64,000 nt of DNA, from assembly GCA_963783665.1 (NCBI GenBank), contig CAWANZ010000002.1, positions 680,984-744,983 of the forward strand. Reading direction: 5' to 3'. The stretch comes from Candidatus Aminicenantes bacterium (GTDB lineage: Bacteria > Acidobacteriota > Aminicenantia > Aminicenantales > UBA4085). A model generated the notes under the pieces. That model did not search any database and was not told the origin of the DNA. It saw only the letters and a program-made list of their open reading frames with translations. Both the position numbers and the translations under genes were made by a program. Shown here piece after piece: positions 1-64,000 of the stretch (within the stretch, counting starts at the first letter, position 1; the number at the start of each line of letters is the position of its first letter).

Positions 1-44
1 TGCCGCCCCCGCGCCGGGATTCGGACGGATCATTTCGCTCACGC

Positions 45-2360
45 TCAGTCGGAGGAATCCTTCCGGGCCTGTTTCTGAAGCTCGGCTTCATCCAGCCCGG
101 GATCCTGGTAGTACTCATATTGGAAGTAGGGCGTGTAGAACGTCCCCTTTTTGCTTTCGGCGTCGTTGAAAATGACTCCGGCGATCCGGGCTTTGGCTTT
201 CCGAAGCTCTTCGATTGTCCGGAGCAGGGGTTTCCGGGTCGTCTTGCCCGTTTTCAGGACAATGACGGTCATGTCGGCCAAGGCGGCCACGATCATCGGA
301 TCGACGACCGCCAAAACGGGCGGAAGATCGATCAGGACGATTTCGTACCGTTTGCGGACCACATCCAGAAGCTCTTTCATTTTCCTGGAATTCAGAAGCT
401 CGGCCGGGTTGGGCGGGTGAGGGCCGCTCGGAAGCAGGGAGAAATGGGCGACCGGGGTCTTCTGGACGGCTTCGTCCAGGTCGACCCGGCCGGTCAGGAC
501 ATCGCTCAGGCCGACGGTATTGCGGACCTGGAAAATCTTGTGAAGCCGGGGCTTGCGCAAATCGGCGTCGATCGCCAGGACCTTCTCCCCCATCTGGGCG
601 AACGAGATGGCGATGTTGGAGATGGTCGCCGACTTGCCTTCCTGGGGCTGGGTGCTGGTGAAGGCGATGATCTTCTGATCGCTGTCGATCCGGGAAAAAA
701 GGATCGAGGTCCGGACGTTCCGATAGTCCTCGGCGATCGAGATCTTCGGGAACAGGTGATTGATGAGCTCCACTTCCGCGACCTTGGCCGCTTCCTTGCC
801 CTGAGCCGACGAGTCCCCGTAGGGCGAGGCGTAAGCGCTCCCTTTGCCGTTGGCGCCGTTGGGCGAGAAATGCGGGATCAGGCCGAGGGACGGAAGGCCG
901 GTCAGCTTGTCCAGGTCCTCGGGGTTCTTGATCGTATTGTCGAGGTAGTGGGCCCCGAAGGCCAGCCCGACGCCGAGCATGAGGCCGAGGAGAAGAGCGA
1001 CGACGAGGTTGCGCTTGATGTTCGGGGAGACCGGGTCTTCGGGAACGAGGGCTTCGTCGACGATCTTGATGTTGCTCGTTTTCAGGCCGCTCAGCATGGT
1101 CGATACCTGGGTCGTTTTTTGCTGGGCATCCAGGGTCGTGATCAGCTCCCGGGTCGTATCGATATCCGAGTTAAGTCCCGCCAAATACAAGGACGCGTTG
1201 TTCTGCTCGGTGACTTCAGTCCGCTTGTCCGCGAGCATCTGCTTGAGCCGGTTTTCGTTTCCCAGGGCCTGGGAATATTCCGACGAGGCCAATTCGACGG
1301 CTTTCTGGATTTCCGTCTTGAGCTGGGTTTCGAGCGTCTCGATCCTGGTCCGGAGCTGGACCATCTCCGGGTGGTTGGGGGTATACGTGGTTTTAATCTT
1401 TTCGTCGTATTCGCCCTTGGCCTGGAGGTAGTTGGTCCGGAGGCTTTGGATCGTCGAATCGCTGACGTTTTGGGGCAAAGCGTCGACCCGGAGCCTCTGC
1501 AGCTCCTGATACTTGGCCTGGGCGGCGATCCGGGCGACCTGGGCGCTGGAATAAGCGGTCGCGGCCGAATCGTATTGGGAGGCAACCGGCTTATCCTTGT
1601 CCGAGAGCGGCAGGATCTCGTTCTCCTCGGAGTACCGCTGCCGGCGCCGCTCCATGGCGCCGAGATCGTCCTTGAGCTTGGCGATCTGCTCGGTCAGGAA
1701 ATTCGAAGTCTGCTGGGTCGCCTCCGAGCGCGTTTCGATCGTGTAGTTGATATATTCCTCGGCCAGCGTGTTCACCACGCTCGCGGCAAATTGCGGATAC
1801 GGCGAAACGTAGCGGACATCCACCAGCCGCGTTTCCGGGACCGGGTCGACCTTTAAGTTCTCCAGGAGAATGCCGGCGTACAGCGTCTCGACGGCGGTGT
1901 CCGGCGCGGTTTTTTCTTCAGCACCGGTCCGGCCTTTGTCCGCCTTGAGCCAGCGGAACGTGATGAGATATTTCACCATGCCGGGGAGCGTCTTTTTCCC
2001 GCCGAGCTCGGCTTGAAACTCCGACCGGGCGCCGAGATTCATCTTCTGAACCACCCGCTCGGCCAAGCGCCGACTCTGGATGATCCGGAGCTGGGTGTTG
2101 AAGTATGTCCCGAGAAAATCGCTGTTGCCCGTGGCCGGAGCGTTCAAAAAATCCTGGAGGTTGTACCGGGCCGATCCTTGCTCCTCGATCAGGATCTGGG
2201 CGGTCGCTTCGTAGCGCGGCGTCTGGGTGAAGGAGAGCAGGGCGGTCACGGCCAGGCAGATGCCCAGGGCGGCCAGGACGATCGTCCTCCGCTTCCAGAC
2301 GATGTCCCACAGCTCCAGGAGGTCGACGTCTTTGCGGCTCGTTTGTCGGGCGGCGGTCAT
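45..2360 (-). CDS. wzc: Polysaccharide co-polymerase / BY-kinase (Wzc/GumC family)
   Basis: N-terminal Wzz-like TM segment, coiled coil, second TM, Walker A (QPQEGKS), IDADLRKP, DLPP and a C-terminal Tyr cluster (FYTPYFQYEYY). Start set at ATG 2360 after an AAGGA RBS. Confidence 0.93.
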   Translation of the reverse strand: MTAARQTSRKDVDLLELWDIVWKRRTIVLAALGICLAVTALLSFTQTPRYEATAQILIEEQGSARYNLQDFLNAPATGNSDFLGTYFNTQLRIIQSRRLAERVVQKMNLGARSEFQAELGGKKTLPGMVKYLITFRWLKADKGRTGAEEKTAPDTAVETLYAGILLENLKVDPVPETRLVDVRYVSPYPQFAASVVNTLAEEYINYTIETRSEATQQTSNFLTEQIAKLKDDLGAMERRRQRYSEENEILPLSDKDKPVASQYDSAATAYSSAQVARIAAQAKYQELQRLRVDALPQNVSDSTIQSLRTNYLQAKGEYDEKIKTTYTPNHPEMVQLRTRIETLETQLKTEIQKAVELASSEYSQALGNENRLKQMLADKRTEVTEQNNASLYLAGLNSDIDTTRELITTLDAQQKTTQVSTMLSGLKTSNIKIVDEALVPEDPVSPNIKRNLVVALLLGLMLGVGLAFGAHYLDNTIKNPEDLDKLTGLPSLGLIPHFSPNGANGKGSAYASPYGDSSAQGKEAAKVAEVELINHLFPKISIAEDYRNVRTSILFSRIDSDQKIIAFTSTQPQEGKSATISNIAISFAQMGEKVLAIDADLRKPRLHKIFQVRNTVGLSDVLTGRVDLDEAVQKTPVAHFSLLPSGPHPPNPAELLNSRKMKELLDVVRKRYEIVLIDLPPVLAVVDPMIVAALADMTVIVLKTGKTTRKPLLRTIEELRKAKARIAGVIFNDAESKKGTFYTPYFQYEYYQDPGLDEAELQKQARKDSSD

Positions 2361-2560
2361 GTTCGTTCCTTCTTCAGAGGTCCGGGCGCGGTCCCGGCCG
2401 GACGCATTCAGCATAGGCCCCAGCCATCGAGAGAGCAATCGTCGGGGAGGATGAACCCCCCGGTGATTTTTTTCCCCTCCCCCTCCTCGTCGGGGGTGAG
2501 AAACGAAGGGCTTAAGAGCGGCCCCCGGCTCAGCAACGAGGGCTAACCCGCAATCCTGCC

Positions 2561-3427
2561 TTAGAAAATCGTGTCCGGGACGAAAACAGTATCCCCTTCT
2601 TTCAGCTGGAAATCCGGGTCTTTATTGCTTTGGATGCGGGCGACGTTGATCTCGAACGTCTTTTCCTTGCCGTCGGCGTCCTTCCGGGTCACGACCACCC
2701 GGCGCTTGGCCGCCCGCTCGGTGAATCCGCCCGCCTGGGCGATCGCCTGGGTGACGGTTGGGATTCGGGATTGGAGGACGTTCAGAGCTCCGGGCATTTT
2801 CACCTGGCCGTAAATATAGACCTGGACGGTCCGGTCGATTTGAACGATGACCGAGTCGCCGGCCTCCAAGGGGAGGTTGAATTTCGGGTCGCCCTTCATC
2901 ATGAGGTCGTCGATCGGAATCTTCAGGTTGTTCGTCGTCCCATCCGGGAAGGTCCGGATGATAATGATCTCCCGGGCGGCTTCCTTGGTCAGGCCGCCGG
3001 CCGCGGTAATCGCTTCCAGGAGCGTCATCCGGCCGATGAGGGGGACGAATCCCGGCTTGGCCACCGCGCCCAGGAGGGAAACCTGCTTGCTCTGGCGTTC
3101 CTTGATGACCACGGAGACATGGGGATCGCGAATAAAAGGAGCGTAAAGCTCGGCCAGCTTCTTCTCAAGCTCCGGCGACGTCAGGCCCTCGACGTACACC
3201 TCGTTGATGATGGCCAGGTTGATCTTGCCCTGCTCGGTGACCCGGACCTCGGCGTTCATCTTGACGTCCTCCCTGACCTTGATCTCCAGGAGGTCCTTGG
3301 GGCCGATGCGGTACGGAATCACGTAGCCGTCGGACTGGGCGGCCGCGGGGTCCTGGGCGAAAAGCGGGGCCAGGAGGAAACCAAAAACGAAAGCCGCGAG
3401 GACCGCGGCCGGAATCCGTGTCTTCAT
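2561..3427 (-). CDS. wza: Polysaccharide export protein (Wza/Poly_export + two SLBB domains)
   Basis: Signal peptide, YRIGPKDLLEI motif, two SLBB repeats (TLLEAITAAGG, TVTQAIAQAGG). GGAG RBS before ATG 3427. Confidence 0.9.
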   Translation of the reverse strand: MKTRIPAAVLAAFVFGFLLAPLFAQDPAAAQSDGYVIPYRIGPKDLLEIKVREDVKMNAEVRVTEQGKINLAIINEVYVEGLTSPELEKKLAELYAPFIRDPHVSVVIKERQSKQVSLLGAVAKPGFVPLIGRMTLLEAITAAGGLTKEAAREIIIIRTFPDGTTNNLKIPIDDLMMKGDPKFNLPLEAGDSVIVQIDRTVQVYIYGQVKMPGALNVLQSRIPTVTQAIAQAGGFTERAAKRRVVVTRKDADGKEKTFEINVARIQSNKDPDFQLKEGDTVFVPDTIF

Positions 3428-3473
3428 GTGAAACTCCCTATTCGACGTGATCACCTGCGTTATCCGCGACAGG

Positions 3474-4733
3474 TTAAAAGCTCTGTTGGAGGACAAGGCC
3501 GACGAAATTTCGGGTGCGGTCGAAATTCGAAAGGCCCGATGTCCAGCGCTCCGCGTTCCAGGAAAGGCCGAGGCCCGCCGTCCGAAAGACGCGGAAAATC
3601 AACCCCACGGAATGAAGCCGGTGCCGGTCCTCCCGGTCGTCCGGAGATGCGGCGGCCTCTTCCCCGAAGGCGGCCGATCGAGCGGAATAGTCCGCCCGCC
3701 CCCTGGCAAAATCGTAATCGATTTTCAGAAAGGAGGTCAAATAGACCGACCCGCCCAGCCGGACCGAATCCTCGACATAATAGAAGATCTGGGCATACGT
3801 GGAAAAGACCAGGTCCCGGGCGAATTGCAGGCGGACGGCCAGCCGCCCGGTCCGCAGGTCGAGCCCGGTGTTTCCCACCAAGCCGCGGAACACCGGCTCC
3901 CCTGCCGTTTTCGGGTCGAAGGTTTTATATCCGAGGTTGAGGAGGCCGCGGATTCGGCCGAGAAGGGGAAACCGGAAGCCGGCCCGGATGCCGGTCGCCA
4001 TCGCGTCGCGCCAACCGGCTGCGTTGTCGACGAATTTGTATTCCTGGACCTCCCCGCGAAAAAACAGGAATCCGTCGGTGAAAAGCTGGTAGTAGGCTTC
4101 GGCCGCGAGTTCCCGCTCCTCCCGGTCGAGAAGCTGAGCCACCGGCGCTTCGTCGGGCGATATCAGGATCTCGTCATAAGAAATCTTCCGGACGGCCCCG
4201 GAGATCCCGATCGATGTTTTTCGGGCGGTCTCGAAGGCCAGGCCGGCGGCGAGGCTTCTCACCCGGTCCGTGGCCGGAATCTGGAATTCCGAAGAAATCC
4301 GGCGGCGGTGCCGATCGTCTCCGGCATCCGCGGACAGGACGAAGCGGCGCAGAAAGAGAGCCCGGAATCCGGCTCCATAGCCGTTGGTGAAGGACCGTTG
4401 GTACGATTCCTTTTGATAATAGGCGTATTCAGGATTCTCGCGGGCATAAAGGATCAGGGTGTTGCGGAGGGGCCAGTAGGCTCTGACTTCCGGAGAGAGC
4501 GTCGCGGTGAAATCCTTTTTCGGCTCCCCGGAGTCGCTTCCGAAATAGAGGTTGTCGTCGAAGCCCACATCCCGGATGGTGATCGTCGGATAGATCCGAA
4601 AGGGGCCCAGCTTCCAGCGTGTCCGGGTCAGGATTCTCTGGTATTCGTCCGAGAAATTTTGATAGCTCTGAGCCGAAAGAAACCCGGCGGCCAGGGTCAG
4701 TCCCAGGGCTAAGGTCATCGCGAAGCGGCGCAT
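3474..4733 (-). CDS. EPS-locus outer-membrane beta-barrel protein
   Basis: Signal peptide, alternating amphipathic beta strands, C-terminal Phe (LQQSF), directly upstream of wza. Confidence 0.75.
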   Translation of the reverse strand: MRRFAMTLALGLTLAAGFLSAQSYQNFSDEYQRILTRTRWKLGPFRIYPTITIRDVGFDDNLYFGSDSGEPKKDFTATLSPEVRAYWPLRNTLILYARENPEYAYYQKESYQRSFTNGYGAGFRALFLRRFVLSADAGDDRHRRRISSEFQIPATDRVRSLAAGLAFETARKTSIGISGAVRKISYDEILISPDEAPVAQLLDREERELAAEAYYQLFTDGFLFFRGEVQEYKFVDNAAGWRDAMATGIRAGFRFPLLGRIRGLLNLGYKTFDPKTAGEPVFRGLVGNTGLDLRTGRLAVRLQFARDLVFSTYAQIFYYVEDSVRLGGSVYLTSFLKIDYDFARGRADYSARSAAFGEEAAASPDDREDRHRLHSVGLIFRVFRTAGLGLSWNAERWTSGLSNFDRTRNFVGLVLQQSF

Positions 4734-4756
4734 TGCGGTGAAACGGATCCGCCGGG

Positions 4757-5950
4757 TCAATTCAAGAGCCGGTCCAGAAAGGCGGGTTTCCGGGAAAACG
4801 ACCGAAAGATTTCGGCGACGGCGGCCTTGCGGAAGAGCGACCGGATCACCCCGCTCTGCCAGTCGAAATTCCCCTCGCCTTGGATCAAGGGAATGAGGCC
4901 GTCGGTCTGGGCCAGCGTGAACAGGGCTTCGAACTGAGATTCGCTCATCCAGGAATAGAGCTTCCTCACATACAATCCGAGGGAAATTTCCCGACGGAGG
5001 GCGGCTTTCCAGCGGCGCTCGTAGGCCGCAAGCGAGGCGGCCCCGAGGGAATCGGCAGCCAGGGCTTCCCGGATGACATCGGCGGCGATCCGGGCTCCCC
5101 ACAAACCATAATAAACGCCCCCGCCGGTGGTCGTTTTGACCTGTCCGGCGGCCTCGCCTACGGATAAGGCCCGGTCGGCGACGGTTGTTTTGGCCATGCC
5201 TTGATAGATCGGTTTGAATTCGAGCGGTCGGGCGGCGCCTTCCAGCGACATCCCGGGGTGGTGCCGGCGAAGGAACGCCTCAAACGCCTCCCGCGGGTGC
5301 TCGTCGGTAATCAATCCGATCCGCATCCGGCCGTCTCCGGAAGGAACGGACCAGGCGAATCCGCCGGGCGCCGTCGGCGGTCCGGCATAAATCGTCGGGA
5401 TCACCGCGCCATCGCTTTCGATTTCGGCCTGGGCTCCGTGGACGATCCTTTTGGGGAGCGTCAGTTTCAGTTTTGCGTGCAGTCGCCGGTCCACACCCGT
5501 GGCCAAAACGGCCATCCGGGCCCGGCGGCGGACCGGGACATCGGCGACGACCGTCTCGAGGATGACGCCGTCGGGCAAGACCTCGATGTCGAGGACGGAC
5601 GTCCCCGTTTCGATTTCCGCCCCGGCCCGTTCGGCCAAGCCGGCTAAGGCTTGATCGAAGCGACGCCGATCGACCACCGCGGCAAACGGCGCCGGGTGGC
5701 GGTAAAGGATCGTCTTTCCCGTGGAGGAGACGATCCGGGCTTCCTGGAACTCCGAGGTGAGAATATCGGCCGGCAGGTCGAATTCGGAAAACAGCTCCCG
5801 GCCGACAAAGCCGGTGCAGACAACGTTCGATCCGATTTCCGGCTTTTTTTCGAAAACGGAGACGCGCGCCCCGGTTTCGGCCAGCAAGCGGGCGGTTTGC
5901 AGGCCGGCCGGCCCGCCGCCAATCACCGCCACGTCGATACAATCCGTCAT
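4757..5950 (-). CDS. Geranylgeranyl reductase-family FAD-dependent oxidoreductase
   Basis: DVAVIGGGPAG FAD motif, VCTG, DRRRFD, FAWSVP, VGEAAGQVKTTTGGGVYYG. Confidence 0.85.
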   Translation of the reverse strand: MTDCIDVAVIGGGPAGLQTARLLAETGARVSVFEKKPEIGSNVVCTGFVGRELFSEFDLPADILTSEFQEARIVSSTGKTILYRHPAPFAAVVDRRRFDQALAGLAERAGAEIETGTSVLDIEVLPDGVILETVVADVPVRRRARMAVLATGVDRRLHAKLKLTLPKRIVHGAQAEIESDGAVIPTIYAGPPTAPGGFAWSVPSGDGRMRIGLITDEHPREAFEAFLRRHHPGMSLEGAARPLEFKPIYQGMAKTTVADRALSVGEAAGQVKTTTGGGVYYGLWGARIAADVIREALAADSLGAASLAAYERRWKAALRREISLGLYVRKLYSWMSESQFEALFTLAQTDGLIPLIQGEGNFDWQSGVIRSLFRKAAVAEIFRSFSRKPAFLDRLLN

Positions 5951-6035
5951 TTCGTAATCTCGGAATGTCCTTGGAACTCGCGACATCAGATGAGGCTCAA
6001 ATGAAGGCGTATTATGACGATTTTTCCGATAGGAA

Positions 6036-6666
6036 TCAAATCTTCGATTGCCGGGATTCCCATTTTCCCCGGAACGTGATCCAGAAGGAGAGGAAAATCA
6101 GCCGGAGGTCAAACCAGAAGCTTCGCTTCCGGAGATAAAGAAGGTCATAGCGGAACTTCTTCCGCCGGGGCGTGTCGCCGGGAAGAAAAACCTGGGTCAG
6201 GCCGGTCAGCCCCGGACGGACGACATGCCGTTCCCGGATAGCCGGGGATATCCTGGATGTCGCGCCGATCCGGATCGCCGTGAACTTCCTGTTCGTTCGG
6301 CCTGAGGGCCCGCGGGCCGACGAAGCTCATGTCTCCTTTGAAGATGTTGACCAATTGGGGAAGCTCGTCCATCGCCGTCGCCCGGAGGATCCGGCCCACC
6401 CGGGTGACCCGGGGATCTCGTTCGACCGCCTGCTTCGGGCCGTCCTTCTCGGCGTCGGTCCGCATGGACCGGAACTTGAGGGCTTTAAAGATGCGGCCGT
6501 TCTTCCCCACCCGCTCCTGGCCGAAAAAGACGGGCCCTCCGTCTTCCAGCTTGATCAGGATCGGGATCGCGATCCAGAGAGGCGAGGACAGAAGCAGCCC
6601 GATGAAAGCCAGTCCGGCATCGAACGGCCGCTTGAGGAACAGCGCTTTCCAGAGCGGGGCGCTCAT
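6036..6666 (-). CDS. Priming (polyprenyl-phosphate) sugar transferase, one frameshift near 6235
   Basis: KRPFD, KFRSM, DPRVTRVGRILR, DELPQLVNIFKGDMSFVGPR. After a +1 indel it continues VRPGLTGLTQ...YDLLY...DLRLI to TGA at 6036. Confidence 0.9.
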
Positions 6667-7898
6667 GAGCGGACCTTCTCCGGACGGCTGTCGAGGGATT
6701 GCATCAATTTCTCGAAGGCGTCGATCACGCTCCGCCGGGAATACTTTTCTTCCGCCAAACGCCGGCCCCGGGCGGCCATTTCGGAGCAGAGGGACGGGGC
6801 TTCCTTGAGGCTTTGGATCGCGGCCGCGATCCGAACCGTGTCGTCGGGCGGAGCGCAGAGCCCGCATTCGGCGTCGCGGATGATCTGAAAAACTTCCGAG
6901 GCTTCCGTCGCCAGGCCCAGAATCGGCCGGCCGGCGGCCAGGAAGTTATAGAGCTTCGAAGGGACGGATAAAAACGACTTGTCCTTGTCCAGGGGGACCA
7001 ACAGCGCGTCGGCCGAGGCCAGAAGATGGGGCAGGTCGCCGTAAGGCTGGAACGGGAGAAAAACGACGTTTCGGAGCTTGAGGGCTTCGGCCCGGGCCCG
7101 GAGGTCGGGGAGCTTGAGCCCGTCTCCGACGATGACCACCCGGATTTTCGGATCGGCCGCCAGAAACCGGGCCGCCTCCAGGATCCGGACGAGCGTTTCG
7201 AAGCTGGAGATGCTGATCGTCCCCGAATACATGACCGTGAAGAGATCGTGCAGGCCGTATTTGCGCGAAACCGGGTTGTCTTTTGGGAGCGGACGGAGAA
7301 ATTCCGTGTCCACCCAATTTGGGATCACGGAAATCTTCGCCTCCGGGACGTTTTTCGACAGGAGGTTTCTCTTGAAACCGTCGCTGATGACCACGATCCG
7401 GTCGTGGCCGTCATACAGGAGCTTTTCAAAAGCCTTGGCGGCCTTGATGGCGAATGGATTGCGGAGGATGCCCGCTTCGATCGAGAGGTCCGGGTGGATG
7501 TCCTGGACGTTGAGGATGACGGACGCGCCGCGAAGGCGGCGGGCCAGGATCCCGGTCAAGCCGAGCTGGAGGGGCGGCAGCCGGAGAAAGACGATGTCAC
7601 CGCGCCGGACGGTCCGGAGGTTCCAGAAGGTGGCCAAGGTATAGATGGTCCAGGCGATCAGCCGGCCGATGGGATGGACGGTGAAATTGGTCGGATAGCG
7701 TTTGACGAGCACGCCGTTTCTGTTCTCCCGGACGAGCATGCGCCCCTCGTAGCCGCGGTTATGCGGCGGCCGGGGGATCGTCGTGATGATTTCGACCCGG
7801 TGACCGCGGGACGCCAATGAAGCGGCCAGCTCGTCCATCAGGATCGGGGCGCTGCCCATGTCCGGGAGGTAGTACATCGTGTGGATGAGAACTCTCAT
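6663..7898 (-). CDS. Glycosyltransferase family 4 (WcaI/WbuB-like)
   Basis: YYLPD, VQDIHPD, VIPNWVD, PSKLYNFLAAGRPI. ATGA overlaps with both neighbours. Confidence 0.9.
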   Translation of the reverse strand: MRVLIHTMYYLPDMGSAPILMDELAASLASRGHRVEIITTIPRPPHNRGYEGRMLVRENRNGVLVKRYPTNFTVHPIGRLIAWTIYTLATFWNLRTVRRGDIVFLRLPPLQLGLTGILARRLRGASVILNVQDIHPDLSIEAGILRNPFAIKAAKAFEKLLYDGHDRIVVISDGFKRNLLSKNVPEAKISVIPNWVDTEFLRPLPKDNPVSRKYGLHDLFTVMYSGTISISSFETLVRILEAARFLAADPKIRVVIVGDGLKLPDLRARAEALKLRNVVFLPFQPYGDLPHLLASADALLVPLDKDKSFLSVPSKLYNFLAAGRPILGLATEASEVFQIIRDAECGLCAPPDDTVRIAAAIQSLKEAPSLCSEMAARGRRLAEEKYSRRSVIDAFEKLMQSLDSRPEKVRS

Positions 7899-9124
7899 AA
7901 AATCACCTCGGAGCCGGAGTCGGGAACGGACGACCGGCGGAGCATGAAGGAAATGAAGGCCATAGCCGGGACGAGCAAAAGGAGGTCGACGCCGTAGAAG
8001 GCCGCGGTCGACTCGAAGAAGGTTCGGGACGTCAGGAAGACGACAATTAAGACGGATTCCGTGAGCAAGATCTGGTCTTCCCCTTCCAGCGACCGGGTGA
8101 CCTTGAAGATCCTCTTTTTAAGCATGACGATCCAGATCCCGGCAAGGGAGGCCAGAAAGAGGACCGCTCCGATGATTCCCTCTTGGATGGCCGCATGGAG
8201 GTAGGAGTTGTGCATGTGAAGGTTGCGGAGCATGATCCGGTCGGCGTTGAAGCCCCAGCCGAGAAACGGGGAGGCTTCGATTTTATCGATTCCGGCGCTC
8301 CAACCGACCTGGCGGCCTGAAAGGTCGAGCAATCGCTCGAAGTTGCTCTGGGCCCGGCCCTGAAACCCGGAGACGTAGATGATCCCCAGGGCGGCCAGGC
8401 CGACCAGGAAAAACTTGAAGTTGATCCCCTTGAGCAGGACGAAAAACATCATTACCAAGGCCAGGCCCAGGAGCGACGTCCGTGACTCGGTCTGGGCCAG
8501 CATGAAGAAGGCCGGCGGCAGGGGCAGGAGCCAGATCCAGCGCTTTTTGCCGTGCCCCGCGGCCAGACGAACGACGCTGACGATGATGACGATCAGGGCA
8601 TAGCGGCCGACGCCGTTCCGGGTCACCTCCCCCAAGCCGAATGGAATCGCATAGAGTTGCGTGTTGGCTTGGGCGCCCCGCCAGATCCTGATGGCCGAGG
8701 GGAGCAGGGAGAACGTCAGGGCGAAAAAGATCGCATAGTTAAGCTGGATGGTGATCTTGAGGCGGTGGAAGTTGTCCTCCCCTTCCGTGACCATCCAGAA
8801 GACCATGAGCGGGGCCAGGTACAAACCCGCCCAATAGGCCGATTCCCAGGGTTCCGCCGAAAGCAGGAAGGAGACGGACAGACCGATGAAGCCGTAAGCG
8901 AAGAGGAAGCCGAGCGGATTTTTCAGATAAGGAAATTTCGCCCGCTTGACGATGATCCACATCAAGGCCAGATACGTCGCCAGATGCGGTAAAAACGCCC
9001 GGGTCCCCTGAAAGAAGGTCTTGAAATCGGAGAGGAAGATCTCGGAATACGGCGGCTGGATGTACCGGGTATCGGTGAACATCCCGGCCCACACGAGCAG
9101 CCAGAGCAACAGCGTGAAATTCAT
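7895..9124 (-). CDS. O-antigen ligase / Wzy-type polymerase
   Basis: About 11 hydrophobic helices, SRT motif, LSGR...W...PFLGWG, HMHNSYL. Confidence 0.85.
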   Translation of the reverse strand: MNFTLLLWLLVWAGMFTDTRYIQPPYSEIFLSDFKTFFQGTRAFLPHLATYLALMWIIVKRAKFPYLKNPLGFLFAYGFIGLSVSFLLSAEPWESAYWAGLYLAPLMVFWMVTEGEDNFHRLKITIQLNYAIFFALTFSLLPSAIRIWRGAQANTQLYAIPFGLGEVTRNGVGRYALIVIIVSVVRLAAGHGKKRWIWLLPLPPAFFMLAQTESRTSLLGLALVMMFFVLLKGINFKFFLVGLAALGIIYVSGFQGRAQSNFERLLDLSGRQVGWSAGIDKIEASPFLGWGFNADRIMLRNLHMHNSYLHAAIQEGIIGAVLFLASLAGIWIVMLKKRIFKVTRSLEGEDQILLTESVLIVVFLTSRTFFESTAAFYGVDLLLLVPAMAFISFMLRRSSVPDSGSEVIL

Positions 9125-10575
9125 GTTTGCTTCAGCCCCAAACCGGCCGTTGAGGCCAGCTCCCGGAGGAGGTCGCGGCCTTTCCAGAGAACGATCGATC
9201 CATAAACTGCCACGCCCGCCGCGACCGAAACCAGGAGGTCGGAAAGCGGCGATAGCTGCCACGGCTCCCAGGCCAAGGCCCGGAGGCCCAGAACGACGGC
9301 GATGATCGCGGCGGAGCCGATCGTCGGCAGGCGGAGCCGGCTCAGAAAGGGACGCCAGCGGAGCGTAATGAGCTTGTTCGTCACGCCCTGAATGACGGGG
9401 CTTAAAGCCGCCGTCCACAGGGTGAAAGCGATCGTCACGCCCATCAGGCCGTATTTGACCCCGACGAAAAACGCGACCAGGTTGCCGACGAGGGCTATGA
9501 AATTGAGCTTGAAGCTCAGGTCGGACCGCCCTTTCGCATACTGCACGGCCGAGGCCGGGCTGAGGATAGATTGGATGGCCCCGACGATGCAGAAGACTTC
9601 AAGCACGGCCGCGGCCGGAAGCCATTTGGCTCCGTAGACGGACGCGATCAGGCTGTGGCTGACGGCGAACATTCCGGCCATAATCGGGAACGTGACCAGG
9701 GAGATGAATTTGATCACTCGGAGATAGCCGTCCCGGATCCGGGCGTTGTCGTTCTGGATCAGGGAGAACGCCGGGAAGATGACCCGGGTGACGGAATCGG
9801 AGATTTTCCAGGCCGGCGTCAGCATCAGGCTGTAGGCGAGGGAATAATAACCCAGAGCCTCCATCCCGAGAAAACGCCCGATGATGATGTTATCCACGTT
9901 CTGGGAAGTGAAGCTGACGATCTGCTCGCCCAGGACAAAAATTCCGAATTTGAGAAGGGGACGGACGGAGGCCAGATTGAACTGCCAGCCCGGCCGCATG
10001 TCGGCCGAAATCCACAGGAGGACGACGCGAAGCCCGGCGCCCAGGATGTAGCCGTAGACGATGCTCCAGATGCCGTACCCCATCAACGCCAGGACGATCG
10101 AGGACGCGCCGCTCGTCAGCGCCTCGGCAATCTCGATCTTGAACCGGGTTTTAAAATCGAGCTTCTTCTGAAGGAGCGCCGCGAACATCGACCCGAGAGC
10201 GCAGACAACGAAGGCGAGAGACATGACCTTCAGGATCGGCCCCAGCCGCTCCTCCTGGAAGAAGGCGGCCAAAGCCCCGGAGCCGAGATACATCATCCCG
10301 GCCAGGAGGATGCCTCCGCCGACGTTCAGAAAAAATATCGTGGAGAACTGTTCCCGGGTGACCGATTCCTCATGGACGATCGCCGCCCCCAAGCCCATGT
10401 CGGCCAGGAGGGTCAAAAGGCCCATCATGATCAGAATGATCCCGCGAAGGCCGAAATCCGAAGGCTCCAGGATATTAGCCAGGACGGCGAGAACAACGAA
10501 CGTCCAGGCTGTCACAAGCGACGCGGACCCGCCTTTCCACAGGATACCTTGCGCCGTTCGCTTCGTTAAAGACAT
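9121..10575 (-). CDS. wzx: Polysaccharide flippase (WzxC-like, MOP superfamily)
   Basis: LEPSDFG, DMGLGAAIV, DNIIIGRFLG...LGYY, YGAKW, 12-14 TM segments. Confidence 0.9.
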   Translation of the reverse strand: MSLTKRTAQGILWKGGSASLVTAWTFVVLAVLANILEPSDFGLRGIILIMMGLLTLLADMGLGAAIVHEESVTREQFSTIFFLNVGGGILLAGMMYLGSGALAAFFQEERLGPILKVMSLAFVVCALGSMFAALLQKKLDFKTRFKIEIAEALTSGASSIVLALMGYGIWSIVYGYILGAGLRVVLLWISADMRPGWQFNLASVRPLLKFGIFVLGEQIVSFTSQNVDNIIIGRFLGMEALGYYSLAYSLMLTPAWKISDSVTRVIFPAFSLIQNDNARIRDGYLRVIKFISLVTFPIMAGMFAVSHSLIASVYGAKWLPAAAVLEVFCIVGAIQSILSPASAVQYAKGRSDLSFKLNFIALVGNLVAFFVGVKYGLMGVTIAFTLWTAALSPVIQGVTNKLITLRWRPFLSRLRLPTIGSAAIIAVVLGLRALAWEPWQLSPLSDLLVSVAAGVAVYGSIVLWKGRDLLRELASTAGLGLKQT

Positions 10576-10580
10576 GAAGA

Positions 10581-10593
10581 CGGGCTACCGCCC
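10581..10593 (-). promoter_or_regulatory. ops-like element (GGGCGGTAGCCCG)
   Basis: Core GGCGGTAG at 10585-10592 on minus, 9 nt upstream of the first start codon of the EPS operon. It can form a GGGC-GGTA-GCCC hairpin. Confidence 0.45.
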
Positions 10594-10844
10594 ACGGGTC
10601 GTTTCATCACGTTCGGGCCATCGATTGAATTCCGTTTTCTCTCCGGCCCGAGACGGGCAGAGGCCGGAGATCGGCTCGGCTTTATCATAATCCGGTCCGT
10701 TTTCGGCGAACAATCGCCCGGGCGGATGAGGATGGGGGTGATATTTGATTCGTCCGTGTCATCGTCGGAGAGGATTGAGGCCCACGCCTCTCCTCCCCCC
10801 GGATTTTGACAGGGCCGGGACGAAGGGATATATTTGACAAGAAA

Positions 10845-11855
10845 ATGATCGAAAGGCTGAAAACGAACGGAAAAAAATGGGGGGGCATTCTCGCCGCCCT
10901 GATCCTGGCCGGCGGCCTGGCCGCAGCCGGATCGAGCCGGAATCCCGCCCAGGACCAGACGGCCGGACAGATCGAGCCGTTTTACCTCCGTCTTCTTAGA
11001 TCCGGCGAAAATGCATACATAGCGGGGAATTTTCGCGAAGCCGCGCAGGATTTCAAAGTAGCCGTCTTCGGCCTCTACCCTGACCGGCGGATACTGGCCC
11101 GGGCCCAGGTATACCTCGGCTTGAGCCTGGTCAAAACCGGCGATTCGAGCAGCGGACGGGAGTTGATCGAAAAAGCATTAAGTGCGATCGGCGGCTCCGA
11201 TCATTATGAAACACTGGGGCTTGGGCCCGCGGCGGCCTCGGACCTCGCCGCTTTGATTAAGAAGTGGAATCTTTCTCCAACTCCGGCTGCGGCAAAAACC
11301 GTCGAATCTCCGGTCCCACTACCGTCCCGGCCGGCGGAAACGCCCCCGGCGACCATCGCGGCGCCGGCCACAAAACCCGCGGCCGAGGAGGCCTCAACTT
11401 CCTCGTCCGACCGGATCGGCGAGCTGAAAGAGGTCCTCGCCGTCGATCCGAGGAACGCCACGGCTTATGCCGAGCTGGCCGAGCTCGAGCTTCGGGCCGG
11501 AGACGCGGCAGCCGCCAAAAGCACCCTGAAAAGCATGATCCGGGAGAACCCGGCCGAAGTCGAAGGCTACTTGTCATTAGGCCGGATTTGTTACCGGGAA
11601 AAAATCTATAAAGAAGCCGACACGCATCTGGAAAAATTTCTCGATCTCGTTAGAGTCACCGGCCTGAGCCAAAACAAAATCGCCGAGGCCCGGGCCCTCC
11701 GGCTCCTCGCGGCCTCTCTCCGCGATGATTCTCGGAAGCTGCGGAAGTTCCTGGCGGAATACCGCGATTCGTTCGAAGGGGAGGCGATCGATTCCCTGCC
11801 TCTCTTCCCCGAAGATAAAGCCCGTTTACGGAGCATTCTCCAGACCGGAAAATAA
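10845..11855 (+). CDS. Exported tetratricopeptide-repeat protein
   Basis: N-terminal hydrophobic segment, TPR-like helices, Pro/Ala-rich linker, second TPR block (VDPRNATAYAELAELE). Confidence 0.7.
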   Translation: MIERLKTNGKKWGGILAALILAGGLAAAGSSRNPAQDQTAGQIEPFYLRLLRSGENAYIAGNFREAAQDFKVAVFGLYPDRRILARAQVYLGLSLVKTGDSSSGRELIEKALSAIGGSDHYETLGLGPAAASDLAALIKKWNLSPTPAAAKTVESPVPLPSRPAETPPATIAAPATKPAAEEASTSSSDRIGELKEVLAVDPRNATAYAELAELELRAGDAAAAKSTLKSMIRENPAEVEGYLSLGRICYREKIYKEADTHLEKFLDLVRVTGLSQNKIAEARALRLLAASLRDDSRKLRKFLAEYRDSFEGEAIDSLPLFPEDKARLRSILQTGK

Positions 11856-11924
11856 TCCCGGGCCCGCCGCTTTCCTTGTAATTCCCCCGGCCGGAAGGTA
11901 AACTAGCCTGCCTGGATGCAAATC

Positions 11925-13231
11925 ATGACCCAGCTTGAATACGCAAAAAATGGCACCCTGACGCCCGTCCTCGAAGCGGCCGCGCGCGCGGAAGGCGTCT
12001 CCCCCGCCGAGCTTTCGGCTTTGGTAGCCCAGGGCCTGGCCGTCGTCCCGGCTAATCCCCTCCATCCGCGGCTCCGCCCCATGGCCGTCGGAAAAAACCT
12101 CCGGACAAAGGTCAACGTCAACATCGGCACCTCCAAGGATTGCATCGACCTCCCGGGCGAGCTTCAGAAGGTCGACGTTTCCCTGGAATACGAGGCCGAC
12201 ACGATCATGGACCTGAGCACCGGAGGCGACCTCCGGGCGATCCGCCGGGCGATCCTGGACCGGGCCCCGATCCCGCTGGGGACCGTGCCGATCTACCAGG
12301 CCGCCGTCGAAGCCATCGGCCGGCGCGGGTCCGTGGTCGAGATGACCGCCGACGACCTGTTCGCCTCGATCGAGGACCAGGCCCGGGAAGGCGTCGATTT
12401 CATGACCGTTCACTGCGGCCTGACCCTCCGGGCGATCGACCGGATGAAATCCCAGGGGCGGGTGGCCGACATCGTCTCCCGAGGGGGCGCCTTTCATCTC
12501 GCCTGGAGCCTCCACCACGGCAAGGAAAATCCGCTTTTCGAGCAGTTCGACCGATTGCTCGAGCTGGCCCGGACATACGAGTTCACCTTGAGCCTGGGCG
12601 ACGGCCTGCGGCCCGGCTCGATCATCGACGCAACCGACCGCTGCCAAATCGAGGAGCTGCTGACTCTGGGCGAGCTCGTCAAGCGCGCCCGGGAACGCGG
12701 CGTCCAGGTCATGGTCGAGGGACCGGGCCATGTTCCGCTCGACCAGGTCGAGATGAACGTCAAGCTCGAGAAAAGCGTCTGCCACGGAGCGCCGTTCTAC
12801 GTCCTCGGCCCCCTCGTGACGGACATCGGGGCGGGATACGACCACATTGTCGGAGCCATCGGCGGAGCGATCGCGGCCTCAGCCGGAGCGGATTTTCTCT
12901 GTTACGTCACTCCGGCCGAGCATCTCGGCTTGCCGACCGTCGACGACGTCCGGGAGGGATTGATCGCCTCCCGCATCGCCGGGCACGCCGCCGATATCGT
13001 CAAGGGCCTCCCCGGAGCCCGCGACCGCGACTTGAATCTCTCCCGGGCCCGGAAAAGCTCGATTGGAAAGGCCAACAAGCCCTGGCTCTCGATCCGCGTA
13101 AGTTCGAAACCACCCGGCGGAAACACCAATCCGGGTCGGCCGCCTGTTCCATGTGCGGCGACTTTTGCGCCATGCGCCTCGTTTCCGAATTTCTCGACAC
13201 GCCGGGAGACACGGATGTCGAGAAATGCTGA
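11925..13231 (+). CDS. thiC: Phosphomethylpyrimidine synthase ThiC (short form), frameshift at about 13055
   Basis: [54 protein letters not shown]-terminal CSMCGDFC Fe-S motif lies in the second frame after a short A run. Confidence 0.9.
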
Positions 13232-14066
13232 GGGGCTTCGTTTCGGCCCGGCCGGCGTTCCGGATTCCTCCCCCCAGACCTCGACCGTCGCCGCCCTCGC
13301 CTACGTCCGCAGCCTGAATCTCGATTGCCATGAAATGGAGTTCGTCCGGGGGGTGAAAATCGGCAGCGACACCGCCGCCCGGATTAAAGCCAAGGCCGAG
13401 GAGCTCGACATCGGTCTCAGCGCCCACGCCCCCTATTACGTCAACCTGAACTCGCCGGAAGCCGGCAAGCGGCTTCAGAGCCAGGATCATCTCCTCCGGT
13501 CGGCCCGGGCCGCCGCCCTCTGCGGAGCCAAAAGCGTTGTCTTCCACGCCGGGTATTACGGGCTGACGTCCCCGGAGGAAGCCTATGCAACCATCAAGCG
13601 GGAAATCGGCCAGGTCCTTTCCGTCCTCCGGGCCGAACGCAATCCCGTCCGGCTCCGGATCGAGACCATGGGCAAAGCGTCCCAATTCGGAACGCTGGAC
13701 GAAGTGCTGTCCCTGTGTCGCGAGCTCGAGGGCTTGGAACCCTGTCTTGATTTTTCTCACCTTCATGCCCGGGAAGGGCAGGTCAACTCATATCCGGAAT
13801 TCCAGCGCGTCTGGCGAAAGGTCGAAAAGCGGCTGGGCAAATCAGGTCTTAAAAATGCCCATGTCCACATCTCGGGAATCGAATATGGGCCCAAGGGCGA
13901 GCTTCGCCACCTCAACCTTCCCGATTCCGATTTCCGGTATCACGAGTGGATCCGGGCGGTCGGCGAGGCCGGAATCGAAGGCCATATCGTCTGCGAAAGC
14001 CCGGCCCGGGAATTCGACGCCAGGATGCTCCAAGACCTCTACCGATCGTTCCGCTTGAAACACTGA
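13215..14066 (+). CDS. nfo: Endonuclease IV-like AP endonuclease (TIM barrel)
   Basis: FGPAG start, [42 protein letters not shown] Zn-ligand motifs. Confidence 0.85.
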
Positions 14067-14073
14067 CCGGATC

Positions 14074-15348
14074 TCAACCGGAGGCCCGCCGATAGATTTC
14101 GTCCAGGGCCGCGGCCTTTCCTTCCCAGGAGAAATCTCCGATACGGCGAAGCGCCCCTTCGCCCAGCCGCCGCCGTTCGTCCTCGTCGCCGGCCAGCCGC
14201 TCAAGGGCGGCGGCCAAGTCGGCGGTCAGCTGCCGGGGCGTCCGGACCGCAAGCTTGATCCCGCAGTCCGGGGTGACGACGTTCGTGAATCCGCAGCAAT
14301 CAGGGCAGACGACGGGCAGGCCGGCGGAAAGGAATTCGAGGAGGACCGTCGAGGTCAGGTCCTTGAGGCTCGTGATCACCCCGACGTGAGCTTGCTTCAC
14401 CATTCGGACCGCTTCGTCCCGGGGGATCCAGCCCGGCCAGGAACATCTCCCGCCGAGGCCCAGCTCGCGGGCGAGCCATTTCCATCCGGTCGTGCTCCGG
14501 CCGCGGCCGAGGACGGTTAATCTCCAGTCGAACCGGTCTCCGATGAGGGCCAAGGCCCGCAGGAGCAGCGGCAGCGCTTTGCCCGGCTGGTGCTGGCCGC
14601 TCCAGATCAGCCGGATCGGCTCCGCCGGTCCGCGCCGGACGGGTGTCTCAACGGATTCGCCGGGCGGTCCGATCTCGCAGATCACCTCGCTTGCCTGTCC
14701 GTAGCGGCGGCGGATTTCCCGCCGGATCCCCTCCGTGGCGGCGATAATCGCCCCGGAGGCCTTGGCAAACGATTTTTTCGGACCGGGCAAAAAAAGGATC
14801 TGCAGGGAGTTGTAGATGTTGCGGCCGGCATAATAGAAAGCCCCGGCCGGCCCCATCATCGGGAGAAACCTCCAGGGCGTGTTCTCCAACCCTCCGATAG
14901 GCCCCCAAACCAGGGGCATGTCCATCCGCCAGAAACGGCCGGGAAATCGGAAGCCCACATAGGTGACGAGATGGACCAGGTCGAATCCAACGTCGGCCTG
15001 GAGCCGGCAAGCCAGCCGGAAGGCGTCGACCTGCCACCCGCTATAGGACAGGTTCATGATCGGCTTGAGCGGCGTGTTCTCGATGAGCTTCCAACCGGGC
15101 GTCGGACGATAATGCCAGGACTTCTCGGGCACGTAATGGAAGCGGACGGAGCCGACCGACCCGCCTTCCCTCGCCTGGGCCCGCTCGATGTCGTCCCGGT
15201 GGTATCCGGCCGTGATGACATCAACCTCGTGACGGGAGGCGATCGCCTTCACCCAACCCCAGCCCACTCCCTCCTCGGAACCCAAGACCGGATTGCATGC
15301 GTAGGCCACGGCCAGGATCTTCAGCGGACGAACATATGCGGATGTCAT
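14074..15348 (-). CDS. Glycosyltransferase family 4
   Basis: AYACNP..GSEEGVGW, WGPIGG, KALPLLL, VLLEFLSAGLPVV. Confidence 0.88.
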   Translation of the reverse strand: MTSAYVRPLKILAVAYACNPVLGSEEGVGWGWVKAIASRHEVDVITAGYHRDDIERAQAREGGSVGSVRFHYVPEKSWHYRPTPGWKLIENTPLKPIMNLSYSGWQVDAFRLACRLQADVGFDLVHLVTYVGFRFPGRFWRMDMPLVWGPIGGLENTPWRFLPMMGPAGAFYYAGRNIYNSLQILFLPGPKKSFAKASGAIIAATEGIRREIRRRYGQASEVICEIGPPGESVETPVRRGPAEPIRLIWSGQHQPGKALPLLLRALALIGDRFDWRLTVLGRGRSTTGWKWLARELGLGGRCSWPGWIPRDEAVRMVKQAHVGVITSLKDLTSTVLLEFLSAGLPVVCPDCCGFTNVVTPDCGIKLAVRTPRQLTADLAAALERLAGDEDERRRLGEGALRRIGDFSWEGKAAALDEIYRRASG

Positions 15349-15360
15349 CGGATCGAATGC

Positions 15361-17072
15361 TCAGCGAGCGGATTCGGGATGGCGGGACAGCCACGACGAA
15401 AAGGGAGCGGCGGATGAGGGCTCGGCCTCGGCGGCCGCCGCGTCCAGGCGGCGGAAAAGATCGGCCAGCCCGTCGACCGGACTCCGTCCCGCGCTCAGAA
15501 GCACATAGCCCGGCAGGCCGGCGGCCGCCGACGCGCTTCGAGCCGCGACGACGCGTCCGTCCCGGATTTCGCAATCGAAAATCCATTCGATAAATGACCG
15601 CCATTCTCCCGGATGGCTGTCGGCATGATAGGGTTTGGCCGCCGTGGATTCGGGAATGAGGACGGAGACGGGAACGAGAATCGGCCGGCCGGCGTCAACG
15701 ATGTATTCCGGCCCGAGGTCCCAATGCCGGTAGAACGCATAAAGGAGGGGGCCGTTTTCAAAGGTCCGCGGCCGGGCGAAGTAATAGAGAAGATTTTCCC
15801 GCAGATCGAAATCCGCGATCAGCGTCGCGTCTTCCGGAGCCTTGGCCTGGATCAGGGCGGCCCGGTCGTAATCGAGACCGCGGCCGGCATGAGCCGGAAG
15901 GACGGCCCCGATCAAATTCCAGGCCGCCAAGGCGGCGATCGCCGTCACCGACAAGCCGAAAAGCAGCCGGCGGGCTCGCGGCGGATTCGACGCGGAAGCC
16001 CGACGGTCGGCCAGAAGCCGAGCGGCCAGGAAGAAGATCAGCGGCAGGAGCGGGATATAGAGCTCGTAGCCATAGGGGGTAAACCACCAGATGAAGGCGA
16101 CCGTCACCGCCAGCCAGATCAGCAGAGTCAGACGGAATTCGGCCTCCGGGGCCCGCCGGACGATCGCTTTGATCGTCATTAAAACCAGGGCCGCCAGCAG
16201 AAGGCCGGTCGCGGCGGCCGCCGGAAGATAGAGTGACGGGGGAACGAACGCGAAGTTCCGGGCGAAGCTCAGGAGAATCTTCGCCCCGCCCATGATCGAA
16301 ATATTGCTCATCGTCCCCCACCGGGGGTCGGGATAAAAAGCATAAGAGAGGCACCACCGAACGAATCCGGAAATCGTCCTCGGTCCCGACGTCGTCCCGA
16401 ACGCGGCCAGGTACAGCGGCGAGAACGATCACCCCGGCCGCGGCGATTGTGCCCGCGGCCCGGATCCATCCCTTCCGGCCGAACCGCCTGGCCAGGAGAT
16501 AAGCGAACGGTACCGCAAAAAGGACGCTGATCTGGTTATAGAGGACGGCCAGGCAGAAAAGGCCCAGGAGGACGAAGCCAAGCCCGGCCGAGGGCGGAGT
16601 CGAACGAACCGGATGGAGCAAAGCCAGGATGAGCACCAGGCAACCCATCGTCGGGATATAAACTTCGACAAACGTCGCGTATTGCCAGAACCCCAAGCAG
16701 ACAAACAAGCCCGAGGCAAAGAGGGCGGCCAAGGCCGGCGGAAGCCGTCATCCGGCGAACGATGCCGAAGACGGCGGCCAGGACGATCAGAGCCCAGAAG
16801 ATATTGTGGACCTGGGCCGCCTCGAGCGGGCTGATCGAAGGAACGACGGTCCCCAATCCCTTCCAGACAACGCGGATGATCGGATTGAAAAGCAGGTGAT
16901 GCGGATGGAACAGGCTGGTTCCGGACCTGATCGAGCGGGCATAGGCGAGGCTGTCGCCCGTTTGAACTCCGGAACGGAAGAGAACGAGGACGACGGCGGC
17001 CAGGACGAGAACGGCGATCAAGTAACCGAGGGAACGAGGACGAGGCGAATGCGGAGAAGCTCCTGAGCTCAT
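15361..17072 (-). CDS. Polytopic membrane protein, GT-C-like glycosyltransferase (split over three frames)
   Basis: Three overlapping hydrophobic ORF pieces (GDSLAYA...HPHHLLFN; FWQYATFVEVY; WWFTP..YE) join into one multi-TM protein. Confidence 0.6.
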
Positions 17073-17166
17073 TTCCGAAAAAGTTAACACATCCCCCCCG
17101 GCCGGGCAAGCCCCTTGCGCCTCGCCGGGCATTTCTTTATCCTTAAAGAGAAAGAGAGTGTTCCCC

Positions 17167-19742
17167 ATGGCTAAGAAAATCCTCGCGTTCGTCTTTGCCT
17201 TGGCTGTCTTCATTGTTCCGGAGCTTCCCGGCCCTCAGAAACGGATCTACCTGGCCAACGACGACCACACCGACTACATGTGGACGGCTGATGTGGCGGC
17301 ATTCCGTAGCGCCTTCCTCGCCATGTTGGATTATTACCTCGACCTGGCCGACTCAACGGCCGGCAAAGCAGAGGACTTCCGGAGCCGGTTCAATCCCGAC
17401 GGGACGTTCTGGATCCGGGAATACGAGAGGAACCGGACAACCGGCCAATTCGAGCGCCTGGTCGAGCGGATCAAGGACGGAACGATCGGCGTCCCGATCA
17501 CCCTGCTCAACCTCTCCTACGGGGCGATGCCGGCCGAAGCGGTCCTCCGGAGCATGTACTACGCCGGCCGCCTGGAACGGCGATACGGGATCGATTTCAC
17601 CTTAGCCGCGGCCCAGGAAAACCAGACTCTCCCATTCGGCGTCGGGACGCTCTGGGCGGGGGCCGGAGCTTCCTATTTCTGGAAAGGCATCTGCGGTTGC
17701 GCCTCCCGGAATCCCGACGCCTGGGATCGGCCCCACGACATGTACTGGTGGACCGGACTGGATGGAAGCCGGCTGCTGGTGAAATGGAACTCGATGATCC
17801 GGGGCAATTATTATGACCTCGGCGGCTACGCCGAAGCCCGGGACCTGGACGGGGCCATCGACTTCGTTACGTCGGACCCCCGGTTCCGCGAGCGCCATCC
17901 TTACGATGTCATCGGCATTTTCGGATACGGCGGGGATGACCTCCAAACTCTCACCGACGCCTTCGTCCTGAAGGCGGAATCAACCTCCACCGCCGACCGC
18001 AGGCTCATCGTTTCCAACATCGTCGACTTCTTCAAGGATTTCGAGGCCGCCCACGGCGGCGAGCTCCCGGCCCAGGCGGTCACCTTCGGGAACGAGTGGG
18101 ATATTCTCAGCGCGTCGATGTCCGAAGTCTCGGCCCGCGTCAAGCGGGCGACGGAAAAGCTTCGCCCGGCCGAAGCCATGGCCGCGCTGGTCAGTATCCA
18201 GGACGCCCAGTTCATGCGCGGCCGAGAAAGCGCCGGCGAGGCGGCCTGGGTCGACCTGGGCATGTATTACGATCACGACTGGACGGCCGACGGGCCGATC
18301 ACCCGCGACGCCCGGGCCGCCTGGCAGCGGGAACGAGCGTCCGGAATCACAACTTATGTCGACACGCTGTTCGACGAGGCCAAAGCTGCCCTCGGCGCCA
18401 TGGTCGCCAAAACATCGTCCAACCCCCAGGTCTTCGTCTTCAATTCCCTCGGCTGGACCCGGACCGGGAGAGGCGGACATCCCCTACGCGGGGTCCGACG
18501 ACGTCCGGGTGATCGATTCCTCGACCGGTCTCGAAGCGCCGTCCCAGAAAGTGGAAATCGGCGGCACCGCATACCTCAGGATCTGGGCGCAAGGCGTCCC
18601 GCCGCTCGGATATAAGACCTTCGAGATCGCCCCCGGGGCCGGAACGCCGGCCGCCGGCGGACCGACGGCTTCGGACGATGTTCTGGAGAACGCCCGTTAC
18701 CGCGTCCAGGTGGGAGCCAACGGGGCGATCGTCAGTCTGATCGACAAGCTCCGCGGCAACCGGGAAATGGTCCGAGAGCGGCGACCGCCGGATGAACGAC
18801 CTCGGTCCGGGCAATGGGACGATCGCCGTGGCCGACGCCGGGCCGGTTTCAGCCACGCTCCGCGTTTCTTCTTCCGGGCCCCTGGTTCATACGACGTCGA
18901 TCACCCTTTTCCGCGATTCTTCCCGGATCGACATCCGCAACGAAATTCAGCAGACCTTCGGCGATATCCGGACATGGGACTTCAACGTCGACCTCGACCT
19001 CCCGGAGCTCCGGCACGAGGAGATCGGCGCCGTTATTCTCGGCCGCCTGACCGGAGACGGAGGCCACTATGCCGACCAGGCCGCCCGGTACGACTGGCTC
19101 AGCCTCAATCATTTCGCCGACCTTACGGCCGGCGGATCCGGGCTGACGATTTCCAGTCCGGACCTGTCGTTTTTCCGGAGAGGCGACAGCACGCCGAAAT
19201 TCTTCGACACCCAGAGCCCGCGGCTTTCGTTCCTCGCCGGGGGCCAGGTCGACGGCTCGTCCCTTGGGATTACCAACCAGGGCGGGGACGGGTATTTTCT
19301 CCAGCGCTTCGCCCTGGAAGCTCACGGGGCCTACGACCAGGCCGCGGCGATGCGCTTCGCTCTCGAGCATCAGAATCCGCTCGCCGTCGGCGAGGTGACC
19401 GGCGGGACGAAATATCCCGGCGGCTCGTTCTCCCTCTTCTCCCCCACGGCGGACGGCGTCTTCGTCTGGGCGGTCAAACCGGCCGAGGATACGGCCGCGG
19501 GAGGGATTGTCATCCGGGTCTGGAACCAAACCCCGGGCGAAACGGCCTTCGACCTGGCCTTCTCCAGCTTCGAGATCCTGGAAGCCCAACGGACATCCCT
19601 GATCGAAACCCCGCTGGAAACCGCCGTCTTCCAGGCCGGCTCACTCTCCGATGCGGTTCCGAGTTATGGCTGGAAAGCCTATCACCTCAAGCTGAACGGG
19701 GAGGCCGCCACGGGAAAAGGGAGCCGGAAAAAAATCCGTTAA
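17167..19742 (+). CDS. Secreted glycoside hydrolase, GH38 alpha-mannosidase-like (frameshifts near 18470 and 18785)
   Basis: Signal peptide, DDHTDYMW metal motif, VFNSLGWTR, VPPLGYKTF, LENARYRV, VWAVKPAED...IRVWN. Confidence 0.75.
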
Positions 19743-19745
19743 CTT

Positions 19746-20387
19746 TTAAAAGGCGAGGTAAAATCCGCCCGCGCCGGAGAGCCCGGCCAAGGTCCGCTCG
19801 CCCTCGAAGATCCAGCCGAAGCGGCCCTCAAGGCGGCATCCCCATGATTTTCCCACGACGATCAGCAATCCGAGTCCGACGTGGGCTTCAGGATCGAGCC
19901 GGTCTTTAAAGACGGGCGCGGGAATATCAATGACGAATCCGTAGCGGGAGGTATACGCGGCGTCCCCGGCCAGGTAAACATCCAAACCGCCGCCGGCCAG
20001 CAGATACGGCCGGACTCCGCCGGGAAACGGGGCATAGAGGACGTTGAGGGTGAGCGAAGCATGGGGTCCCGCGGAGACTTCAAGGATGTCGCCGTCGGAC
20101 GGATCTTCCAGCTCGACCGGGGTCGAGCCGATATAGCGGGCGTCGATTTCCCAACCGACCCTGTTCCCCAACCGGAGATAGGACAAGCCGAAGAGCGGCC
20201 CGAGGTGAGCCGGGACAACGGGGAAATCGTTTTCGCCGAGGAGGTATTCGCCGGTTTCCCCCGAGGCGAAATGATCAAAGACGCCGCCGAAAATCGAGAG
20301 GATATTCGCTCGCGATTTCTCCTGGGCCGCTCCGGGAACGGCCAGGAGAATCGCCCCGGCCAAGGCCGCGATCACCCGGGCTCTCAT
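19746..20387 (-). CDS. Small outer-membrane beta-barrel protein
   Basis: Signal peptide, VRPYLLAGGG, alternating strands, terminal YLAF. Confidence 0.7.
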   Translation of the reverse strand: MRARVIAALAGAILLAVPGAAQEKSRANILSIFGGVFDHFASGETGEYLLGENDFPVVPAHLGPLFGLSYLRLGNRVGWEIDARYIGSTPVELEDPSDGDILEVSAGPHASLTLNVLYAPFPGGVRPYLLAGGGLDVYLAGDAAYTSRYGFVIDIPAPVFKDRLDPEAHVGLGLLIVVGKSWGCRLEGRFGWIFEGERTLAGLSGAGGFYLAF

Positions 20388-20580
20388 GACGGCATTATAC
20401 CTCACGTAATGCCGAACAAATAGACGCCTCACCCCCAGAGGGGAGACGGAGAGAAGCGATTTCACCCCAGCGTTCATCGGTCGAGGTATTTCGAACGGCG
20501 ACCCGGTCAGTTATGATACATCTTGAAGGTCCGGCCGGGTGTCCGTCTTTATCCAACGGCCGGCGCTTGGAAAACGCAAC

Positions 20581-22479
20581 ATGTGCGGAATCGTCGGAAT
20601 ATTCAACAAGGGCGGTAAGGGCGCCGATCCCGGCCTTCTCCGCAGGATGGCCGACCGGATCGCCTACCGCGGCCCGGACGAGGAAGGCAGCCTGACCGAC
20701 GGCCCGCTCGGCCTCTATCACAAGCGGCTGGCCGTCCTCGACCTGAAAACCGGACGGCAGCCGATGACCGCCGAGGGCGTTTCGGTCGTCTTCAACGGCG
20801 AGATCTACAATTACCGGGAGATCCGCCGCGAGCTCATCGGCCTGGGCCGTCAATTCGACACGACCTCGGACACCGAAGTCCTTCTCAAAGCCTACCTCGA
20901 GTTCGGGCCGGACTGCGTCAAGCGTTTCAACGGGATGTTCGCCTTCGTCCTCTACGACCGCCCGCGAAAACGCCTGATGGCTGCCCGGGACCATTTCGGC
21001 CTCAAGCCGCTGTACATCTACGAGAACGATACGGGCTGGTTCTTCGCCTCGGAAATCAAAGCCCTGTTGGCCCATCCCGGCGTCCCGGCCGCCGTCAACG
21101 AGGCCTCCCTCCGGGAATACGCCGTTTTTCAGTTCGTCCTCGACCAGGAGACGTTCTTCCGGGACATTCGGAAAATCCCGCCGGGACATTATTTCCTGAT
21201 CGATACGGAATCCGGCGCCTGCCGAGTCGAACGCTACTGGGACCTCGATTTCACCGTCGACACCCACCACACCCGCGAATATTTTCTCGAAAAGCTGAGC
21301 GACCTCCTCGAGGATGCCATCCGGCTCCAGCTGCACTGCGACGTCGCCGTCGGAACGACCTTGAGCGGGGGCATCGATTCCAGCCTGGTGACCCTTTTGG
21401 CCGCCCGGCACTCCCCGTCCGTCCTGACCTGTTTCACCGGCGCCTTCCGGGACGCCCCCGGCTTCGACGAGACGCCGTATGCCCGCGAAGTCGCCCGGAA
21501 GGCCGGGGCGATTTCCCGCGAGATCTATCCCACGTCCTTCGATTTCATCGACTCCATTTCCGATCTCGTCTACCACATGGACGAGCCGGCCGGCGGCCCG
21601 GGCCTCTTCCCTCAATACATGGTCGCTCGGGAAGCCGCCCGCCACGTCAAAGTCGTCCTGGGCGGCCAGGGCGGCGACGAGATTTTCGGGGGCTATGCCC
21701 GTTACACCATCGCTTACCTGGAACAGGCCCTCAAGGGAGCCATCACCGAAACCAACGACGAAGGGGAGCATATTGTCTCCCTGAAAACCATCCTGCCGAA
21801 CCTGCCGGTTCTCCGGGAGTACACCCCGCTCCTCGGCCGCTTCTGGCAGTCCGGCCTGTTTGAGCCGATGGCCGGCCGGTATTTCCGGCTGATCGACCGC
21901 GGGGCCGGGGACCGGAGCATGTTCTCGGCCGATTTCAAGGCCGGCTTCGATGACGGACGGATCTTCGAGAGGTTCCTCTCCGTCTTCGACCATCCCCAGA
22001 CGCTCTCCTATTACAACAAGATGGTCCATTTCGACTTGAAGACCGGCCTTCCCGCCCTCCTCCAGGTGGACGACCGGATGACGATGGCCTGCGGCCTGGA
22101 ATCCCGGTCACCGCTTCTTGACCGGCGGATTGCCGAGCTGGTCGCCGCGATCCCTCCCAACATGAAGTTCCATGGAGGCGAGCTGAAGCACATCCTCAAA
22201 GCCGTCGCCAAGGACATCCTCCCGCCGGCCATCCTCCGGCGCAAGGACAAAATGGGCTTCCCCGTCCCGCTCCACCTCTGGGTCCGGGACGGGCTGAAAG
22301 GCTTCGTCCGTGACACCCTTCTCTCCAAAGCCTGCCGCGAGCGCGGCATCTTCGATTCCAGAGCCGTCGAGCGGCTCATGGACCGCGAAGAAGCGTACGG
22401 CCGAACGCTCTGGGGCCTGTTGAATATCGAGCTCTGGTTCCGCCGCTTCATCGACGGGGCCGGGGAAGGAACCTCATGA
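20581..22479 (+). CDS. asnB: Asparagine synthase (glutamine-hydrolysing)-family amidotransferase
   Basis: MCGIVG Ntn start, RGPD, FNGEIYNY, SDTEV, LSGGIDSS, GQGGDEIFGGY, KMGFPVP. Confidence 0.95.
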   Translation: MCGIVGIFNKGGKGADPGLLRRMADRIAYRGPDEEGSLTDGPLGLYHKRLAVLDLKTGRQPMTAEGVSVVFNGEIYNYREIRRELIGLGRQFDTTSDTEVLLKAYLEFGPDCVKRFNGMFAFVLYDRPRKRLMAARDHFGLKPLYIYENDTGWFFASEIKALLAHPGVPAAVNEASLREYAVFQFVLDQETFFRDIRKIPPGHYFLIDTESGACRVERYWDLDFTVDTHHTREYFLEKLSDLLEDAIRLQLHCDVAVGTTLSGGIDSSLVTLLAARHSPSVLTCFTGAFRDAPGFDETPYAREVARKAGAISREIYPTSFDFIDSISDLVYHMDEPAGGPGLFPQYMVAREAARHVKVVLGGQGGDEIFGGYARYTIAYLEQALKGAITETNDEGEHIVSLKTILPNLPVLREYTPLLGRFWQSGLFEPMAGRYFRLIDRGAGDRSMFSADFKAGFDDGRIFERFLSVFDHPQTLSYYNKMVHFDLKTGLPALLQVDDRMTMACGLESRSPLLDRRIAELVAAIPPNMKFHGGELKHILKAVAKDILPPAILRRKDKMGFPVPLHLWVRDGLKGFVRDTLLSKACRERGIFDSRAVERLMDREEAYGRTLWGLLNIELWFRRFIDGAGEGTS

Positions 22480-24170
22480 CCCCCGAAAAAATCGCCGTCA
22501 TCGGAGCCGGCGTCGTCGGCGTTCCCATGGCCGCCTCGCTGGCTGCCTCCCGCCTGAATAATCCCTCGGCTCGTCCGGCCGAAGTCGTTCTCATCCAACG
22601 GGATTCGCCGACCTCGGGATGGAAGGTGGCCGCGGTCAATAACGGCGACTCCCCTCTCGGCGGCATCGAGCCCGGACTCGGCCCGATCATCCGAAACGCG
22701 GCCGCGGCCAAAGCTCTTCGGGCTTCCTTCGATTACGCCGAAGTCCGCGAGGCCGAGGCCGTCCTTTTCTGCGTCCAGACGGATAAGCGCGGCTTCGGCC
22801 CCGACTACGAACCGCTGATGGAGGCCGTCGACGCCGCGGCCGGGGCCCTTCGCGGAAAGCCGGCGGGAAACAAGCCGCTGGTGATCTTCGAATCGACCTT
22901 GGCCCCGACGACGATGAGCACGGTGATGCGGGCGAAGTTTGCGGCCCACGGGCTCCTTGACGGCCGCGACATCCGTCTGGCCAACAGCCCCAACCGGGTG
23001 ATGCCCGGCTTTCTGCTCGAACGGATCCGGACCTCGGACAAACTCGTCGGGGCGCTGCAACCGGAAACGGCCGCGGCCGTGGCCGCCCTCTACCGGCCCG
23101 TCGTTTCGGCCGGACGCCTGCTCCAAACCAACAGCCTGACGGCCGAAACGGTCAAGACCTTCGAAAACGCCGCCCGCGACGTCCGGATCGCCTGCGCGGC
23201 GGAGCTCGTCCGCCTCTGCGACCGACTGGACGTTGATTTCCACGCTCTCCGGACGGAAGTCAACCGGCGCCTGGCCTGGGACGACGACGCGTCGGTCCAT
23301 CCCTCCGCCGTCCCCAGCGGAGGGCTTCTCGTCCCGACCGTCGGAGTCGGCGGCCATTGCCTGCCGAAAGACGGCATTCTCCTTCTCTGGCGGATGATCG
23401 AGTCCGGACGGGACATGAGCGAAAGCCTCATCCTCGAGTCGCGCCGGATCAACGACGAAGCTCCGGCCTACGCCGCCGACCGGGCCGCGGCCCTTTGGGG
23501 ATCGCCGGCCGGGAAAAAGATCGCGCTTCTTGGAACCGCCTATCGGCCCAATTCCGAGGACACCCGCAATTCCCCGACGCTCGTCCTTGCCGCCGCGCTT
23601 GCCGGCCGCGGAGCCCGGGTCGTCCTGCATGACCCCTACGTCCGCCCCGGCGATCAAAACCTCCGGCGGACCGGCTTGACCGGGACCTTCACCCGGGATT
23701 TCGAGGAAGCCCTCTCGGGAGCGGACGGAGTTCTGATCTGCGCCGCCCACGAGTTCTACCGGGAGGAATGGCCCCGGATCCTCCGGACTTTTTCCGGACA
23801 ACCGGCCGTCTTCGACGGCTGTCATCTCTTTTCCCGCGAGGAAGCCCCTTCGCTTCCCGGCTTGGGCAAAGGGAAAAACGCCCCGCCGGAGGAGCTCGTC
23901 GCCTTCGGAGCGGAAAGCTTCCGGGCCATGGAGCTCGGCCTCGCCTTGGAAATCGAGGCCTATGTCGATTTCGTCAACGGCGCATACCCGGAGCCGGACA
24001 ATGCGCTTTCTTTCGACGACATCAGCCGGTTGGCCGGCACCTGCGTCACCGGCTGCCGCCTTGTCCCCCCCGGTCCGATCGCCTCGGTTCCCGCGTTCGG
24101 GGGAGCGACGCTCCGGCTCGTTTCCCGGGGCGGGGCGTTGTCCCGGCGCCGGGAGAGGAACCCGAGATGA
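22476..24170 (+). CDS. UDP-glucose/GDP-mannose dehydrogenase-family nucleotide-sugar dehydrogenase
   Basis: IAVIGAGVVG, FEST, PNRVMPG, AETVKTFEN, GVGGHCLPKD, GTAYRPNSEDTRNSP. Confidence 0.88.
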   Translation: MTPEKIAVIGAGVVGVPMAASLAASRLNNPSARPAEVVLIQRDSPTSGWKVAAVNNGDSPLGGIEPGLGPIIRNAAAAKALRASFDYAEVREAEAVLFCVQTDKRGFGPDYEPLMEAVDAAAGALRGKPAGNKPLVIFESTLAPTTMSTVMRAKFAAHGLLDGRDIRLANSPNRVMPGFLLERIRTSDKLVGALQPETAAAVAALYRPVVSAGRLLQTNSLTAETVKTFENAARDVRIACAAELVRLCDRLDVDFHALRTEVNRRLAWDDDASVHPSAVPSGGLLVPTVGVGGHCLPKDGILLLWRMIESGRDMSESLILESRRINDEAPAYAADRAAALWGSPAGKKIALLGTAYRPNSEDTRNSPTLVLAAALAGRGARVVLHDPYVRPGDQNLRRTGLTGTFTRDFEEALSGADGVLICAAHEFYREEWPRILRTFSGQPAVFDGCHLFSREEAPSLPGLGKGKNAPPEELVAFGAESFRAMELGLALEIEAYVDFVNGAYPEPDNALSFDDISRLAGTCVTGCRLVPPGPIASVPAFGGATLRLVSRGGALSRRRERNPR

Positions 24171-25133
24171 GCGAAGCGCCCGCGGCCGGGATGTCCTTCG
24201 ACCTGGACAATCTCTGGTCGTACATGAAGACGCACGGCGATCCGGGCTGGGAGCGCTATCCCTCCTACTTCGGCCGCTTGATTCCGGACGTTCTCGAGTT
24301 CTTCGATAAGCGCCGCCTCCGGATCACCTTCTTCGTCGTCGGGCGCGACGCCGTCCAGGACTTCAACATCGCCCCGCTCCGGGCCGTCGTCGCCTCCGGA
24401 CACGAAGTCGGAAACCACTCGTTCGACCACGAGCCTTGGCTCCACCGAAAGCCGAAAGAGGAGATCGAGCGGGAGATCGCCCGGGCCGAAGAGGCGATCG
24501 CCGGGGCCGCGGGACAAAAGCCGCGCGGATTCCGCGGACCGGGTTTCAGCTGGAACGCCGACCTGCTCGACATCCTGGCCGGCCGCGGTTACCTTTTCGA
24601 CGCCTCGACCTTTCCGACGTTCATCGGGCCCGCTGGGCCGCCTGTATTATTTCGCCAAATCCAGCCTGACCGAGCGCCAGAAAGAGGACCGCAAGGAGTT
24701 GTTCGGCGGAATGGCCGAAGGCCTCCGGCCCGTCCGGCCGTACCGCTGGCGCCTCACCGGCGGCCGGACGCTCCTGGAGATCCCGGTGACGACGATGCCC
24801 CTCTTGAAAACCCCGTTCCACTTGAGCTATCTCCTTTATCTCGGCGGGATTTCCCCGGCCCTCATGCGGACGTATTTCCGGACGGTGCTGGGGATGTGCC
24901 GCCTCGCCCGGACGGGAGTCAGCTTCCTTCTTCACCCCCTCGATTTCCTCTCCGGGGATGAGGCGCCCGAGCTGGCTTTTTTCCCGGCCATGGCGATGGA
25001 CCGGAAGAAAAAGCGGGCCCTGGTCGCGGACGCCTTCGACTTGCTGAGCGATCACTATTCGATTTATTCTTTAAACTCCTATGCCGAACGATGCCTATCC
25101 TCGCCCGCTCTTTCGGATCGAGGTGTCCGATGA
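24167..25133 (+). CDS. Polysaccharide deacetylase (frameshift near 24635)
   Basis: SFDLD, TFFVVG, GHEVGNHSFDH, GFRGPGFS, DAS, then LLEIPVT...LHPLDF in the second frame. Confidence 0.85.
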
Positions 25134-26242
25134 ACCAAGATAAAAAGCCGCCCCTCGTTTCCATCATCTGTCCGGCCTTCAACGAGGAAGCCGACCTGGA
25201 ACGCAATCTCCGCCGCCTGGACGCTTACCTGAAGACCCAGGCCGGATACCGGTTTGAGATCCTGATCGTCAACGACGGGAGCCGGGATGCGACCGGCGAC
25301 GTCGCCGAGGCCTTCGCCGCCGGCCGTGACGACGTCCGGGTTTTCCATCACCAGTTCAACTTCCGCCTCGGCCAGGCCATTCGCACCGCCCTCCACGGGA
25401 GCAACGGGGACATCGTCGTGACGATCGACGCCGACCTGAGCTACGCTCCCGAGCACATCGGCCTCATGCTCGAAAAGATGAGGACGAGCCGGGCCAAGAT
25501 CGTCATCGCCTCGCCTTACGCCAAAGGCGGCCGGACCGTCGGCATCCCTTTCCTCCGCCGGGTTTTGAGTAAATACGCCAACAAGTTCCTCTGCCGCATG
25601 GCGACGCGCGACTTTTTCTCCGACAAGCTGACCAACATCACCGGTATGGTCCGGGCTTATGACGGGCCGTTCATCCGGTCCCTGAGCCTGTGGGCCATGG
25701 ACGTGGACATCAATCCGGAAATCATCAACAAGGCCAAGATCCTCCGAGCCCGGATCGTCGAGATCCCGGCCGTCTTGGACTGGACCCCGGCTCCGGGAAG
25801 CACGCCTCGGCCGAAGGCCCGGATTTCCAACGTCCGCCTGATCCGGAGCGTCATCCAGAGCCTCGTTTCCGGATTCCTCTTCCGGCCGTTTCTTTTCTAC
25901 CTCTTCCCCGGATTCGTCCTCCTCCTGATTTCCCTTTATCCGCTTTATTGGTCCCTCCGGCATACGATCCATTTTTATATCGCCTTCGCCCCGAAAGACC
26001 TTTCGTTCGGCTTCCGGGTGTCCGAGGCGATCAGCGAAGCCTTCAAGCTGGCCCCGCATGCCTTCATCGTCGGCGGCGTTGTCCTGATGGTCGCCATCCA
26101 GCTCATCAGCCTCGGCTTGCTGGCTCTTCAGAAAAAACGCTATTTCGCCGAGCTGTTCTACCTGGCCAGCATCACTTACCGCGACTGCACCCAGGGAGAC
26201 CGCGACCGGATCACCTTGCCGACGCCTCTCCGGAAGCGGTAA
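25130..26242 (+). CDS. Glycosyltransferase family 2 with C-terminal TM helices (DPM-synthase-like)
   Basis: SIICPAFNEE, VNDGSRD, IDADLSY, two C-terminal hydrophobic helices. Confidence 0.88.
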   Translation: MNQDKKPPLVSIICPAFNEEADLERNLRRLDAYLKTQAGYRFEILIVNDGSRDATGDVAEAFAAGRDDVRVFHHQFNFRLGQAIRTALHGSNGDIVVTIDADLSYAPEHIGLMLEKMRTSRAKIVIASPYAKGGRTVGIPFLRRVLSKYANKFLCRMATRDFFSDKLTNITGMVRAYDGPFIRSLSLWAMDVDINPEIINKAKILRARIVEIPAVLDWTPAPGSTPRPKARISNVRLIRSVIQSLVSGFLFRPFLFYLFPGFVLLLISLYPLYWSLRHTIHFYIAFAPKDLSFGFRVSEAISEAFKLAPHAFIVGGVVLMVAIQLISLGLLALQKKRYFAELFYLASITYRDCTQGDRDRITLPTPLRKR

Positions 26243-26252
26243 GGAACGAACG

Positions 26253-27687
26253 ATGCCTTCGCCGACGGATCACCGCCCGGTCGAAACCGTGGCCGTGGCC
26301 GGCGGCGGAATCACCGGCCTGGCCGCCGCCCTGGCCCTGGCCCGGACGCAGCGGTTCCGGGTTACGCTGTTTGAGAAAGTCGGACCGCCTTGGCGGTCTC
26401 TGCTCCTCCGTCTCGATCGCCGGGACAACGGTCGACCGGTTTTACCACGTGGTTCTTCCGGGCGATCGGTCCACCCTCGCCTTCCTCGATGGCCTCGGCC
26501 TCGGGGGCGAGCTCGAATTCCGGCCGTCGAAGGCCGGATTCTACGGCCGGGGACGCCTTGTCCCTTTCGCCACGGCGATGGATTTCCTGCGTTTCCCGTT
26601 TCTCTCCCCCTGGTCGAAGCTTCGCCTCGGCTGGGGCATCCTCCGGACGGCCCGTTCGGCTTCGCCCGCGGGGCCGGACGAACCTTCCGCGCCGGAATGG
26701 CTCCGGCGGCGGTTCGGCCGGAAGGTGACGGCGAATTTCTGGGATCCGCTGCTCCGGAGCAAGCTCGGCGATGCCCGGGAGCGGACTCCGGCCTCGTTCA
26801 TGGACGCGACGATCAAAAGGCTGTTCGGCGCCCGGTCGAAAACGAGCGGGCAGGAGCGGATGGGCGGCGTCCGGGGCGGCTATGCCCCCGTCATCCAAGC
26901 CGCCGAACGCGCCCTTCGGGAAGCCGGCGTCGAAATCCGCCTCGGCGCTCCGATCCAATCGATCTCCCCGCAATCCGACGGCTTGGAAATCCTCGCCGGG
27001 ATATCAACACTCAAATTTAACCGGGCCTTTCTCGCCATCCCCCTTCCCGAGGCCCTGAGAGCCGCCGGGGCGGCGGACGACCCGGCCTGGGACCGTTTCC
27101 GGCGGGTTGAGCACATCGGGATCGTCTGCCTGCTTCTGGCCCTCCGCAAATCGCTCTCCCCTTATTACCTCATCAACCTGCTTGATCGCGGAGATGCCCT
27201 TTACCGGAATCGTCGAAACCACGAACGTCCTCGGTCCGGAGCATTTCGGCGGCCGCCATCTGGTTTATCTCCCCAAGTACATGGCGGCGGGCGACCCGGC
27301 GGCGCGTAAAAGCGACGACGAAATCAGGGATCGATTTCCTCGGCCATCTGCGGCGCGTCTTTCCGGAATTTTCCGAAACGCCGACATCGTCGAAGCCCAA
27401 GTCCATCGGGAAACCGTCTCGCTGCCGTTGCCGCTCTTCGGCCCGTCGCTCCGAGCGAGCGGCTTCAGGAGCCCGGTCCCGGCCTGTATCTCGGCGGAAC
27501 GGCGTTCATCGGAAACGCGACGATCAACAACGACGCCGCCTTGCGAACGGCGGCCGAAGCCGTCGACGCGATTTTAAAAGACGTTCGAGCGCGTTTAACG
27601 GTGGCTCTCCCATTCGTGTGGGGAAACAGGGAAATAAGCGGCACCGGAGCGAACATCGTCCGGTTTAGGTCTTTCTCGATGTCATGA
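26253..27687 (+). CDS. FAD-dependent oxidoreductase (protoporphyrinogen/amine oxidase-like), several frameshifts
   Basis: VAVAGGGITGL, LGGL, DRFYHV, WDPLLRSKLG, PFTGIVETTN, HLVYLPKY. The 3' end is uncertain. Confidence 0.75.
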
Positions 27688-28938
27688 TTGGGAGCCGGCT
27701 GGAAGAAGCCGGCCGAGTGTTCGTCCGCTTGACCAAAAGAATCCGGGACCAGTCTTCCCGCATCATCATCGGAAATTGAGCGAGAGGCGACCCCTCAGAT
27801 TTAAGCGTCTGGGGAGACGTGTGCTCCCGGATGCGTTTGAGCAGCGGGCCGAGGCAGACCGCCCAATCGAACTTCGCCCGGACGAAATCCCGGGCTTCGC
27901 CGACGAGGGATTCCCGCAAACCCGGTTCGTCCCAGACGCGGCGGATCCCTCGGCGAATTGTTCGCCGTCGGAAGCCAGGAGAAGGGCCCGGCCGTCGGCG
28001 GCCTCCAGGCCTTCGGCCCCCTTCGGCGTGGCGACGACAGGCACGCCGGCGGCCATGGCTTCGACGATTTTCAGCCGCGTGCCGGACCCGATGAAGATGG
28101 GAGCCGTGGCCACGCTGCACGCTTTGAGAAGCGCGGGAACTTCGCCGAACGGGAGAATGCCAGGATTTTTCAGCCAGGGAAATTGGAACGGGACGTCCCC
28201 GCCCGTCACAATCAGCTCGGCGTCCTGGTGGGTTTGAAGAAGGCGCGGCATGACTTCGGTAACCAAAAACTGGACGGCCAGCGTGTTGGGCGGATAGGCG
28301 TACAAGCCCATAAACAAAACCGAATGCGGCCCAAGGCCCAATCTCGCCCGGAGGGATTCGGCTTCGGCCTCGGTCGCCGCGGCAAACCTCCCGGTGTCCA
28401 CGCCGTTGGGCAGGAGCTCCGGCTCGTGTCCGTACAGCTCCAGGAAGCGGCGGCTGTCCACGGGGGAAACGGCGAACGACCGTTCGGTCGTTCGGACGAG
28501 CTTGCCTTCCGCCCATTTAGACAGAGCCGCGGTCAGGAAGGCGTGATGCCCGCGGCGAAGGTCGTATTCCACGTTATGGGCATGGTAAAAAATCGGAGTT
28601 CCGGCAAGACGGCGGCGGAGGGCCCGCAGGAGCAGCCAGTGAAAGACGGCCCAGGACGCCCCTTCCAGGATGACGATATCCGGACCGAACCGCCGGATTG
28701 TCCGGACGATCGCCCGGATACGCGCCGGCGTCCGAAGAATTTTTCCCGCGGCTGAGCCGGCCGGAGACGGCAGGGACTCGATTTTCAACCCCGGTTCCGG
28801 TTCTTCCAGTCCGGAGCGGTTCGTGACCTGGACAAGCAGGCGCTCTCCGGGAAGGTTCCGGGCCACGCTGTAGGTAACGATGGCCGAGCCGCTCTCGGGA
28901 GGATAGGCCTCGAAGAACGCCGCCAGGGCGGTTTTCAT
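27665..28938 (-). CDS. Glycosyltransferase family 4 (frameshift near 27950)
   Basis: HAHNVE, LPNGVD, FMGLYAYPPN, GSGTRLKIVEAMAAGVPVV. The FDW tail is in an alternate frame. Confidence 0.85.
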
Positions 28939-28947
28939 TGTTTGGGG

Positions 28948-28977
28948 ATTATATTCCGGGCCGCGGATTTTCGTCAA
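28948..28977 (-). promoter_or_regulatory. sigma70-type promoter TTGACG-N18-TATAAT
   Basis: -35 at 28972-28977 and -10 at 28948-28953, 9 nt before ATG 28938. Confidence 0.55.
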
Positions 28978-29019
28978 TCGCCCCTTATGAATATAATAGT
29001 CCCCCAGGGAGTTGGACTC

Positions 29020-30429
29020 ATGAGCCTGAAGAGCTATTTCAGTTTCGACCAGCGCGGGACCGGTCTTCGAACCGAAATCGAGGCCGGATTCACGACGTTT
29101 TTGACGATGTGCTACATCATCTTCGTCAATCCCGGGATTTTATCCGCGGCCGGGGTGCCGTTCGCCGCGGCGACCACGGCCACGGCGGTCGGGGCGGCCG
29201 TCATCTGCATCCTCATGGGACTCGTGAGCAACCGGCCCCTGGCCCTGGCTTCGGGCATGGGCTTCAACGCCATGCTCGCCTTTTCCGTCATCGGATTCCA
29301 GCAGGCCCGCGTCCCCTGGCAAGTCGGCATGGCCGCGGTCTTCGTCGAGGGTTTGATCATTCTGGCCCTGGTCCTGACCGGCCTCCGCGGGGCCGTCATG
29401 AACGCAATCCCCCTCAACCTCAAGCGGGCCATCGGCGCCGGGATCGGCCTCTTCATCGCCGTCCTCGGCTTGAACGAGGGGGGGATCATCCGGCCCGCTC
29501 CCCTGACCCTGGTCGAAATCGGGGACCTCGGCCAACCCTATGTCTGGGTGGCCATGGCCGGCCTCCTGACGATCGTCATCTTCACGGCCATGCGCTGGAA
29601 AAGCGCGATCATCGTCGGATTAGGCGCAGCTACGGCCGCGGCCCTGCTTTTAGGCTTGGTCCGCTGGCCCGAAACCATAACCGCCCCGCTCGATTTTTCG
29701 ACGTTCTTCGCCCCGTTTCAGACCGCGGGAGGAAAGACAGCGATCCTCCAGCTCCTGACTCCATCGCTGCTCGCCGCCGTCTTTTCCCTGATGCTGATCG
29801 ATTTTTTCGATACCATGGGATCGGTGGTGGCCGTCGGGGAACAAGCCGGTTTCCTCGACAAGGACGGCCGCGTCCCCGAAATCAAGGGGATTCTGGTCGT
29901 CGATTCCCTGGGAGCGGCCACCGGCGGGCTCTTCGGGGCCAGCTCCATCACGACCTATGTCGAATCCGCCGCGGGCGTGGCCGAAGGCGGCCGGACCGGG
30001 CTGATGCCCATCGTCACCGGGCTGTGTTTCGCCGTCGCCGCCTTTTTTACGCCGGTCATCCGGATGATCGGAGGGGGAATCAGCATCCCGGCCGGCAAAC
30101 AGTACGCTCTTCTCGCCGGCTCGGGATTCACCGTTCCGGAGGGCGGGTACACGGTCATGCCCATCACCGCCGGCGCCCTGGTTTTTGTCGGTTATCTGAT
30201 GATCAAGGCCGTCCGAGAGATCGAATGGGAAAAATTCGACGAAGCCTTCCCCGCTTTCCTGATCATCATCGGGATCCCCTTGACCTCCAGCATCAGTCAC
30301 GGCATCGGGCTGGGCTTCATCCTCTTCACCCTGGTCAAGCTGGTCCGGGGACGGATCCGGGAGGTCCACCCGCTGATGATCGGGGTAGCGGCGGCTTTCG
30401 TGGTCTTTTACGCCCTGGAGGCGATGTGA
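29020..30429 (+). CDS. NCS2/AzgA-family purine permease
   Basis: EIEAGFTTFLTMCYIIFVNP, ASGMGFNA, DFFDTMGS, TYVESAAGVAEGGRTGL. Confidence 0.92.
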   Translation: MSLKSYFSFDQRGTGLRTEIEAGFTTFLTMCYIIFVNPGILSAAGVPFAAATTATAVGAAVICILMGLVSNRPLALASGMGFNAMLAFSVIGFQQARVPWQVGMAAVFVEGLIILALVLTGLRGAVMNAIPLNLKRAIGAGIGLFIAVLGLNEGGIIRPAPLTLVEIGDLGQPYVWVAMAGLLTIVIFTAMRWKSAIIVGLGAATAAALLLGLVRWPETITAPLDFSTFFAPFQTAGGKTAILQLLTPSLLAAVFSLMLIDFFDTMGSVVAVGEQAGFLDKDGRVPEIKGILVVDSLGAATGGLFGASSITTYVESAAGVAEGGRTGLMPIVTGLCFAVAAFFTPVIRMIGGGISIPAGKQYALLAGSGFTVPEGGYTVMPITAGALVFVGYLMIKAVREIEWEKFDEAFPAFLIIIGIPLTSSISHGIGLGFILFTLVKLVRGRIREVHPLMIGVAAAFVVFYALEAM

Positions 30430-30583
30430 CTGGGAGGAGGATTTGGCCCCCGCGGAGGGAAATGGCATTCCGAATCGGCGCCCCGGATTGACTCGCCCGC
30501 GGCAAGAATTATATCCTTCGATCCGATTCGAAGGGGCGAAGCCGCCCCGACGAATTCGAGACCGATTCCCCAGGGAGACGACA

Positions 30584-32911
30584 ATGAACCCGATTCCGAG
30601 GCTTGCCCTGGCCCTGGCCGCGATGGGGACCTTTCTTTCAACCGGGTGTGGACGGCCGGACGGGCGGGAGATCGAGAACCTGAAAGCTTTTTCGAAGCTC
30701 TACGGTTATGTCCGGTATTTTCATCCTTCCGATGAAGCGGCAAACATCGATTGGGACAAGTTCGCGCTGTTCGGGTCGGAGCGGGTGTTGCACGCGAAAA
30801 ACGAAGCGGCGTTGAGAGACGTCTTGAAATCGCTGTTCCTTCCCGTCGCTCCGACGGCGCGTATTTATCTCGAAGGGGAAGAGCCGGCCGATCAGGCCGA
30901 GGCTGATCCCGCTCGGCCGGAAAGTTTTAAAATCGCCTCTTGGCAACATCTCGGGGTCGAGCTTCCCTATGAAGGCAGCATCTACAAAAGCGTGCGCCTC
31001 AATTGCAAAAACAGAGTGCCGGTGATCGATGCAAGCCAAAACCCCGCGGTCCTGGCCCAAACCTTGGATGCGAGATCCCTCCGGGGAAAGGAATTCCGCC
31101 TGACGGCCTTCGTTAAAGCGGATGCCCCAAACGACGGAGACGCGGGCCGATTATGGGTCCGGGTGGACAAGGAAGACCAGACTGTCAGCTTTTTCGACAA
31201 CATGAGGAACCGGCCCATCCTGTCGCCGGAATGGACCGAATACCGGATCGACGGGACCGTAAGCGCCGAGGCCGTGTCGATCGTTTTCGGCGGCCAGATG
31301 GTCGGGACGGGAAAGGCGTGGTTTGACGATTTCGGGCTCTCGGTGAAGAAGGCAAATGGGGGCTGGGAGCCCGTCTCGCTCGCAAATCCCGGATTCGAGA
31401 CCGATGTGTTCCCGCCGAAGGAGAACGGCTGGAACACCCGCCCGGGCGTGCACGCGTACGCTCTCGACGACCGGGTCGTCCACGGGGGGCTGAAATCGCT
31501 GGTCATCTCAGGCCCGCCGGCCCGACAACCCGAATATGTCATCCCCGAAAAGCTCTTTGACCGGGAAGTCAAAATGGGCGAGGCGGTTGAGGCTCGATTA
31601 ACGGAGAAGCTCAGATGCCGGGTTCCCTTGGCCCTCCCCGTCGATGAAAACGGGACCTTAGGAAAAAGCGACGCCTACCCCCTGGATGCGCTGAGGTCGA
31701 GGCTCAACGCGATCAAGCGGATCGATATGACCGGAGACCGTCTGCCGGTCAGGCTCGGCGGCGTCGTCATCGCTTGGAACGTCTTCCAGCATTTCTACCC
31801 CTACTTCGACGTCGTTTCCGTGGACTGGGAGAAGGTTTTCGAGGATACGATCGCCCGGGCTCTCCGGGACAAGACCGGGGACGAGTTTTACGACACCTTG
31901 AGAATCATGGTGGCCAAGCTCGAAGATGGCCACGGGGTGGTTTATTATTCCCCGGAGATAGCCGAAGGGGGGTTCCCGATCCGGGTCGATTGGATCGAGA
32001 ACCGCATCGTCGTCACCGGGTCCGAGAACCCGCTCTTCGCCAGAGGCGACATCATCGAGTCCATCGACGGCCGGACGGGTGAAGAGGAACTGCGGTTGAA
32101 AGAAGAGCTGGTCTCGGGAGCTCCTCCCCTGCGGCGTTACCGGGCTTTGAATATGTTCGGCTGGGGACCGTCCGGAACGTCCGTTGAATTCGAGACGATC
32201 CGCGACGGCTCACCGCTGAGATTCCGGGCCGAAAGGACCGCGCTGAAGGGGAACCTGTTTTTCAATGGAATCCAAGAGTTCAGCCTTCCCTCCTTCAGGA
32301 AAATCGAGGATGGGATCTTTTACCTCAACATGAGCGTCTCAGAGGACGAGTTTCGCCGCAACCGCGAGGCGCTGGCGGCCGCCAAGGGCGTCATCATCGA
32401 TTGGCGCTGGGCCGGGAATCCCGATCCAAAAGCCCGGCCGGTTTCGGCCCTCGATCTCGTGGCCGCCCTGACTGACCGCCCGGTCCGCTCGGCGATCTTC
32501 AACGTGCCCCGGGTGGTCTATCCCGACCGGAGAGACTGGGAATTCGATAACGGCGGCTGGCCGCTCGAACCGAATCCGCCCCGCCTGGGAGGAAAGGTTC
32601 TCTTTATCGACGAGCCGTCGGTGGTCAGTTTCGGCGAAACCTGCATGGGGATCGTGGAAGCCTACAAGCTGGCCGAGACCGTGGGAGAACCGACAGCCGG
32701 AACGAACGGTAACGCCAATTTCCTCAACCTCCCCGGCCGATACCGGATCATGTGGACCGGCATGCAGGTACTCAAACACGACGGCTCCCAGCATCATTTA
32801 ATCGGCATCCAGCCGACCTACCCGGTCCAGAGAACGGTGAAAGCGGTGAGGGAAGGCCGGGACGAATTTCTGGACAAGGCGATTGAGGTCATAAAAAGAT
32901 CCGATAAATAA
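30584..32911 (+). CDS. S41-family peptidase lipoprotein with inserted carbohydrate-binding-like domain
   Basis: Lipobox LSTGC, LYGYVRYFHPS, jelly-roll insert (GKAWFDD), WNVFQHFYPYF, LEDGH, PDZ-like region, SFGE, GEPTAGTNGN, GIQP. Confidence 0.85.
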   Translation: MNPIPRLALALAAMGTFLSTGCGRPDGREIENLKAFSKLYGYVRYFHPSDEAANIDWDKFALFGSERVLHAKNEAALRDVLKSLFLPVAPTARIYLEGEEPADQAEADPARPESFKIASWQHLGVELPYEGSIYKSVRLNCKNRVPVIDASQNPAVLAQTLDARSLRGKEFRLTAFVKADAPNDGDAGRLWVRVDKEDQTVSFFDNMRNRPILSPEWTEYRIDGTVSAEAVSIVFGGQMVGTGKAWFDDFGLSVKKANGGWEPVSLANPGFETDVFPPKENGWNTRPGVHAYALDDRVVHGGLKSLVISGPPARQPEYVIPEKLFDREVKMGEAVEARLTEKLRCRVPLALPVDENGTLGKSDAYPLDALRSRLNAIKRIDMTGDRLPVRLGGVVIAWNVFQHFYPYFDVVSVDWEKVFEDTIARALRDKTGDEFYDTLRIMVAKLEDGHGVVYYSPEIAEGGFPIRVDWIENRIVVTGSENPLFARGDIIESIDGRTGEEELRLKEELVSGAPPLRRYRALNMFGWGPSGTSVEFETIRDGSPLRFRAERTALKGNLFFNGIQEFSLPSFRKIEDGIFYLNMSVSEDEFRRNREALAAAKGVIIDWRWAGNPDPKARPVSALDLVAALTDRPVRSAIFNVPRVVYPDRRDWEFDNGGWPLEPNPPRLGGKVLFIDEPSVVSFGETCMGIVEAYKLAETVGEPTAGTNGNANFLNLPGRYRIMWTGMQVLKHDGSQHHLIGIQPTYPVQRTVKAVREGRDEFLDKAIEVIKRSDK

Positions 32912-32926
32912 TCGCCGGATTCCGCT

Positions 32927-34465
32927 TCAGGGGACAAGCCGGAAGAGGATCGCCTGGGGACACTCGGCCAAAACCGGGAAAGCGGCCCGCAATTCCTTTT
33001 CGAGGCCGGGGGTCCGGTTCAGGGCAAATCGCTCCCCGATAAAATACCCCGCCCCTTGCCGGGCAAATTCACGGACGGCTTCCAGGGAGGCCGCATCGGA
33101 AGGGATATTCCAGCCCTTGCGGTCCAACCAATAGAAAAAATATGGCGCGTTGTAGGCGACGTCCCGACCGGTCTCGTCTTTCGAAGGGCCGCCGGAGACG
33201 AGGATCCGGCTCCCTTCGGGAATGGATGGGGCAAAGGCTTCGGCACACTGGAAAAGCGGCTCATACGTCCGGGGACGAAAATCCCGGACGACGATGAACG
33301 TCATGAAGCTTAAAACGAGGAGGAATCCGGCGGCCGCGGCTTTCCGTTCGAAGCGCATAAAATCAGAAGATCGCCACCGGGCGGCCAGCCAGGCGGCGGC
33401 CGTCCCGACCGTTAAAGCCGCCGGCGGGACAGCGACGACATGATAATAGATCGCCCAGGAATCTCCGACCGTCCGGATGGCCGCCAGATAATAAAGGCCG
33501 ACGGCAAGTAGCCACCAGGAGATGACCGCCCAGACTTCGCTCCGCTTTTTAAAAAATATCGCGGCGGCCAGAAACGCCGCCCCGACAGGCGTCCAGACGA
33601 AAACGCTCTCGATCCGAATCGCTCCGGCCAGCAAATCCAGGAGGGTGCGGGGCGAGCGGACAAGGTCCCAGCCCAGCCAGTGTGTCTCGTTGCTTAGGCC
33701 AAGCGAATTCCCATATTCTAAAAAAAGCCCATGCGCATGGGCGTACCAAGCTGCGGCCGGGATCAGGGTCAGCGCGCCAAAAGCCAGGACCTCCGAGCGT
33801 AAAAGGGCCTTCCATCCTTTTTTTCGAATCAGGAGGGCGGCCAGCAGAATCCCGACATGGGCGGCCGGGGCTTTGACCAGGATCGCCCCTGCGATCGCGG
33901 CGGCCGAGTACGCGTAATATTTCCACCCGTCCCCTTCCAGCCAGCGCAAAAAGAAAAAAACGCCGGAGAGTAGCAAGAGGAGCATCAAGCCTTCGGGTTG
34001 GAGGGAATTGGCCACCCGGACGGCCAGGGGGCTGAGAGCGAAAAAAAGGCCGGCCGCCGCCGCCCCGGCCGATGGCAGGAGACGCCGGGCCAGGGCGAAA
34101 AAAACCAGCAGGGCGAGGAGAGAGAATCCCCACATGAGGACACGGCCGATTTCCTCATGGATTCCGAAAATCTTGTAGAAAACGGCCATGGTCCAGGGGA
34201 TGACCGGGAATTCCATCTCGGCGTATCCCGGACCGGAGCCCCGCCAATCGATCCGCGGGCGGAGAATATTCATCCCCTCGCGGGCGAAGTTCCGGGCGAC
34301 GGCCGCGTAATCGCACTCCCGCCAGGATTCCCGGACCCGGCCGTCGGCCGGACGGAGGACATCGACGGCCCGGACCGCCGCTCCGAGGATGAAGAGGACA
34401 AGAAAAACACGGGCGGCTTTTTTCGAATCGGGAGCGTTTCGCGCAACCGCGCCGGGGAGGATCAC
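32927..34465 (-). CDS. GT39/ArnT-like integral membrane glycosyltransferase
   Basis: WRECDYAAVARNF, EFP, QPE, LVKAP and many TM helices. Start placed at GTG 34465, 6 nt after TATAAT. Confidence 0.8.
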   Translation of the reverse strand: MILPGAVARNAPDSKKAARVFLVLFILGAAVRAVDVLRPADGRVRESWRECDYAAVARNFAREGMNILRPRIDWRGSGPGYAEMEFPVIPWTMAVFYKIFGIHEEIGRVLMWGFSLLALLVFFALARRLLPSAGAAAAGLFFALSPLAVRVANSLQPEGLMLLLLLSGVFFFLRWLEGDGWKYYAYSAAAIAGAILVKAPAAHVGILLAALLIRKKGWKALLRSEVLAFGALTLIPAAAWYAHAHGLFLEYGNSLGLSNETHWLGWDLVRSPRTLLDLLAGAIRIESVFVWTPVGAAFLAAAIFFKKRSEVWAVISWWLLAVGLYYLAAIRTVGDSWAIYYHVVAVPPAALTVGTAAAWLAARWRSSDFMRFERKAAAAGFLLVLSFMTFIVVRDFRPRTYEPLFQCAEAFAPSIPEGSRILVSGGPSKDETGRDVAYNAPYFFYWLDRKGWNIPSDAASLEAVREFARQGAGYFIGERFALNRTPGLEKELRAAFPVLAECPQAILFRLVP

Positions 34466-34523
34466 TTCCCTATTATACATAAAGAGAACGACGGGCCACC
34501 CCCGCCGCCGCGCCCGGCGCCGA

Positions 34524-36065
34524 TCATTGGTAGACGACGGCTTCGCGAATCCGGATCTTCTTCCCCTTGGACCGGGAGTCGGCGTCCTCCCGGACGACGA
34601 CGCGGATCTCGTGAGCCCCGGGATCTAAACCATAGGCGTGCCATAAAACGTCGTCGTATGTGTTCGCGAAGAAATATGCGTCGATGCCGCGCGGCTGCCG
34701 TTCGCCGTCCAGATAGACATCGGCCCGGCCTCCGTTTTCGAGATACGTTCCCTGCAGGGCGATCGCCGCCCCGGAGAATCGCAGCGTCATTTCCGCGCCC
34801 GGCCCGGCTTCCCGACCGTCGGACGCGGACGCCCATGGGCCTTTCCACTCAAAAGCGGCGTCCTTCCATTCGACGGGCGCGGCCGCCGTCCCCATTTCCC
34901 ACTGTTCCAGCGCGGCCGGGACGGGAAGCTGAACCGGAATCGACACCGATGTCTCCGTAACATCGCCGCCGGCCCGTTCGACCAGGGCAAGAGCCCGCCT
35001 GACCGTCGCTTCACAGACGTCAACGAAGCTGGATTGCGTATAGTCGAACTTGCGGTTGGCGATCGCCGGGATCCCGCTTTTCCATTTGTCGGGGATGGCT
35101 TGATATCCCTTCATCACACCCAGAATCCCGGCCGCCGATGAAGGATTGCAATCGCTATCCTGGCCGGAACGGACGGCGATTTCCAGGGTCCTTTCGAAGT
35201 CCCCCTCCCCCATCAACAGGGCCAGGGCGACATATGCGCCGTTGAGCTTGGCGTCAATATTGAAAGGCCGTCCGGCCCCCTCGGGGCAGGCGTCGTCCTT
35301 ATCCCATTTTTCTTCGAGCTTCTTCCAGACCGGGCGCCAGTCTCCCCCTTCCCGGCTCCAGTCCAGGACATCGCGCAGGATGGCGGCATAGCGGCTTTGG
35401 ACGGGAAGGCAGGCCAATCCGGCTTCGACGACTTTGCGCGGATCGGTTTCGAAAAACGCGGCCGCATACATCCCGTTCAGCCAGATGCCCCCATAAAGAC
35501 CGTCGCCGTAATTCATCACCCGGCCGACCCGTTCGGAATAGAGCAAGGCGGATTGCGGGAGCCCCGGGCACATCATCCCGATAAAATCGGCTTCGATCTG
35601 AAAATCGATGTCGTTTGAGTGGGGATTGTATTTCGGATCTCCCGACAAAGGCGCCGGGATGCCCAGATTGAGCAGGCGCCGGGCGGCGGCGTTGGCGTGC
35701 CAGAGGCTGTACCGGCTCGCTCTGAAAGCTTCGCCGTATGCGACGACCGTCGCCTCCAGCCCGAGCCGGTCCATGGTTTCGGACATCGTCATGCCGACAT
35801 AAAGGTCGTCCTGGACGAGTGCGTTCTCGACGCGCTCGGGAGACCAGGGCAAGGGTTCCTCATACGTTTCTCCCCGGGCCTCGAATTCCGAAGGCGCGCC
35901 GAAGGACACGCCGATCATTTTTCCCGCCCAGCCGCCGCGGATTTTGTCTTCGAGAGCGGCCCGGGTTATGGTTCGGGAAACCGGCGCGTTCCGGCACGCC
36001 GCCGTGATGACGAGAAGCCCGAGGCCGAGCCATCCGGTCCTTTGTCCGTACGGGAATCGTCTCAT
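34524..36065 (-). CDS. ADP-ribosylglycohydrolase-family lipoprotein
   Basis: Lipobox ITAAC, DKIRGGWAG, QDDLY, DIDFQIEAD, GQDSDCN, C-terminal beta-sandwich. Confidence 0.85.
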   Translation of the reverse strand: MRRFPYGQRTGWLGLGLLVITAACRNAPVSRTITRAALEDKIRGGWAGKMIGVSFGAPSEFEARGETYEEPLPWSPERVENALVQDDLYVGMTMSETMDRLGLEATVVAYGEAFRASRYSLWHANAAARRLLNLGIPAPLSGDPKYNPHSNDIDFQIEADFIGMMCPGLPQSALLYSERVGRVMNYGDGLYGGIWLNGMYAAAFFETDPRKVVEAGLACLPVQSRYAAILRDVLDWSREGGDWRPVWKKLEEKWDKDDACPEGAGRPFNIDAKLNGAYVALALLMGEGDFERTLEIAVRSGQDSDCNPSSAAGILGVMKGYQAIPDKWKSGIPAIANRKFDYTQSSFVDVCEATVRRALALVERAGGDVTETSVSIPVQLPVPAALEQWEMGTAAAPVEWKDAAFEWKGPWASASDGREAGPGAEMTLRFSGAAIALQGTYLENGGRADVYLDGERQPRGIDAYFFANTYDDVLWHAYGLDPGAHEIRVVVREDADSRSKGKKIRIREAVVYQ

Positions 36066-36166
36066 CTTCCGCCCTCCGCCTGTCTTTCGTTTTGGATTCT
36101 CCCCGGAGAAGTCCGGAGGGCTATTATACCTGATAAGCCGGGGGAGGGTCAGGCGGCGGCTATCGC

Positions 36167-36195
36167 TTGACAGTCCGCAGGTCACGCCTTAAACT
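36167..36195 (+). promoter_or_regulatory. sigma70-type promoter of por operon (TTGACA-N17-TAAACT)
   Basis: Consensus -35 and 17-nt spacer. A divergent TATAAT lies at 36123-36128 on minus. Confidence 0.65.
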
Positions 36196-36249
36196 ACTCT
36201 ACTCTTGAAGTATCCTGCCCTTCGGAACCTCGCTTAAAGGAGATGAAAC

Positions 36250-36804
36250 ATGGTTGAAATCCGCTTTCACGGCCGGGGCGGCCAAGGCACCGTCGTCGCC
36301 TCGAAAATCCTGGCCGACACCCTCGCCAAAGAGGGCAATTACGTCCAGGCCTACCCCGAATTCGGGGTGGAACGCCGCGGCTCGCCGGTCGTGGCCTTCA
36401 TCCGCATCGACGATAAGCAGATTTTCGACAAAAGCCGGATCTACGAGCCCGATCACGTCATCGTCGTCGATCCGACCTTGGTCGAGGCCATCGACGTCAC
36501 CGAGGGCCTTAAAGACGGCGGCCGGATCCTGATCAACAGCGACAAGCCGGCCGACCATTTCAAGTTCCCGGCCAAGTTCAAGGTTTCGACAATCAACGCC
36601 ACCGAGATCGCCGTCCGGAACAAGCTCGGCAGTCTGGCCGCGCCGATCGTCAACACGGCGATCGTCGGGGCGGTTGTCCGGGTCTTCAAATTCGCCAAGC
36701 TCGAGTCCCTGCTCGGGGCGATCGCCGAAGCGATCAACATCAAGCCCGAAGCCAACCAGAAAGCGGCGGCCGAGGCCTACGAACAGGCCGGGTCGATCGT
36801 CTGA
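36250..36804 (+). CDS. porC: Pyruvate/2-oxoacid:ferredoxin oxidoreductase gamma subunit
   Basis: EIRFHGRGGQG, FGVERRGSPV, IVNTAIVGA. Confidence 0.93.
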   Translation: MVEIRFHGRGGQGTVVASKILADTLAKEGNYVQAYPEFGVERRGSPVVAFIRIDDKQIFDKSRIYEPDHVIVVDPTLVEAIDVTEGLKDGGRILINSDKPADHFKFPAKFKVSTINATEIAVRNKLGSLAAPIVNTAIVGAVVRVFKFAKLESLLGAIAEAINIKPEANQKAAAEAYEQAGSIV

Positions 36805-36815
36805 GGGAAACCGCC

Positions 36816-37115
36816 ATGCCAAAGAAAAGAGACGCAAAAAAAATCGTCTACGAATCCGAAAAAGAGATGCCCCAGATGCCCATGTCCCAGGGCTCGATGC
36901 TCTGGAACAAGACGGGCAAATGGCGGAACATCCGGCCGGAGATCGACCTGGAGAAATGCATCCAGTGCGGGATCTGCTGGAAGTTCTGCCCGGACATGTC
37001 GATCGTGATCGAGAACGAGTTCCCGGCCGTCGACTACGACTTCTGCAAGGGCTGCGGGATCTGCGCCGAGGAATGCCCGACGAAATGCATCGTCATGGTG
37101 GAGGAACGGAAATGA
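36816..37115 (+). CDS. porD: 2-oxoacid:ferredoxin oxidoreductase delta subunit
   Basis: TGKWR..RP and two CxxCxxCxxxCP motifs. Confidence 0.93.
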   Translation: MPKKRDAKKIVYESEKEMPQMPMSQGSMLWNKTGKWRNIRPEIDLEKCIQCGICWKFCPDMSIVIENEFPAVDYDFCKGCGICAEECPTKCIVMVEERK

Positions 37116-38266
37116 AGAAAGTCATTATGGGCAACCACGCCCTGTCCTACGGGGCGATGCTCTCCCGGTCCCAGGTCATCTCGGCCTACCCGATCACTCC
37201 CCAGACCCAGGTCGTGGAGCTTCTCTCGGAGATGTGCGCCGACGGGACGCTCCAGGCGAAGTTCATCAAGGTCGAGTCCGAGCACTCGGCCATGGCCTCC
37301 TGCATCGGCGCCTCGATCGCCGGGGCCCGGACGTTCACCGCGACCTCGGCCCAGGGGCTGGCCCTGATGCACGAGATGCTCCATTGGGCCTCCGGCGGGC
37401 GGCTGCCGATCGTCATGGGCAACATCAACCGGGCCATGGCCCCCGGCTGGTCGATCTGGACGGACCAGAACGATAGCCTGAGCCAGCGCGACACCGGCTG
37501 GATGCAGTTCTACTGCTCGAGCAACCAGGAAGTCCTCGACACGACGATCCAGGCCTTCAAAATCGCCGAAACCGTCGGCATCCCGGCCATGGTCGTCCTC
37601 GACGCGTTCGCCCTCTCCCATACCTACGAGGTCGTCGATATCCCCGACCAGGACAAGGTCGACGCCTACCTTCCCCCTTACAAACCCTACGCCCGGCTAA
37701 CCCCGGACGCCCCTTGCGCCTTCGACGGCCTGACCGGCCCGGAGCATTATTTCGAGCTTCGCTATAAGCTCCAGAAGGACATGGAGAAAGTCCCGGCCCT
37801 GTTCGATGAGACAAGCCGGGAGTTCGAGAAAATTTTCGGTCGCCGCCTCGAAGCGGTCGAGCCTTACATGTGCGACGACGCCGAAATCATCCTCGTCACC
37901 TCGGGAACGGCGGGCTACACGGCCCGCGTCGCCGTCGACGAAATGAGAAAGGAAGGGATCAAGGTCGGAAACCTCCGCATGCGGATGTTCCGGCCGTTCC
38001 CCTTCGACGCCGTCCGGCGGATCCTCTCCAAGACTCCCAAAATCGCCGTCATGGACCGGAACATCTCCTACGGCTACCACGGCATCTTCTGCCAGGAAGT
38101 GAAATCGGCCCTGAACGGGTCCGGATCCAAGGCCCCCGTCTTCGGGTTCATCGCCGGCCTGGGCGGCCGGGACATCACCGTCGGGTCCTTCCGCGAGGTC
38201 GTCGACATCACCCGGCGGCAGGACAAGCCGGCCGAGGAGATCAACTGGATCGGAGTCAAAAAATGA
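37112..38266 (+). CDS. porA: 2-oxoacid:ferredoxin oxidoreductase alpha subunit
   Basis: AYPITPQT, VESEHSA, TATSAQGL, GLGGRD. Confidence 0.94.
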   Translation: MKKVIMGNHALSYGAMLSRSQVISAYPITPQTQVVELLSEMCADGTLQAKFIKVESEHSAMASCIGASIAGARTFTATSAQGLALMHEMLHWASGGRLPIVMGNINRAMAPGWSIWTDQNDSLSQRDTGWMQFYCSSNQEVLDTTIQAFKIAETVGIPAMVVLDAFALSHTYEVVDIPDQDKVDAYLPPYKPYARLTPDAPCAFDGLTGPEHYFELRYKLQKDMEKVPALFDETSREFEKIFGRRLEAVEPYMCDDAEIILVTSGTAGYTARVAVDEMRKEGIKVGNLRMRMFRPFPFDAVRRILSKTPKIAVMDRNISYGYHGIFCQEVKSALNGSGSKAPVFGFIAGLGGRDITVGSFREVVDITRRQDKPAEEINWIGVKK

Positions 38267-39162
38267 GCAAAGAAAAGAAAATGCGGCTGTCCCTTCCGGA
38301 AGAGGAGCTCGTCGGCCCGGGCAACCTGGCCTGCCAGGGCTGCGGGGCTAACCTGGCTCTCCGCTACGTCCTCAAGGCCTTCGGGAAACGGACCGTCATC
38401 TGCATCCCGGCCTGTTGCTGGGCGGTCATCGACGGGGCCTTCCCCCACTCCTGCATGGGCATCCCGGTCTATCACTGCGCCTTCGAAACGGCCGCCTCCA
38501 CAGCGACCGGGGTCAAGGCCGGCCTGGAAATGGTCGGCGACGCCGAAACCCAGGTCATCGCCTGGGCCGGCGACGGCGGAACCTTCGACATCGGGATCCA
38601 GGCCCTCAGCGGCGCCGCCGAGCGCAACGACGACATCCTCTATGTCTGCTACGACAACGAGGCGTACATGAACACGGGCATCCAGCGCTCGTCGGCCACC
38701 CCCCTGGGAGCCTGGACGACGACGACGCCGGTCAAGTTCCCCAAGGACCAGCCCAAGAAGGACATCGACGCGATCATGGCCGCCCACCGGATCCCCTACC
38801 AGGCCACCGCCTCGATCGCCTATCCGGAGGACTTGTACAAAAAGGCGCTCAAGGCCAAGAACACCCGAGGGACGAAATTCATCCACATCTACGCCCCCTG
38901 CCCGACGGGTTGGAAAAGCCGGCCCGAGGACGCGGTGAAACTGGCCCGGCTGGCCGTCCAAACCTGCTATTTCCCCCTCTACGAGGTCGAATACGGCGAA
39001 AAATACACCCTCAATATCAAGGTCCAGAACAAGAAGCCGATCGACGAGTACATCAAGCTCCAGGGCCGCTACCGGCACTTGAAACCCGAGGGCATCGCGG
39101 CCATCCAGGCCGGGATCGACCAGAATTGGGAACGACTTCTGAAGAAGGTGAACGCCGGCTGA
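38263..39162 (+). CDS. porB: 2-oxoacid:ferredoxin oxidoreductase beta subunit
   Basis: ACQGCG, GDGGTFDIG...DNEAYMNTGIQRS TPP motif, PCPTGW. Confidence 0.94.
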   Translation: MSKEKKMRLSLPEEELVGPGNLACQGCGANLALRYVLKAFGKRTVICIPACCWAVIDGAFPHSCMGIPVYHCAFETAASTATGVKAGLEMVGDAETQVIAWAGDGGTFDIGIQALSGAAERNDDILYVCYDNEAYMNTGIQRSSATPLGAWTTTTPVKFPKDQPKKDIDAIMAAHRIPYQATASIAYPEDLYKKALKAKNTRGTKFIHIYAPCPTGWKSRPEDAVKLARLAVQTCYFPLYEVEYGEKYTLNIKVQNKKPIDEYIKLQGRYRHLKPEGIAAIQAGIDQNWERLLKKVNAG

Positions 39163-39186
39163 GCCGGAGTCGCCAACGTCTAACCA

Positions 39187-39215
39187 GGGGGGCCTTCCCG
39201 GCCCCCCTTTTTTTT
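39187..39215 (+). terminator. Rho-independent terminator of por operon
   Basis: GGGGGGCC-TTCCC-GGCCCCCC stem-loop followed by T8. Confidence 0.85.
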
Positions 39216-39232
39216 CATATGATAGGGACGTC

Positions 39233-40357
39233 ATGCGTCGAGGCAAGTTCCTGTCCCGGCTCCATTCCCGGTTCGAAGGCGGAAGCCTCTTCGAGCGGAT
39301 GTTCGTCGACGACGACCTGCGAACCCACGTCCAGACGATCCTCGTCTGCGGGATCCTTTCGGTCGTCAGCGCGGCCATGTGCCTGATCAACCTGGCCGGC
39401 GGGGCCAAGATCATGGCCCTGAGCACCGGGGCGTTCGCCCTGTTGTCCCTGCTCTCTCTCTTCATCACGGTCGTTTCCGGGTCCCATGCCTTCGCCTCGG
39501 CGGTCATGGCCGCGGCCGTCCTGGTTCTCTTCACCTCGTTCCTGTATGACGGCGGAGTCAACGGCTTCAGCCCGATCTGGATCTGCCTCCTCCCGCCGAC
39601 AGGCATGTTTTTCTTCGGAATCCGGAAAGGGACGGCGATCTCAACGGCCATGCTGGCCGTCGTCGTCGGTCTGCTCTGGACGCCGCTTTTCCGAGCCCTC
39701 CCATATGCGTATTCCCGGACATTCCAGGTCCGCTTTCCGATTGTCTACATGAGCTGTTTTCTCATCGCCTACGCCCTGGAATACTACCGCCATCACACCC
39801 AGAAAATGCTCGAGGAATCCAACCGCCGGCTCGAAGCGATGAGCCTGGTGGACCAGCTGACGGGCATCGAGAATCGGCGGGGCTTCGACCGGAAGCTGAC
39901 CGAGGCCTGGAACTACGCTCTTCGCTCGGGTGGCGTCCTCTCCCTTCTCATGGTCGATATCGACCATTTCAAGAAGTACAACGACCACTACGGCCACCTG
40001 GCCGGCGACACCGTCCTCATCCGGACGGCCAAGGCGATCAGCGAGGTCATTTCCCGGAAAACCGATACGGTGGCCCGCTGGGGCGGCGAGGAATTCGCCG
40101 TTCTTCTCCCCTACGCCGACCCCCGGGGGGCGGGCAACATCGCCCTGGCCGTCCGGGAAGCCGTCGAAAAGCTGAACGTCCCCCACAAGAAAACCCTCCT
40201 GCCGCGGAAGGTCCTGACGGTCAGCATCGGGGCGGCGACGATCCGCCCGGCCAAGGGCAAATCCGCTCTGGAGCTGGTCGCCCTGGCCGACCAGGTCCTC
40301 TACGCCGCCAAGAACAACGGCCGCGACCGCATCGAGACGGATTTCGTCTCGGCTTGA
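39233..40357 (+). CDS. Membrane-bound diguanylate cyclase
   Basis: About 6 TM helices, DQLTG, DIDHFKKYND.YGH..GD, RxxD I-site (RKTD), GGEEF. Confidence 0.92.
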   Translation: MRRGKFLSRLHSRFEGGSLFERMFVDDDLRTHVQTILVCGILSVVSAAMCLINLAGGAKIMALSTGAFALLSLLSLFITVVSGSHAFASAVMAAAVLVLFTSFLYDGGVNGFSPIWICLLPPTGMFFFGIRKGTAISTAMLAVVVGLLWTPLFRALPYAYSRTFQVRFPIVYMSCFLIAYALEYYRHHTQKMLEESNRRLEAMSLVDQLTGIENRRGFDRKLTEAWNYALRSGGVLSLLMVDIDHFKKYNDHYGHLAGDTVLIRTAKAISEVISRKTDTVARWGGEEFAVLLPYADPRGAGNIALAVREAVEKLNVPHKKTLLPRKVLTVSIGAATIRPAKGKSALELVALADQVLYAAKNNGRDRIETDFVSA

Positions 40358-40479
40358 GCCGGAGGACATGGGCCGCCCGAGGGGAAACCGGCCGCCGCTT
40401 CCGGCTCGCTCCCGGACTTGATTTTTTTCGCGGGTGACGTATAATATATTAGATGTTCTTTATATAAAGGATTTATAAT

Positions 40480-40974
40480 ATGCGACACAAGGTTCCGTTC
40501 ACCCTCCTCCTTCTCACCTTGATCTTCTCCGTATCGGGCTGCGCCGGCGACGCATCCGGAATCAAAGCCCCCGATTTCTTCGCCACCGGCCTCGACGGCC
40601 GGCTTCTCGATTCGGCCGCCCTCAAAGGAAAGGTCGTCGTCGTCAATTTCTGGGCGACCTGGTGCCCTCCCTGCCGGGCCGAGATTCCCGACTTCATCGC
40701 GGTCTATGAAGCGAACAAGGACAAAGGTCTGGAAATCCTCGGTTTTTCCGTCGACGACATCCCTCCCGCCCAGCTCAAGGACTTCGTCGATCAATTCAAG
40801 ATAACCTATCCGGTCGCCTTCGCTCCCGAAAGCGTGGTCAAGGCCTTCGCTCCCGGACAATACATCCCGACAACGTTCCTTATCGATAAAAAAGGGAACA
40901 TCCGGCACAAGCAGGTCGGAGCCATGGACAAGGCTTCGCTGTCCGAATGGGTCGACCGCCTCTTGAAGGAATAG
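40480..40974 (+). CDS. TlpA/ResA-family thiol-disulfide oxidoreductase
   Basis: Lipobox VSGC, NFWATWCPPC, IPTTFLID. Confidence 0.92.
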   Translation: MRHKVPFTLLLLTLIFSVSGCAGDASGIKAPDFFATGLDGRLLDSAALKGKVVVVNFWATWCPPCRAEIPDFIAVYEANKDKGLEILGFSVDDIPPAQLKDFVDQFKITYPVAFAPESVVKAFAPGQYIPTTFLIDKKGNIRHKQVGAMDKASLSEWVDRLLKE

Positions 40975-41032
40975 GCCGACCGGATCTTCGGGGCAATTGC
41001 CTTCCTGGAAGAGGGTGCATTATACTCGGGGC

Positions 41033-42273
41033 ATGCGGCAGCAAAACATTCCAGGAAAAAAGTTTCTGATTCTCGGTTTTCTCGCGCTCGCGGCCCTTCC
41101 TCTCCAGGCCCAATTCATCCCCGGCCAATACGAGGATGAAGCTCCCTTCCGAACGTGGAATTCCTTCCCCTACCTGGGTGCGGCTTCTCTCGGCCGGGGC
41201 CAGACGGCCTTCGCCTGGGGTGGGGATGCGACGGTATCTCCGGCTAATCCGGCGCTTCTGCGTCGCCCTTCCGAAATGGACGTTCTCCTTGGGCGGATCC
41301 CTTCAGAACGCCACGGCGATGAGATACGGTCCTCTCAATTCCGGCCCCATCAGCTCGGATGAGCCGCTCGGCCACACCTTGTTTTCCGGGGACCACGCCG
41401 CCGTTTCCTTCCATTCGGGACGTTGGGCCTTCGCCGCCGCCGTCTTTCTGTCGGAAGCTTTCGACCGGCCCGTTGCCGAAGTCGTCGAACGGTATTCGAA
41501 CGGCGATTATGTCTTCCGCTACACGCAATCCGGATTTCTTCGAACCTATCACCTGGCCGCGGCCTTTCGCCTTTCCTCCCGATTGGCCGTCGGCTTTGGC
41601 TTGAACATCGACTCCGGCCGGCTGGAAACCGAGCTCTTCGAAGATATCCTCGGTTGGTATCAGATCACCGGAACGAAAACGGCCGAGCTTTCCGGCGTCT
41701 TCGTCAACGGCGGCCTCTTCTGGGACATCTCCCCATCGGTCCGGGCCGCCTTGACCTTCCGAACCCCGTCCACGCTCGAATCCCGAACCGAAACCGTCGA
41801 CCGGTTCACCTTTCCTGAGGCCGGCACCGACATTTCCATTAACGGCTCCTCCGACGATTCCTTCAAACGGCCGCTTGTCGTCGGAGCCGGCGTATCGGCC
41901 CAAATCGGCCGCCGCCTCCGGGCTCTGGCGGACATCGCCTATCATCGCTGGTCGGCTTACCGGGCGGTTTGGCTCGGTGAAGGGCAAGCCCGGAATTTCC
42001 GGGACACGATCCGCCTCACGGCCGGCGGCGAATACGCCGCCGATTTCCGGATGTTTGGGAAAAACGGAAAAGCGCCGGTCCGGTTGGGCCTCGTCTACGA
42101 TCCCCAACCGACCCAGGATCCCCGCTCAACATACTTCGGTTTCACCTTCGGCACCGGAATCGAGATCGGAGGATTCCGGCTCAACCTGGGGGCCTTGATC
42201 TCGGCCGAATCGGGTTCGGGCGACAAGCTTGCTCGGGCGGCGGATATCCCTGGACCTCGGCTATATTTTTTAG
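41033..42273 (+). CDS. OmpP1/FadL-like outer-membrane transport protein (frameshifts)
   Basis: Signal peptide, GAASLGRG...ANPALL hatch motif, barrel strands, terminal LGYIF in an alternate frame. Confidence 0.7.
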
Positions 42274-42292
42274 CAGGTTAAGGAAATTATCC

Positions 42293-43589
42293 ATGAAAAA
42301 ATATGGTTTTGCTTTCGCGGCGATCGGACTGGCCGGGCTGAGCCTGGCTTTTCAAGCGACCGGAAAAACGGAAATCGTCAGCCTGCCGAAAACGGCGGCC
42401 GATTCTCGAAACGGCTGCCCGGCTGGGGCTGGATCTTCTGGCCGAGCGGGACGGCCGCGTCTTCATCGTCGCCCCGCCGGCCGACCTTCGAGAAGATCGA
42501 GAGAAACGGGCTGTCTTATCGAAAGGAAACCGAACGCTTCGCTCCGGCCGACCCGGCGGCCGATTCCCCGCTTCTGGCCTCTCCGATCGGAGCGTTCCAT
42601 ACCCACCAGGAGCTGGAGGATGATCTGGTTGCCTTGGAAGCCGCAATTCCCGGACTGGCCAGGTCGTCACGATCGGAACAAGCCTGGAAAACCGGGCGAT
42701 CCTGGGCCTGAAAGTCAGCGACAACCCGAATCCGAAGAAGACGAGGCCGGCCGCGCTTTTCCTCGGCTGCCACCACGCCCGGGAATGGATCTCGGTCGAG
42801 GTCCCCTATCCTCCTGGCCAAATATCTTCTGGAAAATTACGCATCCGATCCCGGAGGTCAGGCGGCTGGTCGACTCGGCCGAAATCTGGGTCGTCCCGAT
42901 GGTCAATCCGGACGGCCACGATTACTCCGTCCGGGTGTACCGGTATTGGCGGAAAAACCGTCGGGCCAACGACGACGGATCGTTCGGCGTCGATCCCAAT
43001 CGCAATTACGGCTTCGCCTGGGGACTATGACAACACCGGATCCGCCCCAATCCCGATTTCGGAAGTCTATCGCGGGACATCGGCCTTTTTCCGAGCCCGA
43101 AACCGCGGGCGGTCCGGGACTTCGTCCTCAGCCGGAATTTCGGCTCGATGATCAGCTATCACAGCTTTTCCCAGGTAATCATGTTTCCCTGGGGATACGC
43201 CGATATCCCGACAGCGCAGGAAGCCTCGTTGGCCGAAATCGGCTTGATGATATGGCCGGGCTGATCGCGCCGTCAACGGCAGGAAATATGCCGCGGGCCG
43301 GTCGGCCGGCATGATGTATCTCGTCAACGGCGACACGGCCGACTGGGCGTACGCCCGACAGGGATGGCCGCCCTCTGCCGTCGAGCTTCCCCCCGGCGAA
43401 ACCTACGAAGGGGCATTTTTCAACTCCGAAGAGGAGATCGCCGCGATTTTTTCCGAAAACCTTCCGGCGATGCTCTATCTCGTCGACTGGACGCTGGCCC
43501 ATCCGAATCCCGTTCCGGAATTTCGCTTTTACTTTTCGTCGTCCGAACAGCCCGGCGGCCGCAGCGGATATCCGGGGACGAAGCGATAA
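42293..43589 (+). CDS. M14 zinc carboxypeptidase (multiple frameshifts)
   Basis: GCHHAREW, VPMVNPDG, WRKNRR, GVDPNRNY, PFSEPET, SYHSFS, VELPP across frames. Confidence 0.82.
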
Positions 43590-43592
43590 ACA

Positions 43593-44263
43593 ATGTTCCA
43601 GTCCCTGCCCGAAGCCGCCCGGCACCTCCGGGAAGGGATCCCCTACTGGATCTTCTGGTTTCTTCTCAGCCTGATTCTCCTGCTTCTCCTGTTCATCTTC
43701 CTTCGGGACAAGGACCTCCGCCGGCGGTTGAGCCTGGTTCTGGCGGGCGCCAAGAAGAGGATGCTGGCAGGCGGCTGGAAATCCGCTTGCGGCGGCAAAA
43801 GCGGCGGAAAACCATTCTCTTCCGGGAAATCGGCCGGACGATCTGGGCCGGGAGAATCGGCACGGACCGTTTCGGGTCCTCTTTCGCCTGCTTCGGGCGC
43901 CTGGAAACGCAGATCGCCGCCCGCCATGCCGTTCTCCAGGGGATCAGCGACCAGATCGCCGAGATGTCGGGCCAGATGGAAGGCCTCGGAAAAAACCGGG
44001 AGCGCCGGATCCGGAAGGAAAATCCGGAGAGGAAGAACACCGCCTCAAGCGCCGGATGAAGGAATTCCAACGGAAAGCCAAAGCCGAGCGCGGGCGGATT
44101 CGGTCAGAGGAGTCGGGAGAAAGCCGGGGAATACGAACGCCTGGGCGTCTTGGCCGATGAAAATCGCATCGCCCACCCGGACCTACAGGGCTTCTACATC
44201 CGCGTCGACCAAGCCAACCGGGCCATTCTTGCGGCCATGGACAAGATCGAAAAACTCGCCTGA
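43593..44263 (+). CDS. Hypothetical membrane-anchored coiled-coil protein (frameshifts)
   Basis: N-terminal TM (YWIFWFLLSLILLLLLFIFL) followed by charged helical pieces in shifting frames. Confidence 0.5.
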
Positions 44264-44283
44264 GAAGGGTACAATATCTCCGC

Positions 44284-44854
44284 ATGTCCAAATCCGGCCA
44301 TGCTGGCCCATATCTGCTGCGCGCCCGACGCGTCTTATGTCATTCCCCTGCTTGCGGCCGAGCACGACGTAACCGGATTTTTCTACAACCCGAATATCGA
44401 GCCCTCCGCCGAATACGACCGCCGCTTGGCCGAAACCGCAAAATCGAGCCGCTTCTCGGGATTCGCGTTTGAGGAAGGGCGCGTACGACCATGACCGCTG
44501 GGCGGCGATGATCCGGCTATTCGAACGCGAGCCCGAAAAAGGCCGCCGCTGCGCGATCTGCTACGCGATGCGGTTGGACCGGACGGCTCGGCGGGCCCTC
44601 GAGCTCGGGATTCCCGGCTTTCACCACGATCATGAGCGTCAGCCCTTGGAAAGACGCGGGGATGATGAACCGGATCGGGTCGCGCCTGGGCCAGAAATAT
44701 GGCCTCCGATTCCTCGAAGCCGATTTCAAGAAAAAGGACGGGTTCCGCAAAAGCGTCGAAATCAGCCGCCGTCTCGGGTTTGTACCGCCAGAACTACTGC
44801 GGCTGCCGGTTCAGCCGGCGTCCCGACCGGCCGAGCTCAAGGACAACGGTTTGA
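44284..44854 (+). CDS. queH: Epoxyqueuosine reductase QueH (DUF208), frameshifts
   Basis: HICCAPD, FYNPNI, EPEKGRRCAICYAMRL, SPWK, FKKKDGF, YRQNYCGC. Confidence 0.88.
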
Positions 44855-47159
44855 AGGGTTCCTCCGGCCGGCCGTTCGTCGCTCTGCGACTGGATATCTT
44901 CGGCGTCGTCCAGGGCGTCGGCTTCCGGCCGTTCGTCTTCCGGCTGGCCCGCCGCTTCGGCTTGTCCGGTTGGGTGAAAAACGACGGCCGCGGGGTTCAG
45001 ATCCATATCGAAGGGCTCCCGGCCGGACGATTATGCCCGATTCGCTCGCCGCCCTCCGAAGCCGGAAATGCCGCCGTTGGCCCGGATCGAAGAGATCAGC
45101 CGCCAGTAACGTTCCCGCCCGCGGATTTCCGCGAATTTCAAGGTGCGCGCCATCCGGCCGGGGCGGCGATTTCGTCTTCATCTCCCCCGACATCTCCGTT
45201 TGCCCGGACTGCCGGGACGATATTCGCGACCCCGAACAACCGCCGCTTCGCTTACCCGTTCACGAACTGCACAAACTGCGGCCCGCGATATACCATCGTC
45301 CGCGGCCTCCCCTACGACCGGGCCCGGACACGACCATGGCCGGATTTTCCGTCTCTGCCCGGACTGCCTTCGCGAGTACCGGGATCCGCTCGACCGCCGA
45401 TACCACGCCCAGCCCGTGGCCTGCCCCGTCTGCGGGCCGTCCGTCCTGCTTGCGAAACGCCCGGACGGGGAGGACGATCCCGGGCGGAATCGAAGAGGCG
45501 GCCGAGCTCATCCGTCGGCGGCCGGATCCTCGCGGTCAAGGGGCTTGGCGGATTTCACCTCGTGTGCGATCCGCGGAACGCCGCAGCCGTCGCCCGTCTC
45601 CGGCGGATCAAGAAGCGCGAATTCAAGCCGCTGGCCTTGATGGTCCGGGACCTTCGCCGCCGCCCGACGGATCGCCCGGATATCGGCCGAAGCCGCGGAT
45701 CGTCCTCGAATCGGACCGCCGCCCGATCGTCCTTGTCCCGAAAAAAGCCGACTTTCCCGGGATCGCCCCGGGCCTGGGCGAAGTCGGGATCATGCTTCCC
45801 TACACGCCGCTCCACGTGCTCCTTCTCGACCGGATCGAGGCGATCGTGGCCACAAGCTCCAATCCCAAGGACGCCCCGATCATCAAGGACGAAGCCGAAG
45901 GAGCTGGCGGGGCTGTGCGATTGTATCCTGACCCATAACCGCCCGATCCAGATGCGGGCGGACGATTCGGTGATCAAAATCGCCGGGAAATCCCCCGTCT
46001 TTCCTCCGCCGGGCCCGGGGTTATGTCCCCTATCCCCAGCCGGTCCCGGAAAGATTTGCGCGGAGCGCCGCCCATCGTCGCCCTCGGGCGCGGAGCTGAA
46101 GAACACGATCTCGATTACAAGAACGGCTACATCGTCACCAGCCAGTTTCTGGGGGACCTGGACGATTATCGGAACCGGGCTACTTCGAGGAAACACTCGC
46201 CCATCTGACCCCTTGTTCCGGGTCAAGCCGGCCGCGTGGTTTCGCGACCTGCATCCCGATTTCCATACAACCCGGATCGCGGAACAGATGGGCCTTCCCC
46301 ATTTTCAAGTTCAGCATCATTACGCTCACGTTCTGGCCGTCCTCCTCGAGCAGGAGTCAGCTCCCGGCCCGGATGTTCTTGGGATCATCTGGGACGGATA
46401 CGGATACGGAGCAAGACGGGCAAGGCCTGGGGCGGGGAATTTCTCATGGCCGGATATTCCGGCTTCGAGCGGTTCGCCCGATTCGAACCAAAGCCGCTGC
46501 CCGGCGGGGATCTCGCCGCCAGGGAGCCGTGGCGGATGGCCCTCGCCTACCTTTGGTCGCCCGGAAAGAGCGAAATGGAGATCCCGGCCCTCCCCGCCTT
46601 CGCGCGGGTGGATCTGAAGCGGCGGCGGGCCGTCTTGGAGATGATCCGCCGGGGGATCCGTTCGCCCCTGGCCTCAAGCTGCGGCCGATTGTTTGACGCC
46701 GTCTCGGCCCTGACCGGCCTCGCCCCGCTTCAGAACGAATACGAAGCCGAAGCGGCGATCCGGTTGGAAGCGGCTGCGTGGCCGGCCGGGTCGCGCCTTA
46801 TCCGTTCGCCTGCATCGAAGGAAATCCGAAAACGCTGTCGTTCGACCCGATGATCCGGGCGATCGTCGCCGATGTCAAACGGGGCGTCCCGGCCGGAAAA
46901 ATCTCCGCCCGGTTCCATGAAACGCTGGCGGCTTCGGCCGTGGAGACGGCGCGGAGCGGCCGAAAGGAGCTGGGACATCGGGACGGTGGTCCTGGGCGGC
47001 GGCGTCTTCTGCAACCGCCGTCTTCTTGACCGGACGGAAGAGCTTTTGCCGGCGACCGGATTCAGGTTCTCCGTCCGAAGCAGTATTCCCCCAACGACGA
47101 ATCGATTTCGATCGGCCAGAGCGCCTATCGTTTTGGCCGCATTCAAACGGCGGGGCTGA
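44851..47159 (+). CDS. hypF: Carbamoyltransferase HypF (many frameshifts)
   Basis: [80 protein letters not shown] start overlaps the queH TGA. Confidence 0.9.
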
Positions 47160-47174
47160 GACCCGCTCTCCCCA

Positions 47175-47995
47175 TCAGTCCTTGAGGTTAAAGCCGAATC
47201 CGGTATCCTGGGAGTCGACGCTGTCATTCTTTTCGGGCTTAGGCTCCGGCCATGCGTCGACCGGCTTTTGTCCGATATCCAACTTCAATCCGCCCGTCAT
47301 GGTCAGGATGAAATTGAAGACAACCGCCAAAATAACCGCGACCGCTCCAAAAAAGAGAAATCCAGCCGCGCCCCCGAGCAGGCCGAGAAAAATCGCTCCC
47401 ATGAGCTTGCCCTGTTGTTCGGCCAGGCCGGCCGGAAGGAATCCCAGGCTTTCGGAGAAAGCGCCCGTCGCTCCGGCAAAGGCCCCCAGGAGAACCCCGA
47501 AAAACACGCCCAAGAAGCCGAAGGAAAGAGGGCGGAAAGAGGGCGGAGGCCGCGGAAGAATGAGCGTTGTCGTCCTCGACCGCCTCCTCCAAGATGGATC
47601 GAACCGGGGGCGAGGAATTCCTCCGGCTCCGGCTTGCACCGGGGGCAGGTCTGAAACGGTTTTTCAGCGGCCCCCCGCAAGTCGGGCAAATGCTCGGCTC
47701 TTCGCCCTTGATTCCGCCGCATCGGGCGCAGGCTTCGGCTTCGAGCTTGTTCTCGAAACCGCAAAAGACGCAGATCATCTTCTCTTTCTGACTCGGCGGC
47801 TCGGCCTGAATCCAATCTTTCCCGTCAAAGTAATACCATTTCCCGGTTTGGAGGCCGATGGTCCAGAAACGCCCCTGGTCGTCCTTCAAGCCGGAGCTTC
47901 TTGATCTCTTCGATAAAGCTCTGGCGGGAGATTTCGCCTTTCTGAAGACGCTTTTTCAGCTCATCAAAGGCCGCCTGAACTCTGTCAAAGTTCAT
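47175..47995 (-). CDS. Zinc-ribbon-containing membrane protein (frameshifts)
   Basis: Short helical N-terminus, Trp-rich FWTIG..TGKWYYFDGKDW, CxxC pairs (CVFC, CARC, CPTC, CPRC), C-terminal TM hairpin. Confidence 0.6.
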
Positions 47996-48034
47996 CTCCA
48001 CATTCCCCTCTTTCCCGACGGGTCTGACAGTCTG

Positions 48035-48198
48035 CAAACCTTTGATTTCCATGGGTTTATAAATCTTGCTCATAATAAACAACTTACACCCATATGACGA
48101 AAACTTGTGCAAACCGGCTGTAATTCTTTTTATTTTCGGTCGTTGGGCCTGTCCCGGCCGCGTCTTTTTCACACTTTTTCCACATAAACTGTGAATAA
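48035..48198. promoter_or_regulatory. DnaA-box cluster with IHF site in AT-rich intergenic DNA (candidate oriC or DnaA-titration locus)
   Basis: TTWTNCACA matches at 48165-48173 (+), 48176-48184 (+) and 48190-48198 (-), with a 1-mismatch box at 48106-48114 (-). Exact WATCAANNNNTTR at 48035-48047 (-) and a 1-mismatch copy at 48074-48086 (+). Confidence 0.6.
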
Positions 48199-48212
48199 CT
48201 CCAACGTCTCAT

Positions 48213-49220
48213 TCACGGCCATATCGACCTCACCACGTCGATCATATTATACCCCTGAATGGGAGCGGGAATGAAGGACAGGATGAAAATGACGGCGATC
48301 AAGACGGCAAGGATCGTTCGCTTCCTTCCCAAAGGTTCGTCTTCGTCGAAGACGCGCGGATGATGAAGCCCCATGATCAGAAGAATAAGGAACCAGATCA
48401 TCCAACCGGCCCAGAAAAAGATCCCGGCCAGGGCCAGCAGACCCAGTGATGATTTTTGTCGCCGCCCGGCTCTTTGGACCCGAAAACGGCATAGGCGATA
48501 TGGCCTCCGTCCAGCTGGCCCAAGGGGATCAAAGGTTCAAGGACGTGACCAGCATCCCGACCCATCCGGCGAAGGCGATGGGATGGAGAATCACGTCCAT
48601 TCCCGGTCCCGCGTTCTTTAAAAAAGAGCAGGCCGGCCGAGATGGAGAAGAAGCGGCTCGCCGAAAACAATGGACTCCGCTCGCGGGGAATGGACGGAAC
48701 AGTTTTGGACAAGGCCAGGCCGATCAATGACAGCCGGCACGGCCAGGACGAATCCCGCCAAGGGGCCGGCCGCTCCGATATCGAACAGGCGGCGTTTGCG
48801 GGTGATCGGCGTCCGGATCTTGATGAACGCGCCCAACGTCCCAATCAGGGTTGGGGCGGGAATGAAAAACGGCAGGGTCGCGGATAATCCATATCGCCGG
48901 CAGGCATGAGATAATGTCCCATTTCGTGGGCGAGAAGGATCGCCATCAGGACGACGGCATAAAGGACGCTCAATCCGATCAGCCGCGGGATCCCCGAACA
49001 AGCCGGCGTCGTCGAGCCGAAATCCGGGATCGGAGGCGATTTGACCGGCATAGAGATAATTCAGCCCCCAGGAAGACCCCACAAGGAAGGCCGTCCCCAG
49101 GGTCAGGATGAAAAGGACGACATTGATCCAGGGCCGGTCTTTAGCGAAAAACGATTCCCGCTTTCGGGGAGCGGGCATGGGCGGCGGAAGCGGGTTGGCG
49201 ACCGGATGGGACGGAATCAT
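48213..49220 (-). CDS. Site-2 protease (M50) (frameshifts)
   Basis: HEMGH, LPFFIP...[30 protein letters not shown]. Confidence 0.88.
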
Positions 49221-49234
49221 TCATGGATTTTCGG

Positions 49235-49268
49235 AAAAAAAATAGGAGCGAGAACCTCACTCCTATTT
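49235..49268 (-). terminator. Rho-independent terminator after ferredoxin
   Basis: AATAGGAG...CTCCTATT stem with an A8 run on plus (U-tract on minus). Confidence 0.75.
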
Positions 49269-49293
49269 CGAAAGCGGACGGCCGGTCCGGGGA

Positions 49294-49539
49294 TCAGCCG
49301 TGGAGTTTCTTGTACTTGGCTTCGAGGGCGTCCTTCGTTTCGGCCTTTTCAGGATCGGGGATGCAGGCGCCGGTCGGGCAGACGGCCGCGCACTGGGATT
49401 CGGGGTGGCTGCCGACGCACTCGGTGCACTTCTCGGGATCGATCACGTAGATCGTGTCGCCGGCCGTAATCGCCTGGTTGGGGCACTCGGGCTCGCAGGC
49501 GCCGCAGTTGATGCATTCTTCGGTGATCTTGTAAGCCAT
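49294..49539 (-). CDS. 2x[4Fe-4S] ferredoxin (YfhL-like)
   Basis: CINCGACEPECPN and CTECVG...QCAAVCP. AGGAGG RBS and an upstream TATAAT. Confidence 0.93.
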   Translation of the reverse strand: MAYKITEECINCGACEPECPNQAITAGDTIYVIDPEKCTECVGSHPESQCAAVCPTGACIPDPEKAETKDALEAKYKKLHG

Positions 49540-49597
49540 CGCAACTCCTCCTGATGATGAGATCGAGATATGAATTATAGACCTTTCGGACGATATT

Positions 49598-50265
49598 TCA
49601 AGGCCGCTTTCCGGCCGCTTCGAGCTTCCGGGCCTTGAGCGACGCGTCATAGCCGAAGTAGCTCTGGGCGTAATCCGTTTCGATTTTTTTGTACAGGGCC
49701 AGGGCCTCAGCCATCTGGCCTTTCTTTTCGAGCACTTCAGCTTGTCTGATAGAGAACCGCGTCCAGGAGGTAATCCCGGGGATTCTCGTCGACGATTTTT
49801 TTCAGGATGGCCAGGGCCCCGTCGAGATCGCCCTTCCGGACGGCGATTTGGGCGGCCAGATCCTTCGCCTGGTAGTAATAAAGATCCTTGGGCGACTCTT
49901 TGATCCCGGACAAGGCCGCCTGGGCTTTTTCCAGCTGGCCCTGCTCCACCCAATAGGTGCCCAGGCTGAGTCGAGGCCACCCGGCCATATTTTCCCTTTC
50001 CAACCAAGGCTTCGAGTTTGGCGACGTTCTCCGGAACCTTGGGGAGGTCGGCCCGGAGGGATTGGATTTCTCCGAGCTTCCGGCTTTGGCCTTTCGCCTG
50101 CTGGCCCCGAACGACCTGGAATCCGGCGAACACCACGGCCAAAGCGACGAGCAAAAGCCCGCCCATGACGAACTCCCGGCGCCATTTTTTTACGAATTCA
50201 AAAACGCCCTGGAATCCGTGAACGAATGCGTTTTCCTTGAGCTGATGCCGTTCTTTCCCTTTCAT
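49598..50265 (-). CDS. YfgM-like membrane-anchored TPR protein (frameshifts)
   Basis: MKGKERHQLKEN start, single TM, TPR helices in shifting frames, stop at 49598. Confidence 0.65.
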
Positions 50266-50402
50266 GAGAGGATCCTTTCGTCAGTCGGGACTCGAAAAAG
50301 AAGCCTTTTTTTACCACATCGGGCCGGAAAAGCCAAGCCGCTGCGGACGACGTCCGCGACGGGAACCGCCGCCATGGACGCCTCCGAAGGCCGTATGATA
50401 GC

Positions 50403-52716
50403 ATGAATCCATGTTTTTCCTGCTTCTCTTTCTTTTCGGAACCGCCGCCGCCCCGGCGATGCCGCCGGCCGAGATTGCCGGCCCCCACGACTTGGTCTTC
50501 GCCGATTTCGCCCGGACCTGGGATGAAGCCCTTCCCCTCGGAAACGGGATCATCGGGGCCCTGGTCTGGCAAAACGGCCCTTTTCTCCGGCTGTCGCTGG
50601 ACCGGGCCGACCTCTGGGATCTCCGGCCCATGCCGAATATCGGATCGCCGGAATGGTCGTTTGCCTGGGTTGTCGAGCAATGGGCGGCAGACAGCTATGA
50701 CCTCGTCCAGAAAAAATTCGACGCTCCGTACGAGGAAAACCCCGCCCCGACCAAGATCCCGGCCGGGGCGATCGAGTTCGACCTGGCCGGATTCGGCCCG
50801 ACGAAATCGGTCCGGCTGGATATCATTCGGGCATCCGGACGTGGCGACATGGGCCGACGGCCGGACGCTGGAGACTTTCATTCAAGCCGACGCGCCCATC
50901 GGCTTTTTCCGATTTTCCGATGTTCCCGCCGGATTCAAGCCCGTGCTTCGGATGCCGCCCTACGCCGGTGACCCCGCGGCCGGACCGGCGGATTCCGTCA
51001 GCGGCCAGGACCTTCGCCGTCTCGGCTATCTTCACGGCCGAGTGGAAGAAGGAAACGGCTCGGCCGTCTACCGGCAAAAAGGATGGAACGGATTTTATTA
51101 CGAAATCGCCGTCGTTTGGCGGATGGATCCGGACGGCGGAATGACCGGCGCTTGGTCCGTGACCTCAAAATCCTCGGACGACCGCGGCAGAGCTAGCCGC
51201 CCTCGCCCGGGCCCGAAAGGCCCTGGAGGACGGGCTCGGAGTCGGCCCGCGGACGCCACACGCGGCCTGGTGGAAGAAACTTCTGGTCGCGATCCTCGCT
51301 CCGGATTCCCGACGCCGTCCTCGAAAAACAATGGTACCTCGACACATATAAATTCGGAGCGGCCGCCCGGCGGGGCGCGCCGCCCATCTCGCTTCAGGCC
51401 GTCTGGACGGCCGACAACGGCCGGCTGCCTCCATGGAAAGGCGATTTTCATCACGACCTCAACACCCAGCTCAGTTACTGGCCGTGTTATTCCGGAAACC
51501 GGCTCGAAGAAGGGCTTGGATTCCTGGACTGGCTTTGGGACCAACGCCCGTATTCAAGCGCTATACCCGGGCTTATTTCGGGACGTCGGGACTCAACGTC
51601 CCCGGCGTTTCCACCCTCGCGGGCGAACCGATGGGCGGATGGATTCAATATTCCTTCTCCCCCACGTCGGAGCCTGGCTGGCCCAGCATTTCGACCTTCA
51701 TTGGCGCTTCAGCCGCGACCGGGAATTTCTCCGGGACCGGGCCTATCCCTGGGTTCGGGACGTCGCCGTTCATCTGGAAGAGCTTTCCGTGCGGAGACCG
51801 GACGGAACAACGAAGGCTGCCGCTTGAGCTCAAGTCCGGAAATCTTTGACAACAGCCGCCGGGCCTGGTTCACCGACGTGACCAACTACGACCTCGCGCT
51901 TGATCCTCTGGACTTTCCGAACCGCCGCCGAGATGGCCGCCGAGCTCGGCCGGACGGAGGAGGCCTCCACGCTGGTCGAAGCATGGCCGGCGAATGGCCG
52001 CCGTTTGCCGTCGATCCCGAAGGACGGCTTGATGTTCGCCCCGGGGACGCCCTATCGCCGAATCCCACCGCCATTTCTCCCATGCGATGGCCATCCATCC
52101 CCTCGGCCTGATCGACGCGACCGACGGGGAGCCCGACCGGAACGATCGTCCGCAATACGCTGGCGACTCTGGATCGGATCGGGCCCGACGGCTGGTGCGG
52201 TTATTCCTACGCCTGGCTCGGGAATATGAAAGCCCGGGCCCTGGACGGCGAAGGCGCGGCCCCCGCTCTCAGAACATTCGCCGACGCCTTCTGCCTCCCC
52301 AACAGCTTTCACGCCAACGGCGACCAGACCAAGTCGGGATATTCCAAGTCTCACCTACCGGCCGTTTACCTTGGAAGGGAATTTCGCCTTCGCCGCCGGC
52401 CTGCAGGAGATGCTCCTCCAAAGCCATGACGGAATCGTCCGCGTTTTCCCGGCCGTTCCCGGTCGTCCTGGAAGGAAGCCTCGTTCCACACGCTCCGGGC
52501 CCAGGGCGCGTTTCTCGTCTCGGCCGAAATGAAGAGACGGCCTGGTCCGACTGGATCCGGGTGTCATCGCGAAAAAGGCGGGCGGCTTCGTCTCCGGAAT
52601 CCGTTCGAAGGGATGTTTCATATCGACGGGGCGAAGGGAAGGGCGGTCGACGGATCTGATCGAGATCGACACGGCTCCCGGGCAGGAGATCCTCCTCGAA
52701 TTCGAAGAGGAATAAT
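50403..52716 (+). CDS. GH95-like (alpha-L-fucosidase-type) glycoside hydrolase, many frameshifts
   Basis: WDEALPLGNG, SLDRADLWD, LQAVW..D...PPWKGDFHHDLNTQLSYW, SSPE, HFSHAMAIHP, EGNFAFAAGLQEMLLQS. Confidence 0.8.
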
Positions 52717-52734
52717 CCCGGCGATATTCTTTCT

Positions 52735-55422
52735 TTAATATTTCGGAACGATCCGGACGGTCACGGTCCGTTTCAGGCCGCGGGCGGCGTCGAGGAAGAC
52801 CAACCGATAATCCCCGACGAATCCGGGACCCGGGGCTCCAGGAAAACATCCCCGGTCTCCGGATCCAGGAACGAGCCGATCGGGAAGCGGCTGAGCTCTC
52901 GGTCCCGGCATCCATATACCCACGGAACCGCGGCGAGCGCGGCCGGTCGATGTCGCTTTCGTTTTCCGAGCCGGGCCGATGACGTCAAACGGCAGGGCTT
53001 CCGGATTCAAGTGAATTTCGACCCGCTCGGTTTCCCGGATAAGTGACGACAAAGCGTCCATCGCTTTCCGGAAGCGACCGTTTCCAGCGGGCTTTGACCG
53101 TCCCAGCCGTTGCGGGAATAAAGACCGGAAGCCGGATGTTTTCCGCGTATCCCCGGTCCTCGTCCGGCGGCGAAGGCCGCGGCCGCTTCGGCCGATGAGG
53201 AAGCTCCCGTACTCGTTGAAAATTTCAAAATAGCGGCTGCCGATTCCGTCGGCATGGCCGGCGTTGTCGGAGACACTCCAGGCGATCGTATGAACGCCGT
53301 CGGCATAACCCGATCGTGTCTAAGGTGAAAACTCCGACCGCCCCGTTGGAGTTGGCATATCCCGGGAAGAGGGTCGGCGATATCCTCCCGGTAATTGTTA
53401 TAGGTCGGGTGACCGAGCGGCAGCTCCGTCCACCCAGACAGTAGATCGTCGACCCGTCGATGGGAATCGAAGAGGGCTGGGGCGTCAAGGCCCAGCCGAA
53501 ATTCAAATATCCCGAGCCCGCGGCCGTCCCGCCCTGGGTCGGCGTATCGATCGCCCCGAACGGATTGACCGCGTTGGCATTGTCGCAAGAAATCGTTTTC
53601 GAGCCCGAGCGACGATCGTCTGTCCTTCAAGGTCCTGGGCCACGGCCCGCAGGGTCACACTCCCGTTGCCCCGCCCGGAAGGAAATTCGTCAGGAGCATA
53701 TACCCCCAGCCGGCTCGCCGGTTCAGCGGCAGATAGGGATAGGCTCCGGCGACATCCGGCCGGGCGCCTTCGACCAACACCGCTTCGCCGATATAGACCG
53801 GGGTCCCGGCCGGTTCGCCGGCGACGGGATCGCGATAGATTTTAACCGACTGGATGCCGACATCGTCCAGGGCCCAGCCCGTGACGGGGACGCTGCTCCG
53901 GACGGTCGCTGCCGCCGACCGGGGTATCAAACGCCCCGATCGGACCGGAAGAGGCTCCGGGGGCATAGATATTCACGCTGACGGTGATCGTCTTAGGCAG
54001 GTACCCGGAGGCGTTGGGGTCGGAAACCGAAATGATCCCGGAGAAGGTCCCGGCAGATCCCAAGCCGGAAGGATCGACCGTGACCGAAATCCGGCCGCTG
54101 CCCGATCCGCTTGCCGGCGTCACCGAGAGCCAGGACTGGTTGTCGGAAACCGACCAGCTTTGGGGCGCGGAACCCGGAATTGGAAACAGAAACAGTCTGG
54201 GCCGGAGTGACCGAGCTCCCCGGACCGCGCCAAAGAGAGCTGGCTTGTCCCCAGGGTGATCGACGGATTCGGGGGGGCGAACGCCTGGGCCCAGCCGTAG
54301 ATTTCCGCGCTCGCCTGGCCGTAATCAGCGTATCCCAAACCCAATACACGATCCGATCCGTCCGGAGTGGCGGCGATATCGCCGTACGTGCATCCTCCGG
54401 AGCCGGGAACGGACTGGACCCCCTCCACGCGCCGTCGGCGTCCCGGATATTGTAATCGATGGCCGTGCCGTCTCCCTACCCGCCCTCCTGCCAGACGACA
54501 TAAATCGAATCGCCGCTTTCGTCAGGAACGGGTAATGGAGCATATCCCAGGAGGAGATCTCCACGGGAGAGGAGAAGCCGGCCCCGGATTTCCTGACGTA
54601 ATAGAACCACCCGGGTCGGGTTCTCCGGCGACATGTCAGACGATATGGGCATTATTCGGCCGCATCCAGCCGGATCGCGGGATGCATCTGGTGTGCCCGC
54701 TTCGAGATGGACATACGTCCAATCCGTCCAGGAGGAATTGAAAGCCGTCCCCCGTTCGGAATAAGCGATGTGATAGTAATCTTCGCCGCCGGGCTTGGAC
54801 ATGAAGACGGCGGAGACACGGCCGGTGCCCAGATCGATGTCCGGGAATTTCGACATGGCCGTACCAGGGGCCGACGAACTGGAGTTCCTCCCAAACACCG
54901 CCGATGCGGCATCGGGCAATGACATGGCATTCGTTGTTCCGGAAGATCGAGATAGATATCGCCTCCGGCGGACACGGCGATCCGGGGCGCGTCGTAGAAC
55001 TGCCCCGAATCGATCACGATGGGATCGCCCCAGACTCCGCCGTCCTTGATCCGGAGCATGACTTTCCGGGACTCGACCCAGATGACATAAACGCGATTTG
55101 AGCCGTCGACGGCGATGGAAACGCTTTCCTGGTTGTCGCTGAAAACGGCGCCCGACGTGCTGATCTTGACCGGCGTTCCGAGCTGGAGAGCGCCGAGGTC
55201 GCCCATGACGTAATACACGTCGCCGCAGGGATGCCCGGTCTGGCCGAACCCGGTGAACTCAACCCAGACGGCATGGACGTTCCCTAGGGAGTCGGCCGCG
55301 ACCTGTGGCTCTCCCGAAGGGACTCCCGGTGAGTTGGAAATGTTCAGCGGCTGGGCGACGGCCGCCCCGGCTAAAATGATCAGGCCGGCGGCCAGAGATA
55401 ACGCGGTTCTGCGTGGGTCCAT
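52735..55422 (-). CDS. Large secreted modular protein: beta-propeller-like repeats, BACON/Ig-like domain, conserved C-terminal module (many frameshifts)
   Basis: GGAGG RBS, signal peptide, repeats such as PQVAADSLGNVHAVW and SIAVDGSNRVYVIW, TPASGSGSGRISVTVD, FDTP...VTGWALDD...EGARPDV...GWGYMLLTNFLP, GWALTPQP, FPGYANS, PGPGFVGDY. Confidence 0.7.
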
Positions 55423-55752
55423 GTTGTCCTCCCGGGCAATATCCGGATCCATTCCTTTTCCGTTCCCGGGAAATGATATCCTGGGCCGGAATCTCCGCCT
55501 ATGCCTCCCCGCGGTGAATGCCGGGGGTGAATTTTGCCGGGGGGGATTAGCCGCCAGGGGTGAGGCCGGGCCGGCTCCGCCCGGGCTCCGGCGGCCTGAT
55601 CATCTTCTGTAATCTGGACGCCGGGACGCGTTTTTCCGCTTCGCTTCCATGAGAAAGGGGGGTTAGAAAACGCCGGCCGGATCACCCTCGCGTTCGGCCC
55701 CGCCCGGCTCCGCCGGCACTTGCCGGTCCGAACGCCTCGCCTGCATTATTCA

Positions 55753-55860
55753 CGAGTTGAGATGGCCGTAGATGCGAGGCGCGGAGGGTGAAGCTGTGCT
55801 AGTCGCACTGCGAACCCTTCGCAACGAAGCAGATGCGGCCATATCGGCTCGCCCGAAGGG
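55753..55860. repeat. Long imperfect palindrome (REP/MITE-like or structured RNA)
   Basis: CGAGTTGAGATGGCCGT pairs with GCGGCCATATCGGCTCG. Inner arms GCGGAGGGT/ACCCTTCGC and GTGC/GCAC, followed by a CCC-GAA-GGG mini-hairpin. Confidence 0.6.
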
Positions 55861-56005
55861 TAAAAACTCATATTTTTGTATCTTATTGAATACATAATAA
55901 TTATTAGAATCATAAGATTTTTTATGAATATTACCGGCTTGACAGTCTTTGCGGCGGAGACATAACATCGGGGCCGGCCGGATCGTTCCCCGAGAGGAAG
56001 CGCAT

Positions 56006-58670
56006 ATGAGACTCGTTTTCGCCGTCCTCGGTTTCGTCGTCCTCATCTTCCCGGGCTGCGGGCCGAACGGAAAAAAACCAACGCCGCCCCAGGACGCCCG
56101 GATCGCCGAGCTGCTCGGCCGGATGACGCCCGAGGAAAAATTCCGCCAGCTGTTTATGGTGCCGGGTTCGCTCGACCTTGGGGCGGAGAAGCCTGCGGCT
56201 GGGATTATTCGGCCTGCAAGTCGGGGCCGCGGGTGCTGACGGAGGCCCGGCGGGCCAGATGCTGAAAGCCGGATCTGGAGGATCGGCTTTCGAAACCGCT
56301 TTTAAAGTCAACGAGATCCAGCGGTTTTTCAAGGAAAAGAGCCGCCTGGGAATTCCCATCATCCCCTTTGAGGAGGCGCTGCACGGATTGGTCCATCCCG
56401 GGGCGACGGCTTTCCCCCAGTCGATCGGCCTGGCCGCGACCTTCGACACCGGATTGATGCGCCAGGTTGCCGCGGCGATCGCCCGAGAAGCGAAAACCCG
56501 GGGCATCCGCCAGGTCCTCTCCCCGGTCATCAACATTGCCGACGACGTTCGCTGGGGGCGGACCGAGGAAACATACGGCGAAGATCCCTATCCTTTCGGC
56601 CGAAATGGGGGCGGCCTTTGTCTCGGAATTCGAGAAAGCCGGCATCATCGCCACACCTAAGCATCTTTTGGCCAACGTCGGGGCCGGCGGCCGGGACAGT
56701 TATCCGATTCACTGGAACGAGCGGCAGCTCCGGGAGCTTTTCCTCCCCCCTTTTGAGGCCTGCTTCAGGACGGCGGGGGCCCGCTCGGTCATGACGTCGT
56801 ACAATTCGGTCGACGGGAGCCCGGCCTCGGCCCATGGCTGGATGCTCAACCGGCTCGTTAAGGATGAGTGGGGATTTCCGGGATTCATCATTTCCGACGC
56901 GTCCTCGGTCGGCGGGGCCAACGTCCTCCACTTCACCGCCGCCGATTACGCCGAGGCGGCGGCCGAATGCGTCTCCGCCGGCCTGGACGTGATTTTCCAG
57001 ACACAGCTGGATCACGAGAGGCTCTTTTCTCCGCCTTTTTATCGACGGAGGATCAAACCGGAAGTCATCGACCGGGCGGTCGCCCGGGTGCTCCGGGCAA
57101 AATTCGAGCTGGGGCTCTTCGATGATCCCTATGTCGACCCGAAGGAAGCGGCAAAGGAGAACGGCCTCCGGCCCACCGGGAGCTGGCCTTGAAGGCGGCC
57201 AGGGAGTCCATCGTCCTTTTAAAGAACGAAAAAAGGATTCTCCCCCTCTCGGTCAAGGTGAAATCCATCGCCGTCATCGGGCCGGACGCGGCTGAAGTCC
57301 GCTTGGGCGGCTACAGCGGCCCCGGGAATGCGAAGATCAGCATTCTCGAAGGGATAAAAACCAGGCTGGAGAAAACGGCGGAGGTCCGCTACGCCCCGGG
57401 CTGCCGGCGGGAGGAGAGGGTTTTCATCCCCGTCCCGACCGAAGGCTCTCGTTCATGAAGAGGAAGGGCGCGACCAGGCCGGCTTACGGGGCGAATACTT
57501 CGACAATGCCTCGCTTTCGGGCTCCCCCGTTTTTATCCGGACCGACCCCCAGGTCCGGTTTCAATGGACGCTTTTTTCGCCCGACCCGGCAAAGCTGCCG
57601 TTTGATTTCTATTCCGTCCGCTGGACAGGGAAGCTTCAAAGCGACGGAGACGGGGCGGTTCAGGATCGGGATCGACGGCAACGACGGTTATCGGCTCTCT
57701 CTTGACGGCCGCCTCCTGATCGACAATTGGGGCAAGCGGTCGCGGCGCACACTGACGGCCGAATTCGATTTCATAAAGGGCCGGGCCTACGATCTTCGCC
57801 TCGAATACTCCGAGCCGGAGGGAAACGCCTGGTTCTCGCTCGTTTGGGATACCGGCGTCCCCGGCGACGGCGACCGGATGATGGCCGAAGCCGTCCGAGC
57901 CGCGGCCCGAAGCGAAGCCGCGGTTGTCGTTGTCGGAATCGAGGAAGGCGAATTTCGGGACAGGGCCCGCTTGGGGCTTCCCGGACGGCAGGAGGAATTG
58001 ATCCGGAAGGTCGTCGCGACCGGACGGCCGACGGTCGTCGTCCTCGTCGGAGGAAGCGCGGTCACGATGAGTTCCTGGATCGACGACGTCCCTGGAATAC
58101 TCGACATCTGGTATCCGGGCGAAGCGGGAGGGACGGCCGTTGCCGAAGTCCTGTTCGGCGACCATAATCCGGCCGGGCGGCTGCCGATCACGTTTCCGGT
58201 CTTTGAAGGCCAGCTGCCGCTCGTTTACAACCACCTCCCGACGGGCCGGGGAGACGACTATCTGAACCTGACCGGAAAGCCCCTCTTCCCCTTCGGGTAT
58301 CGGATTGAGCTATACGGAATTCATCTACACCGACCTGCGGGTCGAAAAGCCGACGATCACCCCGGGCGAAGCCGCTTCGGTGAGCTTCCGCCTGACCAAT
58401 ACCGGCTCCAGGGCCGGCGACGAGGTCGTCCAGCTGTACCTTCGCGATGAGCTGGCCTCGGTCGCCCGGCCGGTCAAGGAGCTGAAAGGATTCCAGCGAA
58501 TTTTTCTCCAGCCGGGAGAAACAAAGGACGTCCGGTTCGAAATCACGCCGGAGATGCTCTCGATGCTCGACCTTGATCTGAAAAAGACAATTGAGCCGGG
58601 CAACTTCCGGCTGATGATCGGAGCTTCAAGCGCCGACATCCGCCTGCGGGGAATCCTGACGGTGAAATAA
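56006..58670 (+). CDS. GH3 beta-glucosidase with PA14 and Fn3-like domains (frameshifts)
   Basis: Lipobox IFPGC, EEALHG, FPQSIGLAATFD, WGRTEETYGEDP, KH, MTSYN, ISD, PA14 insert, WYPGE, PFGY, DEVVQLY...RPVKELKGF. Confidence 0.9.
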
Positions 58671-58702
58671 GCCTCTTCCGCATTAAGCGCGAGCCGGAAG
58701 GA

Positions 58703-59560
58703 CTAAAGCTGGTCGGCGTTGAAGGTGTCGCCCTGATTGGGATCGCCGGTTCGATACCCCTTGGTGAACCAACGGACGCGCTGTTCCGAGGTGCCGTGGG
58801 TGAAAGCGTCCGGGACGACGTATCCCTGGGTTTGCTTCATGATCCGGTCGTCGCCGACCGACGAGGCGGCGTTCATCGCTTCCTCGATGTCCCCCGCCTC
58901 GAGGAGTCCGGCCGTCCGTCCGGCATGATGGGCCCAGACTCCGGCCATGAAATCGGCTTGGAGCTCCAGCCGGACCATCAGCCGGTTGAATTCGACTTCA
59001 CCCAGGCGATTTTTCTGGGACATGACCTGGTCGGTGATGCCGAGGAGGTTCTGGACATGGTGGCCGACCTCGTGGGCGATGACGTAGGCCAGGGCGAAGT
59101 CGCCCTTCGCCCCAAGCTGAGATTGCATCTGCTTGAAGAAATCGAGGTCGATGTAGACTTTCTCGTCACCCGGGCAATAGAACGGCCCGGACGAGGCCCC
59201 GGCGTATCCGCAGGCCGAGGAAATCTGGCCGGAGAACAGGACCAGCTTCGGCTCGCGGTAGGTCTGTCCGCTCTGCTGGAAGACCCGGTTCCAGACGTCC
59301 TCGATCTCGGCCAGGACGACGCCGACAAACTGGCCTTCCTGCTGTTCCTCGGCGGTGAGGGCTCGCGATTCGCCCGCGGTCGACTCGATCCCGGCCGGCT
59401 GTTGGAGAATCTGGGAGACATCCTCGGGATTGCCCCCGAGGAGGGCGAAAAGCACGGCGATGATGACGCCGCCGATCCCGAGCCCCCCGGCCATCTGCTT
59501 GCCGCTGATCCCCCGCTTGTCTTCGACGTTGCCGCTTTGCCGTCTCCCCTGCCATTGCAT
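58703..59560 (-). CDS. ypfJ: Neutral zinc metallopeptidase (YpfJ family)
   Basis: GRRQSGNVED, GPFYCPGD, AHEVGHHVQ, ELQAD, FTHGTSEQR. Confidence 0.9.
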   Translation of the reverse strand: MQWQGRRQSGNVEDKRGISGKQMAGGLGIGGVIIAVLFALLGGNPEDVSQILQQPAGIESTAGESRALTAEEQQEGQFVGVVLAEIEDVWNRVFQQSGQTYREPKLVLFSGQISSACGYAGASSGPFYCPGDEKVYIDLDFFKQMQSQLGAKGDFALAYVIAHEVGHHVQNLLGITDQVMSQKNRLGEVEFNRLMVRLELQADFMAGVWAHHAGRTAGLLEAGDIEEAMNAASSVGDDRIMKQTQGYVVPDAFTHGTSEQRVRWFTKGYRTGDPNQGDTFNADQL

Positions 59561-59648
59561 TTTGTTTGTCCTTTCAGTGGATGAAGTCGGTTCCCGAGCA
59601 TATCCTTGCCGATATTATAACGCGGAAGAGAGCGGGGGAAAATGGTCG

Positions 59649-59723
59649 TGCGCCTGGCCCGGCTCGAACGGGCGACCTAGGGTTTAGGAAACCCTTGCTC
59701 TATCCATACTGAGCTACAGGCGC
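59649..59723 (-). tRNA. tRNA-Arg (anticodon CCT)
   Basis: GCGCCTG acceptor stem, GCTC/GAGC D arm, AGGGT-TTCCTAA-ACCCT anticodon arm, GCCCG-TTCGAGC-CGGGC T arm, discriminator A. CCA does not follow directly. Confidence 0.93.
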
Positions 59724-59773
59724 ACACGCGCCGAAGGCCATCATCTTAGCCCAAGACCGGAGGAAATTCCAGA

Positions 59774-61407
59774 TTAACCCAGGAATCCGTGGATGAATCG
59801 CTTGAGATAGGCCAGGACGGTCCGGCTGTTGGAGCTGTCCTCGACCTGCTGGGCCGAGAGCTCCTTGATCTTGAGGAGGAATTCCTTGTTCTGGGCGTTC
59901 CGGGCGCTGACGATCTCGGCGATCGCCTCGGCCGGCTCGGGATTGCGCTGGAGCAGGGACCGGAAATCTTCGGGCTGGATTTCGAGAAGCTCAGAATCCT
60001 CGGCCACGACCCCGGTCGCCGTCCGGGGCATGCCGGTAAAAAGGGACATCTCCCCGAAGAGGCCGCCCGGGCCGATTTCGAATTCCTTGGCGAACCGCTT
60101 GCCGTTTTCCTCGAAAACGATCTCGCCCTTGATCCGGCCCCGGCCGACGACGTAACAGCTCGTTCCCTTGTCTCCCTGGCGGAAGAGCACCTCGCCTTTG
60201 GTGTAAACCGACCGGCGAACGCGGCCGGCCATCGCCCGCAAGTCCGCTTCCGGAAACAGAAGCGCGCCGGTCTTCGGGCCGTCCTGATAGCGAAGGAAGG
60301 ACGAGCCCAGGAGGATATCGGCCGTCCGCCCTTGCTCGGCGTCCTTTTTCGTTCCGGACGGACAATTCCTGCCCCGCCGTAATTCCGGTTCCGGCCGAAT
60401 TCTCCCGCCGCCTGAATCGCGTCCTTCATCTCTCCCAGCCGGTCCGTCCAGGAGACGGCCACTTCGAATCCGCGGCGGCGGAATTTGTACCAGACCAGGC
60501 GCCCGGCCTCGGTGATGATCGTGAACTTGAGCGGATAGTCCTCGACCCAGAATTTCAGGGTGTAGGAAATCCCCGTCTCGTCATAGCTCGTCAGGTAGGC
60601 CTTGGGCTTAGGTTCGGAAACGATGTGGGGAACTTCGCGGGCGGATTCCAGGAGCAAATCAAGCACCTCGGCGGCCGGGGCGACCGGGCTGACCTTCAGA
60701 TAGAGATACAAAGCCGTCCGGTGATCGGGCATGGAGTAATTGACGATCCGCTCGCCGGCCACGACGTTGTTGGGAAGGACGACGATGTTGGACGCCCGGT
60801 CCAAAAGCCGCGTCTCCCTCCAGTTCGTGTCCATCACCACACCCTCGTGGGCGCCGAGGCTGATCCAGTCGCCTTTTTTAAACGACCGGGTGAAGTGGAG
60901 CGACATCCCGGCCAGGATGTTACCGAGCACGCCCTGGAGGGCCAGGCCGATGACGGCCGTCAGGATGGCCGATCCCGCCAGAAGGCTGGAGATATCCATG
61001 TCGAGCATGTTCTTCAGAATCAGGAAAAAGACGACAAGGTAAAGAATCCCGAGAATCAGCCCGCGCAGGACGTTGGGCAGAGGGTAAGGTTTCTGTCGAT
61101 CGTTATACCAGGCCAACATCGCCCCGTCGATCAGGCGAATCACGAGGACGATGACGAAGAAAAACTCGGCCGCTTTCAGGTACGAAGCCATCGCCGGCGA
61201 GACGCGGAACACCGCCTGGGCCGAAAAAAGCGTTCCGAGGGCGATCAGGGGAACGATCAAACGGGAGAGAAAGATCAGCCGGCCCTTTTTCTTTGTTCCG
61301 GGAAGCCGGTTGAACGCCGAACGGATCAAGGCCGCGAAAAAGACGATGACCGCGGCAACGCCGAAGGCGACTCCCAAATCCTGATAGAGGTCGGTCATGG
61401 CGGTCAT
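59774..61407 (-). CDS. MscS-family channel with C-terminal cyclic-nucleotide-binding domain (frameshift near 60350)
   Basis: TM helices, IGLALQGVLGNILAG, FKKGDWI, NWRETR, PNN. Second frame has LFRQGD...FGEMSLFTGMPRTAT. Confidence 0.88.
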
Positions 61408-62234
61408 CTCCCCGAATGAAAGATCATTCCTTCCCGGGCGCAGACGGCGCCGGGGAAGGCTTTCCGGGCGGCGGACTCGATCCGGCGGATCTCCTCATCG
61501 GAGTAGTCCGGATTCAGATGGGATAAGACCAGGCGTCCGGCTCCGGCCGCCCGAGCCAGGTCCACCCCGGCTGCCCAGGTGCTGTGGCCCCAACCTTTTT
61601 TCCCGGCCTCGTATTCGGCCGGAGTGAATGTCGCATCGTAAATCAGGACGTCGGCTCCGAGGGCAAAGGCCGCCAGCCGGGCATCGATTCCTTTAGCGGA
61701 ATGTTCCGTGTCTGTGGCAAATACGGCGGACCATCCCCCCTCCTCCAAACGATACGCGACACAACCTTGGGGATGGTTGAGCGGGCAGGCCGTGATCCGA
61801 ACACCGCCGATATCAACGGGCCGCGGCCCGATCCGGCGATACGTCTTCCGGGACGGGGTTTCGGCGAACTCGACCGGGAAATACGGACCGGTCATGAACT
61901 CGGAAAGCCGTCGGCGGAGCACCGCGGGCGCTTCGCCCGAATAGAACGCAAGCTCCGTCTCGCGGCGGAAAAGGGCCAGGAAAAACGGGAGACCGATCAG
62001 ATGATCGAAATGGAAATGCGTCAGGAGAACGTGGAGCGAGGAAGCCGCTTTCCGGCCGGCGGGGAGGGCTTCCTCCAAACGATGAAGTCCCGTTCCGGCG
62101 TCCAGAATGATGACGTCACCCGAATCGGTCCGGACCAAGGCGCACGGCGTATGGCCGCCGAAGATCGTTCCCCGGCGGCGCGCGACCGGGCGCGTCCCCC
62201 GCACTCCGAAAAGTTCGATGCGCATCTGGCCCAT
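61404..62234 (-). CDS. Metallo-beta-lactamase-fold hydrolase (cyclic-nucleotide phosphodiesterase-like)
   Basis: GVRG...GGHTPC, DAGTG, THFHFDH, LNHP, TDTEH, GWGHS, LSH. Confidence 0.85.
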   Translation of the reverse strand: MGQMRIELFGVRGTRPVARRRGTIFGGHTPCALVRTDSGDVIILDAGTGLHRLEEALPAGRKAASSLHVLLTHFHFDHLIGLPFFLALFRRETELAFYSGEAPAVLRRRLSEFMTGPYFPVEFAETPSRKTYRRIGPRPVDIGGVRITACPLNHPQGCVAYRLEEGGWSAVFATDTEHSAKGIDARLAAFALGADVLIYDATFTPAEYEAGKKGWGHSTWAAGVDLARAAGAGRLVLSHLNPDYSDEEIRRIESAARKAFPGAVCAREGMIFHSGR

Positions 62235-62241
62235 TCCTTCT

Positions 62242-64000
62242 CTATTTTGATTTCAAGTCGAAGACGAAATCCCAATCGTCCGGCGGCGGCGCGGCGGCCA
62301 GCGTCCGGCATCGTTCCCGATAGAGGGCCGCGACCGGGTCGTCCCCAAGCTCGACAAAGACTTTCTCCGCCGCGGAAAAATCGCGCGACCGAAAAATCGA
62401 CAAACCCCGGTGGAAGGAATCAACCCGCCGCAAGATCTCGTCCGCGACGCTTCCCTTGTCTCCGATCAGCTCGTAAATGCGTACGGGCTCTTTTTTGCCG
62501 ACGACCCGGATCACGTCGACTTCCCTGGCGACCAGCGCCTCTCCGGTTTTTTTCATGGTCGCTTCGCCGGCCAGGAGGTGGACGCCGTATTGCTTCCCGG
62601 CGCTTTCGAGCCGAGAAGCCAGGTTGATTGTATCGCCCATGGCCGTGTAATCGAACCGCCGGGACGAGCCCATGTTCCCCACGATCGCCGGACCGGTGTT
62701 GAGGCCGATCCGCATCTTGATCCGCCGGCCGTACTTCCTCTCGAGCTCGGGGGCAAGAGCGGCCACCCGGGCCTGACAATCCAAGGCCGTTCGGGCGGCC
62801 CGGAGAGCATGGTCGGGAACATCGATCGGCGCATTCCAAAAAGCGATGATCGCGTCGCCCTCATACTTGTCCAGCGTTCCCCCGGCATCAAGGATCAAAT
62901 CGGTCATCACGGTCAGGTATTCGTTGAGAAGGGCGACAAGCTTGGCCGGACCAAGGGCTTCCGAGATCGAAGTGAATCCGGCGACGTCTGAGAAGAAGGA
63001 CGTCACCTCCCGCTGCTCGCCGCCGAGCTTGAGCCGCCCGGGATCGGCGATGATCCGGTCGATGACGGCCGGGCTGAGATAGTGATGAAAGACGCCCTTG
63101 AGAAACCGTTTCTCCCGGCCTTCGACCATATAATTGAGGACGGCCGCGCCGACAATGGTCAGCAGGACCGCGGCCAGGGGGGCGACGAAATCCAGCCAGA
63201 TTCTCCCGGCAAATGCGGCCGTCGAGGCGGCGGCCGGGAAAAAGAGGAATCCCGCGAAAGCCGCGACTTGGGCCGCCGGCTTCCGAACGATGGAGACGGT
63301 CCAACCGGCGGCGAGAGCGAGAATCGAAATGAAGAGCCACGTGAGAAATCTGCCGGGGAATCCGAAGGATCGGTCATTGAGAATCGTATCCAGGGCTGCG
63401 GCCTGGATCTCTACCCCGGGAACCTTCCCGGAAAGCGGGCTGGCCTTGATGTCGAAAAGACCGATCGCGGTCAGGCCGATCAGGACCGTCTTCCCGGCGA
63501 ATTTTTCCGCGGGCACTTCGGGCGCTTCGCCCGCCTGGACCCGGGCAAACGAATTGATCACGGCCGCCGCGGTATAGGATTCATAAGCTGATCCGGTCTT
63601 TTCGTTCGGCCGGAAGAAACGGATGACTATCATCCGGTCGGACGCGGCCGCAATCGGCGGAAAATCCGCGTTCGGCCGGACGGCCATCGTCAAAGCGAAC
63701 GGGACCGAAGGGACAAAAAAAGAACTTTCGGAAGGCTCGTCGTCCCTGGTTCCCTGGAACGGGAAAAGGACGGGTGTGCGGCGGTAAATCGTGTCCGCAT
63801 CGGGGTTGACGCGAACATTGGCTGTTCCCCGGGCGGCGTTCAGAATCCCCGGAATCGGAAGAGTCGCAGACCGAAAAATCTCGCCCCAAACCTCGGAGCC
63901 GCCGTCTGGCGAGGCGCCCCGCAATGTGTTCGGAAGCCCGGCCTCGGCCTTCTCCCGGAAGGACTTCATCGCTCCGGGATCGAGTCTCGCTTCAGGGGCG
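62242..64000 (-). CDS. CHASE2-domain class III adenylate cyclase (5' end beyond window)
   Basis: CHASE2 tail (GKTVLIG, D...SP, PGVEIQA), 3 TM, FFSDVAGFT, DKYEGD, GLNTG..IVGNMGS, DYTAMGDTINLASRLE. Confidence 0.92.
   Translation of the reverse strand, partial: APEARLDPGAMKSFREKAEAGLPNTLRGASPDGGSEVWGEIFRSATLPIPGILNAARGTANVRVNPDADTIYRRTPVLFPFQGTRDDEPSESSFFVPSVPFALTMAVRPNADFPPIAAASDRMIVIRFFRPNEKTGSAYESYTAAAVINSFARVQAGEAPEVPAEKFAGKTVLIGLTAIGLFDIKASPLSGKVPGVEIQAAALDTILNDRSFGFPGRFLTWLFISILALAAGWTVSIVRKPAAQVAAFAGFLFFPAAASTAAFAGRIWLDFVAPLAAVLLTIVGAAVLNYMVEGREKRFLKGVFHHYLSPAVIDRIIADPGRLKLGGEQREVTSFFSDVAGFTSISEALGPAKLVALLNEYLTVMTDLILDAGGTLDKYEGDAIIAFWNAPIDVPDHALRAARTALDCQARVAALAPELERKYGRRIKMRIGLNTGPAIVGNMGSSRRFDYTAMGDTINLASRLESAGKQYGVHLLAGEATMKKTGEALVAREVDVIRVVGKKEPVRIYELIGDKGSVADEILRRVDSFHRGLSIFRSRDFSAAEKVFVELGDDPVAALYRERCRTLAAAPPPDDWDFVFDLKSK

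Follow-up and report, generated by a model that had tools for sequence, protein, structure and literature searches.

In a 64,000-nt window of the genome of an uncultured Candidatus Aminicenantes bacterium, we found three tightly packed, co-oriented minus-strand ORFs, which encode a CHASE2 class III (IIIb-type) nucleotidyl cyclase, an MBL-fold hydrolase and an MscS channel with a cyclic-nucleotide-binding (cNMP-binding) domain. The reading we favour, with moderate confidence, is that Aminicenantes inherited this cassette vertically as a cAMP signalling unit whose genes are probably co-transcribed, that the channel gene owes its frame break to an assembly error, and that the channel is one protein of ~545 aa. 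Each of the three parts falls into a known family, and clusters of a CHASE2 cyclase with a phosphodiesterase have already been published.

Gene order and conservation

The cyclase gene lies at 62242..64000 (minus strand) and continues past the window, with its 3' 585 codons inside; its start was located 410 nt beyond the window end, and the full-length protein has 722 aa (L002:3226-5394). After the TAG stop (62242-62244), a Shine-Dalgarno-like spacer of 7 nt, AGAAGGA (62235..62241, minus strand), leads to the first ATG of the MBL gene (62234). The MBL-fold (Lactamase_B_2) hydrolase, a putative cNMP phosphodiesterase, is encoded at 61404..62234 (minus strand; 276 aa, or 273 aa from the second ATG), and its TGA (61404-61406) shares an ATGA overlap (61404..61407, minus strand) with the first ATG of the channel gene (61405-61407). 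The 7-nt spacing, the overlap and the co-orientation had been claimed in the original prediction, and the ORF coordinates agree with all of them. Three codons into the MBL and channel genes alike there is another in-frame ATG, and this second start is favoured by the database gene call (P0001, 273 aa) and by homologue alignments. If the second ATGs are used, the spacers become 16 nt and 5 nt, so the packing is tight either way. The whole channel gene covers 59774-61407 (minus strand), read in two frames, and 50 nt 3' of its stop a co-oriented tRNA-Arg(CCT) (59648..59723, minus strand) forms the end of the conserved block; the same tRNA was seen at 28 of 51 related loci scanned. The sequence past 64000, which had been proposed for inspection for further partners, contained the rest of the cyclase gene and then, directly upstream, the genes of an SH3 protein and an M48 peptidase. 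The order of the five-gene cassette is SH3 protein, M48 lipoprotein peptidase, cyclase, MBL protein and channel, followed by tRNA-Arg.

In a sample of 151 genomes of the class, 50 had an orthologue of the MBL protein at E<=1e-40 (36 of the 102 good-quality ones). All 49 non-self loci were fetched, and 38 of them came from the same taxonomic order. Conservation of the trio in relatives had been set beforehand as the refuting test, and the trio survived it: CHASE2-cyclase, MBL and MscS-cNMP followed one another in the same order and orientation at 29 of these 38 loci, counting one whose channel gene is truncated by a contig end. Two further same-order loci, also cut by contig ends, were compatible with the trio, three had the cyclase and MBL genes and then the tRNA directly, without the channel, and four had a different arrangement. 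The 11 loci that came from the class's other families were all without a partner within 6 kb. A separate fetch gave 13 Aminicenantes-type loci, all trio-compatible (9 complete and 4 cut by contig ends), which overlap the 49-locus set and are not independent of it. SH3 and M48 genes preceded the cyclase in nearly all loci reaching that far. The cassette flanks were constant across the order, with RecD2 on one side and tRNA-Arg on the other, which argues for vertical inheritance and not for a defence island.

Cyclase and MBL-fold protein

Pfam analysis of the full-length cyclase gave CHASE2 (PF05226) at 158.8 bits over residues 16-368 and Guanylate_cyc (PF00211) at 78.7 bits against a cut-off of 21.9, and hydrophobic stretches before and after CHASE2 were recognised in the sequence by eye. 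The catalytic domain matched that of Pseudomonas aeruginosa CyaB (PDB 3r5g) with E 3.4e-30, and the metal Asp pair and the transition-state Asn/Arg aligned to 2w01 and 3r5g. At the specificity pair, the Lys in DKYEGD and the Thr in DYT correspond to DKFVGD and DYT of CyaB 3r5g; in Cya2 (2w01), a guanylyl cyclase, these two places are taken by Glu and Gly. In class IIIb cyclases, Thr replaces Asp at the substrate-defining place. CyaB thus has Lys and Thr at the substrate-defining places in common with the present enzyme but differs in its membrane sensor, which is a MASE2 domain. The alignment therefore confirmed the catalytic and Lys/Thr residues that had been read from the sequence before, and both metal Asp, Lys, Thr, Asn and Arg were kept in 44 of 44 cyclase orthologue ORFs, pooled from two overlapping fetches and so representing fewer distinct genomes. 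On these residues, the cyclase is probably a cAMP-making membrane sensor.

The MBL protein matched PF12706 (Lactamase_B_2) at 72.8 bits and carries the motif THFHFDH, with T72, H73, H75, D77 and H78, and the metal ligands, invariant in 31 homologues. According to the available text of a published study, the [T/S]HxHxDH signature defines the PF12706 “atypical class-II PDEs” Rv1339 and C. glutamicum CpdA, and Bacillus subtilis YhfI served as structural template for Rv1339 (PMC9293780). The AF2 model of the MBL protein (pLDDT 91.8) had YhfI 6KNS as its top Foldseek match (E 2.3e-18, TM 0.71-0.81), with ZipD and RNase Z as close second fold matches. So Lactamase_B_2, the signature motif and the YhfI-like fold are shared with the atypical class-II cAMP phosphodiesterases of M. 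tuberculosis (Rv1339) and C. glutamicum (CpdA). However, the NCBIfam model “cyclic nucleotide-degrading phosphodiesterase” (NF041851) matched over the full length with 52.4 bits (E 4.6e-14) against an equivalog (Rv1339-type orthology) cut-off of 400, so the MBL clade is separate from the Rv1339 type, and another difference is that its members are often joined to cyclase, GAF and PilZ modules or encoded next to them.

Same-clade MBL proteins with 30-44% identity are fused to Guanylate_cyc+REC (P0241), to Guanylate_cyc (P0250), or to GAF+HD-GYP, GAF+sigma54 or GAF+REC. Orthologues in other phyla are fused to PilZ, or stand in varied arrangements beside cyclases, GAF-SpoIIE, GAF-sigma54 activators or MscS-cNMP; cyanobacterial ones are located between surE (nucleotidase) and ribF, with no signalling neighbour. 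In the 80 loci kept, most members of the clade came from Acidobacteriota, Myxococcota and cyanobacteria. Its repeated fusion and adjacency to cyclic-nucleotide modules gives substance to the link with cyclic nucleotides that the original prediction had drawn from the MBL fold. Motif, fold, fusions and gene neighbourhood together suggest a phosphodiesterase, and the MBL protein probably degrades cAMP.

An unlikely alternative is that the cassette is a signalling unit whose MBL protein is not the cAMP eraser but acts on a different phosphodiester, for instance 2',3'-cyclic nucleotides, RNA 3' ends (RNase Z/BN-like), c-di-GMP or a substrate of the phosphonate type; the removal of cAMP would then fall to a different enzyme or to dilution. 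RNase Z models did give the best NCBIfam scores of the protein (87 and 85 bits vs 52), and ZipD and RNase Z come close behind by fold. A profile search of the assembly found no RNase Z over the cut-off elsewhere in the genome, which leaves room for a role at tRNA ends, and a tRNA gene stands just downstream of the cassette. The PilZ and HD-GYP fusions in the clade point to c-di-GMP rather than cAMP, and the cyanobacterial placement between surE and ribF also fits this alternative. But the score of TIGR02651 (RNase Z), 87.3 bits in two stretches, is one third of its cut-off of 292.95, and it is YhfI, not RNase Z, that tops the fold matches. The patchy distribution (50/151 class genomes) is unlike that of a housekeeping tRNA enzyme, and the clade is directly fused to class III cyclase domains and repeatedly adjoins cyclases in varied gene orders. 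We therefore keep cAMP degradation as the probable role of the MBL protein.

Channel and frame break

The first reading frame of the channel gene (60390..61407, minus strand) contains the MscS-like channel core with transmembrane helices, pore helix, beta and alpha-beta domains. This core matched MS_channel_2nd (PF00924) at 54.8 bits and MS_channel_3rd (PF21082) at 35.8 bits, aligned to the MscK, MscS, YnaI and MscM structures, and was 85% identical to P0121. The second reading frame (59774..60352, minus strand) contains the linker end, the cyclic-nucleotide-binding domain (CNBD) and a C-terminal helix; it matched cNMP_binding (PF00027) at 78.8 bits and was 88.5% identical to residues 349-540 (192 aa) of P0122. 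The cNMP site FGEMSLFTGMPRTA is present in the channel, and the phosphate-binding cassette of the domain, GEMSLFTGMPRTA, is intact. The “GE...PRTA” noted earlier in this domain was confirmed in the sequence, and of 40 channel ORFs, which came from the two overlapping fetches that also gave the cyclase ORFs, 39 showed G[E/D]M..PRTA; in the fortieth, the search pattern hit a different part of the protein. The MscS pore helix and cytoplasmic cage, the linker and the C-terminal cNMP-binding domain are those of bCNG channels (bacterial cyclic nucleotide-gated MscS-like channels), reportedly described by Caldwell in 2010 and Malcolm in 2012, but the gene found here is broken in the linker in this assembly.

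The frameshift announced at about 60350 is present in the assembly, where one frame of the channel runs as far as ~60390 and a different one takes over from ~60352, with a frame-break zone (60353..60389, minus strand) in the variable linker. We are confident that this break is an assembly artefact, because it is in the variable linker and at the edge of an 18-kb block (~42.3-60.4 kb) rich in broken unrelated genes. Frame changes in this block affect Peptidase_M14, QueH, HypF and a GH3 glucosidase, and the domains are still recognisable; so many unrelated genes with frame changes but recognisable domains indicate a poorly polished stretch and not selective decay. Genes found intact were seventeen within 0-42 kb, those lying upstream of the break, and rpoB and rpoC. 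The single relative contig bridging the break (depth 2.8) is without one base at 60389 and one at 60353, with the frame restored, and both bases stand in a CCGGAAC context. The sequencing runs that could be found contained relatives only or did not reach the site. Channel and CNBD form one polypeptide in related loci too, and 119 of the 120 channel homologues listed are single proteins with MscS and cNMP domains. The real channel gene thus most likely encodes one protein of ~545 aa.

If the break were real, the channel gene would either have decayed recently into a pseudogene or be split, yielding a channel that lacks the CNBD and possibly a separate 155-aa CNBD protein, and the circuit in this strain would be without its normal receiver. 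This is improbable in our judgement, even though the two frames stand in the assembly and an ORF of 155 aa starting from a TTG at 60241 holds the whole cNMP_binding domain. The clean rpoB and rpoC mean that errors are not uniform over the assembly, and three related genomes are without the channel altogether. Against it, QueH, HypF, the M14 peptidase and GH3 are frame-broken in the same block, the 192 codons downstream of the break have no stops or other damage and keep the high identity to P0122, and under the two-base model both extra bases have the same CCGGAAC context. An assembly artefact is accordingly the explanation we retain.

A cyclase with a cNMP-binding membrane protein could also be a Pycsar-like anti-phage abortive-infection pair, with the MBL protein as an Apyc1-like built-in off-switch, which we consider very improbable. 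PADLOC matched the cyclase domain to PycC models (best 100.5 bits) and the CNBD to Pycsar effector models (40.9 bits), some MBL homologues had a faint Anti-Pycsar_Apyc1 match (12.6 bits vs a cut-off of 50), and the patchy distribution is consistent with defence. However, the PADLOC matches were only at the level of shared domains, with none for the MBL protein or the MscS part. The sensor of the cyclase is an extracytoplasmic CHASE2 domain, its Lys/Thr pair is the one seen in adenylyl cyclases, and the effector is a full MscS-type channel. Pycsar membership means a PycC cyclase and a cNMP-activated effector in a variable defence context, whereas we found domain-level matches between flanks (RecD2, tRNA-Arg) that are constant across the order.

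Proposed circuit and related systems

In the cAMP signalling unit that we favour, all biochemical activities of which we infer, an extracytoplasmic cue would act on the CHASE2 domain, and the two exported accessory proteins may shape this cue. The Lys/Thr class III catalytic domain would then convert ATP to cAMP, as its conserved residues suggest. cAMP would bind the CNBD beneath the MscS cage and alter the gating of the heptameric channel, in either direction and not necessarily by opening it as the original prediction had it, which would lead to a fast, non-transcriptional flux of ions or solutes, and the MBL enzyme would hydrolyse cAMP and reset the system. Such a circuit had been predicted to work without a CRP-type transcription factor, and indeed a PF00027 search of this assembly (77.5% complete) found no CRP-type regulator; the four cNMP-binding proteins in the assembly are all channel- or enzyme-linked. 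“Self-contained”, as the original prediction called the operon, was an overstatement: the SH3 and M48 genes are conserved upstream, and beside the cassette's own, the genome encodes two other cyclases and three other cNMP-binding proteins. Because of these additional proteins, insulation of the circuit is itself an inferred property.

One of the closest published arrangements is a cAMP cluster of Campylobacterota, which the available text of the source reads as one pathway of a CHASE2 adenylate cyclase, a cAMP phosphodiesterase, a FecR-domain protein in the outer membrane and a TPR protein (PMC9239204). Both clusters encode a CHASE2 cyclase with a cAMP-degrading enzyme (putative in our case) and exported accessory proteins, but in place of FecR and TPR proteins the accessories here comprise an SH3 protein and an M48 peptidase, and here a receiver, the channel, is encoded within the cluster, as far as that text describes its own (PMC9239204). 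In Sinorhizobium meliloti, an external cue of protein nature is passed by the envelope protein NsrA to the CHASE2 cyclases CyaD1/CyaD2/CyaK, which raise cAMP for Clr, again from the part of the source available (PMC13001267). CHASE2-domain cyclases with an external cue are the likeness; the output in that account is the CRP-family regulator Clr and transcription, whereas here it would be an ion channel (PMC13001267). As for bCNG channels, the accessible portion of a review places them mostly in cyanobacteria, with role and partners not known, reports no protection from hypo-osmotic shock in E. coli, and treats the way cyclic nucleotides act in gating as still unsettled (PMC13591265). Compared with the channels of that review text, ours is from Aminicenantes (Acidobacteriota) and is encoded after a presumed cyclase and phosphodiesterase (PMC13591265). 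Our literature search turned up no account of a bCNG channel serving as the receiver encoded by such a cluster.

A bolder version, which we put forward tentatively and think has a limited chance of being right, is that all five genes act as a single reflex from envelope to channel. In it, the M48 and SH3 proteins would make a ligand of CHASE2, either a peptide or a product of the cell wall, or present it to the sensor. cAMP would directly gate the channel, and the MBL clade would make up a separate and widespread cyclic-nucleotide phosphodiesterase family whose members pair, in several phyla, with cyclase, GAF and PilZ modules. If true, this would give the orphan CHASE2 sensor domain its first defined input and bCNG channels their first physiological circuit.

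Gene order and conservation of the cassette

The window lies at G000:C2:680984-744983, on contig C2 of the source assembly (G000; 4.12 Mb in 10 contigs), and the three co-oriented genes of the original prediction, together with their junctions, were confirmed at its end. The names of close homologues assign the genome to Aminicenantes. All these ORFs are on the minus strand. The cyclase ORF runs from 62242 to the window end (585 codons, 5′ end open), and with the source DNA beyond the window (L002) it encodes 722 aa, in which Pfam found CHASE2 (158.8 bits, residues 16-368) and Guanylate_cyc (78.7 bits). The ORF of the metallo-β-lactamase-fold (MBL) hydrolase (61404-62234, 276 aa) matched Lactamase_B_2 with 72.8 bits. 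The channel region had a long ORF (59746-61407, 553 aa) with MS_channel_2nd and MS_channel_3rd within its first 320 residues, and a second ORF in a different frame (59774-60241, 155 aa) that matched cNMP_binding with 78.8 bits. The cyclase and MBL genes are joined by TAG, AGAAGGA (7 nt) and ATG, and the MBL and channel genes by an ATGA overlap. A further ATG lies three codons into each downstream gene and was favoured by gene calls and homologues; with either start, the cassette genes are arranged tightly, as for coupled expression. A tRNA-Arg(CCT) gene (59648-59723, minus strand) follows in the same orientation, 50 nt past the channel end. Scanning for terminators and promoters gave a signal no higher than that of shuffled sequences, with zero sites between the cassette genes.

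Immediately upstream of the cyclase, past the window end, lie two genes, one for an SH3-domain protein and the other for an M48 (BepA/LoiP-like) lipoprotein peptidase (L002:5438-6747). In this genome the two genes overlap by 4 nt, and 43 nt separate the M48 gene end from the cyclase start. The N-terminus of the M48 protein reads as a signal-peptide-like stretch terminating in FAGC. These two proteins may be the input partners of CHASE2.

To analyze conservation, genomes sampled across the class were probed with the MBL protein, and an orthologue (E<=1e-40) was found in 50 of 151 genomes, or 36 of the 102 of good quality. All 49 non-self loci (38 from the same order, 11 from other families) were fetched and scanned with purpose-built profiles. 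The predicted conservation of the trio in relatives was borne out: co-oriented CHASE2-cyclase, MBL and MscS-cNMP genes were present at 29 of the 38 same-order loci, one of them with the channel truncated at a contig end. Two more were interrupted by contig ends and trio-compatible, three (L100, L111, and L123) had the cyclase and MBL genes followed directly by tRNA-Arg with the channel absent, and four (L091, L092, L101, and L114) had, close to the MBL gene, a small cNMP-binding protein and a cyclase other than CHASE2-type. No cassette partner was found within 6 kb at the 11 loci from other families (33-38% identity). A separate fetch from named records gave 13 of 13 Aminicenantes-type loci that were trio-compatible, but these are largely the species genomes already counted, so they were left out of the count. 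SH3-domain and M48 genes preceded the cyclase in nearly all loci extending that far, with a RecD2 gene upstream of them, and tRNA-Arg(CCT) was detected in 28 of the 51 related loci scanned.

Frame break in the channel gene

A single protein of about 500-560 aa with both the MscS and the cNMP-binding domain was found in 119 of the 120 homologues listed, and the split of the channel over two frames was analyzed against its closest intact homologues, P0122 among them. Residues 1-341 of P0122 matched 61398-60373 in one frame (tblastn and three-frame translation), while residues 349-540 matched 60352-59777 in the other frame with 88.5% identity (tblastn), so the frame changes within the linker that connects the MscS cage to the cNMP-binding domain (CNBD) and is little conserved. 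Among public sequencing runs, the best share of sampled words from this strain was 0.14. The four runs compared contained relatives at ~90% identity, or 151-nt pieces that were near-identical but missed 60236-60506. A single contig, from a relative and ~90% identical, bridged the site (319 nt, depth 2.8), and it was without one base at 60389 and without one at 60353, both in CCGGAAC on the coding strand; both together restore the frame. Another single low-depth contig had a 1-base gap at 60276, although the window frame there agrees with homologues, so indels of single contigs are weak evidence. The middle-frame peptide (SAGTG...ELSVR, then TKK) was similar to the P0122 linker (SAGPGG...AVFRTKK). 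When the three linker frames were scored against 11 homologue linkers (16 tried, 5 without anchors), the totals were 222, 194, and 215, which did not separate the models. We prefer the model of two extra bases over that of one missing base.

A stronger argument comes from the surroundings of the channel break, which is at one end of an 18-kb block (window ~42.3-60.4 kb) in which unrelated genes are all cut by frame changes with their domains still recognisable. Peptidase_M14 was reduced to a 77-aa piece, QueH to two pieces, and HypF to mere domain fragments within one long open frame. A GH3 beta-glucosidase (55.9-58.7 kb) was in at least six pieces with consecutive Pfam ranges, and a large secreted protein (54.4-55.6 kb) was likewise interrupted. 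The flanks of the block were clean: the MBL, cyclase, M48, SH3, and RecD2 genes were whole, and so were 17 genes in 0-42 kb by Pfam continuity. Overlapping same-strand ORFs in 0-42 kb were considered as broken genes and rejected, as they were separate intact genes. A genome-wide frameshift rate sought with proteins of relatives re-found just one syntenic locus, from which the queries themselves originated, so the error background was judged instead by Pfam continuity along the window and by rpoB and rpoC on another contig, whose frames were open over 1449 and 1407 aa. The block has the look of an assembly stretch that was poorly polished. Adjoining genes that are broken in frame yet free of other damage are typical of poor polishing, and the channel frame break is therefore very probably an assembly artefact. 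When a frame break in a long-contig metagenome assembly is judged, the number of broken genes around it should thus be taken into account.

In a PAS-PAS-HisKA_2 histidine kinase outside the window (L002:8840-10675, ~3.9-5.7 kb beyond its end), the frame changes past residue ~446 and the ATPase domain is lost, probably through a further assembly indel. The window also contains a polysaccharide export and synthesis cluster at 48-10584 (Wzz-type tyrosine kinase, Poly_export/SLBB, beta-barrel porin, GT4, Wzy_C ligase, and Polysacc_synt flippase) and a MASE6-GGDEF diguanylate cyclase (39152-40354) adjoining a pyruvate:ferredoxin oxidoreductase gene set (36247-39159).

Cyclase, MBL enzyme, and cNMP-binding domain

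The best solved relatives of the cyclase domain were Cya2 (2w01), a phytochrome-cyclase fusion, and P. aeruginosa CyaB (3r5g). In the alignment, DKYEGD and DYT of the window correspond to DKFVGD and DYT of CyaB, and the two places are Glu and Gly in Cya2, which we take to be a guanylyl cyclase though its PDB label reads adenylate cyclase. Both Asp residues, Lys, Thr, Asn, and Arg were retained in 44 of 44 orthologue ORFs (two locus sets pooled). The cyclase, the partner of the MBL enzyme in the Aminicenantes cassette, is predicted to make cAMP.

The CNBD of the channel was canonical, with E 2.8e-18 against Epac and further matches to CRP-family, PKA, PKG, SthK, and MloK1 domains, and G[E/D]M..PRTA was present in 39 of 40 channel ORFs. 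Thr in PRTA occurs in cAMP-selective domains too, so this residue, which had been proposed to permit cGMP binding, carries little information on cGMP. A Pycsar-like defence system was considered as a rival reading. PADLOC matched its PycC models to the cyclase domain and its Pycsar effector models to the CNBD, but the matches were to shared domains, and neither the MBL nor the MscS part was matched. A defence island is also opposed by the synteny from RecD2 to tRNA-Arg across the order, by the CHASE2 sensor, and by the Lys/Thr pair, which makes this reading very improbable.

The MBL enzyme carries the motif THFHFDH, and H154, D175, H217, and H239 were invariant among 31 homologues. It scored 87 bits in two stretches against the NCBIfam RNase Z model (cut-off 293) and 52 bits in one full-length stretch against the NCBIfam “cyclic nucleotide-degrading phosphodiesterase” model (cut-off 400), and it is an orthologue of neither. 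No RNase Z scored above the cut-off in the genome. The available text of one study defines the atypical class-II phosphodiesterases (PDEs) in PF12706 by [T/S]HxHxDH, counts C. glutamicum CpdA among them, takes the YhfI structure as the template for its Rv1339 model, and places these enzymes close to RNase Z (PMC9293780). The MBL enzyme resembles them in having this motif. Its AlphaFold model (pLDDT 91.8) ranked YhfI first by fold (E 2.3e-18), and then ZipD/RNase Z, BA1088, and PhnP-family enzymes.

The most telling evidence on the role of the MBL enzyme comes from context. Among longer proteins of its clade, P0241 (41% identity) carries REC and Guanylate_cyc, P0250 carries Guanylate_cyc, and further fusions are to GAF with HD-GYP, with a sigma-54 activator, or with REC. 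Neighbourhoods were tabulated for 67 loci other than the 13 Aminicenantes-type (MBL-clade loci L016-L082). The MBL gene was convergent with a cyclase in L023-25, L028, L029, L037, L041, and L043, and overlapped a co-oriented one in L044. It adjoined GAF-SpoIIE in L016, L019, L020, L024, L025, and L029, with GAF only in L023 (contig end) and a GAF fragment only in L028; neighbourhoods with a GAF-SpoIIE phosphatase and a cyclase were from Bryobacter-like Acidobacteriota. MscS-cNMP was adjacent in L021, L029, and L035. In Myxococcota, GAF-sigma54 activators followed the MBL gene in L050, L058, L061, and L075 (L059, GAF only at a contig end), and L039 had an MBL-GAF fusion with a sigma-54 fragment next to it. 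MBL-PilZ fusions were found in L031, L053, and L073, and in four cyanobacterial loci scanned the MBL gene was between surE and ribF without a signalling neighbour. Based on these fusions and neighbourhoods, the MBL family is a signalling-associated phosphodiesterase-type domain, and the MBL enzyme of the cassette is probably the cAMP eraser. At one locus, L017, the MBL-clade gene adjoins a TrkA-domain K+ channel.

The proposed circuit in its genome and family

Besides the cassette, the genome encodes two class III cyclases that carry FHA domains and three further cNMP-binding proteins, all enzyme-linked: a 2xCNB-NTE/patatin phospholipase (G000:C2:187500-191000), a CNB-Lyase_1 protein of the fumarase/aspartase type (C4:120500-124000), and a HATPase_c_2-CNB-SpoIIE protein (C2:298800-302000). 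The interpretation as a dedicated write-erase-respond circuit largely holds by comparative genomics, but the proposal that the circuit is self-contained is not supported. None of the cNMP-binding proteins of the assembly (77.5% complete) was CRP-like, and cAMP signalling without a CRP-type regulator therefore holds for the assembled part of the genome, as predicted.

According to the available part of a 2026 review, the role of bacterial cyclic nucleotide-gated MscS-like (bCNG) channels and the effect of cyclic nucleotides on their gating are unknown, no structure exists, the channels are mostly cyanobacterial, and they gave no hypo-osmotic protection in E. coli (PMC13591265). In S. meliloti, as far as the accessible text states, CHASE2 cyclases sense a plant protein through NsrA with output via Clr, and apart from this protein cue no CHASE2 ligand was named in the literature examined (PMC13001267). 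Our literature search, which covered papers outside subscription, found no paper on a cyclase-phosphodiesterase-bCNG operon. Every part of the cassette is from a known family, and clustering of CHASE2 cyclases with phosphodiesterases is already in print. What appears to be new is that five genes are conserved in one arrangement that also encodes a receiver, the bCNG channel, and that the MBL enzymes form a distinct clade. The cassette, with its sensor, eraser, channel, and two exported accessory proteins, gives concrete partners for co-expression and assay, and an uncharacterised MBL-fold clade is flagged as candidate cyclic-nucleotide phosphodiesterases.
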